From Candidatus Bathyarchaeota archaeon (GTDB lineage Archaea > Thermoproteota > Bathyarchaeia > 40CM-2-53-6): a DNA stretch of 64,000 bases. Shown one piece after another: positions 1 to 64,000 of the stretch (position 1 is the stretch's first letter; the number at the start of each line of letters is the position of its first letter). The stretch lies in the NCBI GenBank assembly GCA_963733055.1, contig CAVTBR010000001.1, forward strand, positions 1,216,001 to 1,280,000, written 5' to 3'. The notes below the pieces were generated by a model. It had not been told where the DNA came from. It saw nothing but the letters and a program-made list of their open reading frames with translations, and ran no database searches. The position numbers and the translations under genes are program-made.

Positions 1-1
1 A

Positions 2-544
2 ATCGCCCAGAAAATGCAAGAGGCAATCCTGAAGGCAAGGAATGAGGGCGATAGCCTCGGTGGCGTTGTCGAATGCATAGCGGACGGAGTTCCACCTGGA
101 ATCGGTGAACCCTTCTTTGACAGCCTAGACGCTGATCTCGCCAAGATTGCATTTAGCATTCCCGCGGTCAAGGGCTTTGAGGTGGGGTTAGGCTTTCAAG
201 CATCGGCGGTGGCGGGTTCAGTGAATAACGATTCCTACACAGTCAAGGATGGTAGGGTGGTTACGTTGACAAATAATGCTGGCGGGATACTGGGTGGTTT
301 GTCAAATGGAATGCCAATCGTCGTACGTGTAGGGTTTAAACCGCCTTCTTCGATTCCGAAGGAACAGAAGACGGTGAACCTGAAGGAGATGCGGGACACG
401 ACAGTTCAAGTTACTGGTCGGCATGACCCCTGTATAGTTCCGAAGGCCGTCCCAGTTGTGGAGGCTTCAGTTGCTGTTGTCTTGGCGGACCATTGCCTTC
501 GATCTGGAGTGATTCCGCGAACTCTGGGTAAGAAGGAAGTCTAA
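2..544 (+). CDS. aroC: Chorismate synthase, C-terminal part (5' end outside window)
   Basis: GDSLGG, PAVKGFEVG, TNNAGGILGG and GRHDPC signature motifs; frame is open to the window edge. Confidence 0.95.
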   Translation: MAQKMQEAILKARNEGDSLGGVVECIADGVPPGIGEPFFDSLDADLAKIAFSIPAVKGFEVGLGFQASAVAGSVNNDSYTVKDGRVVTLTNNAGGILGGLSNGMPIVVRVGFKPPSSIPKEQKTVNLKEMRDTTVQVTGRHDPCIVPKAVPVVEASVAVVLADHCLRSGVIPRTLGKKEV

Positions 545-548
545 GGAC

Positions 549-1433
549 TCATGAGCTCGATGCTTCCACGGCAGCTGTAAATCGGTCGTATGCTGTGTCG
601 AACAGGCTGTCCTTTCGAGCATACGCTGCTTCCCCGCTTAGATTACGTATCAAATTACTTCGGGTTCCGCTCTGAATCGTGTGCAGCATAGTGTTGCTTT
701 GTTTAAGGAATTGTTTGATGAGTTGTATTGCGTATTTGTTGTCGGCTAGAATCGAGGTTTCGTTCTCAAGTTTCTCGTGGTAGAGGGCTTCCGCCACGAG
801 AAGCTGGAGTCTGAAGGTTGTGCCAGCCATGTTGCGTGCTTGGTTAGGGGCCAAGCCTGCGTCCTTCAGGGTCTTGATGAATGCAAAGTTAACGAAATGT
901 GGTAGAGCCAATGTTGCGGCAACGATTCTGTCGTGGCTTTCCAGGTCACTCGCAATGATGTTGGCTCGTCTCTTTCTGAAGAGCGATAGGAAATCTCTTG
1001 CAGTTTTACTCTTCCGCGGTTGATGTGCAACAATTATTGTTTTATCTTCTAAGTTTCGTGCGGTTCCGGGCCCAAACATTGGGTGAATGCTTAGAATTTG
1101 AAAACCGCATCTTGCTAAGCGCGCAATTTCTCTCTTGAGAGGTTCCTTCACTGAAGAGATTTCTACGAGCAGAGTTTTTCGGGATAAGTGAGGCTCTAGG
1201 CGCTTGAGAATTCGCATCGTTACGTGTGTGGGCGTGGCAAGAATGACTAACTGGGACAGTTGGGCAGCGGCGGTCGCATTTTTCATAAATCTGAATCCGT
1301 TCCGATTGGCAGACCTGCGTCCGAGGCGGTTGTCTCTCTCACATATTATGATCCGGTATCCATTAGACGAGAGAAAATCTGCGAACCAGGACCCCATTCG
1401 CCCCGCGCCGCCAATGATAGTTGCTATTGCCAT
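549..1433 (-). CDS. tyrA: Prephenate/arogenate dehydrogenase
   Basis: Rossmann IIGGAGRMG, EISSVK, SIHPMFGP, HDRIVA..ALPH motifs. Confidence 0.92.
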   Translation of the reverse strand: MAIATIIGGAGRMGSWFADFLSSNGYRIIICERDNRLGRRSANRNGFRFMKNATAAAQLSQLVILATPTHVTMRILKRLEPHLSRKTLLVEISSVKEPLKREIARLARCGFQILSIHPMFGPGTARNLEDKTIIVAHQPRKSKTARDFLSLFRKRRANIIASDLESHDRIVAATLALPHFVNFAFIKTLKDAGLAPNQARNMAGTTFRLQLLVAEALYHEKLENETSILADNKYAIQLIKQFLKQSNTMLHTIQSGTRSNLIRNLSGEAAYARKDSLFDTAYDRFTAAVEASSS

Positions 1434-2854
1434 GCGTCAATCGCCCTACCGATGGCCTTGATTGCGCTTGGAATTTGCGCTCGCGGTAAAGATACGGCGA
1501 GCCGGAAGAATTCCGGGTAGTCACCGAACGATAGGCCGGGAGTAATGCTTACGTGATGTTCCGATAGGAGTTGTTTCGCGAACTTTACTGAGTCGAAGTT
1601 GGGTTTGTTGGCTTTAGGGAAAACGTAGAACGCACCGTCTGGCCTGTGGAATGAAACGTCGATCTTCTCGAGCTCTTGACACGTGAGGTCTACTTTTTTC
1701 ATGATCGCCTTCACGTTTCGTTGTGCGTCGGGCTTGGCATGTTTGATCACGACTAGGGCGGCGTTCTGGATGAATTCCGGTATGCAGGTTATAGCTGTCT
1801 GCAGCAGTCGTCGAATTCGCATGGCGTTTGTCTTTGTGGTGACGAGGTAGGCTATTCTCCAGCCTGTCATCCCAAACTCTTTGGAGAAACTGTTGATGTA
1901 AACGAAATTATCGTAGCTGCTGTCCAATATGGTCGGGGCAGGAGAATGAACGTATCGATCGTAGACTTCGTCTGAAAGTATCATAGTATTGTATTTGGCG
2001 GCCATGGCTACGATTTGTTCGAATTTCTCTTTGGCAATGACTCCCCCCGTAGGGTTGCGTGGAGTATTGAGAACGAGGAGTTTAGTGCCCTTCTTGAGTT
2101 CCGACTCAAGCATCGCTAAGTCTACGTCCCAATGGTCTTCAAAAGTTGAGTTCAAGGGAATTACTCGGCCTTTGACGAAATTCACACATTCTTCGTACGC
2201 GGGCCAGCTCGGTTGAGGTATCACGACTCGTTCTAGGGATGAGACGAAACTGGTGATTGCCGCGAAGATGCCGAACCTGCCGCCAGGCGTGATTAAGATT
2301 TGATCAGGTTCAATCTCAGTCCCATGCAACTGGTTCAGTTCAGCTGCAAGAGCTTCTCTTAACGAGGGTAACCCTGCGGCGGGACCATAGCCGATAACCT
2401 TCTTCTTTCGGAATGTGGAGCTCAACGCGCGTATTACTTGAGGAGGGGCGGGGAAGTTTGGTTCCCCGATCTCGAATCTTGTGACCTTAGCGCCTTGCGA
2501 TAAGAGTTTCTGGGTTAATTCGAAAATTTCTTTAGCCAATTGGTCTTTCGACTGTTGCGGGTGAGCCGTATCTTCTACTCGAACTGTTTCTTCGATGAGG
2601 AGTTCGCCTAGACGCCTCGTGAGGGATTGATCTAGGCCAAGTTGTGCCCCAAAACGAGTAAGGCTATCCATAGTGACCGTTTCGGCATCGGAGTCAATAG
2701 TCGGCAAGTCCTTGCTATGCTTGACTTCGGCAATTTGGCTCCCAATCGCCAACCGTTCTTTAATCAGCGAGAGGATTTGCTTGTCGGTTTCACGTATCTT
2801 TGTCCGGCAGTCTTCGAGCGTGTTCAAGTCAGACGCCACAATAATTGAGTTCAC
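1424..2854 (-). CDS. Fusion of AroQ chorismate mutase and class I/II PLP aminotransferase
   Basis: N-terminal LEDCRTKIRETDKQILSLIKER...K (AroQ); then GEPNF, NTPRNPTG, SDEVY and SFSKEFGMTGWRIAY (PLP lysine). Confidence 0.9.
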   Translation of the reverse strand: MNSIIVASDLNTLEDCRTKIRETDKQILSLIKERLAIGSQIAEVKHSKDLPTIDSDAETVTMDSLTRFGAQLGLDQSLTRRLGELLIEETVRVEDTAHPQQSKDQLAKEIFELTQKLLSQGAKVTRFEIGEPNFPAPPQVIRALSSTFRKKKVIGYGPAAGLPSLREALAAELNQLHGTEIEPDQILITPGGRFGIFAAITSFVSSLERVVIPQPSWPAYEECVNFVKGRVIPLNSTFEDHWDVDLAMLESELKKGTKLLVLNTPRNPTGGVIAKEKFEQIVAMAAKYNTMILSDEVYDRYVHSPAPTILDSSYDNFVYINSFSKEFGMTGWRIAYLVTTKTNAMRIRRLLQTAITCIPEFIQNAALVVIKHAKPDAQRNVKAIMKKVDLTCQELEKIDVSFHRPDGAFYVFPKANKPNFDSVKFAKQLLSEHHVSITPGLSFGDYPEFFRLAVSLPRAQIPSAIKAIGRAIDAWQ

Positions 2855-2886
2855 TCAACTATTCTAGGCTCGATTAAAGATAATCG

Positions 2887-3978
2887 TTATTCGACAATCT
2901 GCCTTTCCACGAAACCAAGTTCTCTACCGTCGGTCGCGAGTTTGAGATAGCCCAGCTCTATCGTACGGATTCCCAAAGCGGGCTTGCAGTAGACTCTTAA
3001 TGCTTCAAGTTCGAAGGCGACTAGGACACCGATTTGTACCAAGTATCGGTTTTCGTCGAGAAGGCCAACGATGATGTTCCTAAATTCTTTGCGGTCTGAC
3101 TTGTTCAGGAAAGAGAGGTTTTCGGGGATAGACAATTGCACGTCTGGTGGAGTGAAAGTTCTCACATTCCCGCCTTCGAGGAATCTACGATAGCCATCGG
3201 TCCTTGTCTTTCGCCTGTCGCTCCTAGACCGTGATAACACCTCCCTCGCCGGCTCTACGTTCATTGATTGTGCCCCACTTCCGGCCAGGATGGGTTGCAG
3301 TTCGTTTCCGAAGCCTAGCCCAATAACTAGGTCGGGTTTGGTTTGAGTGATCAGGTCGATCTTATGCTGAATCGCTTCGGGGTCCGTGATCCAGCCGTCA
3401 GTGTTTATGATCGTGACTGAATCTTCTAACACGGCAGATAGTCTTCGAATGCCATCAATTAGTTTCCCCTTAACTGGACCCGGGCTCGTGTCCCCGATGA
3501 AGATCCGGGCGTCAGGCTCTAATTCAGATAGAGCTGTAATTGATTTCCTTGGCTCTGCTCTAGCTATAGTAGTTGGTGGACCCAGGTCCGCCTGTCCAAC
3601 GTCAGCATCGATGATGTACATCTTCTGCCCGATCAGCCTGTTAACCAAGTAGACGCAGAGAGTACTCTTTCCGACGTCGGTCGTTCCAATCACCGTCACC
3701 CTTCCTTGTTTCATTTCCTTCAGGGCTTCGGCGGCGTCGCTCCATGAAGGAGGAATGGAACTGCCCTGAATCTCGAATAATCCCCCGGATTTTCCAATAG
3801 CTATCTCTAACCCGGCCCGCTGCGCTGTTTCGATCGGAAGTTGTCTCTCGCTCATTATGATTATTCGTTGATGCGATGGAATGGTTGCTCCCAGAATTGA
3901 CGCCTGTCCGTCGAGAAGATCCATGGTAGCTGGTCCGCGTACGAGTAATGTCTTGTTGGGAAATATTTCACGGAACAT
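2887..3978 (-). CDS. Clp1/Grc3/Nol9-type polynucleotide 5'-OH kinase
   Basis: GTTDVGKST P-loop, DADVGQ, INTDGW, RSRSDRR motifs. Confidence 0.88.
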   Translation of the reverse strand: MFREIFPNKTLLVRGPATMDLLDGQASILGATIPSHQRIIIMSERQLPIETAQRAGLEIAIGKSGGLFEIQGSSIPPSWSDAAEALKEMKQGRVTVIGTTDVGKSTLCVYLVNRLIGQKMYIIDADVGQADLGPPTTIARAEPRKSITALSELEPDARIFIGDTSPGPVKGKLIDGIRRLSAVLEDSVTIINTDGWITDPEAIQHKIDLITQTKPDLVIGLGFGNELQPILAGSGAQSMNVEPAREVLSRSRSDRRKTRTDGYRRFLEGGNVRTFTPPDVQLSIPENLSFLNKSDRKEFRNIIVGLLDENRYLVQIGVLVAFELEALRVYCKPALGIRTIELGYLKLATDGRELGFVERQIVE

Positions 3979-4086
3979 TATCAGTCATTCTGCGAGCTTG
4001 ATGTAACATTTACGGGTATAGGAGCCAGTGAATATTGCTAAATACACTGTCGGGTCTTCTCGCTTTCTTGCCTGGCTGGTTCTCAG

Positions 4087-4500
4087 ATGAAAGTTGACGA
4101 TTATGACGTTCCCGATGGACTCCGTTACACCAAGGAGCATGAGTGGATGAAGGTGGAGAACGGGCTATGTCGTATTGGAATAACAGACTACGCTCAAAAG
4201 TCGCTACACGAGGTCGTTTACGTCGACTTGCCGCAGTTAGGTAAGAATTTAGCCCAAAACGCGGCGTTCGGTACAGTAGAGTCGGTTAAGGCGGTTTCGG
4301 AGCTTTACTCCCCAGTTTCCGGCGACGTCGCGGAGCGTAACGAGAATTTAGTCCAATCGCCTGAATCAGTGAATCAGGATCCGTATGGGACCGGCTGGAT
4401 TGTCATAGTTAAGCCTTCACAGTTAGAGACGGATATGAAGACGCTCTTGAGCACCGAGAGTTACTCAGCTTTTCTGAAGGAAGTTATCAGGAAGAAGTGA
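4087..4500 (+). CDS. gcvH: Glycine cleavage system H protein
   Basis: YTKEHEW, GITDYAQ, VESVKAVSELYSP lipoyl-lysine motif. Confidence 0.96.
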   Translation: MKVDDYDVPDGLRYTKEHEWMKVENGLCRIGITDYAQKSLHEVVYVDLPQLGKNLAQNAAFGTVESVKAVSELYSPVSGDVAERNENLVQSPESVNQDPYGTGWIVIVKPSQLETDMKTLLSTESYSAFLKEVIRKK

Positions 4501-4588
4501 AGACTCCACTCGACCTAGACGGCGATCTTCCATCGTTCATGCATTAATTTAAAAATGGGTTGGAATGGAGTAGCTGGACTGAACCCGC

Positions 4589-4954
4589 ATGAACCTAACG
4601 CAAAATTCCAGCCTCGACGAACGTCTGCAGCAGTCGCGGGTGTTCAAGCGACTCGCTCTGAGAAAGCTACAGCAGCGAAGACTGAAGGAAGGGCCGGAGC
4701 AGAGGGACGTATACTCTACCGTCGCGTCAGAGTTCCTAAGTCTTCCCTCTCTTGATAACGTTGATCGCCTTTCAACCGTCTACGGCTACTCAAGGGTTCG
4801 CAGAGCGATTAGTCTACTCGACAACTTGGTCTTTGAGGAATTCTTTTACGGAAAGCTCTACCTTTACCCACTGTGGATCAAACAATTCGCTCGGCTACTC
4901 GACGCGGCCAGACCGCGGGCCATTGTAAAGGAATTAATGTCCAGCCAAGAATAG
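4589..4954 (+). CDS. Hypothetical protein
   Basis: 121-aa ORF filling the gcvH-radB gap; AT-rich TATA-like ATTAATTTAAAA upstream. Confidence 0.55.
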   Translation: MNLTQNSSLDERLQQSRVFKRLALRKLQQRRLKEGPEQRDVYSTVASEFLSLPSLDNVDRLSTVYGYSRVRRAISLLDNLVFEEFFYGKLYLYPLWIKQFARLLDAARPRAIVKELMSSQE

Positions 4955-5052
4955 CTCTCCCTAGGAGTAGGGAGACTTAATCCGGACCCTGGATTAGAGA
5001 CGGCGACCAGGCCGGAGGAATCCGTGTTTCATAGGGAAGGGTAGTTTGATCG

Positions 5053-5757
5053 TTGCCCGTAGTGGTAGAGAAGATTTCCGTTGGTTGTACTAGCCTCGAT
5101 CGAATGATTCATGGAGGTTTCACTAGAGGAGAGGTGGCGCTGATTTATGGCGAAGCCGCAACAGGAAAAACTACTACTGTAATTCAAGCCGCCGCTTCCT
5201 CGGCTGAGATGAAGCTGAAAGTGATCTACATTGACTCAGATCGCTCCTTCACCCAACAGAGGTTTGGCCAAATTGCGGGAAATCAATCCAAGGAAATCAG
5301 CGAACTAATCTCGCTATTCTTTCCTGATACGTTTTCAGAGCAAAGAGCTATGATAGAATCTCTGGAGAATTATGTTACGCCCTCACTGGGAATGGTGGTA
5401 GTCGATTCTGTCAGCTCATTGTATCGCGCCGCCTTTTCCGACACGGCCAGCATCTTCAGTCTAAACCGCGACCTGGGTGGACAACTAGCGTATTTAGGTG
5501 AATTAGCTTCCTCGCACAACATCGCCTGCGTGATTACGAGCCAGGTCCATTCCCGCCTAAAGCCTCCCATGACCGATATCGAACCCGTCGCACGCAGGAC
5601 TCTTTTCCATTTTCCGCGAACAATTCTCAGGACTAAAAACACTCCCAAACCAAGCGTGAGAGAATTTGTTCTGGAGCGATTCAACGGGACCGATATTCCC
5701 AGAGTTAGCTGTTTGGTGCGATTGCAGGAAAATGGGCTAGCCGACAGCGCAGCCTAG
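5053..5757 (+). CDS. radB: DNA repair protein RadB (RecA family)
   Basis: GEAATGKTT Walker A, YIDSD, VVVDSVSSLYR Walker B, TSQV; no RadA N-terminal domain. Confidence 0.82.
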   Translation: MPVVVEKISVGCTSLDRMIHGGFTRGEVALIYGEAATGKTTTVIQAAASSAEMKLKVIYIDSDRSFTQQRFGQIAGNQSKEISELISLFFPDTFSEQRAMIESLENYVTPSLGMVVVDSVSSLYRAAFSDTASIFSLNRDLGGQLAYLGELASSHNIACVITSQVHSRLKPPMTDIEPVARRTLFHFPRTILRTKNTPKPSVREFVLERFNGTDIPRVSCLVRLQENGLADSAA

Positions 5758-5798
5758 TTTTTATTTCCACAGCCCAAGCGTAATCCGTATTCCGTCTG

Positions 5799-6308
5799 GT
5801 GAAAGAATTGTGGCCGCAACCGCAGGATTGGCTCTCAGCTCTCTACATAATCCTGCCCACATACTGCGCGAACGCAGCCCCCGTAATCTTCGGAGGCGGA
5901 CGCTCGATCGATTTTGGAAAGAAATTAACCGACGGACAAAGAGTCTTCGGAGACAACAAGACATTTCGCGGGTTCATTAGCGGAATCATCGTCGGAACAT
6001 TGGTCGGCCTCCTCTGTTCCTACGTACTCTCCCGGAATCTGATTTCGATCGCGATCCTCGCTTCAGTGGGGGCTTTGCTTGGGGATTTGGCGGGGGCGTT
6101 TCTGAAGAGACGATTGCATATTAGGCCTGGAGACTCGTTGCCTGGCGTGGATCAGCTAGATTTCGTAGTAGGATCCTTGCTCTTTGTTTCGCTCTTTTCG
6201 CCAATCCCCACTACGGTCATCCTGATCCTGCTTGTTGTTACTCCACCGATTCACTTTCTAACGAATGTCGGTGCCTACCTTCTCGGTCTGAAAGAGAACT
6301 ACTGGTAA
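5799..6308 (+). CDS. carS: CDP-archaeol synthase
   Basis: PTYCANAAPV, DGQRVFGDNKT, GDLAGAFLKRR, DQLDF motifs. Confidence 0.93.
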   Translation: MKELWPQPQDWLSALYIILPTYCANAAPVIFGGGRSIDFGKKLTDGQRVFGDNKTFRGFISGIIVGTLVGLLCSYVLSRNLISIAILASVGALLGDLAGAFLKRRLHIRPGDSLPGVDQLDFVVGSLLFVSLFSPIPTTVILILLVVTPPIHFLTNVGAYLLGLKENYW

Positions 6309-6314
6309 ACGACG

Positions 6315-6782
6315 TCAGCCAATCTTAGTGTTGATCAGTTGAGTGGAGTAGGCTACAACTATGAGGACGGTCACGGTTCCAAGAATCAAAAGAAGGTATG
6401 CGTTGCGCGGCCTGTAGGCATACCTCGTGCTACGAAGAAGCATGTAGAGACCGGCTAGACCGAGAAAATATAGGAACGCAGCAATCAGGCTCTCATTCAA
6501 AGTCTGTTGACCGAGAGTACCTTGGATTACCACGGAATATCCGTATGATGTGGGCAGTAGCGAGATGGGATGCTCAAGTATATCGTAAACTCCGCCGGCC
6601 AAAACGAACCCAACGAAGAGAACGACTCCCAACGCCAAAACCGTTGTCGAAGGTTTCATCCTGCGTGTGGTCGGCCCTTTCAAACCACGGAACGAGTAAC
6701 CTAGGTTACCAAACAGCCGTTGCATCTTCCATGGTATTCTGCGTAGTCTGATGCGAAGACCTTCGAACATGTGATAGTTCAC
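6315..6782 (-). CDS. OSTC/DC2-like (OST3/OST6 family) three-TM membrane protein
   Basis: PS..V.AL....F.LAGGVYDI...P, Q...E...AFL..LG..G....RS and terminal K.G align by eye with eukaryotic OSTC/DC2; start could be ATG 6770. Confidence 0.7.
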   Translation of the reverse strand: MNYHMFEGLRIRLRRIPWKMQRLFGNLGYSFRGLKGPTTRRMKPSTTVLALGVVLFVGFVLAGGVYDILEHPISLLPTSYGYSVVIQGTLGQQTLNESLIAAFLYFLGLAGLYMLLRSTRYAYRPRNAYLLLILGTVTVLIVVAYSTQLINTKIG

Positions 6783-6855
6783 TACGCAGCTGGAACGACC
6801 AAGAGGCTAAAATATGTTGCCTTGCTTGTTGGTCGTCCTTAAGCGTGGTTCAATT

Positions 6856-7032
6856 TTGCCCCAGAAGATTTTCTGTCAGGAGTGCGGCTCAGTCCTTTAT
6901 CATGGGTTGGAGCTTGAGACTCCAATGGAAATCATACAACGGCATAATGGTATATGCCCTCAATGCAAGAGGAAACTCGACTTCGAAACCGAGAAGGTCA
7001 AAATCGCCCCAAACGAGGAAGTAGCAAAGTAA
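6856..7032 (+). CDS. Small zinc-ribbon protein
   Basis: CQEC...CPQC; likely TTG start at 6856 (MPQKIFC). Confidence 0.7.
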   Translation: MPQKIFCQECGSVLYHGLELETPMEIIQRHNGICPQCKRKLDFETEKVKIAPNEEVAK

Positions 7033-7081
7033 TCAGTGCCACATCGAATCTCCTGACGTAAGAGTACCTCAGTGAAGTGGT

Positions 7082-8209
7082 TTGCCTAAAAACGTGCAAA
7101 TACAAGCCTTTCACGAGAACAATGGACATTTGACCGAGTTTGCTGGTTACAACCTCCCGCTTTGGTTCAAAGGAATAATCCCAGAATCACTCGCCGTCAG
7201 GAACGCCGCCGGAATCTTTGACGTTAGCCACATGGGCCGGGCGTTGGTCGAAGGTCGAGACTCGGTACGATTCCTAGATCACATTACAACAAACGATGTC
7301 GCATCTCTCGGTAAATGTGTGGGTCAGTACTCGCTGCTCTGTAATTCGGTCGGCGGAATCAAAGACGACATTCTAGTCTTCGACCTGAAGCAGGATCAAT
7401 ACCTGATTGTGTATAATGCCGCCAACCGTGAAAGTGACTACGAATGGTTCGACTCGAACAAGGAGGGGTTTGACGCAGAGATTCAGGACGTATCCGATGA
7501 TGTCGCAATGTTCGCGGTACAAGGCCCGAAAGCCGTCCCGTTGATTACTAAACTTGCCGATGCACCTCTCGGCAATTTACCGCGCTTCGCCTGTGATTGG
7601 GCGGAGATCGCCGGGTCTAAAGTTCTGGTTTCGAGAACAGGTTACACGGGTGAAGATGGATTCGAGATATTCGTTTGGGACGCCCCTATTGGAAACGACG
7701 TGAACGCGCAGAAAGTTTGGGATAAGATACTGGAGGCGGGCAGACCGGAAGGACTTGAGCCATGCGGCCTAGGTGCGAGAGATCTATTGCGACTTGAGGC
7801 GGGACTCTGCTTGTACGGCACTGACATGGACGAAAACACGAACCCCTTCGAAGCAAAATTGGGATTCGTTGTCAAGCTGAACAAGGACTTCATTGGACGG
7901 AGCAGTCTGCAAACAATCAAGGAAAAAGGTCCCGCGAAATTGCGAGTTGGTGCTGTAACAGAAAATCGAGTGATACCGAGACACGGGTTCAGCATCCTCC
8001 TCAATGAAGAAGAAATAGGCCGAGTAACAAGTGGCACCCTCTCTCCCCTCCTCGATAGGGGGATCGCAATGGGTTACGTGACCCCGCAATATGCAAGTCA
8101 GAATAACGCTGTCAAAATCAAGATTAGGGATAGAGTTGAAGGGGCAAAATTCGTGAAGCCCCCGTTCTACGACATAAGCAAGTATGGATACTCACGGAAG
8201 ACTCAGTAG
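7082..8209 (+). CDS. gcvT: Glycine cleavage system aminomethyltransferase T
   Basis: FDVSHMG, VQGP, SRTGYTGEDGFE, GLGARDLLRLEAG. Confidence 0.96.
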   Translation: MPKNVQIQAFHENNGHLTEFAGYNLPLWFKGIIPESLAVRNAAGIFDVSHMGRALVEGRDSVRFLDHITTNDVASLGKCVGQYSLLCNSVGGIKDDILVFDLKQDQYLIVYNAANRESDYEWFDSNKEGFDAEIQDVSDDVAMFAVQGPKAVPLITKLADAPLGNLPRFACDWAEIAGSKVLVSRTGYTGEDGFEIFVWDAPIGNDVNAQKVWDKILEAGRPEGLEPCGLGARDLLRLEAGLCLYGTDMDENTNPFEAKLGFVVKLNKDFIGRSSLQTIKEKGPAKLRVGAVTENRVIPRHGFSILLNEEEIGRVTSGTLSPLLDRGIAMGYVTPQYASQNNAVKIKIRDRVEGAKFVKPPFYDISKYGYSRKTQ

Positions 8210-8221
8210 CGTCGGTCGGTT

Positions 8222-8536
8222 CTAGTCGCGTTCCAGTTTAGATCGAAGCCACTTCAGCGGACCTTCCCCCTCAGCGCCCGCGTAAGGGACCGTTTCTCTT
8301 GTCTCAGTCATCGCGGAAGTTGGGGTAAGGACTGTAACGATCGGAGTCCAACGAAAGCCCTTCAGGCTTGGCATAGGCGCGCCGCATTCTATGCACTGCT
8401 CTAATCCATCTGGGTTGGGGGTTCCGCATTGGGAACAGTATATTGGATTTAGAATCGAACCGCAATTAATGCAGTACCTCCCATCGCTGACATTCGCCTT
8501 TCCGCAAGATGGGCAAGACAAGTAGGCATCAGGCAT
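8222..8536 (-). CDS. Double zinc-ribbon protein
   Basis: Four CxxCG motifs; ATG at 8536 (MPDAYLSC). Confidence 0.75.
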   Translation of the reverse strand: MPDAYLSCPSCGKANVSDGRYCINCGSILNPIYCSQCGTPNPDGLEQCIECGAPMPSLKGFRWTPIVTVLTPTSAMTETRETVPYAGAEGEGPLKWLRSKLERD

Positions 8537-8696
8537 GGTATGATTCCCAATCCACACTGAAATCAGTCATTCGGCCTGACAAGGTTTTCGGACATTGATG
8601 ACTCGAAACTCAAACCGGCTTACATTGAAATCGCAGGCACACACGTCCAGAGTGTGAATGACAAGGCGATTGAATCGGTCGTTCTGCTTCATCAAC

Positions 8697-8705
8697 CTTT
8701 TATAA
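8697..8705 (+). promoter_or_regulatory. TATA box candidate for aglB
   Basis: CTTTTATAA about 40 nt upstream of ATG 8746. Confidence 0.5.
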
Positions 8706-8745
8706 CGCGCTCAAAGTGTACCTTCGAAAATCTGCGGGTGCATAA

Positions 8746-11517
8746 ATGTCAGCTACCGGCCGAGCCCTGAGAAAAGCTCGAAGCGTGATGGGCAGGTACG
8801 TAAACCGCGAGGTCCTAGCGGAACGTGTCGACGGCATTCGCAAAGCAGCGTCAGGAGTTTCTCGCGGGACTGTTCTAGAATACATCGCCCTCGGACTGAT
8901 AGTGATCATCGCCCTAGCTGTTAGATTGATGCCAATTCGCTGGGGATACTACCTCAACGAATTTGACCCATACCTCCAATGGCGAATGGCACAGTTCACA
9001 GTCGATCATGGTTTTCTCGCTTGGTTCCAATGGCATGACAGCATGAGCTGGTTCCCATACGGTGCCGACATGCCGACTTGGAACTTGTACGGTGAAGCGT
9101 TCGTTGTCGCGGCCATAGTAATGCTGCTACGCTTCATGGGGATAGGAGTTGCAGTGTTCGACGTAGCCATGGTCTTCCCTATTGTTGCAGGAACAATTAC
9201 GGTGTTGATCGCATATTTCCTCGGTAAGGATTTCTGGGGAAAAGGCGCTGGAATGTTAACCGCCCTGTTCCTAGCATTGAACCCTAGCAGCATCGGACGA
9301 ACTCAGCTCGGCTTCTTGCGTCACGAGCCCCTTGGGATTCTTCTAATGCTTGTGATCTTTCTCTCATTCCGTCGAGCAACGGTTGCCAGTTCCTCAACAC
9401 GCAAAACTATCGCGTACTCGGCAATAACAGGCTTCTCACTTTTCTATCTCGCAGCAGAATGGGCAGGCTCCCTCTTCCCACTCGATCTGATCCCCCTATA
9501 CGTCGTTGTCCTCGTCTTGGTCGGGCGCTATTCCAAGAAACTGCTTCTGAGCTATTCCCTTTCAATGGGCATCTTCCTTCTCTTCACTCCGTTCCTCGTC
9601 CCGAAACTCGGATTCGGTTCACTTACCGACCTCACATGGTTGGCTGTTCTCGGAGGAGAGCTGGTTCTCGTTGCTCGGGAAGCTTCGTCGTACCTTGAAA
9701 GTAATAGGATGCGGGTCTACACATTAGGAGCCGTCGTGCTGGGAACTGCGGCGCTCGTCGTAGTCCTCTCTTACTTCAACATCGCTGTAATACCATACGG
9801 CAAATTCTACGCCGTCATCAACCCATTCGTCCGCGGCGATGTTCCGATCATCGCTAGCGTTGCCGAACACCAACCAGCAACATGGGGGAGCTTCTTCTAC
9901 GAGTTCGGCGCCATAACTTTCCTAATTCTATTCGGAATAGTCTTCGTAATCCAGAGAGGTAGAAATGAAGATATATTCACAATCCTCTGGGCAGTAACCG
10001 GGGTCTACTTCGCCGCATCATTCGTGCGACTGACACTGTTACTCGCTCCCGTCTTCTGCATTCTAGGTGCAATTGGTACTGTTGAGTTAGGGAAACCCGC
10101 GGTTGACATTGTGCGAGAGGCCGTCATCTATCCGAAACGCAAGACTCGCGTAATCTCCAGGATAGGGCGGGAGTTTGGAGTCGCCATCTTCCTCATCTTG
10201 CTAATTGCCATAATTCCAACCTTCTGGACCGCCGTGCGGGGATCATACCAGCCTGCAACCATAGTCACGTCCAGCATTCCAACGGCACCTGCAGCCGGAA
10301 ATGAGCTGAAATACCAAGATTGGCTCGAAGCGTTATCGTGGATGCGTTTGAACACGCCGCCAAGCTCAGTTGTATTTGCGTGGTGGGATTACGGTTACTG
10401 GATAACGGCGCTCGGGCAACGTAGTACAATTGCGGACAACGGAACCCAAAACTCAACGCAGATAGGAATGGTCGCCCAGACTTTCCTCGATAACATCACG
10501 TTTGCACTTCCCAACCTTCAACGTTACAATGTTTCGTACGTAGCAATCTTCATCACCCCATCGAGCAGTAGCTCCGGAGGATGGCAGGGATTCGGTGAAG
10601 ATGGTAAATGGTATTGGATGGCCCGCATCGGGAACAATACCATGTGGAACGACAAATACCTGGTCAACTTCTATGTGACGAGCACCAACCCTCAGACTGG
10701 AGCTAGCGATTACTCACGAGTAATCAGGGCCCCAGTAACGAAGACGATCATAAGCAACGACACGCTCACGACCAGTGCACAGCTGAACGCGAATTCGATG
10801 CTCGGTTACATGATGACTTATGTTACGTCAAGCACTCAAACTACACCATCACCGTACCTCACTCAAGTATTTCAGTCAACTAACAAGTTCGTATACTTGT
10901 TCAAAGTGAATTTGATCAAGCAAAGTTTCATCACGATGCGGCCGGTCAATTCACAAATTGTGTACGGAACTCCGGTGACCATGACGGGCAACATTACGGA
11001 TACGAGTGGAAACCCACTCACCACGCAACCTGTGCAAGTCGCTTTGGAGTCGTCTGTTGATAGTGGACAGTCGTGGCAACAAATCGGAACGGTTACCGCT
11101 TCACCAAACGGTGCGTATAACTACACAGCACTTCCGAACGCGGGCACCTACGAGATTCGCGCCCACTACAGTGGCAGCTCAACATACGGCGACATCGTCT
11201 CAACGCCCCAAACAATTGTCGTTTCAAAGGCGAACGCCACCCTAACCCTATCAACTTCACCCGCCACATTCAGCCAAGGGCAAAACATCACGGTGACCGT
11301 AACACTCTCACCCTACGTGACAAACACGAACGTAACGGTCGCCTACACTTTCGACAATAAGACTTTCACCCCGGTCGATACGCTACTCATGACCTCGCCG
11401 ACAATGAGTTTCACATGGAAGGCCGATGTTCCAGGCACCTTCATGTTAGTCGCTACTCTGCAGGCAGGTACGAACTACAACCCTGCAACCGCATACCTCA
11501 CGATCCGCAGATCGTAA
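8746..11517 (+). CDS. aglB: Oligosaccharyltransferase AglB/STT3 with C-terminal Ig-like domains
   Basis: NEFDPY, ~13 TM helices, SVAEH, WWDYG, DNGT and EDGKWYWM (DK-type motif); Thr-rich beta-strand C-terminal ~200 aa. Confidence 0.95.
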   Translation: MSATGRALRKARSVMGRYVNREVLAERVDGIRKAASGVSRGTVLEYIALGLIVIIALAVRLMPIRWGYYLNEFDPYLQWRMAQFTVDHGFLAWFQWHDSMSWFPYGADMPTWNLYGEAFVVAAIVMLLRFMGIGVAVFDVAMVFPIVAGTITVLIAYFLGKDFWGKGAGMLTALFLALNPSSIGRTQLGFLRHEPLGILLMLVIFLSFRRATVASSSTRKTIAYSAITGFSLFYLAAEWAGSLFPLDLIPLYVVVLVLVGRYSKKLLLSYSLSMGIFLLFTPFLVPKLGFGSLTDLTWLAVLGGELVLVAREASSYLESNRMRVYTLGAVVLGTAALVVVLSYFNIAVIPYGKFYAVINPFVRGDVPIIASVAEHQPATWGSFFYEFGAITFLILFGIVFVIQRGRNEDIFTILWAVTGVYFAASFVRLTLLLAPVFCILGAIGTVELGKPAVDIVREAVIYPKRKTRVISRIGREFGVAIFLILLIAIIPTFWTAVRGSYQPATIVTSSIPTAPAAGNELKYQDWLEALSWMRLNTPPSSVVFAWWDYGYWITALGQRSTIADNGTQNSTQIGMVAQTFLDNITFALPNLQRYNVSYVAIFITPSSSSSGGWQGFGEDGKWYWMARIGNNTMWNDKYLVNFYVTSTNPQTGASDYSRVIRAPVTKTIISNDTLTTSAQLNANSMLGYMMTYVTSSTQTTPSPYLTQVFQSTNKFVYLFKVNLIKQSFITMRPVNSQIVYGTPVTMTGNITDTSGNPLTTQPVQVALESSVDSGQSWQQIGTVTASPNGAYNYTALPNAGTYEIRAHYSGSSTYGDIVSTPQTIVVSKANATLTLSTSPATFSQGQNITVTVTLSPYVTNTNVTVAYTFDNKTFTPVDTLLMTSPTMSFTWKADVPGTFMLVATLQAGTNYNPATAYLTIRRS

Positions 11518-11555
11518 GCAAAGACTAGCGGCTCTAGAGCAGAGCCGTCAGTTTC

Positions 11556-11708
11556 TTATTCGCTTCCAGGTTGACGTAGCTTAGCGTACTTGTCGTGCGG
11601 AGAAAATCTGGTCGGCTGTGGGCTAACGGTTTGTGATCCGCACTTAGGACAGTTAAGCTTCATTGTGTAGGTTTTGCAGCCCGGACATTTTCTTATGAGC
11701 CACTTCAA
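11556..11708 (-). CDS. nop10: H/ACA RNP protein Nop10 (absent from ORF track)
   Basis: Hand translation MKWLIRKCPGCKTYTMKLNCPKCGSQTVSPQPTRFSPHDKYAKLRQPGSE; TTG start overlaps the aIF2alpha stop. Confidence 0.93.
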   Translation of the reverse strand: MKWLIRKCPGCKTYTMKLNCPKCGSQTVSPQPTRFSPHDKYAKLRQPGSE

Positions 11709-12487
11709 CCTAGTTTGCGTCCTTCGCCGCCGAGACCCTTGATTGCGTTTAGCGCTTCGTCCAAGGCGAGGTTCAGCGTAGCCTGAGCGTCCGTTATTTC
11801 CTTGCTTCTGACCTCAAACCGGTACTTCGGGGATCCGAGCGTGTAGACTTTGATCGTGGTCCCGCGTGATTTCTTGACTTTCTTCGCCCCATGTAATGCT
11901 TGTCGAATCGCTTCAACGCCATCAGTCTTTACGCAGGTGAGTTCTACCGTCCCCGTAACCTTAGCCTTCTCAAGCCTGATCTTGCTTCTGGCCACCTCGG
12001 TTAGTGCCTTGGCCCAATCTTCGGCTATTCCAAGCTTGGTGAAGGTCTCTTCTCCTTCATCCGTTGCTTCCTCAAACGCGTCGAAGGGATTGTCGAACTT
12101 CTCGTAAATCACGTCACTAATCTTTGCTACGTCTTCGTCGCCGACTTGCAGTCGTTCAGCCGCACCTTTGATTATAGAGTCCGCCTTCTTCACTTTCTTC
12201 CATTCAAGCATCTTCTCGGACTTTTCACGGCCAGTGACTCTGCGGAGTGAAAGGTCAACTTGGTTGCGTTGGGGGCTTACCCGTAAGACTTTCAGGGCGA
12301 GTTTTTGGCCTGGTCTTACGTGGACTCTAATGTTTTTTACGTATGTGCTTGCGATTTCTGAAATGTGGATTAAGCCTTCGACGCCGTCGTACTCGTCGAG
12401 TTTGACGTATGCCCCGTAATCCACAACGCGCGTGACAGAGGCTACGACAAGGTCGCCGACTTCGGGATATTCAACGGGGCTTGACAT
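11705..12487 (-). CDS. eif2a: Translation initiation factor aIF-2 alpha
   Basis: YPEVGDLV, S1 domain GLIHISE, VDLSLRRV, GSPKYR. Confidence 0.96.
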   Translation of the reverse strand: MSSPVEYPEVGDLVVASVTRVVDYGAYVKLDEYDGVEGLIHISEIASTYVKNIRVHVRPGQKLALKVLRVSPQRNQVDLSLRRVTGREKSEKMLEWKKVKKADSIIKGAAERLQVGDEDVAKISDVIYEKFDNPFDAFEEATDEGEETFTKLGIAEDWAKALTEVARSKIRLEKAKVTGTVELTCVKTDGVEAIRQALHGAKKVKKSRGTTIKVYTLGSPKYRFEVRSKEITDAQATLNLALDEALNAIKGLGGEGRKLG

Positions 12488-12501
12488 CGTTCTTCGCCGG
12501 T

Positions 12502-12696
12502 TTATCCGAGGACTTGAACTACCTCGGCCTTGAGCGTTGCCTTTCCACCAGTGGGATCAGCTAGCACTTCACTGCAAACCGAACAGTGCGGAGCGAGGGA
12601 TGGCCGGTCAAATACGACTTGCTCATTCCCACATTTCGGGCACTTGACCCTGATGAAGTTGCTCTGAGGCTTCGGAATTAATTCGCCTTTAACCAC
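12502..12696 (-). CDS. rps27e: 30S ribosomal protein S27e
   Basis: FIRVKCPKCGNEQVVF, CSVC, PTGGKA. Confidence 0.96.
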   Translation of the reverse strand: MVKGELIPKPQSNFIRVKCPKCGNEQVVFDRPSLAPHCSVCSEVLADPTGGKATLKAEVVQVLG

Positions 12697-12859
12697 TTCT
12701 CATTCCCAACCTACTGAGGAAACTGCCAGAAAGGAAGCATACAACATAAGGCTTCTGTTAGCCATCCGGTAGATGGATCGGTTCGCAGAACCGAAAATAA
12801 TGATCATTGTAAGGTGATCAATGAATGGGGAGAACCGTCTAGCGGGAGGTGGATGTTGC

Positions 12860-13135
12860 TTAGGTGAGGTCTAGTTTGCGAAGTCGTATTCCGAGTCTAA
12901 AGACTACGGCGTCGCATGTTCGACAGGTAAGTCTGAGCAACATTTTTTTCGTTGTCTTAGCTGTCCTTTTGAGTTTTGGAAACTTTTGGCCGCCGTACCC
13001 GAGCTCGTCACGTGCGTGCCGCCTATTCCCGACGGCCATCGCTCTATCCTTGCCTTTCTTGTATATCGACACTTGATGATCAGTATGGGTTTTGCACTTA
13101 GGGCAGAAGGTCCTCATTTCTTTAGGCACTTTCAT
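12860..13135 (-). CDS. rpl44e: 50S ribosomal protein L44e (eL42)
   Basis: TFCPKCKTHT, GYGGQ, AKTTKK, CRTC. Confidence 0.96.
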   Translation of the reverse strand: MKVPKEMRTFCPKCKTHTDHQVSIYKKGKDRAMAVGNRRHARDELGYGGQKFPKLKRTAKTTKKMLLRLTCRTCDAVVFRLGIRLRKLDLT

Positions 13136-13176
13136 ACTGATCAGCTCGAATTCGGTACTAGCCTTGCGTGTTCTAT

Positions 13177-13767
13177 TTATTGTTGATGGCGATTTGAGCC
13201 TTCGTTCTTCGCGGTTTTGTGAAAGTTTCTTACTTCAATCTCTTTCGCGGCGCCTTGCTTAACCAAAGCCCTAGCATTTTGATCGGGAAGCGAGCCGACG
13301 TCTTCTTTCTTGTAGGGTCCGTAAATTTTCAAGTCAGTCCCAACTATTTCGGGTATGTCTTGCAGAAATCTCACGATTGACAATTCAGTTGGTTCTTCAG
13401 ATGTGGCGTCTTCGGTGCGAGCGGGCTCGTTTTTTCCTTGCCCGAAGGCTTTCATGGAGTCCTCGATGCCTTTGACCAGGGTCTTTTCTTCATCCGTTAA
13501 CCCTGTGGTGTCCACATCGCCTTGGCGTTTGGTGGCGCTTACGAGTTTCTGAAGCCTTGCCTCCTTCAATTCCCGTAGAAGTCTTGTTACGACTTCCTTT
13601 TCTTTTAGGGCGAGGCGGCCCTGAAGTGTGTGTGGCTCCAGAGCTGCGGAGTCTTGCTCCAAACCACTAAGGTAAGCCTGAACCTTTCGATAGAAATCGC
13701 CCGCGAGAGGTTGGGCCCTCTCAGAACTCTTCTCGGACTTCCATGCCTTGTACAGCTCGTTATACAA
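13177..13767 (-). CDS. GINS complex subunit Gins15
   Basis: R..KL..., LTDEEK and C-terminal B domain VRFLQDIPEIVGTDLKIYGPY; position downstream of priS. Confidence 0.88.
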   Translation of the reverse strand: MYNELYKAWKSEKSSERAQPLAGDFYRKVQAYLSGLEQDSAALEPHTLQGRLALKEKEVVTRLLRELKEARLQKLVSATKRQGDVDTTGLTDEEKTLVKGIEDSMKAFGQGKNEPARTEDATSEEPTELSIVRFLQDIPEIVGTDLKIYGPYKKEDVGSLPDQNARALVKQGAAKEIEVRNFHKTAKNEGSNRHQQ

Positions 13768-13769
13768 AC

Positions 13770-15040
13770 TTAGTTCACCGGCGATGCAACGCCCTTTGCG
13801 ATCAGCAGTATGGCGGCAGCAAGTGGCAATTCAACTTTCTCATCGGCATAGGGGCCGAAGGTTTGATCCCGAAGCCTCAGCGCGGGGGCTTCCGTAATCT
13901 CAACTTTCTGTGTTCCTTCAAAAACGACGGGTTCATAGAATGGGTCAAATTCCTCTAGGCGATCCAGTTTGACTACTATCGCTTTAAGGCCGGTCTTTCC
14001 GTTTAGCGTTCCCGGCATTCTGATCAACCTGTGAACGTCGGTTGTGACGACGGTATCTATCTTGGCGGGTAGCGCGACTAGGCTCATCGCTTTTTCGACG
14101 ATGTTCCTCCAGATTTTTTCGTTGATTCTCCATTTATCTTGAAATGAGCTCCAAAGCATTTTCCTCGACCATTCAGTTTTGATTCGTTGACGGTCGTTGA
14201 GGATCTGGGCTGCCGCTCCACGCGTGAAGCCAAGTTCAACTAGTGAATTTTGATCCCATTCCGTGAGAATCTGATATACTCCTCTCGCCAGCCTGCCCCT
14301 CCATCCTAGATCAGTTAGGTCGGGTCCAACTATGATGGAGTGTTTGCTGTCGAACAGGCCCTGGTACAAACCCTGTTCCGCAGGGTCCAGCCCCAGCGCC
14401 ATTACGTAATCCACTATCTCTCTCCTCTGCACGTCGTCTAATGTCTTCAAACTGTCCGAGACTACGTGTAGGTGGTAACCTCTATGGCCAGAGAAGAAAA
14501 GATGTATTTCGTTTGATTTGATTCCGAAATCCTCTCCGAGAAATTCTAGAAGCTTCAAGACCTCTTCCTTAGCCGCAACGAGGCAGCGGTCGCAGAGCCA
14601 CGCTTTTTCCTCAAGCTTCTCGTTCCCACACTTAGGGCATTTCAGAGGTTTCTTTCCCCTCCTCGTTTCTTTGCAACTCGTGCAGACCCACATGTCATGA
14701 GTCTCCTTACATGGTGTATCGATGTGATCCTGCGTCGACATCGAAGACCACGTCGGAGCCTAACCACCCTTTACTTGCCATCTCAAGGTCCGGGTGCTGA
14801 TAGTAAGCGGTCGAGTAGTAGACGTCGGAGGGAGCGAGTGATAGTAATGAGTTGGTAAACATGTTGAAGTCATTGAACGCCTTATGCCTCACCATCACGC
14901 GTTTGCGGAAGAGTAGAAAACCGAATTCGTAGTTCGACCATTGATGGCGGAGGGTTAAGGGACGCAACGTTTGCTTTGTAGTATTCTTGGAATTTGAGTT
15001 TGAGAAATTCGAAGCGTTGCGTTGGGGTTTTGGTTTGCAA
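13770..15040 (-). CDS. priS: DNA primase small subunit, interrupted by two +1 frameshifts (probable assembly errors)
   Basis: Three frames give FQEYY..PPSM / EFGF..RH..YYSTAYY..WLGSDVVFDVDA / DH..FSGHRGYH..IDTVVTTDVHRLIRMPGTLNGKTG; removing one C at ~14938 and one at ~14729 gives 423 codons. Confidence 0.9.
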
Positions 15041-15167
15041 ATTATTCTCATCGATTCGTGGAGTTCCCAGATCTTTGGCAAATCTCGTTTGGGGCGCCGA
15101 GCATATAGCTTTACCATGCGCTCACTTCATAAGCGGGTTCAGAGACTGATTTGAATGGTTGATTGAG

Positions 15168-15482
15168 ATGAGCGAAGGCTACGCAAAGGTGGGCCATGTT
15201 GCCGATTTTCCAGCAGGTTCTCTCAAGAAAGTAACGGTTGGTGTGGATGAAGTGGTCGTCGCCAACCTTGGAGGTAAGCTGTATGCGATCACGAGTAAGT
15301 GCACTCATAGGGGAGGGCCTCTAGACGAGGGTGAACTTGAGGGCAACACAATAATCTGCCCTTGGCACGGCGGCAAATTTGATGTTACTTCAGGAAAGGT
15401 CGTTAGCCCGCCCCCAATGAAGGACGAATCCTCCTTCTCCGTAAAAATCGAAGGCACCGACGTGATGCTCAAGAAGATGTAG
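15168..15482 (+). CDS. Rieske (2Fe-2S) ferredoxin
   Basis: CTHRGGPL and CPWHGGKFD. Confidence 0.93.
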   Translation: MSEGYAKVGHVADFPAGSLKKVTVGVDEVVVANLGGKLYAITSKCTHRGGPLDEGELEGNTIICPWHGGKFDVTSGKVVSPPPMKDESSFSVKIEGTDVMLKKM

Positions 15483-15490
15483 CCGCAGAA

Positions 15491-17863
15491 TCAGCTAAGC
15501 TTTCTTCTCGCAAATATCACGGCCGAGAGCACAACAACCGTCGAGATTACAATCACTTCAGAGAACGTTTGCTCTGAAATGGTTAGAGTGTAGACTGCGG
15601 TTATCGACTTCGGGCCATCCATCAAAATCACATTTGAGTGGGTAGCGCCGTTACTTGTAGCCCAGTAGCTTAGAACGTACGCCGAACCTAGATAACCCGG
15701 GAAGCCGGGAGCGGGCACAAGTTCGGGTGCGGATACCGTCGCGTTGCTGTTTGCGGCGTACCATCCGCTGCCGCTGGTCGGACCGAAACGGGAGTTGACT
15801 GTTAGCAAGTATTGTGGGTTGTAATTGATTATTATCAGAGGATTCGTTGTGCCGGTGGAGCTTGCATTCTGATATACATAGCGAGTATCAGGGCCTGCTT
15901 GGATTTGGTGGTCGAAAGAGACACTCGAAGTCGACCCTTTGAGATAGTAGACATCAGCCCACGATCCTCCCGACACTTGCATGATTTCATTACCATTCAG
16001 TCGGACGGGGACCTGGAGCGCAGATGGGAGTCCAATGATCACCAGGGTCTGTCTGAAGAAGCCCGTTGCGGTTCTTGCGTCTAGTATTCCGAAACCCCAG
16101 ATTGCGGAACCATCCGTAACCGTACCGGTGTTCGCATCTAGCCGCGCTGTTTCACGCAGCATGCCCGGAATATCGGTTGCTTGAAGGTTCGGCGAGTATT
16201 GGAGCATCAGAGCGATGGCGCCGGCCACGTGTGGGGTAGACATGCTGGTGCCCGCCAGAATTCTGTGGTACCGGTCGGGGTCACTCTGAGTTTGGGGTAC
16301 GAGGCTTGACCTTGCCGAGGCTATTACTTCGCCTGGAGCAACGATGTCGGGTTTCGTCCGGCCGTCCCTGGTTGGGCCGAGAGAGCTGAAAGACGAAATT
16401 CCTCCTATGGGAATATCCGTTCTGCCGTAGGTGTTTCCGTCCATTCCAATCCACGAAGTCTTTGTGACGTATGAGCCAACGGTTACAACGTCCCTGGCTG
16501 TGGCAGGTATACCTATAGTATCCTGAGAATCAATCACATATCCATCCCCCGGCAAGAAGACGGACCCCGGAAAAGTGCATGTTGCGGAATCGGTCCACGT
16601 GTTCCAGAATCCTTGAGAGTGAACTTGGTCCCCTACCAAACTCACTCCCCAACCATCAAGTGGTAGGGGGTTGGTCGAGTTAACCTCGATATAGAGTTCG
16701 TTGCCGTTAGGGAAGGAAGTTGCGGTTGTGTTGAGTTGGCCGAAGCCGGTAACTATTCCTCCAGGTACGGTGAGCACCGGGTAAGACCTGCCGTCGGGTG
16801 TGTGTACCGTCGCGGAAATCTGATCTTGTGAGGAGTACCAGATATCTACAGCTACGTCGACGGTTGTTTGCTTAAACTCAAGTTGGAAGGTGGTGTTTTG
16901 GCCTTGGGATATTTGTCCGTCGATGTGGTCTTGATCTTCCGCCGCGTTGCCGGCGGCGACAACGATGGGCGTGCCAGCCTTTACGAAAGCGTCGAGGGCA
17001 CGTTCGAATGGGTCGGTGCCGTCGTGGGCGCCAATGTTGCCGCCTAGGCTGAGGCTGACTACCAATCGCATCTTAAGTGATGCTGCTTTCCTGACCATGT
17101 AATTTATGCCGTCGAGAATTTGGTTTGTGTTGAAGGTCCAACTTTCGCCATTACAAACTTCATAGCCGCTCTTGACGAAAATTATGTTAGCGCCCGGCGC
17201 GACGCCGGTGTAATTACCGGTCGCCATACCCGAGCTGGCTGCGATTCCGGCCACGTGTGTTCCATGTCCAAACGTGTCCTTCTCGGGGCATGTTTTCGTT
17301 TGTATGTCCGTCGCTGTGCACTCGTAGCCGTAATTGAATCCTGAAGGCGCGCGGCCGGTCGTGGTCTGATCCCATACGTATAGGATCTTGGTCGTGCCGT
17401 TGGGGAAAGTGAAATCGGGGTGGGCCGTGTCGATTCCAGTGTCCACAAACCCAACGATCACACCCGCCCCGGTCACGTTCTTTCCGAAAGGATCCTTTAC
17501 CTCGTCCCAAACTTGCGGAGCACCGACGTCGGGTACGCTCTTGTCGAGTTGAACGCTGAGAGGGTACGATTTCTCGATACGGATTATGAATGGAAGTCGG
17601 GCCATCTCAGCTAACGCCGGCGAGTTGATTTGCATAACGGCCACTGGGCCGGCTACGGTTGTGACCGTGCCGTAGCTTTCAAGAAGTTGAATATCCACGG
17701 GGGAGAGGTCGAGTTGGCTCTCCACCAGTACAGAAAAATGGCTAGCCAGCGGCATTGAGCCCTGGATGATTATTGGAGCCTGGTGTGAGGGAGTTAGAGG
17801 GATCATTCCCCCAAGAATGATCAGAAAAGCCATTGAGGCAAGGATTATTGCTTTCTTGTTCAC
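15491..17863 (-). CDS. Secreted, membrane-anchored S8 subtilase (Csp-like insertion)
   Basis: Signal peptide, VDTG / HGTHVAG / GTSMS triad, AAGN, inserted beta domain, C-terminal TM plus RRK. Confidence 0.93.
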   Translation of the reverse strand: MNKKAIILASMAFLIILGGMIPLTPSHQAPIIIQGSMPLASHFSVLVESQLDLSPVDIQLLESYGTVTTVAGPVAVMQINSPALAEMARLPFIIRIEKSYPLSVQLDKSVPDVGAPQVWDEVKDPFGKNVTGAGVIVGFVDTGIDTAHPDFTFPNGTTKILYVWDQTTTGRAPSGFNYGYECTATDIQTKTCPEKDTFGHGTHVAGIAASSGMATGNYTGVAPGANIIFVKSGYEVCNGESWTFNTNQILDGINYMVRKAASLKMRLVVSLSLGGNIGAHDGTDPFERALDAFVKAGTPIVVAAGNAAEDQDHIDGQISQGQNTTFQLEFKQTTVDVAVDIWYSSQDQISATVHTPDGRSYPVLTVPGGIVTGFGQLNTTATSFPNGNELYIEVNSTNPLPLDGWGVSLVGDQVHSQGFWNTWTDSATCTFPGSVFLPGDGYVIDSQDTIGIPATARDVVTVGSYVTKTSWIGMDGNTYGRTDIPIGGISSFSSLGPTRDGRTKPDIVAPGEVIASARSSLVPQTQSDPDRYHRILAGTSMSTPHVAGAIALMLQYSPNLQATDIPGMLRETARLDANTGTVTDGSAIWGFGILDARTATGFFRQTLVIIGLPSALQVPVRLNGNEIMQVSGGSWADVYYLKGSTSSVSFDHQIQAGPDTRYVYQNASSTGTTNPLIIINYNPQYLLTVNSRFGPTSGSGWYAANSNATVSAPELVPAPGFPGYLGSAYVLSYWATSNGATHSNVILMDGPKSITAVYTLTISEQTFSEVIVISTVVVLSAVIFARRKLS

Positions 17864-17866
17864 TGA

Positions 17867-18952
17867 CTAATCCCTGTTCTTCCGGGGCTGTTCGCGAGTA
17901 GGCTTGTTTCGGTCTCGACGCATTAGGAATTGTGCCTTCCTTCGGTAGTAGGATAGAGGATGGGTTATGTTTGCGCAGAGTTCGTCGGGGTTGACGCATA
18001 CGCCGTGGGTTCGCATCGTCGCGCAGTTAGGGGCTGTGTATTTTCTTCTTGAACCGCGTTTACCGGCAATGTGCTCGACCTGGTAGCGTGCTATGCGTTC
18101 ATCGAAATCGCTGAACGCTTTGAACATTTTGAGTAGATCCTCCTCGTTGGTTCCTATGTTGAGAAGGAACGCGGCCATAGCGAATCGTCCCATGTGCGAT
18201 ATGTGCTTGCTAGTCTGGAGAAGGCTGAGCAGGTTTCTCATGCAGGGTGGCATCGCCGAAGCCATAACCGCATGAGGCATTTCATCCGCCGCCAAATGTT
18301 GAGATCGAGCCTTTAGCATAGAACGGAGGGGTTCGACTCGTCGCGCAAGCTCGTCCGGCAGAGCCACCGTCGCATCGGCGGTCTTCTCCAGAACTCGCCC
18401 CTGTACTTCCTCTTCGAGGAGCCTAGCGAAATCTTCGCGAGGCAGAAGAACGTACCCTTCCGTCAAGACCCTGTTGACTAGTTTCCATCTCAAATCGTGA
18501 ATTCTAGCGGAATTTCGTACGTAGAACTTAAAGTGCAGCGCAAACTCGAAATGTGTCTCTCCCACATCCCTTTCAACGAGTTTCGCGTCCCAACCGAATG
18601 AACCCGTAGCTATCTGAAGCAATTTTTCGGGGGATTCATACCTGAGTAGCTCGTATGCCCGCTTAGCCTCGGCGAGCGCAAATCGCCGTCGAGTTCTATC
18701 GTCCCCTACCGAACTGATCAGCATTAGGGCGGTTGGGTACGCGAGGATGTCAACATCCTCTTGAGTGAGGTCCGCTGATATCCTTCCGCCGAACACCCCC
18801 TGCCTAATCCGTTCCATGGCGCGTTCAAGAATCGGGACCAGTTCCGGCCGAGTCAACTCTATCGGGTCGATGTTTCGGGACCTTATGTAACTCGACGCCT
18901 CTGACGTAAACGGGAACTTTGCAAGGTCAAGCTTCGTCAGAAGAGTCTGCAA
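17867..18952 (-). CDS. priL: DNA primase large subunit
   Basis: LAKFPF, WKLVNR, PPCM, YQVEHIAG and four Fe-S cysteines. Confidence 0.95.
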   Translation of the reverse strand: MQTLLTKLDLAKFPFTSEASSYIRSRNIDPIELTRPELVPILERAMERIRQGVFGGRISADLTQEDVDILAYPTALMLISSVGDDRTRRRFALAEAKRAYELLRYESPEKLLQIATGSFGWDAKLVERDVGETHFEFALHFKFYVRNSARIHDLRWKLVNRVLTEGYVLLPREDFARLLEEEVQGRVLEKTADATVALPDELARRVEPLRSMLKARSQHLAADEMPHAVMASAMPPCMRNLLSLLQTSKHISHMGRFAMAAFLLNIGTNEEDLLKMFKAFSDFDERIARYQVEHIAGKRGSRRKYTAPNCATMRTHGVCVNPDELCANITHPLSYYRRKAQFLMRRDRNKPTREQPRKNRD

Positions 18953-19015
18953 GCTAACCGCCCCTACGTAATGGAAGGTGGATGAAAGAGTTCTTGCATT
19001 CGGGCGTTTACGCGT

Positions 19016-19768
19016 CTACTCCGCTTCAATCCTTGGCGCGAGGAAGTAGAGCAACTTACCCTGCTGGGGCATTTCATACTCCAATCTTACCGGCATATTT
19101 GATGAGAACTCAAGCGTCACGAGTTCCGCCGCCGATGATCCGGCTTTCGATATTTCCGCGAGGTAATTGAGGTTGAACGTTGCCTTACAAGGTTCCTTAA
19201 CCTCAAGCTCCAAAAGAACATCGCTACCCTTCTCTAATTCGATCTTCGCGCCGCTCAGTTCCGTAACGGCTTCGGCGATGAATTTCTCCGGAGTGCTTTC
19301 AAACCTGACGTTGTCGCTGACGGTTTGAATTTGGTCGATTATGTCCTTGAAGCTTGAGCTAATCATCTTAATCTTCGTGTTGAAAGCTATCTTCGGGGTC
19401 GGGACCTCCTCGTCGCCCGGATCGAGGGTAGGCAGGGTGAATGTGGTCTTCCACTTACCCTTGATCACCATACTCAGTTTGCGAGTCGTTTCATCGTAGG
19501 ACATTTCAAGTGGTTCTTGGCCCGCGCCCCTAAGTTTCTTGACTATGTCAGTTACGTTGAGCCTAATCTTCGTGGGTTGAAGGCAAGTATACTCTTCAAA
19601 CGCTGATTTGTTCCATTCGAAGTCAACCATCGCGACATGGGATGGGTCCATGGATCGCAGCTTGATGCCTTCGGGTGAAGCGTTAACGTCCGCTTCTTCG
19701 ATCAACGTTGATACGGCAGCAAGCATGTTCCTCCAGAGCCTAGCATCACTAATCGTTGCCTTGAACAA
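19016..19768 (-). CDS. pcna: DNA polymerase sliding clamp PCNA
   Basis: SMDPSHVAMVD, YFLAPRIE. Confidence 0.97.
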   Translation of the reverse strand: MFKATISDARLWRNMLAAVSTLIEEADVNASPEGIKLRSMDPSHVAMVDFEWNKSAFEEYTCLQPTKIRLNVTDIVKKLRGAGQEPLEMSYDETTRKLSMVIKGKWKTTFTLPTLDPGDEEVPTPKIAFNTKIKMISSSFKDIIDQIQTVSDNVRFESTPEKFIAEAVTELSGAKIELEKGSDVLLELEVKEPCKATFNLNYLAEISKAGSSAAELVTLEFSSNMPVRLEYEMPQQGKLLYFLAPRIEAE

Positions 19769-20013
19769 TCATTAATCACCAAATATTCAGCAGTCTCCTA
19801 GTGACTCAACCCTAGGCATTTAAGAGACTTGTTTTTGATAGTTGGGGAACTTGACCTAAAGATCGTTTTCCAATAGCCAGGCAGGCATTGCCGGGCCGGA
19901 GAGGCAATAGAATTTTCTCCAGGGTAAAAGCTATAACTTAATCGCCGTTCAAGAATTCCGCTGCGCTACAACTCAAGTTCTTAGGTCAAGAAAACTCGCG
20001 CGATGGAAATCAC

Positions 20014-21738
20014 ATGCCCAGCTCAAGGAATTGCAAACCTTCACGTCTCCGGATACAAACCGCGCTCCTCATTCTATTCATCTGCTTGTTTAGTTGCATC
20101 GTTCAACTTCCCAGTGGGGTCCGAGGAACGCATACTGCTGATTCAGCGTTCGCTGTTCCAGTTAAGATCGAAACCTACGGTAACGCATGGGATGGTTATC
20201 TTGCGTTTGGACTATGGGACTTTCCATACAGCTCGACAAATTTCTCCCTCACCCCATCTAGCTACCTCGTAGTGATGACGACAAAGGGGCAGTTGCTTGA
20301 TCTCCGAACGACCCCGGCTAATACTAATCCAGCGACTTCGATCCCAGGGTTTGCAGGGGTAACCAACCCCATCTACGCGCCCATCAAATACATGGGTAAC
20401 GATTTGCTGATGTTCCAAGGAGAACCAGATACAGCCACACACTTTTGGAATCTGAAGACAAATCTGACAGCTGATTTTCCGAATGTCTATGGTCACCATG
20501 ACATGATTTACAATCCGAACACTCGAACCTTTCTCACTTTGACAAGCTATGTGAGACAGATTGATGGCAGGAACGTGTTGATGGATGCCGTCGTCGAACT
20601 CGATAGGATGGGTACCCCAGTCTGGAGCTGGGACACGTATGCGAACGGACATTTCAGCCTGAAAGATGAGTGCCTCTGTAACGCCACAACGGTAGTTAAC
20701 GGTCAGACCGTGATCGATCTGACACATGCAAACAGCCTCCAGTGGAATTTCCAAACTAACATGATTTACATGAACATGCGAGCTCTCGACACGTTCTGCA
20801 AGATCAACAAGACAACTGATCAAACCGTATGGTGTTTGGGGAGACGCGGGAATTTCACTCTGCTAGGGTCGGATGGGAAACAGGTTCCGAGCTTATGGTA
20901 CCACGCCCACGATCTTCGAGAAGTACAACCAAACGTCTTCACAATGTTCGACGATGACTACGACAACACAACCAACGCCACTAACCCCTGCCCCGCGACC
21001 TTCGAAGAAACCAACGCTCACAGCAGGATGCTGCAAATTACAGCGAATGAAAACAACGAGACCGCATGGGCAAGCTGGAGCTGGACAGCGCCCAGGGAGG
21101 ATTGGACTCCCTACTGGGGATCAGTTGATAGATTGCCAAATGGAGACTGGTTCGGCGACTTTGGCTCGCAAAGTCACTACCTGCCTGGAAGCGGAATAGG
21201 TTCCCCGCTTTCGAACAGCACGGGTGCGGTGTTGGTCGAGGTGAACCCGAAAGGGGAAGTGGTCAGAACCTACACATTTGCCTACGGTTGGGGAATCTAC
21301 CGAGTCGTACCCATAGCCCTGCAAACAATCAATGACTACGAAGGAACCGTGCGCACGAATGCTTTCTCCATTAACCTCACTACACTCAATGACCTCGGAG
21401 GACCAACCAGCATCTACTACAGAATCAACAATGGGTCAACGAGATCCGTTGCCGCGGATGGACAGCCTTACATCACCACTCAGGGGAGCAATAATACGTT
21501 GGAGTATTGGAGTGTTGACAGCAACGGGATCGAAGAGTTGCCGCACAAGATACTAGCTGGAATAGGACTTGAGAATAGCGGTGGTTCTCCCACTCCGACG
21601 AGCGAGTTAACGCAATCGAATCTACTGCATCCCGCTTCAGGTTTCTCCACGAACGTAATAGTTGCGGTCAGCGTTGTGGTCGGAATCATAATCGCGGTAT
21701 CATATGTAGCGCTAATGGTAAGAAAACGAAGGAGATGA
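20014..21738 (+). CDS. Arylsulfotransferase (ASST)-like beta-propeller, membrane anchored
   Basis: Signal peptide, HHD, THANSL, HAHD, GSVDRLPNGD; C-terminal TM plus RKRRR. Confidence 0.78.
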   Translation: MPSSRNCKPSRLRIQTALLILFICLFSCIVQLPSGVRGTHTADSAFAVPVKIETYGNAWDGYLAFGLWDFPYSSTNFSLTPSSYLVVMTTKGQLLDLRTTPANTNPATSIPGFAGVTNPIYAPIKYMGNDLLMFQGEPDTATHFWNLKTNLTADFPNVYGHHDMIYNPNTRTFLTLTSYVRQIDGRNVLMDAVVELDRMGTPVWSWDTYANGHFSLKDECLCNATTVVNGQTVIDLTHANSLQWNFQTNMIYMNMRALDTFCKINKTTDQTVWCLGRRGNFTLLGSDGKQVPSLWYHAHDLREVQPNVFTMFDDDYDNTTNATNPCPATFEETNAHSRMLQITANENNETAWASWSWTAPREDWTPYWGSVDRLPNGDWFGDFGSQSHYLPGSGIGSPLSNSTGAVLVEVNPKGEVVRTYTFAYGWGIYRVVPIALQTINDYEGTVRTNAFSINLTTLNDLGGPTSIYYRINNGSTRSVAADGQPYITTQGSNNTLEYWSVDSNGIEELPHKILAGIGLENSGGSPTPTSELTQSNLLHPASGFSTNVIVAVSVVVGIIIAVSYVALMVRKRRR

Positions 21739-21834
21739 AATCGAACCAGGAACACACTCGTGTCTAGAATGGTGCGAGACCTGAGGCGGGGCTTCCAACT
21801 AGCAATTGCCTAGCAAGCGTTACTACTACGCGGT

Positions 21835-22158
21835 CTAGGAATTTTCTCGCCAGGTAGATCCACAACTTGCACATCGGAAAAACTGCGTTGACGACTCATC
21901 CGCACCACGGGTTTGGACCAACCAGTAGAATGCTTCCTTATGCCCACACTTTGGACAGTCAACCTTCGTCTTCGGCAAGGTTCGAATCTTCTGCTCCTCC
22001 TTGCCGATCACCACTACGTTCTCTTTCTGCTGTTCAAGTTTCTGCACAGTGCGGTCTGAGCGCTTAGTTTCGTAACCACATTTCGGACAGCTGAGCACCA
22101 CCGTCTTCTGCTTCTTAGTGGGCAGAAGCGCGAGGCCGCACTTTGGGCAAAACTGCAC
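21835..22158 (-). CDS. tfs: Transcription factor S (TFS)
   Basis: Two zinc ribbons and QTRGADE acidic hairpin. Confidence 0.95.
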   Translation of the reverse strand: MQFCPKCGLALLPTKKQKTVVLSCPKCGYETKRSDRTVQKLEQQKENVVVIGKEEQKIRTLPKTKVDCPKCGHKEAFYWLVQTRGADESSTQFFRCASCGSTWRENS

Positions 22159-22348
22159 CTTTGATAACGACCGCGAGCAAAATCAATACGAGTTCCATTT
22201 AAGCGTTACTTGCTTTTCGACTCGTAATTCAAGAAATCGCGTCTTTCGTGTCATCCTGAGTCTTTCGTGCCGCCTCTCATCTGCACTTAACGTTGAGGTG
22301 GCGGGACAGGAGACCAGTGAGGGTTGTGAACGAAATGTTCTGCGAGTG

Positions 22349-22717
22349 CTAGTGGGGTGTTAGCCGTCGAATCTTGGGTTCGATTTCTTTGAAAACTGCA
22401 CCAGCGTCGTCCCTGTCCGCAGAGATCGCTAGATACCCGCCCCGAAGCGGGGCTAAGAGCACGGCGTCTTTCTCCATATTTACGATCAGACTCTGCACCT
22501 TCCCCGCGCCGCCGGTCGGGGACAGTCGTTCAGCGATCCCGGTCATTAACTGCGGCCCGAACTCCATGAACGCCCTATCATCTTCTTCAGGCGTATAGCT
22601 GGTAAGGCCAGGCCGCATTTGAGAAAATGCGATTCTGCCGGACTCGGTGGAGAATGACGCCCACCTGATCTTTGCGTGCAGTTGAAAAATTTCCTCAGGA
22701 GATATGAGTTCAGTCAA
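22349..22717 (-). CDS. Roadblock/longin-like small protein (DUF6659-like)
   Basis: IRWA....GR.....R.GL pattern, alternating alpha/beta, LAIS strand. Confidence 0.55.
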   Translation of the reverse strand: MTELISPEEIFQLHAKIRWASFSTESGRIAFSQMRPGLTSYTPEEDDRAFMEFGPQLMTGIAERLSPTGGAGKVQSLIVNMEKDAVLLAPLRGGYLAISADRDDAGAVFKEIEPKIRRLTPH

Positions 22718-22746
22718 AAATCCTCAAACATCTCTTCAGATATCGA

Positions 22747-23331
22747 TCATCTGTGCGAATTTATGAGTTTTGAGCGAGTATAGTTTTTGGTAATCTTAAC
22801 CTTTTGCTGTCGGTTGAGGAACTTACTCCTTGAAACTTGTTGAACCAACAAATCTGCTACCCTAACCGCTTCCGGTATCCAGCTAGTGGGAGTGCAACCT
22901 ACATTGAACACTTGTTCCACGTCTTTTCCAGTTATATGAACTGCTACCACGGAAACATGACGTCCATTCACGATGATATCATAACGCTTTGGGCCACGAG
23001 AATCCACCGCGTTTCTCGGCGCCTTCGAGTCGCGTCGGTTCATGATGGCGATGACTGGAAGATTGACCAGTCGAGCCAAATCAGTTAAGTTTGTCTTCAA
23101 GCCGGGAACAGGTTCTTTTTTCACGATTATAGCATGAAGCTGTGAATACTGTTTCGATCCCTTGATCGCTTCGGATAACCTGGAATCCTGGTTTGTCGCA
23201 TTCATTTCCAGGGAGCAGCTGATTACTCCATCCAACCACAGGGCGCCCCTGAAGACTACACCCACCACCAATATCGAGCGGCCCTTTCGGTGGACGCTCA
23301 AGCCCAGAATTCTAGCTTCTCTCTTAAGCAA
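22747..23331 (-). CDS. DUF99 family (endonuclease V-like) protein, divergent
   Basis: RILG, VGVVFRG..LDGV, LPVI, IPEAVRVA; usual GIDD acidic motif replaced by GLSV. Confidence 0.75.
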   Translation of the reverse strand: MLKREARILGLSVHRKGRSILVVGVVFRGALWLDGVISCSLEMNATNQDSRLSEAIKGSKQYSQLHAIIVKKEPVPGLKTNLTDLARLVNLPVIAIMNRRDSKAPRNAVDSRGPKRYDIIVNGRHVSVVAVHITGKDVEQVFNVGCTPTSWIPEAVRVADLLVQQVSRSKFLNRQQKVKITKNYTRSKLINSHR

Positions 23332-23341
23332 ACTCTAACCG

Positions 23342-23710
23342 CTACGCCCCCGGAAGACGCTCCGCCGCTAGTTTCAGCAGCTCGGATAATCCCGCTTGAG
23401 GCCCATCTGGGTTCTGGGTTAGTACGCGCACGCTTTCTTCGATCGTTAGTAGTTGTCTTCGGTAAGCTTCCATAAGCAGCGATTCGGAAGCGTTTGCAAG
23501 GTCCTTCTTAGACAATCGCGTTCCTAGATATTGCCTCAGCCCAGCTAGCTTGAACGCTTCGGATAGGATCTTGTCGCTGACCTTAACACCCTTTGGATGC
23601 CCGTTGATCTGTGTAAGAGCGAGAGAGTAAACGAAATTAACGAAGGCATCTCCTAAGCTCGCAAGCTGCCGATCGCGCACGGCACGTTGGATTGTTTCTA
23701 CGTTACCCAT
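23342..23710 (-). CDS. Archaeal RNase III-like family protein
   Basis: LASLGDAFVNFVYSLAL, KVSDKIL, ANASESL. Confidence 0.82.
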   Translation of the reverse strand: MGNVETIQRAVRDRQLASLGDAFVNFVYSLALTQINGHPKGVKVSDKILSEAFKLAGLRQYLGTRLSKKDLANASESLLMEAYRRQLLTIEESVRVLTQNPDGPQAGLSELLKLAAERLPGA

Positions 23711-23994
23711 CAGGCAGGCTCGACAGCCTTAGCGAACTTTTCGTTGAATTCCTTGTTGAGTTCCTGCACGTTCTCAAGTGCGTTTAACAGAGTCTTCTCG
23801 GGTGACACTTCACGTTTCGTTCTTACGTAAATGATGCTCGAACGAATGAGTGGGTGCGGTTGATCGTAGCCGGCCAGCTCAACGTTCTTGTCCTCTAGCA
23901 GAACATTTTGCAGTAGATTGCAGAATGTGTGGTCTTCACCGACTATCTCGAGCCTAAGCTCATTTTTCGACTTCGCTAGAACCTTAACTTCCAC
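23710..23994 (-). CDS. rpoL: RNA polymerase subunit Rpo11 (L)
   Basis: GEDHTFCNLL, AGY..PHPL. Confidence 0.95.
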   Translation of the reverse strand: MEVKVLAKSKNELRLEIVGEDHTFCNLLQNVLLEDKNVELAGYDQPHPLIRSSIIYVRTKREVSPEKTLLNALENVQELNKEFNEKFAKAVEPA

Positions 23995-24580
23995 TTCTCT
24001 CCACCTCTCCCTCTGGTCTCATTAGATCATCCGCAAGTCTTCTCCTTTCAATGTTTCCACACGAGGGGCACTGTAATCTTCGGTTCGTAAACTCCAGTAC
24101 ACTACCACAGCTTGAACAGAACGCTTTGATTACCCCTAACCCGCGCCCCGCTGTTGTCAGCTGTGGGACGCGGTTGGTCATGTCTATTACTCGAGTGCGA
24201 AGGATGTCTCCAGCCTTACAAACATCTGACATGCTTCGTTCATAGCGTGGACTGGAGGAGGAGATGTGAAGTAGGGCTGTGAATGGAGGTTGGACGGCCT
24301 TATCGTCAATCTTCCAGATGTTTACGGTAGCCATCTTCTCTTGCGTATGAATGACGGAGGCTATGACTGTTGTTCCTTCCTTCGGAAGTAGGACCGTCCT
24401 TGTTGCTGGGACGACTGTGACTCGTTTGTTCTTCAGGTCGATTCGCGCGTTACCAGTGTAGTTTGCGTATATCGTGCCCTCGGTTTCGTATGTCCCAGCG
24501 CCGGGCAGAAATTGTTCTATGACACCTATTTTATCGCCCGGTAGTACGGGCTGAACCATCTCATTTTGTGGCTTACTCAA
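23984..24580 (-). CDS. csl4: Exosome RNA-binding subunit Csl4
   Basis: VLPGDKIG..E..PGAGTYE, S1 domain, LGVIKAFCSSCG...CPSCG.E.R. Confidence 0.94.
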   Translation of the reverse strand: MSKPQNEMVQPVLPGDKIGVIEQFLPGAGTYETEGTIYANYTGNARIDLKNKRVTVVPATRTVLLPKEGTTVIASVIHTQEKMATVNIWKIDDKAVQPPFTALLHISSSSPRYERSMSDVCKAGDILRTRVIDMTNRVPQLTTAGRGLGVIKAFCSSCGSVLEFTNRRLQCPSCGNIERRRLADDLMRPEGEVERSGS

Positions 24581-24718
24581 ACCTCATTACCCTTTACCAG
24601 GCAATCCCCCCTCGAATTATCACACGCCGACTGGATGTCGGGTGAGCTGAGTTGGTGATTGCGCAGATTCGCGTTCGTTAGCTGCGGCCCGCTATATAAG
24701 CGCGGATTCAAATTTCCG

Positions 24719-25363
24719 TCAGGTTCGGACGATTCGGAACACGTCTACCTCAACAAATCGTTTCGGTTTTCTGTGGAATGAAAACTGATGCGGTATCTCC
24801 ATCTTCGTACTCATAATTCGTTCCCCCTTGAGCCCTTGATTCTCCAACCAGTGTCCAAGAAAGCTGCGCGTTGAGGATTTGTGAATACTGTAGATAACGG
24901 GTGCTAGGCTTTGAGCGCATTGCAGGAATTGAATGTCTGCGTGAGGTTGTTTGGTGCCGAAAGGTGGGTTCATGAGAACCGTGTCGAAGGAACCACGAAT
25001 GATACCAATATCTCCAACGACCCAGTCCGCCTCTACGCCGAGAACCCTCGCGCTTTGTGAGGCAACATGAATGCTTGGAGCGTCAATGTCTACACCAAGC
25101 ACGGTCCTCGCGCCAAGAATTGAGGCGCCCAATGCCAGCCTACCGGTTCCAGTTCCAAGATCAAGCACGCGTTTCCCTTCGATGTCATCGTGCGCGTAGC
25201 AAGCGGTGAAGAGAATTTCGGCGGCGAGGTCGGCTGGGATCGTGTACTGTTCGAGGGCCGCGTCGGGTTTGGGGTGGGGTTTCACTTTCTGTAGCGCGAT
25301 TGCCAAATCGTGTTTGCGGATTTTGATGGGTCGGGTTGGCAAGGCCAGCTGCCTTAGTGCCAT
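24719..25363 (-). CDS. METTL5-like N6-adenine RNA methyltransferase
   Basis: LEQYTIP, DLGTGTG, MNPPFG, YSIHK. Confidence 0.9.
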   Translation of the reverse strand: MALRQLALPTRPIKIRKHDLAIALQKVKPHPKPDAALEQYTIPADLAAEILFTACYAHDDIEGKRVLDLGTGTGRLALGASILGARTVLGVDIDAPSIHVASQSARVLGVEADWVVGDIGIIRGSFDTVLMNPPFGTKQPHADIQFLQCAQSLAPVIYSIHKSSTRSFLGHWLENQGLKGERIMSTKMEIPHQFSFHRKPKRFVEVDVFRIVRT

Positions 25364-26364
25364 TCTTCCAGCGTCATTCCTTTAGTGTAATCTTCCCAAC
25401 TTTTCTTTCCGAGTGCTATCATGACCTCTTCAGGATTCAACATCGGCTTGCGGTAGCGTTCTTGGTCGTCGGTGCTTATGCGTGGGCAGGAGATCTCCAC
25501 GTATGCCTCAAGGTCTATGAATGACTCGAGGCTTTCAGGAATAACTTCAGCGACGCATATGAGAATGGCCGATTGGCCGTTCGCTTCCAAGAGTTCTTTG
25601 AGGCGGCGCGCGAGGGCGATGTTCATCTGGCTACTTTTCATGCCTACGATGACGCCAACTCTCTTGCTCTCCTTGAACCTCTCGATGTTTATCCATCTCT
25701 TCCTGAGCAGCCTGCGACAGTCTTCGGTCATGTCTTTGGCCGTTTGTTGGAAGGGGTCGACTACGATCGTCCGTTTGCCCGTGGCTAAGGGTATCCCGAG
25801 AGCGTGAAAGTCCCCCCCGCTCAAAACCACGATGGCATCCACTTTCTCAGCAATCGCGCGCACGCTACCATAATCGCACCCCAGCACCTGGCCGGGATAT
25901 CGCAGCCAACCCGACGGTCTCCCAATCATCACCTCCTTGCCACCACCCTCAAGAATTTCCTTCGCCTTGCCGAGCTGATGGATATGTTGAATGTTCGAGG
26001 CAAGACCGATCATGTGTTCTTTCGCTAGCATGTCTACCGCCAGCTTCATCGGTCCCTCTATAGTCTCGTCGGCACGCGCCTCTACGTACAGAACACTCTC
26101 TTCGGGGAATTCTCCAGGTATCTCCGCGTGGCCGATGTGCACCAGCAGATCGGCGTTAATGTGCGCTTTTGGGTTTAGTGCGAGGTCGCACGCCCCGTAG
26201 CAGGGGTCACCCGAAACAAACACTTCAACTGCACTTTCTTTTTCGAGAAGTCTCGCGAGTTTGAACCCAATTGGTTTTAGGCCCTCGGGCATTTGGAGGA
26301 GGATGCGTTTTGAGCCGCGTCTTCTAATCTCCTCGATGATCTTAGCTTCCTCGATCTGATACAT
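25354..26364 (-). CDS. dph2: Diphthamide biosynthesis enzyme Dph2
   Basis: LQMPEGLK, PCYGACD, GQVLGC, SCPRI. Confidence 0.95.
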   Translation of the reverse strand: MYQIEEAKIIEEIRRRGSKRILLQMPEGLKPIGFKLARLLEKESAVEVFVSGDPCYGACDLALNPKAHINADLLVHIGHAEIPGEFPEESVLYVEARADETIEGPMKLAVDMLAKEHMIGLASNIQHIHQLGKAKEILEGGGKEVMIGRPSGWLRYPGQVLGCDYGSVRAIAEKVDAIVVLSGGDFHALGIPLATGKRTIVVDPFQQTAKDMTEDCRRLLRKRWINIERFKESKRVGVIVGMKSSQMNIALARRLKELLEANGQSAILICVAEVIPESLESFIDLEAYVEISCPRISTDDQERYRKPMLNPEEVMIALGKKSWEDYTKGMTLEEWH

Positions 26365-26434
26365 GGTTAAACGGTTGTTAGCTGACTAACTGCCCAACTT
26401 AACCGTTCCCTCGCATGAAGTCTGGTCACGAGCC

Positions 26435-27166
26435 ATGGCACCTATGGAAATCCCAACTAGGTTCGTCGAGAAAGTGAAGTTCGTTCAAACGATCTTCACC
26501 GACGTCGAAACTGAATATGATCGCCTTCTTCACTTGATGACGCTCACGTTCGACTCTGCATGGCGAGGAAGGATGCTATCTAAGATTGATTTCGGCAGCG
26601 AAATTTCAGTATTGGATCTCGCGTGCGGGACGGGACTAGTTACGTTCGAACTCGGACGCCGTGCGAGAGCTGGAGGCTTGGTTGTGGGCCTAGATCTAAG
26701 CCCTGCAATGCTTAGTGTCGCCGTACGAAAGAAAGCAATGAAGCTTAGCAATTGTTCCATACAATTCGTTAGGGCAGTAGGTGAATCCCTGCCGTTTCGC
26801 GAAGACTGCTTCAACTACGTTACTGTGGGCTTGGCATTGCGTAATTTCGCAAACAAGTTAGCCGTCTTCAAAGAGAGTCTGCGAGTCCTGACGGGATTGG
26901 GGTGGTTCTTCTCGGTTGATTTTGTTCACCCCGACAACAATACTGTGTGGTTGATCTACAGATTTCACATATTCCACGTTCTCCCAACCCTAGGCCGGAT
27001 CGTGTCCAGCTACTGGAATCGAACCCTAGTCTACCTTGCAAACACAATCCTGCTCTCGACTCGGATACCTGAGTTAAGCAACCTGCTTGAAGAGGCGGGC
27101 TTTCGGAGCACATTGGTGGAGAAAATGAGTTTGGGGATTGTTGCGCTAATTGGGGGACGAAAGTAA
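26435..27166 (+). CDS. UbiE/MenG-family SAM methyltransferase
   Basis: F..V...YD, LDLACGTG, DLSPAML, LRNF. Confidence 0.85.
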   Translation: MAPMEIPTRFVEKVKFVQTIFTDVETEYDRLLHLMTLTFDSAWRGRMLSKIDFGSEISVLDLACGTGLVTFELGRRARAGGLVVGLDLSPAMLSVAVRKKAMKLSNCSIQFVRAVGESLPFREDCFNYVTVGLALRNFANKLAVFKESLRVLTGLGWFFSVDFVHPDNNTVWLIYRFHIFHVLPTLGRIVSSYWNRTLVYLANTILLSTRIPELSNLLEEAGFRSTLVEKMSLGIVALIGGRK

Positions 27167-27174
27167 CCATGTGT

Positions 27175-27867
27175 TTAGAGAAGTTTTGAAATGATTAAGC
27201 CGATGGCTAATGCAATAATCGCGTAACATTCCAATTGTACGACCGTCCATACGGCCTTGCGTGCGTAACGTGAAAACTCGATTAGATCAGAGTTTGGGAT
27301 GGTGCCAAGTTTCTTGGACAGCTGTTGCGGGCGAAATCTATGCGTTAGAAGAACTATGCTGATCGCGATAAATGTCGCCATAACTGAAACAATGAGAGGT
27401 TGGAGGGTAATGATTGGGGATTGAATGAAGTACCCTGCGAATGTTGTCAAGCCCCCCCAACTCACGCCAAACCAGCCTACGCGATGAAATCTGCCGCCGA
27501 AGAGTTCTGAGTTGTACGCTAGGATGAAGAAGGCCGCGACAAATGCGAGAACCCCGATTCCAACGCTGACAGTCCACGATAGGTAAATGGCCACTATTGC
27601 ACCGCCAGAGATTCCGGCTATCGCTAAACAGCGAAGAGTTGAATCCCCAAATTGCGTGTGGAGGGGTCTGCCATGGAGTTCGTCGAGGCTGTACGCGCCT
27701 AAGCAGAGGGCGAGTAAGATTCCGAGGTAGGTTAGGAGCAAGCGATCCAGGTAGACCGTTTCTGAGAGTGCGGCGCCAATCGTAGCAAATGCTAAGACGC
27801 AGAAGGGGAGCGGAAGGTGCATCAGCCTAACGAAGTCCGAAGCGGCTGAGCGTTGCACGTTGGTCAT
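27175..27867 (-). CDS. UbiA-like multi-pass membrane protein
   Basis: HLP, AYSLDELHGRPL acidic motif, AYNSELFGGRFH, ~7 TM. Confidence 0.6.
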   Translation of the reverse strand: MTNVQRSAASDFVRLMHLPLPFCVLAFATIGAALSETVYLDRLLLTYLGILLALCLGAYSLDELHGRPLHTQFGDSTLRCLAIAGISGGAIVAIYLSWTVSVGIGVLAFVAAFFILAYNSELFGGRFHRVGWFGVSWGGLTTFAGYFIQSPIITLQPLIVSVMATFIAISIVLLTHRFRPQQLSKKLGTIPNSDLIEFSRYARKAVWTVVQLECYAIIALAIGLIISKLL

Positions 27868-27922
27868 AGACCAGTTTTCGGCTTGCAGCGCTAAAGAAGC
27901 TTCTTTCCCTAAATAGGCTGAG

Positions 27923-28356
27923 TTACTTTCCTATCTGCTTCGCGAGTAGGCCGTCGAGGCTCAGTTTTTGACTGCCGTTCATTAGTAGGACTAGGGCTCC
28001 GGCCATCAGCCCAAAATCCTTGATCAGCCCTCCCTGTCCTATCGTAAGGCCGATGGTTCCAGTAATGGCGAATTCTATGACCGCCCACACACTTACCAAC
28101 CTGGTCAGAAGACCCAAAATGAGAGCGACCGCCCCCAAGATTTCCAAGAGCGAAAAGAGATAGGTTAGCGTACGACCATACCAGAACCGAAGAGACCGCG
28201 GACCATACCGTTACCTACTGGATGGCCCATAGTCAAAGCAACCCAGCGCGGAATGCTCGAATTCAACCAGAATGCTGCGATAACCATCCTCAGAACGACG
28301 AACGCATATTGCCCCCAAGGCTTGGGAGGCGCAAACATGAATGATCTTAGACTCAA
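27923..28356 (-). CDS. DoxX-family membrane protein, one -1 frameshift near 28170
   Basis: VLRMVIA, EILGAV.LILGLLTR, KDFGL, G..KLSLD; adding one base joins both ORFs (VVPLTYLFSLLEI) into 145 codons. Confidence 0.8.
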
Positions 28357-28429
28357 CGCTCTCTCAGAGAGTTTGAGGAAAAATCGGTATTTGAGGCTTC
28401 CTAGGCGCAGGGAAGTCTTTCGCGGTTGA

Positions 28430-28834
28430 TCATGGGATGAAGATGAACATGATGAATTCTACCGCCGCCACAATCATCGTAGCTACCATTAACCATTTTG
28501 AGATTCGCATTCCATCGCCATACTTCCACATGAAACTCGCTAACAGCCCAGTTACTGCGACCACAACTCCAACTACCATTACGATGACGCCGAGTCCCAA
28601 CCGATACAATTGAAGTATCCAAATAATGCCATTAACCATGAAGAGGAAGATTGCGTCGGAGTAAGTGACTTGATGAAAGTGTGGGCCTAGAAGCTTCTTC
28701 AATGTTTGAAAATGCGCACGATCAGCTTCTTGAACCTCATCATAGATAACCCTCTCAAATAGAAGGCCCCAGGCGACCGTAACGAAAAAGAACAGTGTGG
28801 GTACAAGAAGCAAAATCCGCTCTTCCAAATCCAA
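28430..28834 (-). CDS. Hypothetical four-TM membrane protein
   Basis: Four hydrophobic segments; co-oriented with neighbours. Confidence 0.6.
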   Translation of the reverse strand: MDLEERILLLVPTLFFFVTVAWGLLFERVIYDEVQEADRAHFQTLKKLLGPHFHQVTYSDAIFLFMVNGIIWILQLYRLGLGVIVMVVGVVVAVTGLLASFMWKYGDGMRISKWLMVATMIVAAVEFIMFIFIP

Positions 28835-28961
28835 TACTCAAACCCGCTAGCAATCAGGGTCTGTGCAGTATAATTATCATTCCTTAGACCAAGGGTATTG
28901 TCAGTGCTGTCTAGGCAAATCGCGGCAAAGATGTTGATTCGTATTCGGATCTTTATGGATG

Positions 28962-29861
28962 TTAGTGCTTGTGCGTGGCGATCGCGATTCCGGCGAGCAA
29001 AAAGAATCCACCGATAATGGTGAATATTGACCAAGTCTCATTTAGCAACAATATTCCTCCAACTAAACTTACGAGAGGAATTAGGTAGAGCTGCACCGAG
29101 AGCCTTGACACCGCCCTGCTGGAAATTAGAGTGTAGAGGATCATGTTCGCGATCACCGTACTCAAAATTGCGAGATACAGCACCGACACCCATCCCGTAA
29201 GAGACAGGTTGGAGACCTGAGTGAAGAAGTTCGAGGATAGCAAGGGTAGGGTGAAGGTCGTGCCAATTACAGCGACCCAGATAGCTACTGGACGGGCGCC
29301 ATATGATTTCACGAGCGGCTTTGAACCGACGGAGAACACGCTATACATGAATGCTGCTAGTATCACCGCAAGAGGCCCCGTTATCTGAAGAAAGGTTAGG
29401 TCTGAACCTACGGAGAGAATGAAAGCCCCAACTACCGCCAACCCCAAGGCGAGCATCAGGCTCTTGCCGATATGTTCCTTCAAGAAAATCGCCGAAAGCA
29501 AGACAACAAAAATGGGAGCGAAAGAAATCAGGAGCCCAGCCAATCCTGAGGACACAATCGTCTCCGAATAGTTTAGCGAGAGATGATAACCGACGACGCT
29601 TGCGAAGGAGACTAGTAGTATTCGCGGGATGTCCCGCTTCTGAACAGGTGTCGCTGGCTTTCCATAGATGGGGGCAAGGACGAGGAAGCCGGCTGAAGCT
29701 ATCAACCATCTGAGTATGGTCAGATTGGGCGGGCTTAGCTCAAACTCTGCTCTTCTTATTGCAACAAAAGCTAGGCCCCAGAGGACGCTGAGCACTAGGA
29801 CTAACCCGTAACCCACTATGGCGATTCTTGGAGACCATCGTACCAGTGACTTCGTGTCCAC
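28962..29861 (-). CDS. EamA/DMT family transporter
   Basis: LWGLAFVAIR, two 5-TM repeats, PIFVVLL...FLKE. Confidence 0.92.
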   Translation of the reverse strand: MDTKSLVRWSPRIAIVGYGLVLVLSVLWGLAFVAIRRAEFELSPPNLTILRWLIASAGFLVLAPIYGKPATPVQKRDIPRILLVSFASVVGYHLSLNYSETIVSSGLAGLLISFAPIFVVLLSAIFLKEHIGKSLMLALGLAVVGAFILSVGSDLTFLQITGPLAVILAAFMYSVFSVGSKPLVKSYGARPVAIWVAVIGTTFTLPLLSSNFFTQVSNLSLTGWVSVLYLAILSTVIANMILYTLISSRAVSRLSVQLYLIPLVSLVGGILLLNETWSIFTIIGGFFLLAGIAIATHKH

Positions 29862-29901
29862 TTTGAAATTGCCCTTCTTCGAGTTCTGGGTGGCTTTGGT
29901 T

Positions 29902-31032
29902 TTATGGGTTGGAGGGTGGAACGGTCTGTGGATCGTGTGTGCGTTCGAGTGTCAGTAAGTCTTTCTTTCTTTTTTCACCCCAACGGTAACCTCGCAGATC
30001 GCCATTCTTTCCAACCACCCTATGGCATGGTATAACAAGGGAGACGGGGTTCGTTGCGCAAGCCTTTGCCACAGCCCTCGCGGCGTTGGGTTCGCCCAAT
30101 TCGGCTGCGATTTGGCCGTATGTGATGGTGCTGCCGTAGGGTATCGATTGGATCTCCTTCCAGACTCTGCGTTGGAAGGTGCTTGCTTGGATGTCGAGGG
30201 GTAGGTTGAGGTGCGTTTGTTGGCCGGTAAAATAATTCATGATCGCAGTGACCCATTTCTGAAGTCCCGAGTTTGTGCGGTAGAGGTCGGCTAGTGGATA
30301 TTCTTTGGATAGTGCAGATTCGACCACGGCGTCCGTGTCCCCCATGAAGACGGCACAGACCCCTTTCGGTGTCGCCGCGACTAGGAGGCGTCCCAAGGGG
30401 CAGTTCACGATTGAGTAAGCAACCCGCAACCCTTTGGCACCCCGGCGAAATGTTCCGGCGCTCATGCCGAATTGATTCGAATTTCCGTAGAACCGACTCC
30501 TCGAACTAAACCCGGCACCGTAGAGTGCTTTCGTTACTGTTTGCCCGTTCTTCAGCAAGAATTTCATCTTCGCGAGTCGGCGGGTTTGGATGTATTCGCG
30601 AGGAGAGAGGCCGACCGCTTGCTTGAACGTTCTCTGAAGATGGTACGGACTAACTCCAGACTGAACGCTGAGGCTTGAGAGTGTCAGCTTGCGATCCAAG
30701 TTGGCTTCAATGTACTTACAAACACGATCGACCACCCCAATTCCAGGATGCGATTCGTTGTCTGTCGGGTTGCATCTGTGGCAGGGACGGAATCCAGATT
30801 GTTCCGCTTCGGCGGGTGCAAAGAAGAAGACCACCTTATCCCAACTGGGACGTTTGGCAGGGCATGATGGTTTGCAGTAGATGCCAGTCGACCGAACCGC
30901 GAAAACGAAACTACCATCGCAGCTTTTGTCCCTGGCTAGGGCAGCTGCCCACATTTGAGAGCGCGTTTGCAGACTCTCTTGAATTGATGGGATCAGTTGC
31001 GGTTCGACCTCGTTCGGGTTGATGTTTGACAT
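29902..31032 (-). CDS. ada: Bifunctional Ada: Zn-binding methylphosphotriester domain, AraC HTH and O6-methylguanine methyltransferase
   Basis: STGIYCKPSC, GFRPCHRC, SPYHLQRTFK, GFSSRSRFY, NPVSLVIPCHRV. Confidence 0.93.
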   Translation of the reverse strand: MSNINPNEVEPQLIPSIQESLQTRSQMWAAALARDKSCDGSFVFAVRSTGIYCKPSCPAKRPSWDKVVFFFAPAEAEQSGFRPCHRCNPTDNESHPGIGVVDRVCKYIEANLDRKLTLSSLSVQSGVSPYHLQRTFKQAVGLSPREYIQTRRLAKMKFLLKNGQTVTKALYGAGFSSRSRFYGNSNQFGMSAGTFRRGAKGLRVAYSIVNCPLGRLLVAATPKGVCAVFMGDTDAVVESALSKEYPLADLYRTNSGLQKWVTAIMNYFTGQQTHLNLPLDIQASTFQRRVWKEIQSIPYGSTITYGQIAAELGEPNAARAVAKACATNPVSLVIPCHRVVGKNGDLRGYRWGEKRKKDLLTLERTHDPQTVPPSNP

Positions 31033-31060
31033 GGGCGGTTATTGGGGTTGACGAAATAAG

Positions 31061-31091
31061 TAGTTTGACTCCGAATCTTGCGATCAAACTA
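31061..31091. promoter_or_regulatory. Inverted repeat enclosing a candidate Ada box in the ada/dinB-family divergent promoter
   Basis: TAGTTTGA-N15-TCAAACTA; the spacer reads CGCAAGATT on the ada sense strand. Confidence 0.45.
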
Positions 31092-31133
31092 TGCTTTTCT
31101 ATGCAATCAGTACGATGAGTTGGTACGCGCCTG

Positions 31134-31646
31134 GTGAGGTTCCGTTTGTTTACAATAACTGAATTGTACTCATATGCTGCCCAAGTGAGGAGAAATTTCG
31201 CTGAGAAACTCGCAGAACTGCCCGCCGAGGTCGTTGTCAAAAACAGGGAGGCCAGCTTCTACACCATGAAGAACATTCTCGTCCATATGATCGACAATGA
31301 GGATTGGATAGTTAACTGGGTGATCCACGGGAAATCGCGGGAGTACGTGCGCAAGAAATCGGAAGAATACACGAACATGACTCAGGTCCTTCGGCATCTG
31401 GACGAGGTCGAAGGTAAAACCCGCGATTTCCTGAAAACCGCAAACGAAAAGGAATTCAGTAAACGAGTTGATTTCGTTCTATCCTCAGGAACAACCTTCA
31501 ACCTCTCCCTCGAGGAATGCCTCTTCCAATCATTTACGGAGCAACTCTACCACTTGGGCGAACTCATAGCCCTTCTATGGCAGGAGAACATTGAACCACC
31601 CAAGATGCAATGGTTCTGGAACAACCCCCGAGAACACCCAACCTAG
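31134..31646 (+). CDS. DinB/YfiT-family four-helix-bundle protein
   Basis: MKNILVHM..NEDW and EQLYHLGELIALL. Confidence 0.82.
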   Translation: MRFRLFTITELYSYAAQVRRNFAEKLAELPAEVVVKNREASFYTMKNILVHMIDNEDWIVNWVIHGKSREYVRKKSEEYTNMTQVLRHLDEVEGKTRDFLKTANEKEFSKRVDFVLSSGTTFNLSLEECLFQSFTEQLYHLGELIALLWQENIEPPKMQWFWNNPREHPT

Positions 31647-31754
31647 CTTGCATCTCTCTACATAGTCCGATCTTCTCAACTCGAATAAGTGTGTGTGTCG
31701 GCCTTTGATACTATTAGTGGTGAACACAAAACTCATGTTGTTTTCTCAATTTTG

Positions 31755-31782
31755 GTGCTCGCACCCCAATACCCATACACAC
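31755..31782 (+). repeat. Dispersed ~30-bp repeat, copy 1
   Basis: GTGCTCGCACCCCAATACCCATACACAC, 21/28 identical to the copy at 32660. Confidence 0.6.
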
Positions 31783-31865
31783 CGTGTCAAGCTCACGTAT
31801 CGATGGCACGTGAGCGACCGGAATTCTTAACCGTCAATTTCAACGGAGCTTGGCTAGGTCTTGAG

Positions 31866-32648
31866 TTGTCCACAGACAGCCGTTTTACCATTCCTTTGCT
31901 CGATAAGCTGATCCCGGACGGAATCGAGGCCGGAACCGTATTCAACGTTGAATTTGACCCGGACTCTCAGTGGTTAGCTGTTGCCACAACGATTGGGGCT
32001 AGGTACCTTCAAACCGGAGGACGAGTAGGATATGTGTCCGCGATGAGGCCGCCAGAAGCGGTCAAGAAAGATTTAGCGAAATTGGACATCGACGTCTCCG
32101 CGGCCATAGCCGAACGGCGTCTTAACGTGGACGATTGGTATACTGCAACTCTCACGGGAGGTCGGATTACCACCGAGCAGGAAAAGACAGGTTTGTTGGA
32201 GCCGATTGATGGAGGTACTCGTGTGCGGTCTATAAAAGTCGCTGACTTGAGCGTTGAATGGCTTAGATTGTCAAAGGAAGGTCCACGGCCGTTTGACGTA
32301 ATTGAAACTTGGCCGCCGGGGGCCTTGACGATCTTCGACTCTCTTACTGAGGTAACGCGATTTAATGAAGAAAATTCCTACTTGGAATACGCAATTACTC
32401 GAGGCTGGACGAATGAGCGTAAAGCGAAAAGAATTCGGATCGGTGGAGTTGCTCGCGGTGTTCAGGCAGAGTCATTCTATAAGCGACTCGAAGGCGCGAG
32501 CGATGGAATCATAGACCTCCGAGTGATGGAACGCGATGATGAAGCGAAAAACTTCCTCCGGGTTAGGAGCCTGAAAGGCCAGCCACATGACGCCCGCTGG
32601 CATGAGATAGAACTCAAACCAAACGGGGAAACAATGCTGGTCAGCTAG
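31866..32648 (+). CDS. KaiC/RAD55-like protein with substituted Walker A (paralog 1)
   Basis: IPLLDKLIPDG, VEFDPDSQW in place of GxPGxGKT, IFDSL, DGIIDL, RVRSLKG..HD.RW; likely TTG start 31866. Confidence 0.82.
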   Translation: MSTDSRFTIPLLDKLIPDGIEAGTVFNVEFDPDSQWLAVATTIGARYLQTGGRVGYVSAMRPPEAVKKDLAKLDIDVSAAIAERRLNVDDWYTATLTGGRITTEQEKTGLLEPIDGGTRVRSIKVADLSVEWLRLSKEGPRPFDVIETWPPGALTIFDSLTEVTRFNEENSYLEYAITRGWTNERKAKRIRIGGVARGVQAESFYKRLEGASDGIIDLRVMERDDEAKNFLRVRSLKGQPHDARWHEIELKPNGETMLVS

Positions 32649-32655
32649 GCTCTTG

Positions 32656-32687
32656 GTGTGTGTGCGCACCATTAGACCCACACACAC
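32656..32687 (+). repeat. Dispersed ~30-bp hairpin repeat, copy 2
   Basis: GTGTGTGTG-CGCACCATTAGACC-CACACACAC, 9-bp inverted arms. Confidence 0.75.
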
Positions 32688-32699
32688 AAAACTAACTGG

Positions 32700-32927
32700 A
32701 TGCTGATCTCACTCGAAAACAAGGATCTGGTGAAACTGCCACCAAAACTTACCTTACTTTGTGCCGAATGCAACGCCCCGTTCGAGAAGATTGGCTGGAT
32801 TATTGGGACAAGAGCCGGTATCGGAGGTATCCCCGGCTACGCTTGGTACTACGTCAAGTGTCCCAACTGTGGCAAACGGCACTGGAACAAACTCATTCAC
32901 CTGGAAATTGGCAAACGGCCACAATGA
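32700..32927 (+). CDS. Small zinc-ribbon protein
   Basis: CAEC and YVKCPNCGKRHWN. Confidence 0.65.
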   Translation: MLISLENKDLVKLPPKLTLLCAECNAPFEKIGWIIGTRAGIGGIPGYAWYYVKCPNCGKRHWNKLIHLEIGKRPQ

Positions 32928-33160
32928 ATGCTGAGAATGCCAAGGTCCTCCGGGTTGAGGACATCTGACACGGTGTCACCGTGAGATAAGAGAGGAAAGA
33001 CCCGCTGGAAGGGTTGAGTGAATTGGTTTCTCGCGATCACGTGATGCATGAATGATTCATTCATTCTGTTTATCACCGGCCGCGACGTTTCGTCGGTCGT
33101 AAGGATGTGTGAGAAGAGTTGTACTCGCAACCGTTGAAAAGAGCTAGGAGAGTGAGTGGA

Positions 33161-34567
33161 ATGTTTGAACGCAGGACTGCGGTTGTGGTTCTTGCCGCCC
33201 TCATCATAGTGGGTCTGCTGATAGGTACAGTGGGCACTTGGATTTACTTTGCGAACCCTGCTTCAAGCAATAACAGCCTCCTCAGTTCAACTTCATTTTC
33301 AATCTCATCCACGGCATCGCAGGAAATTGCATGTTCCAACGTCGCCCAATATGACGAGAGCATACCCCCCGCTTACCAGTCTATGTACACTACGTTGAGC
33401 CAGATTTTGGACGACTTCAACCAGACCGTAAGCGGAACCCCGCCGACGGCAAGCCATGGAGTAATCTATGCTACTGAATTGCTTCCGGCAGATTCGAACA
33501 TAGGCGAAAGGCTCCTCGCGCCGCAGGTGATGCAAGGCGTTGTCAACTTTCTAAACGGAATCCAGAAACTAGGCGTTGAGGGCGTCACAATCGACGTATC
33601 CTACCCGATCCTGGTTCCGTCGTTCCCGAACTACACTCAGTACCTGAATTTCTACGAGAACGTTGTCGAGCAGGTCCGAGCTAGAGGAATGAAGATAGAC
33701 ATAGAGTCGGAGACTCCCCTACTGGTTGGGTACCCTGGTCTCTCACTGGGTTCTGTGAACTACGCGAACCTGAGTTACGACAACTATGTGAGTGAAGATA
33801 GGACAATGATTCAAACAGTGATAAGCGACCTACACCCCGACTACCTGAACATAGGAACCGAAACCGACACGTTACAAATACTCCTCCCCTACTCAGAGAT
33901 CAGCACCCCCCAAGGATGGGGCACGTACATCAATTCCTTACTCACAGGATTGAACAAAGGTAGCACGAAAATTAATGTTGGAATCGGCACCTGGGATCCT
34001 ATCAGCTACCTATATGCTACACTCAACAATTCAGCAATAGATGCCATCGACATCCACATCTACCCAGTCTACGGCAACTATCTTTCAATTCTAACCCAGA
34101 TAGGCCAGCTCTCCCGACAGTACGGCAAACCAATCGTTATCGATGAAATGTGGCTCCACAAGAGCACAATGAATGAAGGCCACAACTTCGCCACGGACGC
34201 GGGAATCTCAGCCCGAAACATGTACGCTTTCTGGGCTCCCCTCGACGAGAAATTCTTGAAGGTCATGGCGACGTACTCGCAAGTCTACAATGTTGCCTTC
34301 ATATCGCCCTTCGAATCCACGTACTTCTTCGCGTACCTGAACTACACCTCTAGCTCGGCCAGCGTGCCATACTATGAAGCGAGACAGGTGTCATCCCGAG
34401 CCGCCGCCTACAACCTCGCAAACGGCCTCATATCTCCCCTAGGCTGCTACTACCAAAGCATGATCAAGAACCTGACACCGCTTAGCATCTCATCTTTCGC
34501 AACCGAGACCATGCTTAGCTCCGCTGTACAATGTGAAGTTCCGTCGATCCGATGCGAAAGACGGTAA
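33161..34567 (+). CDS. Membrane-anchored clan GH-A-like glycoside hydrolase (TIM barrel)
   Basis: N-terminal TM, Ser-rich linker, NIGTE (acid/base), IDIHIY, PIVIDE (nucleophile). Confidence 0.65.
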   Translation: MFERRTAVVVLAALIIVGLLIGTVGTWIYFANPASSNNSLLSSTSFSISSTASQEIACSNVAQYDESIPPAYQSMYTTLSQILDDFNQTVSGTPPTASHGVIYATELLPADSNIGERLLAPQVMQGVVNFLNGIQKLGVEGVTIDVSYPILVPSFPNYTQYLNFYENVVEQVRARGMKIDIESETPLLVGYPGLSLGSVNYANLSYDNYVSEDRTMIQTVISDLHPDYLNIGTETDTLQILLPYSEISTPQGWGTYINSLLTGLNKGSTKINVGIGTWDPISYLYATLNNSAIDAIDIHIYPVYGNYLSILTQIGQLSRQYGKPIVIDEMWLHKSTMNEGHNFATDAGISARNMYAFWAPLDEKFLKVMATYSQVYNVAFISPFESTYFFAYLNYTSSSASVPYYEARQVSSRAAAYNLANGLISPLGCYYQSMIKNLTPLSISSFATETMLSSAVQCEVPSIRCERR

Positions 34568-34581
34568 GCTTGCAGGAGGCC

Positions 34582-34607
34582 GTGTGCGCACCATCAGACC
34601 CACACAC
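34582..34607 (+). repeat. Dispersed hairpin repeat, copy 3
   Basis: GTGTGCGCACCATCAGACCCACACAC, 25/26 identical to copy 2. Confidence 0.8.
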
Positions 34608-34623
34608 CTATTCAGTCCTGGAT

Positions 34624-34824
34624 TCAGCGTTCGATCTTGAAACCGATCCTCACGACTGCCTGGAATTGACTCACTTTGTTTTCCTTGATGGTTCCCCTGA
34701 ACTGGGTTGCTTCGAACCATTGCATTTGCTTGACGGTCTTCCCTGCTTCCTCAACGGCATTTCTAACTGCGTTCGCAAAGCTCTCATTTGATTCACCAAT
34801 AACCTCGATAATCTTCCAAACCAA
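34624..34824 (-). CDS. Dodecin (flavin-binding protein)
   Basis: MVWKIIEVIGES.ESFANAV.NAV..A.KT...WFE..RG.I....FQ....IGF; GGAGGTGA SD before TTG 34824. Confidence 0.9.
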   Translation of the reverse strand: MVWKIIEVIGESNESFANAVRNAVEEAGKTVKQMQWFEATQFRGTIKENKVSQFQAVVRIGFKIER

Positions 34825-34877
34825 ATCGCTCACCTCCCCAAACCAAACACTTGCATGATGGTTCAAAACTACTATTT

Positions 34878-34909
34878 GTGTGTGTTTGGTTCGGCTGGCG
34901 CTCACACAC
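34878..34909 (-). repeat. Dispersed hairpin repeat, copy 4 (inverted)
   Basis: Reverse complement GTGTGTGAGCGCCAGCCGAACCAAACACACAC resembles copies 2 and 3. Confidence 0.6.
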
Positions 34910-34997
34910 TAAAGTGAAGAGAGAGAATCCAACCTAACAGCTAATACTGTATTCTCGGAACAGATTTCGAAGAAATCTTAGGAGTGAATTATCCAAA

Positions 34998-35966
34998 ATG
35001 CAGGGCATTCTTTACCTCTCTCGTAAGGACGTTGAGGTTCTTGATTTCAGGATGATAGACGTAATCGCTGCCGTGGAGGAAGCCTTCAAAGAGAGAGGGA
35101 CAGGAGGGGCGGAAATGCCTCCCAAGCCTGGAGTTCACCCTCCTCATGATGCTTTCATCCATGCAATGCCAGCTTACCTTCCGGGTATGTCGGCTGTTGG
35201 AGTGAAATGGGTAAGCGGGTACCCGGAGAACTTCAAACAGGGACTGCCTTACATCTCGGGGTTGATAATTCTGAACGATCCGAAGACGGGTTTGCCGATT
35301 TCTGTGATGGATGCAACGTGGATAACCGCTAAGCGCACCGGAGCAGCCACAGCTTTGGCCGCCAAGTATCTTGCGAGACCAGAATCGAAGATTGTCGGAA
35401 TCATTGGTTGCGGAGTTCAGGGACGGAGCAACCTGGAAGCGCTCGAGGCGCTAATGAAACTTGAAGAGGTCAGAGCCCACGATACTTCATCCGCAAACCT
35501 TCACCGGTACGTCGAAGAGATGACGACGAAATTCAGCATTAAAGTGAAACCGGTTAACAGTCCCCGAGAAGCCGTCGAGGGGTCAGATATTATTGTGACC
35601 GCTGGGCCAATCTTGAAGCACCCAAGTCCAATCATTGAGAAGTCTTGGCTGAAGGCTGGGGTATTCGCATCTCCTGTAGACTTCGATTCTTACTGGAAGC
35701 CTGAAGCTATGCGGACGATGGATAAATTCTACACCGACGATATCCAGCAGCTGGAGTACTATAGATCGACAGGATACTTCCAAAACCTTCCCAGTGTCTA
35801 CGCGGAATTGGGGGAAGTAGTGGCTGGTCGCAAAGCCGGAAGAGAAAGTGCGGACGAGCGGATTATGTCGATGAATCTGGGTGTCGCAATTGAGGACGTT
35901 GCGGTCGCGGCGCAGATTTACCGAGAGGCAAGGAGAAAAGGAGTAGGGAAAGAGCTGTCCCTGTAA
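34998..35966 (+). CDS. Ornithine cyclodeaminase/mu-crystallin family (archaeal alanine dehydrogenase-like)
   Basis: MPPKP, AMPAY, VKWVS, TAKRTGA, IGCGVQG, GVAIED. Confidence 0.9.
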   Translation: MQGILYLSRKDVEVLDFRMIDVIAAVEEAFKERGTGGAEMPPKPGVHPPHDAFIHAMPAYLPGMSAVGVKWVSGYPENFKQGLPYISGLIILNDPKTGLPISVMDATWITAKRTGAATALAAKYLARPESKIVGIIGCGVQGRSNLEALEALMKLEEVRAHDTSSANLHRYVEEMTTKFSIKVKPVNSPREAVEGSDIIVTAGPILKHPSPIIEKSWLKAGVFASPVDFDSYWKPEAMRTMDKFYTDDIQQLEYYRSTGYFQNLPSVYAELGEVVAGRKAGRESADERIMSMNLGVAIEDVAVAAQIYREARRKGVGKELSL

Positions 35967-35979
35967 TGGTCTTGCGAGT

Positions 35980-36609
35980 TCAACCTACCGTCAATATTGT
36001 CTGTGCAAAGTCTCCCTGGTTCCCCGTGACCTGAACAACATACGAGCCGGGCAGAACATTTCCGACAATGAAACCACCATAAGCGGTCCCGCCTTGGACG
36101 ACGCACGCAGCCGTACCCGGTAGGATTGGGTTCGGAGAAGAGGGACTGGAGAGTTGGCAGGTTGTATCCGTTGGGAGTAGGCCAGTGGCTTGAATCGAGA
36201 CTCTAGATCCGGCCTGAAGGCTAACGGGGTTGCTCATGCCAGACTGGCTGGTGCTTCCACCTACTTGGATAATGGCTTGCGCGAAGTCCCCATCATTTCC
36301 TGTGACTTGAATCACGTACGAGCCGGGTAAGACGTTTCCAACGATGAAACCACCGTCAGGCGCGCCGGTTCCGACTTGAACGACACAAGCTGAGTTAATG
36401 AAGAGTGAGTTTGACGAAGGGCTTGAAACATTGCAAGTCGTATCAGTTGGTAGGAAGCCCGTGCCGCTGAATGACACCTCGTGGTTCGAGCCGCCGCTTA
36501 ACGCGATCACAGGTTCAGATTGAACGGACAGGAGTAGAGTGCTAGCTGCGGAGATCAGAAGGGCACACACTAGGATCGTTCCGATGAGTCTCAACGGTAA
36601 CCCATCCAT
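35980..36609 (-). CDS. Secreted protein with two tandem ~75-aa Ig-like repeats
   Basis: Signal/TM segment, then TG(F/L)LPTDTTC..SSPSS...ACVVQ...GGFIVGNVLPGSYV.QVTGN.GDFAQ twice. Confidence 0.75.
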   Translation of the reverse strand: MDGLPLRLIGTILVCALLISAASTLLLSVQSEPVIALSGGSNHEVSFSGTGFLPTDTTCNVSSPSSNSLFINSACVVQVGTGAPDGGFIVGNVLPGSYVIQVTGNDGDFAQAIIQVGGSTSQSGMSNPVSLQAGSRVSIQATGLLPTDTTCQLSSPSSPNPILPGTAACVVQGGTAYGGFIVGNVLPGSYVVQVTGNQGDFAQTILTVG

Positions 36610-36681
36610 TCTCCTATCATGGAATTATTGTTTGTGATAGGGAGGCATAACTGAAATCATGATATGAGCGTCGTCTAGTGA

Positions 36682-37635
36682 TTAGGATGGACGAATGCCT
36701 TCTGTTCTTTTCAGAACGCGGAGTGCGGTAAGAGTGATCCATTTGCTCGGCTTTCCCTCTACTTCCAACGCAAATGGTTTAGGCCGTTTTCTTAAACGAT
36801 AGCTCGCACCAACGCCTAGGTCGGGGTGGATGGCGTCGAGGGCCCATCTCCCGTCAGGCCTGAGCTTGTTCTGTAAGATTTGTAGGGCTGGTTTCAAGCG
36901 TCGGTCGTCTGCGTATCCGAGACCGGTTATGATATCTAAACCGACGAGTAGGTCGTAGTAGTAGTGGACCGGGTAGTGGAACCTGAGCCAAGGCGGGTAG
37001 CTATGCCCCTCTCTGAACAGTTTCCGCTCTAAGTAGAATTCCGCACCTCGCTCAGCAGAGCGTTTGATTCCTCGGGTACGCCGATTCCTAGGCAAGGCTG
37101 CGAAAGCTGCAAGGGCTTCCCAGCAGTCAAGAGTTCCTCTGGACGATTCAAAACAGTGCCACCCTCCGTCTTCTTTTTGATCTTCAACCAGTCTATCAAA
37201 TAATCTTCTCACTCTAGGATCGTCTTCGTATCCAAAACGGGTCAGCATCCGAGCCGTGTTGCCTACAATGCATACTTCATCGTTGAAAATATTCTCCGCG
37301 GAAGGTAATGGAAGCCATTGCTTGAAGAATAAATCGGCAGCCTTTCTGACCCATTTGTTTTCCTTAGTTAACCCCAGATCGGAGAGAATGAGTGCCATCC
37401 AGTTTGTCGCCCTGTACTTGGGCGTGTAGAGATTCTTACCTGACTCCCAGAACCCGCCAGCATTCTGCGCTTTGAGGATTTGATACACCCAGCCGAGTTT
37501 CGAAATATTGGAATGAGTCCTCCGAACTTCGTGGTTGTCTTTTGAATAGTCCAGTAAGTCCAGGAGCGTATAGTATCGGACGGATGGCTGATTAGGTTCC
37601 AACAGCCAATTCAAGACTTCTTGACCCGGTTTCAT
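36682..37635 (-). CDS. Prenyltransferase/squalene-cyclase-like alpha-barrel protein
   Basis: QxxxGxW repeats (QNAGGFW, QKEDGGW, RPDGRW), YP..YYYDLL, G.PSKWIT. Confidence 0.75.
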   Translation of the reverse strand: MKPGQEVLNWLLEPNQPSVRYYTLLDLLDYSKDNHEVRRTHSNISKLGWVYQILKAQNAGGFWESGKNLYTPKYRATNWMALILSDLGLTKENKWVRKAADLFFKQWLPLPSAENIFNDEVCIVGNTARMLTRFGYEDDPRVRRLFDRLVEDQKEDGGWHCFESSRGTLDCWEALAAFAALPRNRRTRGIKRSAERGAEFYLERKLFREGHSYPPWLRFHYPVHYYYDLLVGLDIITGLGYADDRRLKPALQILQNKLRPDGRWALDAIHPDLGVGASYRLRKRPKPFALEVEGKPSKWITLTALRVLKRTEGIRPS

Positions 37636-37783
37636 CAGTTAATCAGCTAGAATTCGTTTTGACGATACTTAAGCCGGATGATGACCCGTGATCCCCGTAC
37701 GTGCCTTTATTCTAGGCTATTGGGCGACGCAGCCATTTACTAGAGGTTATTTTCCGGGGCATACAAGAGCCGTCTGAGTAACA

Positions 37784-38338
37784 ATGGCTGTCTGGAACCT
37801 TGTGCTAAGCGGATACCCGGCGTCGGGGAAGTCTGTCCTAGCCAGACGGCTTGTTTCTGAAAACCCGGAATTTGTGCGCCTCAACGTAGACGATTTGAGG
37901 AAGATGTACTTCGGAGCCAGCGAACCCAAGGACGATGAGTTCGTTTACCACACAATAGCCACACTACGCGACTCAATACTTAGGAAACGGCGGAGCGTGG
38001 TGATTGACTCTACCGCCCCCCGAAACTCCACACGACATATGCTTCTTAGCACTAAAGTTTCAGGCGTCACAAGATTATTGGTCGTGATGATTGTCGGAAA
38101 GAACGAATTAGAAGTTCGAAACCGCCAACGTGGGATGGAGGGAGCCGTAGCGGCATGGGATAAGGTCTGGGAGAACCCAGTAGGACACGTGGCTATCGTG
38201 AATTTCAGAAACAACTCCCTAGCCGAATTCGAAACAAGCTACTACATTCTAACCGAGCTCCTAGCCAGTAAGGTTCATCCATTCAAACGCAAATTCCTCA
38301 AACACATCTACCCAAGAATCCTAAGGTCAACGGGTTGA
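37784..38338 (+). CDS. AAA_33-type P-loop kinase
   Basis: LSGYPASGKS, VDDLR, VVIDST, R..R lid. Confidence 0.8.
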   Translation: MAVWNLVLSGYPASGKSVLARRLVSENPEFVRLNVDDLRKMYFGASEPKDDEFVYHTIATLRDSILRKRRSVVIDSTAPRNSTRHMLLSTKVSGVTRLLVVMIVGKNELEVRNRQRGMEGAVAAWDKVWENPVGHVAIVNFRNNSLAEFETSYYILTELLASKVHPFKRKFLKHIYPRILRSTG

Positions 38339-38389
38339 CCTTGTGTGCGCGTGGAATACCTACAACTGGTTGATGCCCCAGTTTGAGCA

Positions 38390-39100
38390 TTAACCCAATT
38401 TATTTGCTTTCAGGAAAAGCGTGATGGCCGTGACGAAACTTAGAATCTTTGACGTGTCATTGAGCATTATGAACATCAAGTTGGAAGGGTATGAGAAACC
38501 GAAGAAGGCCCACACCGCGAATACAAAGAACATTCCTGCCAGCGAAAAAAGCGTGTATTTTGACACCTGAGTTAACGGCGATAATGTGAGAAGCGAGAAC
38601 GTCGAAATCTCAACGAGAAACAGGGGTAAGAAGAAGAGCAGCCGGTAAAGGGTTGGAGCAGGAGGAATCGGCGGGTATGTTCTGCTCATGACAATTAAGT
38701 CAAATGGGAGTTCAAATATCATCGGCGCCGCCGCCATGCCAACGAAGGCGCTCCCCACCGCAACCTTCACCCCGTGACTTCTACCCAGATACGCGATGAA
38801 CGTGAGCAGCCCAGAAATTTCCGTAACTGGGGTAATCGGGTTTGTAGGTGAAGTACTCAGCAAATGCTGTTGGCTTAATTGCACGGCATAGGTGACGATG
38901 GCAACGAGAAACGTTACCAAAGAAAGAATCCAGATTAGTATCAAGAAACCCCCAGCCGTCTTTCCAGGCCTCGTGATCTTGACTGGAGCAGTCAACCTCC
39001 TTCCAAGATACGTGAGCAAGACTGCAACGGCAAGAAGCATAACGGCCAAGAAGACTGCTTTACTGCCCAGGTATGGGGTCCACGTGCCGTATTGGGTCAA
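38390..39100 (-). CDS. Hypothetical multi-pass membrane protein
   Basis: ~7 TM segments, PMIFELPFDLIVM. Confidence 0.75.
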   Translation of the reverse strand: MTQYGTWTPYLGSKAVFLAVMLLAVAVLLTYLGRRLTAPVKITRPGKTAGGFLILIWILSLVTFLVAIVTYAVQLSQQHLLSTSPTNPITPVTEISGLLTFIAYLGRSHGVKVAVGSAFVGMAAAPMIFELPFDLIVMSRTYPPIPPAPTLYRLLFFLPLFLVEISTFSLLTLSPLTQVSKYTLFSLAGMFFVFAVWAFFGFSYPSNLMFIMLNDTSKILSFVTAITLFLKANKLG

Positions 39101-39334
39101 GACTCGACATCTATCCTCTCAAGCGAGGGATTCCTTTCCGTTGCTATTATGCTGACTTGCCGAAAACCCGATTGACTCATCCGACTGCACTGGCATCACT
39201 CAACGGTCTTTTGCGCAAAACAGGACTTGAACCGCAGGGTGTAGGTCATTAGCAAATGAGTGTACACACTACGGAAATCGTCTCAACATCTTATTAGCAT
39301 CCCAACCCGTTGTCGTTGATGGGTTAGTAGGGGT

Positions 39335-40165
39335 ATGCGGAGCCGTTTCATCTTATTCCTAATGCTTCTAGCACTAGTTTGCCTGGTTCTTTCACCCTCA
39401 CAGGTAGCACACGCGACCACGACCATCACGCATGACAGCTCCGGATCTAATGACTGCGGGTCCTGCTCGACCCTGTCTTGGCCTATGACTGTGGGATCAG
39501 GTGCTAACGGCATCCTTCTTGTAGGCGTATCTTTGGAAGGGAGCTCATGCCACCCATTCCCAATTTGCACCGCTAACACCGTCACATATGGTGCGTCTTC
39601 GTTAACTTTAATCGGCCGGAATTTTGAAGAAAACGCCGTGAGTGAAATATGGTTTCTTCAACCCCCTACCGCGGGTACAGCCACAGTAACGGTCACCGTG
39701 AACGGTACCGCTGATTTCATGGTGGCAGGGTCGGTTTCGTTCTTCGGCGTTTCCGGATTTCATGATTTCACTCCCGGCCAGGGCCAGAGCACGAATCCGT
39801 CAGTAACGGTGAACGCCAACATGGGAGATGTGGTGTTTGATTGCGTCGTAACATTCACGGGCGAGGGCCATTATGGCAGTCTCGTTTGGAATAACCCACA
39901 ATCCCCTCAGTGGGAAATCGGTTTGGGTGGCGAGGTTAGCCAATTTGATGGGGGAGGAAGCTACCAACCCGCCGATCCGACAGTAACCAACGGTTGGCAC
40001 GCGACCACTCCCGGAAACATAGCGGACTGGGTAGACGTGGGGCTTGCACTGAGCCCAGTGAGTGCTCCGCCGATTCCGGAATATCCGCTTGGATTACCGC
40101 TACTCGCAATCTTCCTGATCGTAGGTTACGCAGTGATTCGACGCAACACCGCGCTGAGGAACTAG
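39335..40165 (+). CDS. Secreted surface protein with PEF-CTERM-like sorting tail
   Basis: Signal peptide, Thr/Gly-rich beta domain, C-terminal PIPEYP + TM + RR. Confidence 0.75.
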   Translation: MRSRFILFLMLLALVCLVLSPSQVAHATTTITHDSSGSNDCGSCSTLSWPMTVGSGANGILLVGVSLEGSSCHPFPICTANTVTYGASSLTLIGRNFEENAVSEIWFLQPPTAGTATVTVTVNGTADFMVAGSVSFFGVSGFHDFTPGQGQSTNPSVTVNANMGDVVFDCVVTFTGEGHYGSLVWNNPQSPQWEIGLGGEVSQFDGGGSYQPADPTVTNGWHATTPGNIADWVDVGLALSPVSAPPIPEYPLGLPLLAIFLIVGYAVIRRNTALRN

Positions 40166-40270
40166 GAAAGAGAAGTTTCTGCTGGTTATTTCCTGAATAT
40201 TCGAGAGTAGATTTCGCGATTCGAGACCGAGTAGCCAATGGCTTGGTTGCGGGAGGATGCCATTTTGGGG

Positions 40271-40296
40271 ATAGTCCTTCCTGTGTGGGGGTATAG
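40271..40296 (-). repeat. Direct repeat upstream of KaiC-like paralog 2 (dispersed repeat family)
   Basis: ATAGTCCTTCCTGTGTGGGGGTATAG, 24/26 identical to 41121-41146. Confidence 0.8.
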
Positions 40297-40392
40297 AGGT
40301 GTGGTGCGTGTGAGGCAAATGATTAGTCTCTCCTCAAGCTGAAGTTGATAAGGCAGATTTCAGTAAGATTTCCCGCCGAGTCGAAATTCTAG

Positions 40393-41124
40393 TTGCGCGC
40401 CGCCCTATCGATACCGATCCTGAAGCAAATGGTTCCAGGCGGTTTCCAATACGGACAGATTCTCATGGTTGTGTATGAGCCAGACTCGATCTGGTACGAC
40501 ACATCACTGACGATTACCGCTCTAGCGTTGAAGGAAGGAACAAGAGTCGAGTACCATACTTACGAGCACATTCCGGCCGAGGTTAGGTCATCTCTTTCGA
40601 AGCTAGGAGTGGAATTAAAGAAGCTTGAAGGGGAGGACAGACTGAGAATCCATGATAGCTACACCGGCCAAACAGGATTAGGCCAATCTGAAGCACCGAC
40701 AAAAAGCAAGGTTCCGATTCAACCTCTGAAACTCTCTGACTCCAGTATAGAGTTCGCGCAACACATCAAAGCAGGAATACCTGAACGAGACAGGAGACTC
40801 CTGCACATTGATGATAATATGGGCATTCTTCTTCAGTATAACGATGAGAAAACTGTCATCAACTTCGGGCGAACTCGAATGGTGCCCTGGGTACGAGCTC
40901 GTGAGACAACATATCTCGTTTCTATTCTAAGTGGAATCGCATCGGATGCTTTCTACAAACAGATCGGGTCGTTCTTTGACGGAATAATTGACTTCAAAGG
41001 TGAAGAGAAAGAAGGTCAAATCAAGCAATACTGTAGAATTAGAAGCATACGAGGTCAATCTTGCGATTCGCGATGGAGAAGCCTGGGAGTCTTGGATAAC
41101 GGGGAAGTTACACTATCGGTATAG
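40393..41124 (+). CDS. KaiC/RAD55-like protein with substituted Walker A (paralog 2)
   Basis: IPILKQMVPGG, VVYEPDSIW, HIDDN, DGIIDF, RIRSIRG..CDSRW. Confidence 0.82.
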   Translation: MRAALSIPILKQMVPGGFQYGQILMVVYEPDSIWYDTSLTITALALKEGTRVEYHTYEHIPAEVRSSLSKLGVELKKLEGEDRLRIHDSYTGQTGLGQSEAPTKSKVPIQPLKLSDSSIEFAQHIKAGIPERDRRLLHIDDNMGILLQYNDEKTVINFGRTRMVPWVRARETTYLVSILSGIASDAFYKQIGSFFDGIIDFKGEEKEGQIKQYCRIRSIRGQSCDSRWRSLGVLDNGEVTLSV

Positions 41125-41146
41125 TCCTTCCTGTGTATGGGTATAG
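41121..41146 (-). repeat. Direct repeat overlapping the stop codon of KaiC-like paralog 2
   Basis: ATAGTCCTTCCTGTGTATGGGTATAG. Confidence 0.8.
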
Positions 41147-41228
41147 TTGTGCGTGCATCCACATAATTTCAGTGAGGCGGCGCCAAGATTCCACATATCC
41201 TTAATATTGGTGATAGTCAACTCGACGT

Positions 41229-41642
41229 TTGGCGAGAGTGTTGGACCAAACTATAGTTCATTTTGAAATTCCCGCAAACAACCCCGAGAAGCTTTCTGAG
41301 TTCTACAAGAGCCTCTTCGGGTGGAAGTTTGAGAAGATGCCGATGCCTGGAGGGGCAGGGGGGGATTATTGGACGATTGAAACCAGACCCGGAACGGCCG
41401 GTAACATGGAAGAATCAATGAAAAGACCGGGTATTAATGGCGGGATGATGAAGAAAATGATGCCGAATCACGCGGTAACAAATTATGTGATGGTAGAGTC
41501 GGTAGACGAGTTTAGCAAGAAACTGGAGAAACTCGGCGGCAAGATAATCGTTCCGAAGACGCCGATTCCAGAGATGGGAGCCTTTGCCGTCGGCCTAGAT
41601 CCGGAAGGCAACCCTGTAGGGTTATTCGAGGGCAGCCAATAA
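41229..41642 (+). CDS. VOC/glyoxalase family protein
   Basis: VHFEIPA, FY..LFGW, GINGGM, DPEGN. Confidence 0.92.
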   Translation: MARVLDQTIVHFEIPANNPEKLSEFYKSLFGWKFEKMPMPGGAGGDYWTIETRPGTAGNMEESMKRPGINGGMMKKMMPNHAVTNYVMVESVDEFSKKLEKLGGKIIVPKTPIPEMGAFAVGLDPEGNPVGLFEGSQ

Positions 41643-41804
41643 CCGATATTTCTTCAACAGCATTTCCCCCATTACACGGGGGGATCAGCCTCACCTTTTC
41701 TGTTGTAGGCATCAGAATAACTCCGCACGCCTTCTCGGTGGAGAAAGTGCCCATCTGGCCCACGTGCTTAAGTCAACTCGAATGATGGTTAGGTTGGATA
41801 TGCA

Positions 41805-42335
41805 ATGTCAGCGGAGAATAAGCAGGCTATCAAGATCAAACCCAGTCTCGTACCGTTCACCTGGAAAGGCGCATTAGTGATTCTGCTGGGCCTTGTACTC
41901 TCTGTCGGGCTGTTCATTTTCCAATCGCTGATGCCGTTCCTCTTCGGTTTCGGCTTCCTGCTGCCCTTCGTCGGCCTTGGCTTAGTTGGTTTAGGATTCT
42001 TCATGGTCACGATTGGTTTGGTCCGTAGGAACATGTATACATATCAACTGACTGACGCTGACGTAATCATTCAGAAGCAGTTTCTTGGCCGTAGCGTTCG
42101 ACGCATCCCGCTCGCTTCAATAAGTGATGTGGAAGTCTCACAAAGTTTCGTGGGACGCCTTGCGGGGTACGGCAACATTGTTCCCATATCTAAGAGCGGC
42201 TACGGCCTCGTTCGAGGTATGGAGCGAACTGAGAATATCGTTGCCGAGATGACCAACGTCCCGAACCCAGACAAGGTAGCAAACCTAATCATGACTAGAA
42301 CCTCGGCTATGACAAGACTAGCGATCAATCAGTAG
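41805..42335 (+). CDS. Bacterial PH-domain (bPH_2) membrane protein
   Basis: Two TMs then Y.LTD, I.DVEVSQSFVGRLAGYGNI. Confidence 0.8.
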   Translation: MSAENKQAIKIKPSLVPFTWKGALVILLGLVLSVGLFIFQSLMPFLFGFGFLLPFVGLGLVGLGFFMVTIGLVRRNMYTYQLTDADVIIQKQFLGRSVRRIPLASISDVEVSQSFVGRLAGYGNIVPISKSGYGLVRGMERTENIVAEMTNVPNPDKVANLIMTRTSAMTRLAINQ

Positions 42336-42503
42336 TACCACTATACGCACGTGAAGAGAAAGCTAAGTGTTGGATTAGCCACTATGAACTTCGACCCACA
42401 TGCGATGACACTTGCGGTTTTTACGGCAACCTGAAATGAAACTTCACGCGATTATTCTATTACATTTGGATTAAGTAATTTATACGAGCAGCCCAAAGCG
42501 ATC

Positions 42504-42788
42504 ATGATCTTCATGACCGCCGTCGTCGAATTTGACAGTAGAATCCACGACCTGGTTGAACAGGAAAATCAGTGCGAAGTCCTGTTCAACGACATCAAGA
42601 ATGGTAACGGAGACAACTCTCTGCGCTACCTTGCTCTCAGGGATGCCTGTAAAGAATTGAGGAAGGGGATAGTTAGAAGCGCCCTGTCGGCAGGACTAAC
42701 GAGAGAGAGCATCAACATGAAGATCAAGGAAGCAAGAACCCAACCGACACCTGCTCCCTCAAAACAGTCGAAGAAGAATCAGCAGTAG
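42504..42788 (+). CDS. Hypothetical helical protein
   Basis: 94-aa ORF with TAATTTATA TATA-like element ~25 nt upstream. Confidence 0.6.
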   Translation: MIFMTAVVEFDSRIHDLVEQENQCEVLFNDIKNGNGDNSLRYLALRDACKELRKGIVRSALSAGLTRESINMKIKEARTQPTPAPSKQSKKNQQ

Positions 42789-42842
42789 ACACTTGAGCTG
42801 AGATAGAAAAAAGGGACTGCGAACTACACTCGAGACCTAAGC

Positions 42843-43133
42843 CTATCTGGCTTTTTGAAGGCCTTTCTTAACGTCATCGACTGTCATCGCAGGATGGAAC
42901 TCCACTTTCGCACCGATACCTTGGAACAGCGGTTCAGCTAGAACAGGAATCATATCAGCGCTTGCAAAATCCACTACGAATAATGCGGTCCTCTCGCCGC
43001 CTTCTTCGTAGAAGTATACGGCTTCAGGCTTTACCTTAGCTACGTAATTCTCTAAAGCCTTGAATCCGTTCGGATCCTGAAGCATTTTATTTCCCGCTTC
43101 TGTCGGAATCTTCGCACGAATTATGAATCTCGT
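42843..43133 (-). CDS. Small ferredoxin-like fold protein (DUF3303-like) with apparent ACG start
   Basis: (M)RFIIRAKIPTEAGNKMLQDP...KPEAVYF...GERT..PVLAEPLF...AKVEFHPAMT.DD; GAGGTGA SD 6 nt before ACG 43133. Confidence 0.78.
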   Translation of the reverse strand, partial: TRFIIRAKIPTEAGNKMLQDPNGFKALENYVAKVKPEAVYFYEEGGERTALFVVDFASADMIPVLAEPLFQGIGAKVEFHPAMTVDDVKKGLQKAR

Positions 43134-43269
43134 CTTCTCTCACCTCAACCATGGTTACCAAATGTTTCTCGATAATTAGCCTTCCCTCGACGACTCGACC
43201 TACATGGATTGATGGCGATATGGGCATCGTACACACAAAGTACAAATCTAGTGGGACAGAGCCTTTCCT

Positions 43270-43980
43270 GTGTTCTTGTTGCCGAGGATGCCTATAATCG
43301 AAGACTTGACCAAGGGATCTGTTCCCCCCGGATCCAACATTCTCGTTGAATTTGACCCGGCCTCGCAGTGGCTCAACGCCGCGATAACGATCGCGGCAGG
43401 CTGGGGAAAGAGTGGGGGGAGCATAAGTTACATTGCTAACTCCCAACCGCCAGACGACATTCGTTCGCAACTTCGAAGATTGGGCCTTAATGTTGAGGAG
43501 CTCGAAGGGAACGATCGGTTATGGATTACCGACCTATACAGCGCCTCGATTGGGCAGAAATCTAAAGAAAAGTACGGCGTTGATTCGCTGAAGGCCGCGG
43601 ACCTAAGCATTTACATAGGAAGAGAGGCGATGGGTGACTCACCAGCCCCTGAGTTTCTAGTGATATCGGATAACAATTCAATTCTCGATAGATTCAACGC
43701 CGAGAAAAATTGGGTAGAACTCTACTTAACCCGACCCATTCCGATGGCAAAACCGAGACAAATCACTCAAATCATAGGGTTCATGGCCGGCATCCACAGC
43801 CCCTGGGCCTACAAGCAACTCGAAGCCGCGGTTGACGGCGTCATCGATGTCAAGATTGATGACGTAAATGGGGAACGCAAGACATTCATTGGGATCCGAA
43901 ACATGCGGAACGTTGCCTTCGATTCGAGATGGCACGCAATGAAGGCCGGAGAAAACTTCGAAATCACACTCGAGAAGTAG
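43270..43980 (+). CDS. KaiC/RAD55-like protein with substituted Walker A (paralog 3)
   Basis: PIIEDLTKG, VEFDPASQW, ISDNN, DGVIDV, RNMRN..FDSRW. Confidence 0.82.
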   Translation: MFLLPRMPIIEDLTKGSVPPGSNILVEFDPASQWLNAAITIAAGWGKSGGSISYIANSQPPDDIRSQLRRLGLNVEELEGNDRLWITDLYSASIGQKSKEKYGVDSLKAADLSIYIGREAMGDSPAPEFLVISDNNSILDRFNAEKNWVELYLTRPIPMAKPRQITQIIGFMAGIHSPWAYKQLEAAVDGVIDVKIDDVNGERKTFIGIRNMRNVAFDSRWHAMKAGENFEITLEK

Positions 43981-44042
43981 ACGATCCACCATCGCCATCG
44001 TGTGTATCCTTATGATTCAGTAGAAGTTGAACGAGGAGTTTT

Positions 44043-44777
44043 TCAGTTCTTCTTCTTGGTAGGCTCCAAACTGACCGATAGATCTTCGCCCAAACGAAGA
44101 ATGTGTTTTGACGTGTCCACAGGTGCTCCTTTGAAGGCTCGGGCGCGTAGGATGTTTTCCATTTGGCCTTCGATCTCCTCTGTTCTCAGTTCAAAGACTC
44201 CGTCGGCGCTTGTCATCACTGATGTGTACAAGGCATCAGAATGTATTCCGCGGACAAACCCATCAATTACAATTCTTCCTTTAGTTACAAACCTGGAGAT
44301 CCATGTGCGATAGAACTTTAGGAAACTCTTCTCGTCAGAGGCCTCTACGACCTCGGAAACGTTGTCAAAAAGCCTAACGGTACCCGGCGTCCACTGGTCG
44401 AGAGACTTATTCGAGATTAGGCTAATGTCGGCTATGTTGAGGGACGGGAAGTGGTATTTTTCAGTGGATTGGCGCCCAGTTTTGAAGGTGAACGCGTCCG
44501 AGAGGACCAACCGCTCATCGGTCTCGAAAGCAGTAGCATCTAGACCTCTTGTTCGAAAATTCTCACGAATATCTGTTAATGGTCTTGAGGTGGATATGTA
44601 GAGCACCTCAGTTCCTTTACGAAGCATTTCGACTACCATATTCAAAATGAGCATCAACCATTGTGAATCCGCATCAAACAAGACCACAATCACCTGTCCA
44701 GCTTTCACAGGGCGGCGCAGCAGTTGTCCGATGACGGGCATTTCAACTAGCACCGTACTCTCAGCCTTGACTGTCAA
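44043..44777 (-). CDS. KaiC/RAD55-like protein with substituted Walker A (paralog 4)
   Basis: PVIGQLL, VLFDADSQW, LFDNV, DGVFEL, RARAFKG..VDT. Confidence 0.8.
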   Translation of the reverse strand: MTVKAESTVLVEMPVIGQLLRRPVKAGQVIVVLFDADSQWLMLILNMVVEMLRKGTEVLYISTSRPLTDIRENFRTRGLDATAFETDERLVLSDAFTFKTGRQSTEKYHFPSLNIADISLISNKSLDQWTPGTVRLFDNVSEVVEASDEKSFLKFYRTWISRFVTKGRIVIDGFVRGIHSDALYTSVMTSADGVFELRTEEIEGQMENILRARAFKGAPVDTSKHILRLGEDLSVSLEPTKKKN

Positions 44778-44811
44778 AGAAGCTCAACTACCTCGTAAGT
44801 CTGGCATTATT

Positions 44812-45618
44812 TTATTTGGCTAGTGGGGTGTATTGAGTAGAAGGTTTCGCTTTCGAATTTCCTAGAGACTCAGGGCTGTTATAGAGGAAGATCTTGCCAG
44901 CGATTGTCTCTCCTATCTTCGTAGCGTGGCTAGCGGATGGTACGTTGGATTCGGCAATCTCGTTGATCAGCGTGCGGACGTGCCTTGATTTCAGATAGAT
45001 GAGTCTTGCTTGGAAATTGTCTTTCATTACTCCCATTCTTCTGAATTGAGGCTCCACGTAGAGGCCGTGTGACCTTGCTATTTCGCCGACGATGGTCATC
45101 CACGCGATGCCCACGATTCTGTTTGCTATTCTGACTACGAAGCACTTGTCTCCGTTCTTGAGGGCGACTCCGACCCAGCGCCTGTTTGTTTCGGGTTGTG
45201 TAGACGCCATGAAGCGTTCTATTTCTTTCGCATCGTTGGCTATGCTCACATGATGTTTGAATCTGTGGTCTAAGGAAGCCCTGTCGACGTCCAACTGCCA
45301 GATGTTCCAAGCTTCCTTGGGGTGCTCTTCTACCCCGAGCTCTGAGAATATGTAACTGGAAGGCTTCAGCGTGTAGAACTGGTCGAATGCTTCCCTGGAT
45401 CTCGTGAAGATGGTACCTGTAGCCTCGTAGTTATCGTAAATGAACAGGCCATTCTTATCTCCCGCGGAGTTCTGAGAGATGAAAACTTCGCCTCCTGCTT
45501 CAAGAGCCTCTTTGGCCTCGTGACGGAGGATTGGGTCAAAGAACGACAGCCCTTTTGGCAAGCTACTGAGCTGCTCACCTAAGCTCTCTATCTTTGATAC
45601 CTGAACGATACTGGTCAT
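44812..45618 (-). CDS. GNAT-family acetyltransferase with N-terminal extension
   Basis: C-terminal LYVEPQFRRMGV acetyl-CoA motif and N.PS. Confidence 0.8.
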   Translation of the reverse strand: MTSIVQVSKIESLGEQLSSLPKGLSFFDPILRHEAKEALEAGGEVFISQNSAGDKNGLFIYDNYEATGTIFTRSREAFDQFYTLKPSSYIFSELGVEEHPKEAWNIWQLDVDRASLDHRFKHHVSIANDAKEIERFMASTQPETNRRWVGVALKNGDKCFVVRIANRIVGIAWMTIVGEIARSHGLYVEPQFRRMGVMKDNFQARLIYLKSRHVRTLINEIAESNVPSASHATKIGETIAGKIFLYNSPESLGNSKAKPSTQYTPLAK

Positions 45619-45631
45619 GAGCCTGTCGCCG

Positions 45632-46861
45632 CTACCAATCCAAGATCGTGAAGTTCTTGGTCAGGCTCTCTTCTCCGAGTATATTGCCTATGACAAGTTC
45701 AAGGCTGTTAGTGCTGCGATGAAGGTCGACAACCTCGTCGTCCTTCAGGGCATCCATAAGGATGTATTCGAACTGGGTCTTGCGGTCAGTAATGTGGCCG
45801 AACCTCCTAGTTCGTTCCCTTTCTATCTGCTCATAGGCATACATGAATTCGTACAGGGTTCTGTATATCTGATGTTCCATGTTCTCTTCGACGTTGAATT
45901 CGAGATTAGCCCTATCGTTCCCGCCGATCGTTATTGTTTGGAGTCCTTCCAAGTCCGCCCAAAAGATGGTGCCGTCGGGCGCCAACACTGCGTCCTTGTC
46001 GAGCCAAACGTCGTAGAAATCCAATCCACTGTACGTACCGTTGCCGTTGTCGCTCATCGATCTAACGAACAGGGTGAGGACTGCGATTCCACTCTTCACG
46101 AAGTTCTTCAAGAAATCCATTGCCTTGTCGTTGTTGTCTATGTTGAAGAAGTCGAAGAGCTCCCCCGTGTCGTCCCCGATAGTCCAATCCGAGTGGAAAT
46201 AGATTCTGATATTGGAAGGGATCAGCCTTGTTTCCTGAACCATCTCTTGCCTGAACCTCCTATACCAGTACACTTGGGTGACTTCGTCTTGGAGTGCCCT
46301 TGGCAACTTGACGATCTTCACCAAGGGGGCGATCCTGAACCCATGAATGGATGTGGTGCTGGCGTCTGACTTTTCGGTTGCTTTCATTGCAATGGACGCG
46401 AATTCAAGTCCCTGGGATCCATAGGGACATCCTCTTGACCATAGCTCACCGGTAAGATACCTTGGAAATTCCATCTCCTCGGCGTTCATGATCCTGCCCC
46501 TTAGGGCGCTGTTCTTGAGAAGGCTGCAGATCTCCGCCTTCTTGAAGAGTTGGCGGCTGAATGGGCTGGTTGTTGATCCTATTCCTTTGACGGAGAAGTA
46601 GAAATCGACGTCGTCGATGGTCACGTAGGGGTCCCTGCTTACGGCACTCCTGTTGTCGTCGATCAGGAGTTCCTTGCTTCCTACAGGATCCGTCACAGTG
46701 AATGGTTTCACGGTATCAGGGATGTATATCCTCTCGAATTCTGGCATTTCGAAACTTTTGAAGTACTTGTTAGTTATCGTCCCTGCTCCGTCGTATGCAC
46801 TTAGATTGATGGGCACTCCTCTGAGCTTGATGCGGCCGGGTTTGGCAATCTCTACGGTCAA
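45632..46861 (-). CDS. Uncharacterised protein with SelO/protein-kinase-like motifs
   Basis: SVKGIGSTTSPFSR and LDKDAVLAPDGTIFWADLE; likely TTG start 46861 (avoids 73-nt overlap). Confidence 0.6.
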   Translation of the reverse strand: MTVEIAKPGRIKLRGVPINLSAYDGAGTITNKYFKSFEMPEFERIYIPDTVKPFTVTDPVGSKELLIDDNRSAVSRDPYVTIDDVDFYFSVKGIGSTTSPFSRQLFKKAEICSLLKNSALRGRIMNAEEMEFPRYLTGELWSRGCPYGSQGLEFASIAMKATEKSDASTTSIHGFRIAPLVKIVKLPRALQDEVTQVYWYRRFRQEMVQETRLIPSNIRIYFHSDWTIGDDTGELFDFFNIDNNDKAMDFLKNFVKSGIAVLTLFVRSMSDNGNGTYSGLDFYDVWLDKDAVLAPDGTIFWADLEGLQTITIGGNDRANLEFNVEENMEHQIYRTLYEFMYAYEQIERERTRRFGHITDRKTQFEYILMDALKDDEVVDLHRSTNSLELVIGNILGEESLTKNFTILDW

Positions 46862-46884
46862 AGCTTCTTTCGCCCTTTCGAATG

Positions 46885-47955
46885 CTATCGCCTGTTTCCT
46901 CCACAGTACGGGCACGTATCGGCTGTTGTTGGGATCAAGGTTCCACAGTATCTGCAATTCACCTTGGCGACATCTCTGATCACAACCTGTTCAGAAGGCC
47001 TTGAGCCTAGGTCAATCTTAGATTCCCATGGCGTCGAAGAGGGAGTAGGCGGAGGCGTGTATGGGGAGTGCTTGGGAAGAGAACCAGCCTTCCCTCTCCT
47101 TCGAATAAATGCGTAGACGGCCAATGCGACGATGAGCAGGATCGCTAGCACAATGTATGGGGATAATGCTGCGAGAGTTGCGCTGATATCGGTTGTAGCG
47201 ACAGTTGTGCTACCGTTGCCATTAGAAGGAGCACTTGCCAGTGCCAAGGCGTAGCTGGTTGAGGTTACGTAAAGATCATCAGTATACGTGAAGCTTGCAG
47301 CTTGTCCTTGATATTGGCCGTTGTCCTGCTCGAGGTAGTTGTAGCCTACGATATATCCGGTGAATGAATCGAAATACGCGTACCAGGTGTACGATGCCGT
47401 GAAGACGCCGTAAGCGTCGTTCCGCTGATGTTCACCTGTCCCGTAGGCTTGAATCGTCTGAACGTATTTGTTGCCTTCAGTGGGTAGTTGCAGGCTGTAG
47501 TTCTCCGACAATACCGTGAATTGGGTATTCAGAACGTAGAAGGTTCCGCCGACCGGAAGTGATGAGTTGATGGCAAACCAGACGTATGTCGGCTTTGAGT
47601 ATCCTGCCTGGTTGTCCGTTCCGTTCAGGTACGTGAAGCTACTCGATGACCACGTGTAGCTGCCGGATGATGAGCTCGAGGTAGAGTTCCCCTGGTTGTT
47701 GCTGAATTGGTAGGAGTAAGTGTAGGAGGCAGAGACGTTGCTTCCACTGGCAGAGTTCATCTGCTCCATTCCAGTTATCTGGTTTTGATCCGTGTACCCT
47801 GAGTACGAGCCTTGACCGTTGTTCACGGTGATCGTTTCAGAGTAGTTCAAGTAGTCACCCTTTCGTGGTGCATATGCTGAAACCGAATGCGCATTCGCTA
47901 CAATTGCGATTGCCAGCAGGAATGATAGCAGTATTACCCCAAAGACCCTAGTCAA
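46885..47955 (-). CDS. Single-pass membrane protein: extracellular Ser/Tyr-rich beta domain and cytoplasmic zinc ribbon
   Basis: Signal peptide, TM followed by RRR, C-terminal CRYCG...CPYCG. Confidence 0.78.
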   Translation of the reverse strand: MTRVFGVILLSFLLAIAIVANAHSVSAYAPRKGDYLNYSETITVNNGQGSYSGYTDQNQITGMEQMNSASGSNVSASYTYSYQFSNNQGNSTSSSSSGSYTWSSSSFTYLNGTDNQAGYSKPTYVWFAINSSLPVGGTFYVLNTQFTVLSENYSLQLPTEGNKYVQTIQAYGTGEHQRNDAYGVFTASYTWYAYFDSFTGYIVGYNYLEQDNGQYQGQAASFTYTDDLYVTSTSYALALASAPSNGNGSTTVATTDISATLAALSPYIVLAILLIVALAVYAFIRRRGKAGSLPKHSPYTPPPTPSSTPWESKIDLGSRPSEQVVIRDVAKVNCRYCGTLIPTTADTCPYCGGNRR

Positions 47956-48045
47956 TTGCTCCGGGCCCTCCCCAGTACAGTTCCTTCTTATTCATCAGAA
48001 CCATCGTACCCGATTTTCTCATTGCGCGTGGTTGCCAACAAGAGC

Positions 48046-49644
48046 TCATCCCGCGAATCCTCCAACCCCATGGCTATGAGCTGGATGAAACCCGCCCATT
48101 CCACTGAATGTTGAATGGTAGGATCCATGGGCTATGATTACCGGATAGTACCAGAGAAAGAAGCCCGGATATGGTGCGTACATGAACTGTACTGGAGTTT
48201 CGGCGAGCTTAGCCATGGGGTCGATCTCCTTTACAATCTCATTTCGGACTCCGTGGATCATTCTGACTGCTAAGGCAACCAATTCGGATCGCTCTAACCC
48301 TCTAGCGTATCCTGCGAGCAGAGTGACCGCTTTTTCCATTAAATCGAGGACCTCGTGGGACTCGAAGACTGGGATAGAAGCGAGAATTGCGGCCGCTACT
48401 AACGGATACGCTAGGTAGTTGTGCAACTGCTCTATGATATACTTCAACTTCTCGAATACTTCGTTTTGGTTTAGTTCTCCAATTGCTAGGAAGGCCGATG
48501 CAATCTCGGTATCCTCGGATTCCATGTATCCCCAACCGGTGAACATAGCCCTAAATGACTGGAATTTGGCGCTCAAGTCCGCATAAGAAAGATTCATCAA
48601 TGCTAGTATGGCTGCAGACTCATATGATTGAGATAGCTGATTGAACTGAACAAGTCTTTCGATCGGATAGCTTTCATCATATCTCTTACCTGCCATGATG
48701 GTCGCAGCTACGCCTGCTGATATTTCCTTAGGAACTCCCTGATCCCTTATTTGTTCGTCAAGGCTCCTTAGAGATGATTCGAGACTTTGAAGATCTTGAT
48801 TGGCCGCTGTCATGATCTCAGCTGCCATTAGTTTGTTGGGGGTTGTGGAATCAAAATTCTGAAGACCATTGAAGGCCTGAATGAATCTCTCACCTATTTG
48901 GTTAGTATCACCCTGGAGCTTAGCTAACCCTATTGCTGTGCTCCACAACAATGACGGAGCTTCAACAGTAGGATGTCCTGGATCGGCATTTTCGATTTCT
49001 GTGTGTTGTTGATCTTCTATGTTGGGTACCTTGGGTTTGAGTAGAATAACATAGGAAGTCGCCTTATCAGCAATAGTTCGCAGCTCAGCATAGGTTGCTT
49101 TGATTTCTTTTATGACGTCAGGGAACTCTTGATCGGCAACCCGATAGTTCCTTACGTCCAGGTCGTTCAGTATAAGATTTCCAAGTCCAGTCAGTGACAG
49201 GTACCCGTTGTCATATGGCGTCATCCGGTCGATCGTGGACTTCTTCTGGATAAGCTCGTTAACATTGGCCTCAATCGCAGTTAGTTCGGACTCTTCCTTC
49301 GAAACAACTGCCGTTTCATTCTGAATCCTTCGACTCAACTCGTTCTTCGTTTCCTTCCCTTCAAAGTGGAATAGGAACGAGTGCTCTTTCTGCTCGTCTT
49401 TTTGTAAGGTGGTAGCTGCTTGCTTCTCATCTGCCCTCTCGGCGTTCATTTGAACAGTCAGTTGAGATAGTCTGGCGACATCGTTAACCCCTTTGTCATA
49501 GTCCTCCTTGGTTGTCTCCAAAATGTAGCCGTTGAGGGATAGGTATTGGATGTCAGCCAAGGGAATAGGAGTAAGAGTAGCTGGTCGAAATTCTTCGTGA
49601 TGGTTTATCTGAGATAGGAATGCCCTTACTTCGGCACACTTCAT
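48046..49644 (-). CDS. Coiled-coil and helical-repeat protein (DUF4003-like) with Gly/His tail
   Basis: N-terminal coiled coil, YLSLTGLG, Ala-rich helical repeats, tail GGFHPAHSHGVGGFAG. Confidence 0.65.
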   Translation of the reverse strand: MKCAEVRAFLSQINHHEEFRPATLTPIPLADIQYLSLNGYILETTKEDYDKGVNDVARLSQLTVQMNAERADEKQAATTLQKDEQKEHSFLFHFEGKETKNELSRRIQNETAVVSKEESELTAIEANVNELIQKKSTIDRMTPYDNGYLSLTGLGNLILNDLDVRNYRVADQEFPDVIKEIKATYAELRTIADKATSYVILLKPKVPNIEDQQHTEIENADPGHPTVEAPSLLWSTAIGLAKLQGDTNQIGERFIQAFNGLQNFDSTTPNKLMAAEIMTAANQDLQSLESSLRSLDEQIRDQGVPKEISAGVAATIMAGKRYDESYPIERLVQFNQLSQSYESAAILALMNLSYADLSAKFQSFRAMFTGWGYMESEDTEIASAFLAIGELNQNEVFEKLKYIIEQLHNYLAYPLVAAAILASIPVFESHEVLDLMEKAVTLLAGYARGLERSELVALAVRMIHGVRNEIVKEIDPMAKLAETPVQFMYAPYPGFFLWYYPVIIAHGSYHSTFSGMGGFHPAHSHGVGGFAG

Positions 49645-49795
49645 GGTTAGCCTATCGGCACGTCTAAAGTGCTGTGGTTTTTAAGCGATTTGTAAGATCT
49701 CATTCCTGTTTCTAAAGAACCGTGAGTATGTTATCAAAACCCATGCATAACCATAATACTCAACACCTCAAAAGCGAAAGCTGAGGCTGGGCCGA

Positions 49796-50711
49796 ATGCC
49801 GACGGTCGTCTGCAAGCAGTGCGGAGCCAAAGTCAGCGACGAATACACCTTCTGCCAGTATTGCCAAACCCCGATTAACGGAAAACCAGCAAAACCAGAG
49901 ACCGGTACAGGGAAGGGAGTTTGTTCAAATTGTGGCGCAAAGGCACGTCAGGGTCAGAGATTTTGCACGAACTGCGGTCAAGCCATGACGATCGACGTCG
50001 AGGAAGTCTTGAACTCCACGTTCAAAATACTCCGCAAAGCACCTCTCATCGTCGTTCCAACGATCATAGACGTTACCTTTTCCACACTTGGTCTAGCGTG
50101 GATTGGTGGACCGTTCTTTGGGCAAAGCGTATCAGGGGAAAGCCTATCGGTTCTCTTAGCAACACTGTGGACTCCTCTGCCTAAACTCCTGGCATTATTC
50201 GTCGTTGGGATATTCCTCTTCCCAATCGTAACAGGGATGTATCCCTCCATGGTCGAAGATGCGTATGATCGAAGAAAGCTTAGATTAGCTCGCACTCTTC
50301 GCAAATCGGTTAGGAAATACCCCTCAGTATTTGCGTCGAACATACTTGTTGGTGCGTTGATTATGCTTGGGTTGTTACTATTCGTGGTTCCCGCGGTTCA
50401 TTGTGGGTGCTTGGTACTATTATGTTGTACCCGCGATCATTCTTGAAGATCGTGGGACGTTAAGCGGTATGTCGGCTAGCAAGAAGTTTGCGCGTAATAA
50501 GAAATGGGCGACGTTCATCATGTTTCTGATTGTCTCGGGAATATCCGTTCTCGGGTCTTATGTTCGCGGAGGGGGGGCGATCTCAAACACTACTGGTATG
50601 GCGCTCTTCATTGTGACCGAATTAGTCTTCGGAGTATTCGCTGGGGTATTGGGGGCGATCATGCCAACGTATACTTACCTATCTTACGCCATGCGACGGT
50701 CAATGAAATGA
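49796..50711 (+). CDS. Double zinc-ribbon multi-TM protein, one +1 frameshift near 50393
   Basis: Four CxxC motifs then TMs; removing one base joins FVVP to FIVGAWYYYVVPAIILE (305 codons). Confidence 0.75.
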
Positions 50712-50762
50712 GATATTGATCGAGAACGTAAACGACTCATCTGTGTGATTGGAAGCTTCTCG

Positions 50763-51257
50763 CTAACTCAGACTAAGTTTCATTTCCCACATGCGCCTGA
50801 ACCCTCGTCGGAGATATACTCGTCTACCCATAGGGCTTGCATGAAGCATAATCGCGGCATACCCATTCCTTTTCGCCCATTTGACCGCCTCGTCCACGAT
50901 CCCAGAAGCTAAACCACGTCCACGCCATTCAGGTTCCGTATACATGGAGAGAAGAAAGGGTTGAACCAAATGTTTTACACCCGGCCGCGAAACGGTCGGC
51001 CTCAACCACACAATTCCACCCGCCACTATACCGCTCCGTTTCGTTTCTGCGACCCATCCCACAACCCTACCAGTCTTCAACCTTGACCGCACCCAACGAC
51101 GATAGAGTCGACTTTCCTCGTCGAGTTTCGCCCTGCTCTTTTCACCCATATCAGCCCACATACCTCGGCGTTGATGCACGAGTACGTTGAGATCTCGGAG
51201 GGATGCACGCCGAAGTTTGACTCGGCCTTTTGGTGGTCTGTGGGTTTTTGGGTTCAC
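50763..51257 (-). CDS. GNAT-family acetyltransferase
   Basis: MYTEPEWRGRGLA, LHASPMGRRVY..RGF. Confidence 0.9.
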   Translation of the reverse strand: MNPKTHRPPKGRVKLRRASLRDLNVLVHQRRGMWADMGEKSRAKLDEESRLYRRWVRSRLKTGRVVGWVAETKRSGIVAGGIVWLRPTVSRPGVKHLVQPFLLSMYTEPEWRGRGLASGIVDEAVKWAKRNGYAAIMLHASPMGRRVYLRRGFRRMWEMKLSLS

Positions 51258-51423
51258 TTTGGGTTCGAACCTACGCTAAGGATGCAGATCAACTTCAGTT
51301 TTATGACGTTAGATGACTCGGCACCTTCGCTGATAGGCTCCATCCTGACGGTAGCCTCCGTAACCTGTAGCGCTGTAAAGATAACATTATATAATACCGG
51401 ATAGCTCAGTAACGTGAAGGCAG

Positions 51424-51558
51424 ATGGAAAGAAAAACGACCAGCATAAAGGTAAATCCCGAGGTGTGGAAAGAAACCAAGAAGCTGGCCATAGATCGTGG
51501 TCTAGAAGTATCGGAATTGGTCGAACAGGCGCTCAAGAAGGAGTTGCAGAGAAAATGA
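51424..51558 (+). CDS. Ribbon-helix-helix protein (absent from ORF track)
   Basis: Hand translation MERKTTSIKVNPEVWKETKKLAIDRGLEVSELVEQALKKELQRK; TTATATAA upstream at ~51387. Confidence 0.8.
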   Translation: MERKTTSIKVNPEVWKETKKLAIDRGLEVSELVEQALKKELQRK

Positions 51559-51656
51559 CTTTTCCAGAAGCCAAGAGGAGAGTTCGAAAGGCTATCGATT
51601 CATTTCATGAATCGTCACAGCACCACCACAAGTCGCACGATTAGGCGCTGAAAGTA

Positions 51657-51857
51657 TCATTCGACAGCTATCCGCCCCATGAAAGAGATTGCGCCTGCAA
51701 GACCTGCGGTGAGAACCGCGCCACTCAGATCAGTCTTGACAGCCCCTAGACCCAACGCGCTCAGGATTGCGCTGAGCGATATCAGGGAAGTCCAGACCGC
51801 GGCTATGGCCCCGTCAATTACGGCCACCCTGTAATTGGGATTCCTCCGTCTGGGCAA
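51657..51857 (-). CDS. Small two-TM protein, weakly holin-like
   Basis: 66 aa, basic N-terminus, two TMs. Confidence 0.5.
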   Translation of the reverse strand: MPRRRNPNYRVAVIDGAIAAVWTSLISLSAILSALGLGAVKTDLSGAVLTAGLAGAISFMGRIAVE

Positions 51858-51873
51858 CTTTGAATTGGCCTAC

Positions 51874-52116
51874 CTAGGATTCCCGTCGTCGACGCATCAA
51901 GCCGAGAACCAATAGCAGGGCGCCTATAGCAAATTCGAGAACCGCCGCATCGATCCCCGTTCCTTTGATCTTGAAGCCCTCTGGAGTTGCTTCTACGATC
52001 ATCGAAAACGGTTTCAGAATTATCTCCACAGATTGTGAGGGAAGGAAGATAGCCGCGATTATCAGAATAACTCCGATAACTATCAAAGCAACAGTAAGCG
52101 GGTCTTCATCAGCCAA
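51874..52116 (-). CDS. Small two-TM protein
   Basis: 80 aa, two TMs, C-terminal RRRR. Confidence 0.6.
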   Translation of the reverse strand: MADEDPLTVALIVIGVILIIAAIFLPSQSVEIILKPFSMIVEATPEGFKIKGTGIDAAVLEFAIGALLLVLGLMRRRRES

Positions 52117-52375
52117 TCCACATCAAATCCAGAAGCACCTATTCACGTATTTAGCTGCATATGTTACCGATTTTGCGCTCAGAGACGGTCTAATCTGACT
52201 TTGGCTTCTAGTTCGCTGTTTGTTATGTCGTAATTCCGTCATTTCATATGACTTTACTGTTTTGGTGTGCTTAGGATGGGTGCGGGAAGAGGGAATGGAT
52301 CAATGTGTGTATGACGTTACCGCTGCGGCTCTGTAACTTGACTGGGGCGTTTCCCGGGGTGAGAATGTCTGGCCG

Positions 52376-52891
52376 CTAAACTGCCGGAACTGGAACTGCG
52401 AGCGTCTCTTGCTTGACCACGCACGCTACTGGGAGTTTCGTGGTTCCGACTTTGAGTGCGCGTTTTGCGGTTTCGAGAGCATTGCTATTCACGTAAATGT
52501 CCAATATGGATTGGCCTGCCGTGATTCTGGCGGCTCGGCCGCTTGGTTTACCAAAGGACCGACGCATGCCCTCCTGCAGCCTGTCGGCGCCTGCGGTTGC
52601 GATCATGCGGTTCTCTCGCAAGATGCAGTGCGGGTAAACCTTCAGATGAATCTTGTACCCCGTCTCGCCCAATGCATCGAAGAGCACTTTGTTGGCGGCG
52701 ACACGTGCAGCTTCAAGCGCATTGTGTCTAATTTGGACCGGCGCTTGAGCGATAAGTGAGAATCTGTATTCGAATTTGGCTTTGAGATCGCCGCTCATGA
52801 ACCTTGAGATCTTTGAAGGGGGAGTTCCGTGAATGTACTTCAGCCTCGTGTACGGTTGGCCTTTTGTGACCCTGTAGTTTCTACCCTTCAT
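52376..52891 (-). CDS. rpl10e: 50S ribosomal protein L10e (uL16)
   Basis: QIRHNALEAARV, AGADRLQEGMRRSFGKP. Confidence 0.97.
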   Translation of the reverse strand: MKGRNYRVTKGQPYTRLKYIHGTPPSKISRFMSGDLKAKFEYRFSLIAQAPVQIRHNALEAARVAANKVLFDALGETGYKIHLKVYPHCILRENRMIATAGADRLQEGMRRSFGKPSGRAARITAGQSILDIYVNSNALETAKRALKVGTTKLPVACVVKQETLAVPVPAV

Positions 52892-52944
52892 GACCCTTAC
52901 CTTCTCTGAGAGTTTAGCGAGATTGCTTTGGCTGTTACTTAAGC

Positions 52945-53640
52945 TTACGTGAGCTTAGCCGATGCCTTTCTGAACACGCCGAGAAGAAGCGTCGCTTCCC
53001 TTCGAGTCATGAAAGAGCGAGAGACAATGTTACGAAAAGACCGCTGGGACAAAGGCTGCTTGTGCCTCTGCACATCGCTTCGACTTACCAAGCGACCAAA
53101 CTCTAGTAGCAATCTAGCTTTCATTGCCTTGGTCGCCAATATTGGTGCTCGTCTGGCGGTCCGTGTTCTGAAGAGTTCATAGAAAATGATTGACGCGGCT
53201 GAAGCGATGTTTAGAACATTGTACTTGCGGTTCGCGGGTATCGTCACGATAAAATCGCAAGCCCTTAGCTCTTTGTTACTCAGCCCAGAGCTTTCTCGGC
53301 CAAAGAGGATTCCAACATTACCCTTGAACGCCTCGACTCGTTGCGCGAGGTCGAAGGGTGTGACGGGGATTCGTGCAAGGTTTGAGCTGCTGGTTGCGGG
53401 TATGGCGCTTGTTCCGACCACGAGGTCTAAGCCTCTTAGTCCCTGTTTCAGCTTCTTGACTTTCTTTGCTCGGGTGAGCACGTCGTAGCCGTGCATCGCG
53501 AACGCTCTCGCTTCCACCGTCAGCGGCGTCTTCGAGTTCACTATGTACAAGTCGGAGAGATTGAAATTCTTCATCGACCGCGCCACAGCGCCAATATTCC
53601 CCGCACTCTCAGGCTCAACCAAAACGACTCTCACATTCAT
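52945..53640 (-). CDS. trmJ: TrmJ/LasT SPOUT tRNA methyltransferase
   Basis: NIGAVARSMKNF, FGRESSGL, YNVLNIA. Confidence 0.88.
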   Translation of the reverse strand: MNVRVVLVEPESAGNIGAVARSMKNFNLSDLYIVNSKTPLTVEARAFAMHGYDVLTRAKKVKKLKQGLRGLDLVVGTSAIPATSSSNLARIPVTPFDLAQRVEAFKGNVGILFGRESSGLSNKELRACDFIVTIPANRKYNVLNIASAASIIFYELFRTRTARRAPILATKAMKARLLLEFGRLVSRSDVQRHKQPLSQRSFRNIVSRSFMTRREATLLLGVFRKASAKLT

Positions 53641-53659
53641 CCAAACCAGATCCGAATCA

Positions 53660-54472
53660 TCATTTGACAGCCTCTGCGATTATGTTGGATAACGTAATGA
53701 ATTCGGTTGGGGTGAGTTCGTAGACCCTCTTCTCCGTGAACCCCACTTCAGAAAGAACCCTCTCCTTGATCGTAGGGGATTTGGCGGCTAGGTATCTGGA
53801 TAGGACGCCACGTAATTTCCGGCGGCGTTGAGTGAACAAATCCCGGACGAGGTACTCGAACGTTTTAGAGTCCAGTACTGGTATGGGGGGCGGGCTTGGC
53901 TTGATTGTTACTAAGGCGGAATCAACCCTAGGCTTCGGGTAGAAAGAAGATGCCGGGACTTGGGTTACGTATTCGGCTCGGGCCTTAGTTTGTAGCATAA
54001 CCGAGAGCCTCCCATACTCCCGCGAGCCATTCGGCGCGGTCAACCTCTTGACAAAATCCTCTTGCAACAGCAAGCTTGCCAATTCGAACCCACTGCCCAG
54101 GATGTGGAGCGTGAGCTTCGATGAGATATTGTAAGGCGGGCTCGAAACGACCTTGGCGCCGGACGGGATTTGAATCTCGAGCGCATCGCCCTGAATTACT
54201 TCGACATTCGGACTCTTCGCGAACTTTTCCGCCAGAAATGTCGCCAGAGTTCGATCTTTCTCGATGGCGACCAGATGACCGGCACGGGATGCTAGAATTG
54301 CGGTGAGGAAGCCGAGGCCTGAGCCCACCTCGACAACCGTATCCTTGTCCGATAACTCAGCTTTGTCAATGAGTATGTCGCGAATTTGTTTGTCTAGAAG
54401 AAAGTGTTGACCAAACCGTTTCAGCGGAGGTATGCCTAGCTCATCGAGTTCGCGACGGACCCAACCCAACAC
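53660..54472 (-). CDS. rsmA: 16S rRNA dimethyladenosine transferase
   Basis: GQHFL, EVGSGLG, PPYNISS, YGRLSV, FYPKPRVDS. Confidence 0.95.
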   Translation of the reverse strand: MLGWVRRELDELGIPPLKRFGQHFLLDKQIRDILIDKAELSDKDTVVEVGSGLGFLTAILASRAGHLVAIEKDRTLATFLAEKFAKSPNVEVIQGDALEIQIPSGAKVVSSPPYNISSKLTLHILGSGFELASLLLQEDFVKRLTAPNGSREYGRLSVMLQTKARAEYVTQVPASSFYPKPRVDSALVTIKPSPPPIPVLDSKTFEYLVRDLFTQRRRKLRGVLSRYLAAKSPTIKERVLSEVGFTEKRVYELTPTEFITLSNIIAEAVK

Positions 54473-54514
54473 CGAATCCCTGCATTCTCAGAGAGTTGAT
54501 TCAGATTTGAGGTA

Positions 54515-55615
54515 TTAGGCGGTTAGGAATTTTGAGATATCTGTTTGTCCGGTTGGCTTCGTCAATTCTGAGACCCTGACGCCCACTCTTCGGAGTACTG
54601 CGGTAGGCGTGGATTGCATGAATTCCTCAATCAACTGCTTTGACGCGGTGCCGATTATTGAGGCGTCGGAGGTTGAGGTTTCTAGGGTTCTGGATTTGCT
54701 GTGCATGCTCAGATCGGTGAGTATGGCTATGATTGCGACGGATTTGCAGCTCATCCCGTTTGCTTTCGTCTTCTCCGCCACGCTGTTCACTAACTCTGTC
54801 AGGAGAGGAAGGATTTCCTCTGGTTTTCGCGTGTTCTGTTTGAGCGTGGCGATGCGACTGAATTGAGTTGGCTGCTCCCGCTCCTTAACCGGTTCATCAT
54901 CTTCTCCCCGCGAGGCTTGGTACAGGTAGCTTCCGAGGCTTTTTCCGAATATTTCCACGAGAACGGTGGGAGAGAGCGCCGAGAGTTCAGCTACCGTCGA
55001 AACGTTCAGTTGAGTCAATCTTTCTTCGGCTTTCACTCCAACGCCTGGAATCCTACCTACCGGCAACGGAGAAAGAAAGTCTTTGACCTCTCCGGGATTC
55101 ACGACCGTGAGCCCGTCCGGTTTCGTTTGATCCGAAGCTATCTTCGCCACCACCTTGTTCGGTGCAACCCCAACCGAACATGTGATGTGTTCTTCAGTTA
55201 GCAATTCATTCTTTATTTCGCGAGCCATCTCGCGAGCTGAATCGTAATTTAGCTGCGTTCTGTCTGAGATATCTAGGAAAGCTTCGTCTATGCTCATCTT
55301 TTCGTGAGCGTCGCCGTGGGCTCGAAGAATATCCATAACTCTTCCGGAGACTTGTTCATAGTAGGGGCGGTTCATTGGAAGGAAAGCGGAGTCTACGGAT
55401 TCTAACAATTTCTTGGCGCGTACGATTGGGATGCCGGCTTTCACACCGTATTTTCTAGCCAGATAGTTGGAGGTGGCGACCGCGCCGCTTTCCTCTGTTC
55501 GTCCGGAGTATACGCATACGACGACGGGCTTTCCTCGAATCGCCGGGTTGGCGTTCTCTTCGCATTGGGCGTAGAAGTAGTCGAGGTCGACGTGCATGAC
55601 TACCCTAGGTTGCAA
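54515..55615 (-). CDS. dinB: Y-family DNA polymerase IV (Dpo4/Dbh)
   Basis: HVDLDYFYAQ, SNYLARKYGV, SIDEAFLD, KPDG, RRVGV. Confidence 0.95.
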   Translation of the reverse strand: MQPRVVMHVDLDYFYAQCEENANPAIRGKPVVVCVYSGRTEESGAVATSNYLARKYGVKAGIPIVRAKKLLESVDSAFLPMNRPYYEQVSGRVMDILRAHGDAHEKMSIDEAFLDISDRTQLNYDSAREMAREIKNELLTEEHITCSVGVAPNKVVAKIASDQTKPDGLTVVNPGEVKDFLSPLPVGRIPGVGVKAEERLTQLNVSTVAELSALSPTVLVEIFGKSLGSYLYQASRGEDDEPVKEREQPTQFSRIATLKQNTRKPEEILPLLTELVNSVAEKTKANGMSCKSVAIIAILTDLSMHSKSRTLETSTSDASIIGTASKQLIEEFMQSTPTAVLRRVGVRVSELTKPTGQTDISKFLTA

Positions 55616-55627
55616 GGGGGAGGATCT

Positions 55628-56278
55628 CTAAAGGGCTCGGGAGAAGATCCGGTACTTTTCTCCGCCGCCCAGCTCATCGAGTATTCGCTTCGCTATGACC
55701 TTGATCGGATCGCCCACGCTTGTGCGGTCTTTGAGGTCTTTGAAGCTGGCGAACGGTTTCTTTTCCCGAGCGTTGATTATCTGCCACATCGACTTCTTAC
55801 CAATCCCGGGCAACAGCTCTAGGGCGTGCATGCGCGGTGTGATAGCTTGGGAATTGTTGAAGAACGCCACGAACCGCTGCTCTTGGTTTGTGATTAGTTC
55901 TTCGAGTACCGAGAGTACTTCGGCTTTGGCGTTGGCTGTGAGGTCGTTGAACCCGATTCTTCCGATGATTCGATTAATCTTCTCACGCCGGTCCTTCCCA
56001 ATGTAAACGCGCTCGTGCAGGTTAACCTGCGTGCCAGCGCGAACTTCCGCTTCGAGCAGGGTGAAGTAGGTTTCACCCACAACCTGGACTGTGGGGAGTG
56101 CTAGGTGTCTCGGCTTGTCTGCGGCCGGCCTGCCATATTGTAAGTAGTCTAGGACGTAGGCGTACTCTTCGTACAGCCTGGGAGGAAGTCCGGCTTCAGA
56201 TGGGCCGCTTGACCTGTATCTTGAGGCGCTTGAACTCATGCCTCCGCCGTACTCTGAGCTTCTTGTACTCTCACTCAT
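55628..56278 (-). CDS. DUF655 family RNA-binding protein
   Basis: EEYAYVLDYL, GETYFTLLE, RMHALELLPGIGKK. Confidence 0.92.
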   Translation of the reverse strand: MSESTRSSEYGGGMSSSASRYRSSGPSEAGLPPRLYEEYAYVLDYLQYGRPAADKPRHLALPTVQVVGETYFTLLEAEVRAGTQVNLHERVYIGKDRREKINRIIGRIGFNDLTANAKAEVLSVLEELITNQEQRFVAFFNNSQAITPRMHALELLPGIGKKSMWQIINAREKKPFASFKDLKDRTSVGDPIKVIAKRILDELGGGEKYRIFSRAL

Positions 56279-56722
56279 CTTTCATGTCTCCAGAAGTAGA
56301 CGCGTTTTTTCGCGTTTTATGGGAGCCAGCAGAGGGTTGGCCTATGTGCCTTCTCAGTCGTGGTGATTCGCGAAGGGTGGCCTAGTGCGGGCAAGGTTTA
56401 GCATATCCACCTAAAATGGTGTTTTCGGGGGGAAAAAAGCTTCCTGTCCCACCCCCTAACAGGGGTCAGTTGCTTAATCTTCGCTGTATCTATTCACGAG
56501 TGTCATACACGGTATGACACCAAACTGCTCGTTAGCCCAATCTTCCCTGTCTCCAACCCGTTGCTGGATAAGGCGAAAGTTTTGTGCGATGCGGTATTTT
56601 GTTTCAAGATTGAAAAAAGCGTGACAAAATACTTGCATGATTCTTGAGAGACATCGTTACCCTCCAAATAATCGGAACCTGTAAATTCTAAGGATTTGTA
56701 GTGGGCGCGAGGATGCATTAAG

Positions 56723-57148
56723 ATGCCCGACCAGACCGAACCCACTTTCTTCGCCTACCACGTGCTTATGGATACCCTGATCTCAAGCCTGTACGAGCGT
56801 TTGGCGGGTGTAACATCGAAACGTGTTGCGGACCAATTCATGATGACTACAGCGACCAGAGTAGCGGAGAAGCTCGTTGGAGACTCGCCCGACCCCGTTG
56901 AGGCAATGCGTGCAATCCTCCTATCGAACGATTGTCAGGTTGATAAGACCAAAACTGATGACTCGACGGACTGGAATGTCATATGCCCGTTCGCCCAAAC
57001 CGTACATCCTAAGATACCCAGCGACACAATCTGCCCGCTCGCCCTACTATTCTTGGGCGCGGTTCAGCTAAAAGAAACGCAATCAGAGCTGGTCGTAAAC
57101 AGCCTTACCGCAGAAGGTAGCAAGTTCACGATCAAACACAAAACCTAG
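56723..57148 (+). CDS. V4R/methanogen output domain-like small protein
   Basis: CPFA..VH...ICP motif, C-terminal strand. Confidence 0.55.
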   Translation: MPDQTEPTFFAYHVLMDTLISSLYERLAGVTSKRVADQFMMTTATRVAEKLVGDSPDPVEAMRAILLSNDCQVDKTKTDDSTDWNVICPFAQTVHPKIPSDTICPLALLFLGAVQLKETQSELVVNSLTAEGSKFTIKHKT

Positions 57149-57193
57149 CATGAACACTAGGTTTCTCGGCGAGCGCAGGGTGACGGAGACTTA

Positions 57194-57209
57194 GTTACCG
57201 TTCGGTAAC
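57194..57209. terminator. Hairpin between convergent genes
   Basis: GTTACC-GTTC-GGTAAC immediately past the rpoF stop. Confidence 0.3.
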
Positions 57210-57545
57210 CTAGTCTTCCCGATATCCCTTGACGAGTTTGAGAATATCCTCTAACTGAGTAGCGCTGATTATTCTGCCCTTGACGGTGAGTATTGTGCGA
57301 AGTTCTTCCACGTACTGCGGCATCGTGTTAACGATCTGAATAGCGTCCTTCCGATCCAGCTGAAACTTCTCACCCAACTCCCGAACCAGCTTCTCCGCCT
57401 TTGGGGCTGGGACTTTGGCAAACTTGGAAGCGTAGTCGAGCGTGCGCCTTTGGAACTCCCCGAGCTCGTCTTCCTTCGCCTTTTCCAATGTCTTCCTAGC
57501 TTCAGCCGTGGTAGTGGGTTTTGAATCGATAATTTTTCTTGGCAT
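57210..57545 (-). CDS. rpoF: RNA polymerase subunit Rpo4 (F)
   Basis: QRRTLDYASKF, IVNTMP...ELRTIL; follows rpl21e. Confidence 0.93.
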   Translation of the reverse strand: MPRKIIDSKPTTTAEARKTLEKAKEDELGEFQRRTLDYASKFAKVPAPKAEKLVRELGEKFQLDRKDAIQIVNTMPQYVEELRTILTVKGRIISATQLEDILKLVKGYRED

Positions 57546-57555
57546 GGGGGTTCAC

Positions 57556-57849
57556 TTAGCGTAGGGGTGTTATGTGTTCTGGGCGGGCGATGATCTGCTT
57601 GGTCTGCTTCCCCATCTCAACATGAACAACGTACGACTTGCCCCGTTTCTCATGAATCACACCAACCCTACCGTGGTACCGCCTATGCGGCATACCTTTG
57701 TGAACGGAAGAATCCAGCATAATCGTCACCTTCTCCCCCGGCTCGTACACCCTCAAGATTCTGCTCAGCCCGAGCTTTCCTCTCTCGCGAGGATGCTTAT
57801 GGAAAAGGGACCTTGTCCTTGACCGGTAACCCTTCGAACGCCTAACCAT
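57556..57849 (-). CDS. rpl21e: 50S ribosomal protein L21e
   Basis: SKGYRSRTR, HKGMPHRRYHG, RPEH. Confidence 0.97.
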   Translation of the reverse strand: MVRRSKGYRSRTRSLFHKHPRERGKLGLSRILRVYEPGEKVTIMLDSSVHKGMPHRRYHGRVGVIHEKRGKSYVVHVEMGKQTKQIIARPEHITPLR

Positions 57850-58034
57850 ACGGCATAACCTTGAATTTTGTTAGCAAATTACCCGCGGCTAATTAACTTA
57901 CGGGAGCTGAATCTGTGGAGGCTCTCACCGAAGGTCGGTAGTAACTAATTTCTCAACGCAATAAACAGGGATAACATGTTCTAGACATCTTTCTTGTCGT
58001 TGCACTCATCAGGTGAGTCAAGGGATAATCCTCG

Positions 58035-59003
58035 TTAGCGTGTGATGATTACCTTTCTCTTTAGCGGAACCGCATTCGACTCACCTGGTAACTTACCGGG
58101 TATTAATAGTTCGTAGACTCCCGGGAGAGTAGGAAGGCCTTCTGCTTTCCATAGCCAGGTATGACTATTTTCAGGTTTGACGACTATTGCTTCCTTGAGG
58201 TCCGGAGTGGACTTGTTCAAATCCTCCCGCTTAGGGTCCTGACATCGGATTTTCCACAAAAATTCTCCCGGCACGAATGTAATACATTCTTTGTCATCCA
58301 AGTTGGTAACTGTGATCGTTACCCACTCATCCTCCTTGCACTCAAGTGGATAAATGGTCCAATCTACTGGAACGCTCTTCTGACCGTGAATAATACTATG
58401 ACTAAAAGTGAGCCTTATCTTACCTATCAGATACAGGATCGCGATTGTGATTGCGACAGACAGGAAGAGAACTCTCGTTCGTAGCATCGCGAGACTTGGG
58501 ACAAGTATCGAAATTTGAAAAGTTGGGATTACAACAAAATACCCGACAGTCCCTGCCGTTATTGCGAAAAAGGCATAGGCGGCCGTTACATACCAGGAGA
58601 AATGATCACTACGTGCTCTGTCTGAAATGATTTCTGTCAGTTCCAAGTTCAGCCGTCTTTCAATAACAAGACCTCTAGTCACAGCGGCTCTCTCAAAGAG
58701 GTCATAGTTCCTTTCAATCAATCGCAATGCAACGATGAGACAAAGAGTGACCATAATCACCATCAGTTTAATGGGTGTTGGAAGGGGCGTAGTGCTAGAA
58801 CTGGAGAATTTTGAGGAATCAGGTAACAAAAGAGACTGTGCAGTCAAGAGAGCCGTTATGAAGGTAAAGCCGAGCTTTCGTAAGTCTTGTATTCGATCAT
58901 CAAATTTCTCAAGAAGAGTTCTAATCGTATCCCACTCATCTAGAGTGTTGTCGTCTTTGGAAGGCTTACTGGCTGCTGTCGGTTGGGTCAACTGTTGTTT
59001 CAA
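58035..59003 (-). CDS. Hypothetical four-TM membrane protein with C-terminal beta domain
   Basis: EW...R....FD..I...R then TM hairpins; visibly more AT-rich than srp54. Confidence 0.65.
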   Translation of the reverse strand: MKQQLTQPTAASKPSKDDNTLDEWDTIRTLLEKFDDRIQDLRKLGFTFITALLTAQSLLLPDSSKFSSSSTTPLPTPIKLMVIMVTLCLIVALRLIERNYDLFERAAVTRGLVIERRLNLELTEIISDRARSDHFSWYVTAAYAFFAITAGTVGYFVVIPTFQISILVPSLAMLRTRVLFLSVAITIAILYLIGKIRLTFSHSIIHGQKSVPVDWTIYPLECKEDEWVTITVTNLDDKECITFVPGEFLWKIRCQDPKREDLNKSTPDLKEAIVVKPENSHTWLWKAEGLPTLPGVYELLIPGKLPGESNAVPLKRKVIITR

Positions 59004-59039
59004 TCAAGTACTGAGGGAAAGGCACTAAAAAATCAAGTG

Positions 59040-60380
59040 TTATCTTGTTGGGAAGGGCAGTTTGCCTCCTCTTCCTAGGGCTCCGCCCCTACGTTTCATG
59101 GTTTTCATCATTTTTTTCATCATGTGATATTGGTTGATCATTTCCTTCACATCTCTATCAGTTGTTCCTGAGCCTCGGGCAATTCTTCTGGCTCTGGATG
59201 AGTCGATGAGTTTGGGGTCTTCAATCTCATCCCTGGTCATCGACTGTATAATCACCTTCCACGCGTCTAGTCTCTTTTCGGCGGTTTCCATCGCGTCATC
59301 AGGGATGTTCATCCCTCCAGGTACCATCCCCACCAGTTTCTTCAGCGGCCCCATCTTCCTAACCGCCACCATTTGCTCGTACATGTCTTTCAAGGTGAAC
59401 TTTCCCTCCAGAAAGGCCCTAGCTTTCTTCTGGGGAATCTCGACCTGTGCCTCTCGTACCTTCTCGACTAGGGATTTGATGTCGCCCATGCCGAGGAGTC
59501 GGCCGACGAAGGTGGCGGGTATGAATTGTTCTATGTCGTCGATCTTCTCACCGGTCCCAATGAATTTGATCTTCGCATGCGTCGCCGCAACCGCCGACAA
59601 GGCGCCTCCTCCCTTCGCCGTCCCATCCAACTTCGTCACCAAGATCGACCCAATCCTAGTGCTGTCGTTGAACGCCGCAGCCTGCGACGTCGCGGCTTGC
59701 CCAATCGAAGCGTCTATGGCTAAGATGATTTCATCAGGTTGAATTTGCTTCGCCAGGTCCCTCATTTCGCTCATGAGTTCCGCCTCGTCCTTGTGCCTCC
59801 CCGCCGTATCGACGATGATCAAGTCATACTTCTCGCCCGCAAACTGCTCCATCCCCTTCCGAACAATCTTCAAAGGATCCTTCGAACCCGGTTCCCCGTA
59901 CACTGGGACGGTAACCCTGTCCGCGAGCTGCTTCAACTGCTCAAACGCCCCCGGCCGATACGTATCAGCGCAGATGATCGCCGGTCGTAAACCACGCTTC
60001 TGGTAAAACCGAGCCAGTTTAACTGACGCGGTCGTCTTCCCGGTTCCTTGAATCCCAACGAGCATAACCACCTGTCGCTTACCCAGCTCGATAACCAGTT
60101 TCGCAGGTTCCTCCCCAAGGAATCGCGTCAGTTCCTCATACAGCACCTTCACAACGTGATCGTGGCGGGAAATTCCCGGAGGTAGCTTCTCTTCCAGCGA
60201 TCGCTTCTCGACTGCCTGGGAGATTTGCAGAACGAGGTTTACGTTGACGTCGGATTGAAGCAGTGCTCGTTGAAGGTCGCGTACGAGTTCCTTGACGGCT
60301 TTCTCGTCGACCACGGCCAGCCTGAGCAGTTTCTTAACCGCGTCCCTAAGCGATCTACCCAGACCTTCAGGCGCACTCAT
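59040..60380 (-). CDS. srp54: Signal recognition particle protein SRP54
   Basis: GIQGTGKTT, DTAGR, TKLDG..KGGG, RLLGMGD, Met-rich M domain. Confidence 0.98.
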   Translation of the reverse strand: MSAPEGLGRSLRDAVKKLLRLAVVDEKAVKELVRDLQRALLQSDVNVNLVLQISQAVEKRSLEEKLPPGISRHDHVVKVLYEELTRFLGEEPAKLVIELGKRQVVMLVGIQGTGKTTASVKLARFYQKRGLRPAIICADTYRPGAFEQLKQLADRVTVPVYGEPGSKDPLKIVRKGMEQFAGEKYDLIIVDTAGRHKDEAELMSEMRDLAKQIQPDEIILAIDASIGQAATSQAAAFNDSTRIGSILVTKLDGTAKGGGALSAVAATHAKIKFIGTGEKIDDIEQFIPATFVGRLLGMGDIKSLVEKVREAQVEIPQKKARAFLEGKFTLKDMYEQMVAVRKMGPLKKLVGMVPGGMNIPDDAMETAEKRLDAWKVIIQSMTRDEIEDPKLIDSSRARRIARGSGTTDRDVKEMINQYHMMKKMMKTMKRRGGALGRGGKLPFPTR

Positions 60381-60878
60381 TCAAAACCCGCTCTCGAATC
60401 AAGTTCATGCGTTGTTACCCGTAACCTAAAAGTTCTCTCGGCCCGGCTGATACTCGGTTTAAGAAGACGGGTGGAATGTGTAGAGCTAAGATTTTCCCTG
60501 CCGTGCCCCAATGACTGGTTTGCATTAGAGATCTGTTAGAGGTGAGTTGTGATTGAGCAAGGAAACTTGGGTTGCGTATCCGCCATATTACGTCGCGCCA
60601 CAGTTCTACGCGTACTACACACCCACCCCGGTCGCGTTTGCCGCGGTCCGGCCTAAAGCATACGGCCCATACGGACCCTACACATACGGCCCCTACTAGA
60701 CCCACCGAACACGTTACGACCGCGCAGCGTAGCGCGAGCCGTCCGGCGGGAGAAGATCACCTAAAATTTTCTTATCTAGGTTTTCCATATCAGCTGAAAG
60801 TTCTGCCGACTCCAACTACGAAGAACCATTATGTGCCTTGACGCAGCCTTCAGCACATCGATGACGGAGATACGAAAA

Positions 60879-61366
60879 CGGCACCTTTTTCCCGGAAAGC
60901 GGTGCCGCTTTCAACGGTTTCCATTCACACATGGGTACGGAAAAACGGGGAAAGATTGTATGGGACGGGATCCACCTTTGACTAAGGGGTGTGGTCCACC
61001 CTACGTCAGACCCATTCCTACGGGAAACGAGGGTGTAGCACACGGTGTGCTACGCCGTGATTTTCGCCTGAGAAACGCCCTGAAAACAGGGGTGTAAGTC
61101 ACAGTGACTTACACCATGATTTCGGCAGGAGGGGGGGTTTCTGCTGGTGAAACGCGCACCGATCGAAGCAAGCAGGGAACGAACTGGGACACAGTTCGGC
61201 GGAACTGTGGCGCAGTTGAACCATCAAGTGAGAGTACGGGGAAAAACGAGGGTGAAGGTCACCTGATTTTCCCGCAGAGACACCTCGAAAACACAGCGGT
61301 GGACACAGTGTGGGACACCTTCTTCTTCCTCCCGTGTAGCACATCATGTGCTACACCCTGATTTTT
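60879..61366. repeat. Noncoding array of related palindromes
   Basis: 12-1-12 palindromes at 61032-61056 and 61091-61115, 11-1-11 at 61334-61356, degenerate copies at ~60988, 61251 and 61298; flanks AAAC(G)AGG and TGATTT. Confidence 0.8.
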
Positions 61367-61520
61367 CTCTCATTTGTCCTTGGCCGGAAACGCCCTTTTC
61401 CAGAAAAGTGATCCCGGAAAAGGTGTCTGGCGTATGCGCTCATGCCATCAGTATAAGTGACGAACAATGGTTAACTCTAATACAGAATGCCTCGAAAAGA
61501 GAAGCCCGAAGATAACATAA

Positions 61521-62165
61521 ATGCCTCTCATTTCTTGCAAAAAATGCGGTTCGAAAGTAAGCGACCAGTATAGCTATTGTACCAACTGCCAATCCCCGCT
61601 TAACGCAGCTCCTGAAAGCAAGCGAGAATTAACGCACAGACCGCCTGGTGATACTCGTCAAGGAGCGCTAGTTGGAGCGCTTGTCGGCCTCATTTACGGA
61701 ATTGTCGGCGCAACCACCGCCTATTTCATTTTTCTTCCCATGATATGGCCCGTTCTTACTTCGCGCTTGACGCAATCGTCTCAGGCTCTAGCAATTCTCC
61801 CAATGATATGGAACATCGTCATGGTGATAGTCATTGTCGGTCTACCGATCATAAGCGTAATCATTGGAGCGGTACTCGGTTTCCTGTTTGTTGTCTTTCA
61901 GAAAAAACTTCCCGGCAGCACGATTATTCGTAAGTCGGTCGCCTTCTCTTTGATTCTGCTAGCGATTGATTTCCTCATAGGAATATCGAGTTTCTTTGTT
62001 CCCAATAGGACGGGTACCCTCAGCGAGGTCGCTGTAGCTAAATTATATTCGCTACGGTTGGTGTCTTACGGGGAGATTCTGGTTGAGTTCCCACTTCTAG
62101 GTTACCTTTTCGGCTACCTTCTATCACGAAGACTCGCACACCAGAAGAAGACCCCTGAAGCGTAA
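61521..62165 (+). CDS. Zinc-ribbon four-TM membrane protein
   Basis: N-terminal CKKCG.KVSD.Y.YC..CQ.P.N, similar to the protein at 49796. Confidence 0.75.
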   Translation: MPLISCKKCGSKVSDQYSYCTNCQSPLNAAPESKRELTHRPPGDTRQGALVGALVGLIYGIVGATTAYFIFLPMIWPVLTSRLTQSSQALAILPMIWNIVMVIVIVGLPIISVIIGAVLGFLFVVFQKKLPGSTIIRKSVAFSLILLAIDFLIGISSFFVPNRTGTLSEVAVAKLYSLRLVSYGEILVEFPLLGYLFGYLLSRRLAHQKKTPEA

Positions 62166-62267
62166 AACGGGCACGAGATAGAACTGTGTTACGTCATCTT
62201 CTTGCGAACCGTTTAATTAGCGGCCAGAAGTTGCTTTCGAGTGTCTTTTGTCGGAAGGGGTTCATTG

Positions 62268-63029
62268 ATGCCTGATAACCTGTCTGCGAATGGCGGGTTA
62301 AGAATCATCGAAACCGGCACGGTCCCGAAAGGCGCAGTTCTCATTAACGGTCTACCAGACGTAGGCCTTGTAGGGCTACTGGCCGCGTCCCACATAATCA
62401 GTGATCTGAAGCTTAGGGAAGTGGGCGCGGTAGAATCAGACCTCCTCCCTCCCATGATCGTGCTTCACGGAGGGTTACCCAAAGCACCGTTCCGCATCTT
62501 CGCGGGAAATGGACTAGTCGTCATCATATCTGAAACCGTAATCCCAAGCCCCCTCATTCGCCCCCTCGCCAACGGCCTCGTCGACTGGGCTCACAGCAAA
62601 AATGCGAAACTAATGCTCTCGTTAGGCGGCATGGCTGTTGCTAATCGTCAGGACATAGACGTACCCAAAGTATTCGCCGCCCTCTCCGCCAAAGACTTGG
62701 AGCCTCAACTGCACGGATCCGCCGAGGTCCTAGAGGAAGGGTACATCGTCGGGGCCTATGGCCTTCTCCTTCGGAAGTGTGCCGAAACCAACCTACCCGC
62801 CATCACCCTACTCACCCAATCCCATTACAACTACCCCGACCCCGAAGCCGCAGGAGCAGCCCTCGCCGCCGTTAACAAGATTCTAGACTTGAAGGTGGAC
62901 GTTTCAGAGCTTCTGAAGAACGGAGAGGAGCTTCGCTTGCGGAGTAAGGATATGATGCATCGGACGCACGAGGAGATGAATAAGATGAACAAGTCCCACG
63001 AATACGACCTACCCCCACTCTACGGGTAA
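62268..63029 (+). CDS. PAC2-family proteasome assembly chaperone
   Basis: GLPDVGLVG, P.RIF, SLGG, PDPEAA, C-terminal LYG (HbYX-like). Confidence 0.9.
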   Translation: MPDNLSANGGLRIIETGTVPKGAVLINGLPDVGLVGLLAASHIISDLKLREVGAVESDLLPPMIVLHGGLPKAPFRIFAGNGLVVIISETVIPSPLIRPLANGLVDWAHSKNAKLMLSLGGMAVANRQDIDVPKVFAALSAKDLEPQLHGSAEVLEEGYIVGAYGLLLRKCAETNLPAITLLTQSHYNYPDPEAAGAALAAVNKILDLKVDVSELLKNGEELRLRSKDMMHRTHEEMNKMNKSHEYDLPPLYG

Positions 63030-63035
63030 GCTTCC

Positions 63036-63398
63036 ATGAGTACAGAAACCAGAGTCAACACCTCCCCGCCTCACGGCTCGGGATGGAACACCGCAACGTC
63101 CGCCATCCAACCATTATACAACCTATTCGTAGCCGCCGAAGAAGTCGTCCTAACCGTCGACCTCCCCTACGCCAACCAAAAGTCCGTGAAACTAAAACTA
63201 CCCACCAAAGACTCCATCGAACTGTTCGCCGCGACAACGAAAAGAATCACGTTCCATGACCTCGGGGCAAAACACAGGCACGGAGAATTCACCTCCTATC
63301 ACGCAATCATCCGCATGCCCGTCCCAGTAAACGAGAAACGAGCCACAAAGAAATTCAAACGAGGCCTACTAGAAGTACATCTCCCTAGAACGAAATGA
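63036..63398 (+). CDS. Small heat-shock protein (Hsp20)
   Basis: VDLPY, MPVPV, FKRGLLEVHLP. Confidence 0.82.
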   Translation: MSTETRVNTSPPHGSGWNTATSAIQPLYNLFVAAEEVVLTVDLPYANQKSVKLKLPTKDSIELFAATTKRITFHDLGAKHRHGEFTSYHAIIRMPVPVNEKRATKKFKRGLLEVHLPRTK

Positions 63399-63520
63399 GC
63401 AACTGCATCGCAGTTCGCCGCAGCTGCAATGCAGTTCGCGTCAATCTTACTCCGATTCGTTCCGAAGTCTTGGCCTGTGCACTTCTAGTAGAAGCATGTT
63501 CTTGGGCCGAGGTCGGGTGT

Positions 63521-63916
63521 CTAGACCCATCGGGTACGCAATTCCTTCATCTTAACGAAGTGTGAGTCGTTAGAGACGCAGCTTGCCTTCAGTTGCAGTG
63601 CCGTTGCCGCGATTACGGCGTCAGCCATTGGGACGCGATATCTCTTCCACAAGAGAGCTGCTTCTTTGGCGATCTTCCAGTCAAGATTTGCAATCGTGAA
63701 GTCACGCTTCAGGAGTTCAGTCCGAAGGTCGGCAGTTGCACGGTCCTCCGACTCTAAGCTTAGTTTGTAGAGTTCATAAACGGTAACGCTGGAGACATAC
63801 TTGGACAAGTTGGTGGTAAGTTCTCTTCGAATCCTCGATGCCTCATCGTCGTCACTAGGGTAATAGATTGCGGCAATGAACCGCGTGTCATAGAGGACGC
63901 GTTTTCTACCGCTCAT
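63521..63916 (-). CDS. vapC: VapC/PIN-domain toxin
   Basis: LYDT, TVYEL, ADAVIAATA, SNDSHF acidic motifs. Confidence 0.9.
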   Translation of the reverse strand: MSGRKRVLYDTRFIAAIYYPSDDDEASRIRRELTTNLSKYVSSVTVYELYKLSLESEDRATADLRTELLKRDFTIANLDWKIAKEAALLWKRYRVPMADAVIAATALQLKASCVSNDSHFVKMKELRTRWV

Positions 63917-64000
63917 TTTCCGCTCTCATTTTGTCTAGCCGTGCGAAGATGTCGCGTTGTGATGCCTTCCCAGTGCCAACTAGGTCGATTGTCGAGATCA
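63906..64000 (-). CDS. Probable VapB antitoxin, C-terminal fragment (5' end outside window)
   Basis: Open frame ...ISTIDLVGTGKASQRDIFARLDKMRAENER* overlapping the vapC start. Confidence 0.6.
   Translation of the reverse strand, partial: ISTIDLVGTGKASQRDIFARLDKMRAENER

Follow-up and report, generated by a model that had tools for sequence, protein, structure and literature searches.

Reportedly, Zaremba-Niedzwiedzka and colleagues described OST3/6 in 2017 as a eukaryotic signature protein found in Asgard archaea and TACK. The "OST3/6" signature protein has also been reported in Asgard archaea/TACK by Eme (2023, PMC10307638), and the account given by Carilo (2024, PMC11417166) places both OST1 and OST3/6 in TACK and Asgard archaea. 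An earlier note on the DNA studied here was correct in stating that OST3/6 homologues are known from Asgard and some TACK archaea. The main texts of the 2023 and 2024 papers name the protein OST3/6 and mention neither DC2/OSTC nor a missing thioredoxin domain. We came across no report of the linkage to aglB, and none of the papers listed in our literature search concerned an archaeal OSTC. AglB, the archaeal oligosaccharyltransferase (OST), continues to be presented in many accounts as having a single subunit (e.g. PMC8993221), and the evidence for accessory subunits in archaea has so far come mostly from Asgard genomes.

Here, we describe an OSTC/DC2-like gene located near aglB in a stretch of 64,000 nucleotides (the window) from a Candidatus Bathyarchaeota archaeon (GCA_963733055.1). 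We consider it probable that the product of this gene is a non-catalytic membrane subunit of an archaeal OST, homologous to eukaryotic OSTC/DC2.

A three-helix relative of OSTC/DC2

The features of the locus are listed in Table 1. The mechanical translation of the OSTC-like ORF, 6315..6782(-), has 155 residues and is longer than the probable product. In relatives the protein starts at the residue encoded by codon 5 (MFEGLRI/MLEGLRI), which makes the 151-residue form the probable real product. The protein strings quoted in the earlier note are all present in the translation of this ORF.

Table 1. Features of the OSTC-like locus and its neighbours (window coordinates)
Feature	Position	Strand	Details
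CDP-archaeol synthase CarS	5799..6308	+	PF01864 E=4.1e-46; NF003114 above cut-off
OSTC/DC2-like gene	6315..6770	-	151 aa from conserved Met; start inferred from 33 aligned relatives
Divergent intergenic region	6771..6855		85 bp; between OSTC-like gene and zinc-ribbon gene
Small zinc-ribbon protein	6856..7032	+	~58 aa (MPQKIFCQECG...CPQC); TTG start at 6856; relatives begin at MPQ
AglB/STT3 oligosaccharyltransferase	8746..11517	+	923 aa; Pfam STT3 PF02516 E=8.6e-38 and Big_3_5

The N-terminus of the protein is basic and cytoplasmic and is followed by three membrane helices and a short C-terminal stretch on the outside. About 40 residues precede the first of the three helices, which span residues 42–65, 91–114 and 121–150 in an AF2 monomer model of moderate quality (mean pLDDT 69). 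Across the family, lysine plus arginine residues average 9.7 for the N-terminus, 2.7 for the loop joining helices 2 and 3 and 1.1 for the loop joining helices 1 and 2, a distribution that places the N-terminus on the inside and the C-terminus on the outside. The basic N-terminal segment of ~40 residues, on the cytoplasmic side, is conserved in the archaeal family, and the alignment also contains a conserved basic cytoplasmic loop, STRYAYRPRNAY. Archaeal family members are always short and lack a thioredoxin domain. A Pfam search of the OSTC-like proteins returned no domain besides PF04756, and homologues of at least 278 aa, which would represent fused or longer forms, were absent at E ≤ 0.001, although this is weak evidence.

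This bathyarchaeal three-helix protein is a true relative of eukaryotic OSTC/DC2. When 177,635 PDB sequences were searched using phmmer, human OSTC (6s7o_H) was the sole significant match to the single sequence (E = 2.5e-6), with residues 34–142 of the OSTC-like protein aligned to residues 19–131 of 149. The same OSTC chain was matched with E = 4.6e-7 by a profile of 33 sequences, and with E = 1.4e-13 (54 bits; residues 16–143 of 149) by a profile of 24 sequences from Bathyarchaeia and Asgard archaea. With the 24-sequence profile, MagT1 reached 12 bits (E = 0.93), and yeast Ost3 and Ost6 were absent from the PDB results at E ≤ 10. The resemblance to human OSTC/DC2 that the earlier note had pointed out is far above chance, and the phmmer alignment contains the segments it had quoted.

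The earlier note had named the absence of any OST3/OSTC profile match as refuting its reading, but such a match exists. The Pfam profile OST3_OST6 (PF04756) gave E = 1.6e-5 with ~25 bits (25.0–25.1), which is below the 27-bit cut-off. The match is limited to profile positions 180–288 of 294, corresponding to the final three helices. PF04756 was found at E ≤ 0.01 in 22 of the 24 profile members, with a best value of 1.6e-8, and many close relatives of the OSTC-like protein carry a precomputed PF04756 label. Foldseek with the monomer model produced no match at E ≤ 0.001. Its ranks 1–4 were all OSTC chains (probability 1.00; E 3.3e-3 to 1.8e-2; TM-score on target 0.45–0.63), followed by yeast Ost3, MagT1 and Ost6. 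Being homologous to OSTC/DC2, the protein is also homologous to helices 2–4 of Ost3/Ost6.

The Pfam title of PF04756 is "OST3 / OST6 family, transporter family", and a review repeats the description of MagT1 as a regulator of cellular magnesium (PMC7226087). Both would fit a role as a small transporter of cations (Mg2+), which was at one time suggested for MagT1/TUSC3 within the OST3/OST6 family. We regard such a function as extremely unlikely here: OSTC, not MagT1, is the nearest relative, the protein has three helices only, the alignment shows no evident charged or polar pore-lining pattern, and MagT1 itself has been solved as an OST-B subunit (6s7t).

The family is conserved across Bathyarchaeia, in parts of the remaining phylum and in Asgard archaea. 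All 59 genomes sampled from families f2–f15, which share the order and class of this bathyarchaeon, contained an OSTC-like match; for the phylum, the figure was 131 of 401 sampled genomes. Using the Bathyarchaeial profile, seven loci were identified in Asgard archaea. The seven proteins are ~142–153 aa long from the chosen starts, have three hydrophobic segments each and align end to end with the protein encoded in the window. The "OST3/6" reported from Asgard/TACK is probably this same family.

Locus layout and linkage to aglB

AglB is a eukaryote-like type of catalytic oligosaccharyltransferase, and the genome contains no other STT3 match. Its best PDB match is human STT3A (E = 6.5e-78, aligned over residues 40–648), and there are two Ig-like domains at its C-terminus. 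The sequence contains the acidic motifs of EL1 and EL5, EFD (72–74) and SVAEHQP (371–377), as well as WWDYG (at 546) and a double sequon, DNGTQNST (564–571); E72-F-D74 and SVAEHQP are invariant across 14 sequences.

The AglB ORF begins 1,963 bp from the OSTC-like ORF, in keeping with the distance of ~2 kb given in the earlier note. A GcvT gene and the zinc-ribbon gene separate the two, and in the window the pair is neither adjacent nor co-transcribed. The divergent intergenic region in Table 1 is probably a shared promoter region. On the other side, CarS is convergent with the OSTC-like gene, with 6 bp between the stop codons; we treat CarS as a conserved neighbour and claim no part for it in the OST machine.

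The recurrence of this arrangement was examined in 40 loci of the phylum sample (33 family codes; flanks of at most 9.5 kb, shorter at contig ends). AglB was present in the stretch in 18 loci, 11 of them with AglB within 2 kb, and absent from it in 22. Where present, it was divergent from the OSTC-like gene in 14 cases, on the same strand in four and never convergent. Among close relatives, 19 of 20 loci contained AglB, and on an Odinarchaeia contig AglB is 4.1 kb from the OSTC-like gene. The linkage on which the earlier note had drawn recurs in relatives, though it is lost in the sister group of Bathyarchaeia (~50% identity), where AglB was absent from the locus in nine loci and was found elsewhere in the genome in four of these cases.

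Other neighbours are at least as frequent as AglB, with RadB in 29 and CarS in 21 of the 40 phylum loci. As neither RadB nor CarS has a known tie to glycosylation, synteny by descent may explain part of the aglB linkage. No more than 150 bp separate CarS from the OSTC-like gene in 17 of the 40 loci and also on the Odinarchaeia contig, where the RadB, CarS, OSTC-like order is likewise preserved, and the sister group retains CarS, not AglB, as the adjacent gene. These observations favour a reading in which the protein is a diverged homologue that is no longer a partner of AglB and acts in membrane-lipid metabolism together with CarS, its most constant neighbour. We find this very improbable. The two genes are arranged tail to tail and, being convergent, have no common promoter. 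There are also loci, such as L062, L064, L075, L083 and L087, that have no CarS nearby and in which the OSTC-like gene immediately adjoins the zinc-ribbon gene and AglB. An interface with AglB is confidently predicted, with controls at zero (see below), and we know of no OST3/OSTC-family member that acts on lipids.

The zinc-ribbon protein gave weak Pfam matches only, and its relatives in the databases are hypothetical proteins. In other lineages, its gene is directly upstream of AglB and co-directional with it in 9 of 18 AglB-containing loci. As a specific third subunit it was rejected, because 305 of 401 genomes encode it, among them members of families without the OSTC-like gene; in family f16, for example, 56 of 56 genomes encode the zinc-ribbon protein and 0 of 56 the OSTC-like protein. 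Being so widespread, it is no co-distributed partner of the OSTC-like protein.

Predicted complex with AglB, and the search for further OST subunits

The OSTC-like protein probably sits on AglB, the archaeal glycosylation enzyme. The interface that the earlier note had envisaged was predicted with a complex score of 0.69 (runs 0.69, 0.68 and 0.72) against 0.00 for the best of three controls, a score that may reflect the model's memory as like complexes (STT3A-DC2, Stt3-Ost3) have already been solved. Among solved complexes, 116 of 157 attain this score mark, as do 2 of 215 mismatched pairs. The runs had no fewer than 83% of their contacts in common, and the partner pLDDT was at least 68. The predicted interface residues of AglB are 360–403, 413–427, 447–455 and 473–491; by our helix assignment, these comprise the end of EL5, TM10, TM11, the TM12–13 loop and TM13. 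According to a review, yeast Ost3 contacts Stt3 TMH10, 11 and 13 through three helices (PMC7226087).

In the modelled complex, the three OSTC-like helices would pack on AglB helices 10, 11 and 13. The outside loop would touch the C-terminal part of EL5, which bears the catalytic SVAEHQP, and the loop STRYAYRPRNAY would touch the conserved loop that joins AglB helices 12 and 13 on the cytoplasmic side. The parallel with yeast and human OST suggests that the protein may stabilise AglB from this position and may provide one wall of the groove that docks the lipid-linked glycan. The membrane face averted from AglB, along with the basic N-terminus, could remain free for other partners such as SecYEG.

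A rival reading, that of the earlier note, gives the same AglB-bound subunit the job of DC2 as its main task, tethering AglB to SecYEG for glycosylation during translocation. DC2 is described as mediating the contact between OST-A and Sec61 (PMC10859629, PMC5674889), and in a docking study yeast Ost3 helices 3–4 pack against Sec61 subunits (PMC7226087). An Asgard Sec61/OST/TRAP model has been superimposed on the human translocon structure, with significant structural homology reported (PMC11417166). The archaeal family is also much nearer to OSTC than to MagT1 (54 versus 12 bits), is devoid of the thioredoxin domain, and conserves the basic cytoplasmic segment before helix 1. However, there is no sec gene near the OSTC-like locus in the window, and in the best prediction run all three OSTC-like helices contribute contacts to AglB, which may limit the surface available to SecYEG. 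Furthermore, the cytoplasmic tail of the ribophorin-I homologue has only ~50 residues; a ribosome-binding four-helix bundle has been described for the human and MK-D1 ribophorin-I proteins (PMC11417166). On balance, tethering as the main role is possible but doubtful.

Under the preferred reading of a non-catalytic OST subunit, the OSTC-like protein, AglB and the ribophorin-I homologue may, by analogy, form a minimal multi-subunit OST. This ribophorin-I/Ost1 homologue is encoded elsewhere in the same genome. For the two-subunit OST put forward in the earlier note, the count of two is probably too low because of the ribophorin-I homologue. Of the 401 phylum genomes, 52 gave a ribophorin I match. 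Strict co-occurrence with the OSTC-like family was not found, since outside the class the OSTC-like gene was present in 12 of 29 ribophorin-I-positive genomes (hand tally).

Further subunits were sought in the genome. A separate thioredoxin-type Ost3 was rejected, as the two other PF04756 matches in the genome are short and cover the thioredoxin part only. Inspection of one of them (L040) showed a normal soluble thioredoxin that carries a WCAPC motif and has no membrane helix, and the same thioredoxin-type PF04756 search also matches bacterial control genomes. No match at E ≤ 0.01 was obtained in the genome for OST48 (PF03345), DAD1 (PF02109), Ost5 (PF05251) or Ost4 (PF10215), for which the controls were silent or uninformative. 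KCP2 (PF09775) likewise had no match at E ≤ 0.01 in this genome, nor in any control genome; in eukaryotes with STT3A, KCP2 is reported to co-occur with DC2 (PMC5674889).

Comparison with eukaryotic OST

Homologues of OST1 and OST3/6 in TACK and Asgard archaea were already known, those in TACK archaea being in print (PMC11417166), and nothing is overturned by the present results. What is added is a DC2-like rather than Ost3-like architecture and the linkage to aglB. Outside Asgard archaea, the OSTC-like family is universal in the sampled Bathyarchaeia and is confidently predicted at the Ost3/DC2 site, and the pair of proteins plus the Ost1 homologue constitutes a concrete set for reconstitution.

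The findings are also relevant to the question of the ancestral form of this subunit. As a tentative proposal, the DC2-type may be the ancestral form of OST3/OST6/OSTC, paired with an STT3A-like AglB before the split between Asgard archaea and Thermoproteota. Ost3/Ost6 would have arisen later, by fusion to a thioredoxin domain and one additional helix, and a non-Asgard three-part OST (AglB, Ost1-like and DC2-like) might dock on SecYEG and glycosylate emerging chains. If true, the DC2-type subunit would be no late, STT3A-specific addition of animals and plants, and co-translocational N-glycosylation would predate both eukaryotes and Asgard archaea.

The closest described protein is human OSTC/DC2 of the STT3A complex OST-A (6s7o chain H, 8b6l, 8pn9). 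The archaeal protein differs from it in its identity of only ~23–28%, in a cytoplasmic loop, STRYAYRPRNAY, that is peculiar to the archaeal family, and in its host, a non-Asgard archaeon without an ER. Both have ~150 aa and three helices without a thioredoxin domain, with an inside N-terminus and an outside C-terminus; a lumenal C-tail and a lumenal loop have been described for DC2 (PMC5674889), with which the archaeal topology agrees. The GG-x-YD motif of helix 1 and the Q-x-x-x-E motif preceding helix 2 align, OSTC is the top match both in sequence (profile E = 1.4e-13) and in fold, and an STT3 homologue, AglB, is predicted as the partner of the archaeal protein. Compared to yeast Ost3/Ost6 and human MagT1/TUSC3 (PF04756), which have an N-terminal lumenal CxxC thioredoxin domain ahead of four membrane helices, the archaeal protein lacks this domain and the first helix, and the sequence similarity is far weaker than that to OSTC. 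Nevertheless, the match to the Pfam model comprises its final three helices, and the predicted site on AglB (TM10, 11 and 13) is the site described for Ost3 on Stt3 (PMC7226087).

An OSTC/DC2-like protein encoded near aglB

The minus-strand ORF near aglB does encode a three-helix, OSTC-like protein as an earlier note had observed, and all of the protein strings quoted there are present in it. In 32 relatives (71–93% identity) the start lies at the fifth codon of this ORF, so the product is most likely the 151-residue form listed in the table. The source genome of the window comprises 2.88 Mb in 3 contigs, with an estimated completeness of 96%.

Features of the OSTC-like locus and related genes (window coordinates unless stated)
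Feature	Position	Strand	Remarks
GcvH	4087–4500		
RadB	5053–5757	+	
CDP-archaeol synthase CarS	5799–6308	+	
OSTC-like ORF	6315–6782	−	likely product 6315–6770, 151 aa
RadB, CarS, convergent OSTC-like	5053–6782		same order at L035 (another contig), 8475–11685
Small zinc-ribbon gene	6814–7032 (mechanical ORF)	+	6856–7032 from TTG start
Glycine-cleavage T protein GcvT	7082–8209	+	
Double zinc-ribbon gene	8222–8557	−	
AglB/STT3	8746–11517	+	923 aa
AglB C-terminal Ig-like domains	10948–11517		residues about 735–923
Ribophorin-I/Ost1 homologue	G000:C3, about 741113–742525 (L039 1366–2778)		another contig of the same genome, outside the window; 470 aa

The claimed likeness to OSTC/DC2 was borne out by searches against PDB sequences, where the human and canine OSTC/DC2 proteins were the only significant matches. 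The E-value was 2.5e-6 when the single sequence was searched against all PDB sequences, 4.6e-7 with a profile of 33 close relatives, and 1.4e-13 (54 bits, covering OSTC residues 16–143 of 149) with a profile of 24 sequences from Bathyarchaeia and Asgard archaea. In contrast, the 24-sequence profile matched MagT1, the human Ost3/6 orthologue, only at E=0.93, and yeast Ost3 and Ost6 were absent from its PDB matches at E≤10. With the Pfam profile PF04756 (OST3_OST6) the protein was recovered at E=1.6e-5, but the 25-bit score falls just below the 27-bit cut-off; the match spans profile positions 180–288 of 294, corresponding to the last three helices only. PF04756 also matched 22 of the 24 sequences in the Bathyarchaeia–Asgard profile at E≤0.01. 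A thioredoxin domain is absent from the small protein, and no homologues of 278 residues or longer were found, which is weak evidence. Judged by sequence, the small protein is OSTC-like. For the close relatives P0011 and P0021 (three-helix proteins of 152–157 aa), the name given by one source looks like an annotation error.

The AlphaFold2 model of the protein (mean pLDDT 69) has helices at residues 42–65, 91–114 and 121–150; the first loop forms a short hairpin, and the N-terminal part contains amphipathic helices. When Foldseek was run against the PDB, the top matches were four OSTC chains followed by yeast Ost3, MagT1 and Ost6, none of them at E≤0.001. We have moderate confidence that the protein is also OSTC-like in fold and topology. 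The mean number of lysine and arginine residues is 9.7 in the N-terminal 41 residues, 2.7 in the helix 2–3 loop and 1.1 in the first loop. This clustering of basic residues puts the N-terminus on the cytoplasmic side and the C-terminus on the outside, the orientation that is implied for DC2 in PMC5674889.

Distribution of the family and linkage to aglB

A word-indexed protein search returned 579 candidates, 287 of them at E≤0.001, and most of the 120 matches listed from those 287 were unnamed or ‘hypothetical’. When the 24-sequence profile was run with HMMER over a full set of 1.84 billion cluster representatives, 419 clusters matched at E≤0.001, of which 171 reached E≤1e-10; among the 150 clusters listed from the 419, almost all have lengths of 100–200 aa. 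Among contigs representing one genome per species, 36 loci carried the OSTC-like gene. By title, these comprise 25 Bathyarchaeia/Bathyarchaeota, one ‘archaeon’, three bacteria and seven Asgard archaea (four Hodarchaeota, one Heimdallarchaeota, one Thorarchaeota and one Odinarchaeia). From the chosen starts, proteins of the Asgard loci are likewise about 142–153 aa long; they have three hydrophobic segments in the alignment and align from end to end. The three loci titled as bacterial MAGs (L004, L010 and L019; Acidiferrales, Methylomirabilota and Acidoferrum) are clearly archaeal, the order of CarS, AglB and eIF2-alpha being kept, and these contigs are probably mis-binned. Of 401 genomes sampled evenly from the phylum of the window, 131 had an OSTC-like match at E≤1e-5. 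The match was present in all 59 genomes of families f2–f15, which belong to the same order or class; certain other families lacked it at the same threshold, among them f16 (0 of 56 genomes), f20 (0 of 17) and f25 (0 of 23).

The proximity to aglB recurs in relatives, and the window taken by itself understates how real the linkage is. In close relatives (68–90% identity), AglB lay in the same arrangement at 19 of 20 loci, the exception being a locus that stops at a contig edge; this is ordinary synteny. AglB was found at none of nine loci in a sister group of about 50% identity, and in four genomes of that group it was located elsewhere. A broader sample comprised 40 further genomes chosen to span 33 family codes of the phylum; up to 9.5 kb was taken on each side of the OSTC-like gene, and some stretches were shortened by contig ends. 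AglB was within the stretch at 18 of these 40 loci. As a 19-kb stretch is about 1–2% of these genomes, we estimate this frequency to be far above chance; the figure is inflated by shared ancestry, and RadB and CarS are conserved neighbours too (RadB at 29 of the 40 loci; CarS at 21, in 17 cases within 150 bp). At the 18 loci the OSTC-like gene and AglB lay between 193 bp and 7.8 kb apart, and in 11 cases the distance was no more than 2 kb; the two genes were divergent in 14 cases, on the same strand in four and convergent in none. The Odinarchaeia contig retains RadB, CarS and the OSTC-like gene, with an AglB fragment 4.1 kb away, while the remaining six Asgard loci had none of RadB, CarS or AglB as neighbours. 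The order RadB, CarS, convergent OSTC-like gene is kept in Bathyarchaeia, in many phylum families and on the Odinarchaeia contig, with no evident functional reason.

Five loci (L062, L064, L075, L083 and L087) have the uninterrupted order OSTC-like gene, small zinc-ribbon gene, AglB, and in nine of the 18 AglB-containing loci the zinc-ribbon gene directly precedes AglB in the same orientation. This gene may be transcribed together with aglB, or it may be no more than a small conserved gene. Its product, of about 58 aa (MPQKI-C-x2-C ... C-P-x-C), belongs to no Pfam family and was found in 305 of the 401 phylum genomes. In the window, the interval between the zinc-ribbon gene and AglB has come to hold GcvT and the double zinc-ribbon gene; two relatives (L012 and L013) have no GcvT in this interval. 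The glycine-cleavage genes GcvH and GcvT are themselves parted in the window by the RadB/CarS/OSTC-like/zinc-ribbon block.

AglB and the predicted complex

The AglB of the window is the sole STT3 match in its genome and, by sequence, belongs to the eukaryote-like type. In the PDB it matches human STT3A best (E=6.5e-78, 266 bits); yeast Stt3 (220 bits) and STT3B (217 bits) score lower, and archaeal AglB entries in the PDB match its C-terminal domain only. A double sequon, DNGTQNST, adjoins the WWDYG motif, an arrangement described as a trait of TACK and Asgard AglB (PMC8993221). Beyond the STT3A-aligned part, the C-terminus holds two bacterial Ig-like group 3 domains (PF16640, E=5.4e-12); some relatives have shorter AglB ORFs, such as that of 748 aa in L043.

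Complex prediction with AglB residues 40–720 (alignment of 14 sequences) and the small protein (alignment of 24 sequences) gave an interface with a score of 0.69 compared to 0.00 for the best of three controls. Of 157 solved complexes, 116 attain this mark, as against 2 of 215 mismatched pairs. At least 83% of contacts were common to the runs, and the partner pLDDT was at least 68. The predicted interface involves AglB residues 360–403, 413–427, 447–455 and 473–491, which we assign, from the STT3A alignment and hydrophobic stretches, to the end of loop EL5, TM10, TM11, the TM12–13 loop and TM13. Three helices of yeast Ost3 are reported to touch TMH10, 11 and 13 of Stt3, with Ost3 helix 2 helping to build the lipid-linked-oligosaccharide groove (PMC7226087). 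Since the predicted AglB helices are those reported for Ost3 on Stt3, the model places the archaeal protein at the site homologous to that of Ost3. With the STT3A–DC2 and Stt3–Ost3 complexes already solved, the passing score may be recall by the model, and it shows likeness rather than binding.

Other subunits and comparison with known complexes

The earlier note had interpreted the pair as a candidate two-subunit, eukaryote-like OST and suggested that it might be coupled to the translocon. This interpretation is supported in part, in that homology, predicted interface and recurrent linkage all hold; ‘two-subunit’ is probably an undercount, as the genome also encodes a ribophorin-I/Ost1 homologue (PF04597 scores sum to 70.8 bits). 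From its sequence, this protein has a hydrophobic N-terminal segment resembling a signal peptide, many N-x-S/T sequons and one C-terminal hydrophobic stretch followed by a tail of about 50 residues. A ribosome-binding four-helix bundle has been described for the human and MK-D1 ribophorin-I proteins (PMC11417166). Ribophorin I was found in 52 of the 401 phylum genomes, with no strict co-occurrence with the small protein. OST48, DAD1, Ost5, Ost4 and KCP2 had no match in the genome of the window, in searches whose controls were uninformative.

A multi-subunit, translocon-associated archaeal OST is already an idea in print, as is the presence of the family in TACK archaea: OST1 and OST3/6 are reported from eukaryotes, TACK and Asgard archaea in PMC11417166, where an AlphaFold model of the MK-D1 Sec61/OST/TRAP complexes is superimposed on the human translocon, and Ost3 is among the Asgard homologues in PMC10307638. 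Within the literature searched, we found no paper that describes the archaeal proteins as resembling DC2/OSTC and not Ost3, and none that reports linkage of their genes to aglB. According to PMC5674889, DC2 and KCP2 are accessory subunits that only the STT3A complex has; they are reported from animals, multicellular plants and Dictyostelium and not from fungi. An archaeal family that appears nearer to DC2 than to Ost3 would fit awkwardly with a late origin of DC2.

Follow-up and report, generated by a model that had tools for sequence, protein, structure and literature searches.

Four KaiC-like paralogs with a replaced Walker A loop in a Bathyarchaeota genome: putative inactivated signalling modules

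KaiC-like proteins have been proposed as the native signalling hubs of archaea, and to our knowledge almost no KaiC-like archaeal signalling protein has been studied. A stretch of 64,000 nucleotides of a Candidatus Bathyarchaeota genome (hereafter the window, whose positions are used throughout) encodes four KaiC-like proteins in which the P-loop of the ATPase site has given way to a different sequence. The locus thus raises the question of what these proteins do, and whether the altered site is the remnant of an enzyme or a site with a role of its own.

Four genes and their replacement loops

Paralog A (31803..32648, forward strand) is an intact ORF of 281 residues counted from its ATG, with the frame open upstream to a GTG at 31689. 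It represents the A-type subfamily, carries an N-terminal extension of about 25 residues, and is identical to a database protein of 281 residues (P0001). Paralogs B (40393..41124, forward, 243 residues), C (43270..43980, forward, 236 residues) and D (44043..44777, reverse, 244 residues) are intact ORFs of the B-, C- and D-type subfamilies, the last characterized by an FxFDADSQW-type loop. The four proteins are 25–32% identical to one another (BLASTP E-values from 4e-25 to 3e-42), and narrowly pass the gathering cut-off of 26.6 bits of the Pfam KaiC model (PF06745), with scores of 29.9, 30.3, 36.3 and 34.0 for A, B, C and D. The initial annotation had described four divergent single-domain KaiC-like paralogs with unusual loops at the Walker A position, and the ORFs, translations and alignments agree with it. 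A hidden Markov model built from the four proteins found no further paralog among the 381 six-frame ORFs of at least 60 residues in the window. A RadB-like gene (5053–5757) has a normal P-loop, GEAATGKT, showing that P-loops are otherwise ordinary in this genome.

The AlphaFold2 model of C has a pLDDT of 97.0 and a pTM of 0.93. A Foldseek search with this model placed the RecA-superfamily ATPase PH0284 first (2dr3; TM 0.82, E-value 4.8e-17), followed by PH0186, KaiC, SSO2452 and FlaH, with TM values of 0.72–0.79 for the KaiC entries. The predicted fold of the family is therefore that of KaiC/RecA. In HMMER alignments, the family consensus fdPdSqWy lies on the segments GGPGTGKT, GGTGTGKT and GEPGTGKT of solved KaiC-like ATPases. 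The Walker A signature GxxxxGK[ST] is absent and replaced by (F/Y)(D/E)(P/A)xSxW(L/Y), with loss of the Walker A Lys and Thr; the alignment with GGPGTGKT puts Trp in place of the Lys. The loops read VEFDPDSQW in A (31947..31973, forward; translated and aligned to GGPGTGKT of PH0284), VVYEPDSIW in B (40468..40494, forward), VEFDPASQW in C (43345..43371, forward) and VLFDADSQW in D (44658..44684, reverse), all four being read from translation of these coordinates.

Other elements of the ATPase site are retained to different degrees. The Walker B Asp column is identical across A–D, with Asp as the consensus in 72% of 50 family members, and the DG(I/V)(I/F)(D/E) motif is found in all four paralogs; both had been annotated correctly. 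The C-terminal basic motif RxRxx(K/R)G, also ascribed to all four, is present in A (RVRSLKG), B (RIRSIRG) and D (RARAFKG) but not in C, whose counterpart GIRNMRN (43891..43911, forward) is without the first Arg and the final Gly. In alignments, the (K/R)G of this motif falls on the Arg-finger region (KMRG) of PH0284 and KaiC; in terms of KxRG, the Arg position is occupied by Lys or Arg and the Lys position by Ser, Asn or Ala, and two extra Arg residues lie upstream. The acidic position that follows strand 2 (EE in PH0284 and KaiC, Asp in the nearest active relatives) reads MR in A, EH in B, SQ in C and SR in D, so that three paralogs (A, C and D) have lost the catalytic acid. From these sequence features, we propose that the family neither binds nor hydrolyses ATP in the canonical way. 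A persisting dependence on ATP, ADP or another nucleotide, held by the non-canonical loop with the Trp stacked on the base, is very unlikely. The proteins keep the Walker B Asp and the DG motif, and an aromatic side chain in place of the former Lys could conceivably stack on a base, but they have no Gly-rich loop and no Lys/Thr pair, repulsion of phosphates is expected from the acidic residues at positions 27 and 29 of the loop, and the catalytic acid is missing from A, C and D.

A large archaeal family and its relatives

The replacement loop is kept in a large archaeal family of 104 clusters (50% identity) at E<=1e-30. The loop Ser and Trp are retained in all 120 close homologues (the best 120 matches, about half of them D-like) and in 42 of 48 non-redundant full-length members; the reported invariance of the two residues accordingly applies to close relatives, with one or the other varying in 6 of the 48. 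SxW was also present in 32 of 37 ORF matches from related loci, and the remaining five comprise three fragments devoid of the N-terminus, one weak match and one canonical P-loop protein. PF06745 is matched at E<=0.01 by 42 of 50 family members. A dN/dS of 0.12 (dS 0.68) was obtained for C and its 83%-identical orthologue in locus L023, the only pair used, as more distant pairs are saturated (dS >2 or undefined). This value argues against decay and, together with the conservation of Ser and Trp across homologues, bears out the earlier view that the loops are maintained by selection. That the genes are decaying or non-functional KaiC remnants is hardly credible: their weak scores against curated KaiC models would fit such an origin, but the ORFs are intact, the 104 clusters preserve the same loop, and the structure of C is predicted with very high confidence.

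In a phylogenetic tree, P-loop-bearing relatives split from all 64 P-loop-less rows at one branch (SH-aLRT 96), and A, B, C and D fall into four separate starred clades, with supports of 99 for the A clade (11 rows), 99 for the B clade (31 rows) and 97 for the D clade. As judged from sequence, the four genes each represent a distinct subfamily of an inactivated KaiC-like (iKaiC-type) archaeal family, and are old paralogs of one another. The C-type is the most expanded type in related Bathyarchaeia MAGs. The nearest P-loop clade, of metagenomic origin (P0245, P0248, P0255 and P0266–P0269), has the motifs RPPxxVR, RLxxxDxY(S/T)W, GxHSxxFY, DGxxE and RxFR(I/V)xxxK...W in common with the family, but keeps GPPGxGK(T/S) and scores 64–109 bits on PF06745, whereas the family has no P-loop. 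PH0284 (2dr3), PH0186 (2zts) and SSO2452 (2w0m) resemble the window proteins in size, fold (TM 0.73–0.82), motif order and a similar C-terminal basic/Arg-finger region, and differ from them by possessing GxxGxGKT and the catalytic Glu, both of which the window proteins lack. A bacterial occurrence was considered for three loci from a MAG titled Methylomirabilota; in two of them, L007 and L017, archaeal RadA and Hef score above curated cut-offs, and the contigs are therefore read as archaeal and mis-binned.

Inactivated KaiC-like domains have been named iKaiC and described as archaeal signalling domains, including MEDS (PF14417) and DUF835 (PF05763), by Galperin, Makarova, Wolf & Koonin 2018 (PMC5847659), who in the available text of that paper credit the concept to Makarova, Galperin & Koonin 2017. 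As described there, iKaiC domains and the present family are alike in their homology to the KaiC superfamily, disrupted ATPase site, archaeal distribution and joining to signalling domains, a feature found in the B-type only. The family is set apart from iKaiC as listed in that text by its own conserved loop (F/Y)(D/E)(P/A)xSxW, and by its partners, which are REC and HalOD1 for the listed iKaiC domains and class III cyclases, TPR repeats and AAA+ modules for the family. Since iKaiC domains are already in print, the family is not a new system, and its initial designation as an undescribed signalling system was too strong; comparison with 26 related loci also gave no conserved partner genes that would delimit a system. 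With the MEDS model, the cut-off of 29.8 bits is not reached by A (11.5 bits) or D (19.0 bits), and B and C give no match; 8 of 50 family members match at E<=0.01, and some A-type orthologues bear a precomputed PF14417.13 label. For DUF7125 (PF23442.1), D scores 13.6 bits against a cut-off of 29.1 and none of 50 members matches at E<=0.01, while precomputed PF23442.2 labels, for which the labelling threshold is not given, mark D and many matches. A literature search on DUF7125 found no paper.

Two further families of KaiC- or RecA-like proteins merit comparison. ArlH (FlaH) is a regulatory rather than a motor ATPase. Like the family members it is a single-domain KaiC-like protein, and it is a structural match of the C model (4yds), but its Walker A is intact and it binds ATP (the title of 4yds gives FlaH with ATP and Mg), whereas the family is without Walker A. 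A–D score 12–20 bits on the NCBIfam ArlH/FlaH models, with cut-offs of 194–215, and no archaellum genes are found in the window. Elp4/5/6 (PAXNEB family), a set of RecA-like pseudo-ATPase paralogs, assemble into a hetero-hexameric ring and are eukaryotic or Elongator-linked. They provide an analogy of mechanism only, the likeness being that several paralogs with a RecA fold lack canonical ATPase motifs and could co-assemble; the PAXNEB label occurs among related Atlas clusters and on 1 of 50 family members, and the family is not a sequence-level member of PAXNEB.

The predicted inter-subunit site

A three-copy model of C gave ipSAE values of 0.82, 0.79 and 0.82 (best control, 0.00), with at least 85% of contacts agreeing between runs and a partner pLDDT of at least 89. 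The mark applied was reached in calibration by 20 of 30 proteins solved as pairs and by 1 of 23 solved as single chains, a calibration from which the C run differs in its three copies and author-made alignment. In the model, residues 208–211, 213–214, 219–221, 178–186 and 190–191 of one subunit contact residues 30–33, 35, 58 and 135–141 of its neighbour, so that the basic motif of one subunit (208–211 and 213–214) is predicted to sit on the replacement loop of the next (30–33 and 35). Trp34 is not among the confidently contacting residues in this model. Conserved positions are modestly enriched at the interface, which accommodates 11 of the 30 most conserved positions and 49 of the 236 residues overall (Mann-Whitney p=0.002). 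The trimer model supports the canonical KaiC neighbour interface; its score may reflect the memory that the prediction program has of solved KaiC and PH0284 hexamers. Arg208 and Trp221 are common to C and the nearest active relatives, and are thus features of the clade rather than adaptations of the inactive forms.

The predicted interface is pertinent to a suggestion of the initial annotation that the inactive paralogs join active KaiC-like hexamers as regulatory subunits, providing the ATP site of a neighbour with basic fingers in trans. The canonical nature of the predicted interface, the retained (K/R)G aligned with the Arg-finger region of KaiC, and the many scaffold motifs common to the family and its active-looking nearest relatives are consistent with such mixed rings, as is a P-loop-bearing KaiC-like gene located 55 bp from a family member in locus L018. 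This pairing is, however, a single case in convergent orientation, and no canonical KaiC gene was found within the 64-kb window. A–D have Ser, Asn or Ala in place of the Lys of the K-x-R pair of KaiC, and cyclase fusions, in which the domain also works, imply no active KaiC partner. We regard mixed rings with active KaiC as decidedly unlikely.

The rebuilt site could alternatively be a new ligand pocket, as also raised in the initial annotation, used as proposed for MEDS, with small-molecule binding as the primary signal. Candidate pocket residues are Asp29, Ser32, Trp34, Asp88, Asp134, Glu145 and Tyr181, together with Arg residues supplied in trans; the site is not relaxed, and has conserved polar and aromatic residues of its own. 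The weak similarity to MEDS, listed as an iKaiC sensor domain in the available text of PMC5847659, points in the same direction (19.0 bits for D, 8 of 50 members at E<=0.01), as does the location of the domain N-terminal to cyclases, the usual place of a sensor domain. Against this, the MEDS scores remain under the 29.8-bit cut-off, and neither a ligand nor a gene context indicative of one emerged from the window and related loci. A primary sensor function is possible, with the odds against it. It is compatible with the assembly-based explanation given below, the two not being mutually exclusive.

Genomic context, domain fusions and a proposed mechanism

The surroundings of the four genes point to no conserved partner in the loci compared. 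A small gene of 80 residues (42843..43085, reverse) is divergent from C, with uncertain membership in the feature, and has homologues (48–51% identity) at distances of 190 bp and 530 bp from family genes, in loci L023 and L013. It is the only gene that recurs beside family members, at these two loci, when window ORFs between 28 and 50.5 kb are compared with 26 related loci by BLASTP, and it matches no Pfam, NCBIfam or PADLOC family. D is arranged tail-to-tail with C, and has a GNAT-like gene and a 441-residue gene upstream on the same strand, neither of which has homologues in the 26 loci; as these loci were retrieved with a loop pattern from A-C-like proteins, they give a poor sample of D-type contexts. 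An NCBIfam scan of ten neighbours gave nothing useful. A reading of the locus as anti-phage defence was discarded, as none of eight proteins (the four paralogs and four neighbours) matches PADLOC at E<=0.01.

Paralog B corresponds, as a free-standing protein, to the domain at the N-terminus of archaeal fusion proteins with class III cyclase or AAA+ modules, being 44–53% identical, over 90–100% of its length, to eight longer proteins, seven of which are cyclase fusions and one an AAA fusion. Among 27 long family members scanned, 11 contain the cyclase domain PF00211, three of these with TPR repeats as well, and two contain an AAA domain. Ser and Trp are present in all 13 fusion proteins of the tree with the exception of one Ser-to-Val change. 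Atlas clusters in which KaiC and cyclase domains occur together (134 and 74 members) consist entirely of archaeal proteins, with Nitrososphaerota as the commonest group. These B-type fusions support, from domain architecture, the signalling role envisaged in the initial annotation. All 13 fall inside the B clade, and we thus infer, rather than observe, a cyclase link for A, C and D. A cyclase gene was found neither in the window nor in 25 of the 26 related loci, and L022 alone has the fused form. Literature searches found no paper linking KaiC, adenylate cyclase and Thaumarchaeota, and none of relevance among those listed for KaiC, adenylate cyclase and pseudo-ATPase. Taken together, A–D are most likely non-enzymatic signalling modules of a kind already recognised in archaea.

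Catalytic domains of class III nucleotidyl cyclases act as dimers. The explanation that we favour, with a probability of roughly 55%, is that the proteins are inactivated KaiC-like paralogs whose former nucleotide site has been rebuilt as an inter-subunit site, and whose assembly state is the signal. Its direct basis consists of homology, fold, motif loss, purifying selection, family size and the fusions. According to this proposal, the KaiC/RecA fold and a ring-type subunit interface would have been retained while the Gly-rich Walker A loop was exchanged for the acidic/aromatic (E)(F/Y)(D/E)(P/A)xSxW, turning the nucleotide site into a conserved contact between subunits. Each subunit would pack its retained basic motif (RxRxxK/R), YKxLE helix and DG loop on the new loop of its neighbour. 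Assembly would then be independent of ATP, and its state possibly set by a ligand or partner. Placed ahead of a class III cyclase, a B-type domain would bring the catalytic domains together and thereby control the cyclase. The stand-alone copies of the source genome may act in trans on partners, or co-assemble. Oligomer-based switching, the role of the loop and the identity of the partners are the inferred parts of this scheme.

A more elaborate version, which we consider unlikely, would make the rebuilt inter-subunit site a receptor for a small molecule, such as a cyclic nucleotide or another second messenger. The proteins would then constitute an undescribed archaeal sensor family. In Nitrososphaerota, it would gate class III cyclases in cis, and in Bathyarchaeia it would have expanded into free-standing receptor or adaptor paralogs forming mixed rings.

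As the concept of inactivated KaiC is published, the advance would lie in a defined subfamily and a proposed mechanism, and not in a new kind of system. The family would be a clean case of an ATPase site that has been rebuilt into a different conserved site, and not merely lost, and gene fusion ties it to the synthesis of cyclic nucleotides in soil archaea (Nitrososphaerota and Bathyarchaeia relatives). The question that it raises is whether the Ser/Trp loop and the Arg residues provided in trans control assembly or bind a ligand, and may thereby switch the cyclase.

Four KaiC-like paralogs with a replaced Walker A motif

Translation of the exact motif coordinates reproduced the four loop sequences quoted by the initial annotation, each within an intact ORF: VEFDPDSQW in paralog A (31803–32648, + strand), VVYEPDSIW in B (40393–41124, +), VEFDPASQW in C (43270–43980, +) and VLFDADSQW in D (44043–44777, − strand). 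The occurrence of four paralogs is real and well above chance. Their pairwise identities are 25–32% (E-values of 4e-25 to 3e-42), and an HMM of A–D retrieved no fifth copy from the 381 six-frame ORFs of the window. The four proteins exceed the Pfam KaiC cut-off of 26.6 bits by a small margin (29.9–36.3 bits), and score far under every cut-off of the curated NCBIfam KaiC and ArlH models. Besides A–D, the window has one further RecA-superfamily gene, a RadB/Rad51-like gene (5053–5757, +) with an intact GEAATGKT.

When the profile of the family, that is, the archaeal P-loop-less KaiC-like proteins to which A–D belong, is aligned by HMMER with solved archaeal KaiC-like ATPases, the consensus fdPdSqWy falls on GGPGTGKT of PH0284, GGTGTGKT of PH0186 and GEPGTGKT of SSO2452. 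The loop therefore occupies the Walker A position, with Trp in place of Lys and Leu/Tyr in place of Thr. At the catalytic acidic position after strand 2, where PH0284 has EE and the nearest active relatives have D, the paralogs read MR (A), EH (B), SQ (C) and SR (D). Other motifs had been described as kept: the Walker B Asp column is indeed invariant across A–D and DG(I/V)(I/F)(D/E) is found in 4/4 paralogs, whereas RxRxx(K/R)G, the basic motif, occurs in A, B and D but reads GIRNMRN in C. In alignments, the (K/R)G of this motif coincides with the KMRG finger region of KaiC-like proteins, although the window paralogs have Ser, Asn or Ala where that finger pair has its Lys. The four proteins have the KaiC fold without the residues that canonical ATP binding and hydrolysis require, and residual nucleotide binding appears very improbable for them.

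Loop conservation and phylogeny of the family

A word-indexed search returned at least 500 proteins at E ≤ 1e-3; Ser and Trp of the loop occur in 120/120, and Asp in 119/120, of the best 120 of these matches. An exhaustive search of 50%-identity representatives gave 979 clusters at E ≤ 1e-3, 370 at E ≤ 1e-10 and 104 at E ≤ 1e-30, with a canonical P-loop in 7 of the best 150 representatives, all 7 at E 1.9e-25 or weaker. In the Atlas cluster nearest to C, 100% of members are Archaea, with Bathyarchaeota as the commonest phylum (phylum known for 16 members). The family is large and archaeal.

A non-redundant set was obtained by filtering 164 full-length sequences to 52 with less than 62% identity. 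A P-loop is present in 4/52, and 42 of the 48 P-loop-less members keep SxW; the others read AHW, SVF, SSY, SQS, AQR and THW. The Ser and Trp, initially called invariant, are so among close relatives but not beyond them. Related loci on 26 contigs were located with the loop as the search pattern, which biases them toward A–C-like loops and makes the counts lower bounds; the family HMM matches at least 37 ORFs there, and SxW occurs in 32/37. The five exceptions comprise three fragments missing the N-terminus, one weak match and one canonical P-loop protein. A codon comparison between C and its 83%-identical orthologue in locus L023 yielded a dN/dS of 0.12 at a dS of 0.68, a value that rests on this pair since pairs further apart are saturated. 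The replacement loop and the family are under purifying selection, in line with the initial annotation's reading of selection rather than decay, and decay of KaiC genes carries almost no weight as an explanation.

A quick maximum-likelihood tree was built from 69 rows (4 window proteins, 47 non-redundant members, 13 fusion-protein domains and 5 P-loop-bearing outgroup sequences). Rows with and without a P-loop part at a single branch (SH-aLRT 96), and A, B, C and D lie in four different starred clades (99, 99, 99 and 97), the B clade containing 13/13 of the fusion proteins. Under a root that is assumed rather than inferred, the topology would fit a single loss of the P-loop with old duplications after it. 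The active proteins nearest to the family belong to the ordinary KaiC-domain type and score 64–109 bits on PF06745. The nearest P-loop-bearing relatives also include a metagenomic protein, P0245, that joins an active-looking KaiC domain to a sensor region of the XylR_N/V4R type.

Genomic context

The window is archaeal DNA and encodes CDP-archaeol synthase, PCNA, GINS, both primase subunits, aIF2-alpha and AglB; no tRNA genes or Rfam matches were found in it. Unrelated genes lie between A–D, including those for DinB-like, ornithine cyclodeaminase, glyoxalase-like, bPH_2 membrane and secreted proteins. One of the secreted-looking proteins (39335–40165, +; 276 aa) has no Pfam match, and at its end IPEYPLG precedes a hydrophobic segment and basic residues, a putative archaeosortase-type C-terminal sorting signal by resemblance. 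A bacterial-style full-length Ada regulator is encoded within this archaeal genome: a 376-aa protein (29902–31032, −) with Ada Zn-binding, AraC-type HTH and both MGMT domains; a 60%-identical homologue is encoded in the Bathyarchaeia locus L014. PADLOC models matched none of the 8 proteins tested.

The titles of the 26 related contigs name Bathyarchaeia/Bathyarchaeota in 21 cases, 'archaeon RBG_16_50_20' in one, Thermoplasmata in one and a Candidatus Methylomirabilota bacterium MAG in three. These last three (L003, L007 and L017) encode archaeal RadA, an RPA-like protein, family B polymerase and Hef; because archaeal RadA and Hef exceed curated cut-offs in two of them (L007 and L017), the three look like mis-binned archaeal contigs. 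Clusters of paralogs recur, with four copies in L011, three in L023 and two in L021. In L018 (3325–4800), a family member on the + strand lies tail-to-tail, across a 55 bp gap, with a canonical P-loop KaiC-like gene (PGSGKST, − strand), the sole pairing of a dead and an active KaiC-like gene observed.

Apart from one small gene, no neighbour of A–D is conserved in the related loci. This gene (42843–43085, −) encodes 80 aa, has no family assignment and is divergent from C, and in L023 and L013 homologues of it (48–51% identity) occur at distances of 190 bp and 530 bp from a C-type gene. Directly upstream of D, on the same (−) strand, a 441-aa protein and a 268-aa GNAT-like protein are encoded at 44812–46957. 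The 441-aa protein has no Pfam or NCBIfam match, and neither protein has homologues in the related loci; the two genes may form one operon with D.

Cyclase fusions and predicted assembly

Eleven of the 27 long members of the family that were scanned contain the catalytic domain of class III adenylate/guanylate cyclases (PF00211); it follows the KaiC-like domain in 10 of them and precedes it in one. Three of the 11 also contain TPR repeats, and two further long members carry an AAA domain. The fusion proteins retain the loop, the Walker B region (HxDDN), Glu145, Tyr181, RxR and Trp221 (C numbering). Eight longer homologues of B, 44–53% identical over 90–100% of its length, consist of seven cyclase fusions and one AAA fusion, and two are named 'class 3 adenylate cyclase' at source. 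Atlas clusters with KaiC and cyclase domains (134 and 74 members) are 100% Archaea, Nitrososphaerota being the commonest phylum (known for 25 and 28 members), and a further KaiC–cyclase fusion is present in locus L022. One subfamily is a module of cyclase and AAA+ proteins, and the signalling role initially suggested for the paralogs gains support from the cyclase, TPR and AAA fusions.

The AlphaFold2 model of C, computed from a 50-row alignment, has a pLDDT of 97.0 and a pTM of 0.93. Its top PDB match by Foldseek is PH0284 (TM 0.82, E 4.8e-17), followed by PH0186, KaiC, SSO2452 and FlaH. The complex model of three copies of C scored 0.82, 0.79 and 0.82, versus 0.00 for the best control, on a calibration that is only rough here (the mark is reached by 20/30 proteins solved as pairs and 1/23 solved as single chains); a pass for C can stem from likeness to solved complexes, and many KaiC-like rings have been solved. 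The runs share at least 85% of their contacts, with a partner pLDDT of at least 89. One side of the modeled interface comprises residues 208–211, 213–214, 216 and 219–221 (the basic motif and the following SRW), 178–186 (the YKxLE helix) and 190–191 (the DG motif), and faces residues 30–33 and 35 of the new loop, 58, 93–95 and 135–141 of the next copy; Trp34 is absent from the confident contacts. The predicted interface holds 11 of the 30 most conserved positions versus 49 of 236 residues overall (Mann-Whitney p=0.002), a modest enrichment.

The favoured reading, with a probability of roughly 0.55, is that the former ATP site has been rebuilt into a conserved inter-subunit site. Basic residues and the YKxLE/DG elements would act in trans to clamp the acidic Ser/Trp loop of the neighbour, and the subunits would assemble without need for ATP. 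The assembly state would be the output, perhaps tuned by a ligand or partner. In fusion proteins, assembly would draw the cyclase domains together; catalytic domains of class III cyclases are obligate dimers. Elp456 may serve as an analogy for the window paralogs. A true ligand pocket in the rebuilt site is a possible but less probable reading, and would be compatible with ATP-independent assembly. Mixed rings of the dead paralogs with active KaiC are unlikely.

Galperin et al. 2018 (PMC5847659) use 'iKaiC' for inactivated KaiC-like ATPase domains, place MEDS (PF14417) and DUF835 (PF05763) under this term, and describe KaiC-superfamily proteins as archaeal signalling hubs, crediting Makarova et al. 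2017. The iKaiC description fits the window proteins. A–D do not reach the MEDS and DUF7125 cut-offs in a Pfam scan, but precomputed database labels do put PF23442.2 (DUF7125) on D and many matches. In a limited literature collection, no paper was found on DUF7125 or on KaiC with adenylate cyclase and Thaumarchaeota, and no adenylate cyclase fusion occurs in a searched supplement of PMC5847659. Because inactivated KaiC signalling domains are already known as a kind, the initial term 'undescribed signalling system' was too strong. What may be new is a separate clade of P-loop-less proteins, marked by a conserved loop of its own and by fusions to cyclases.
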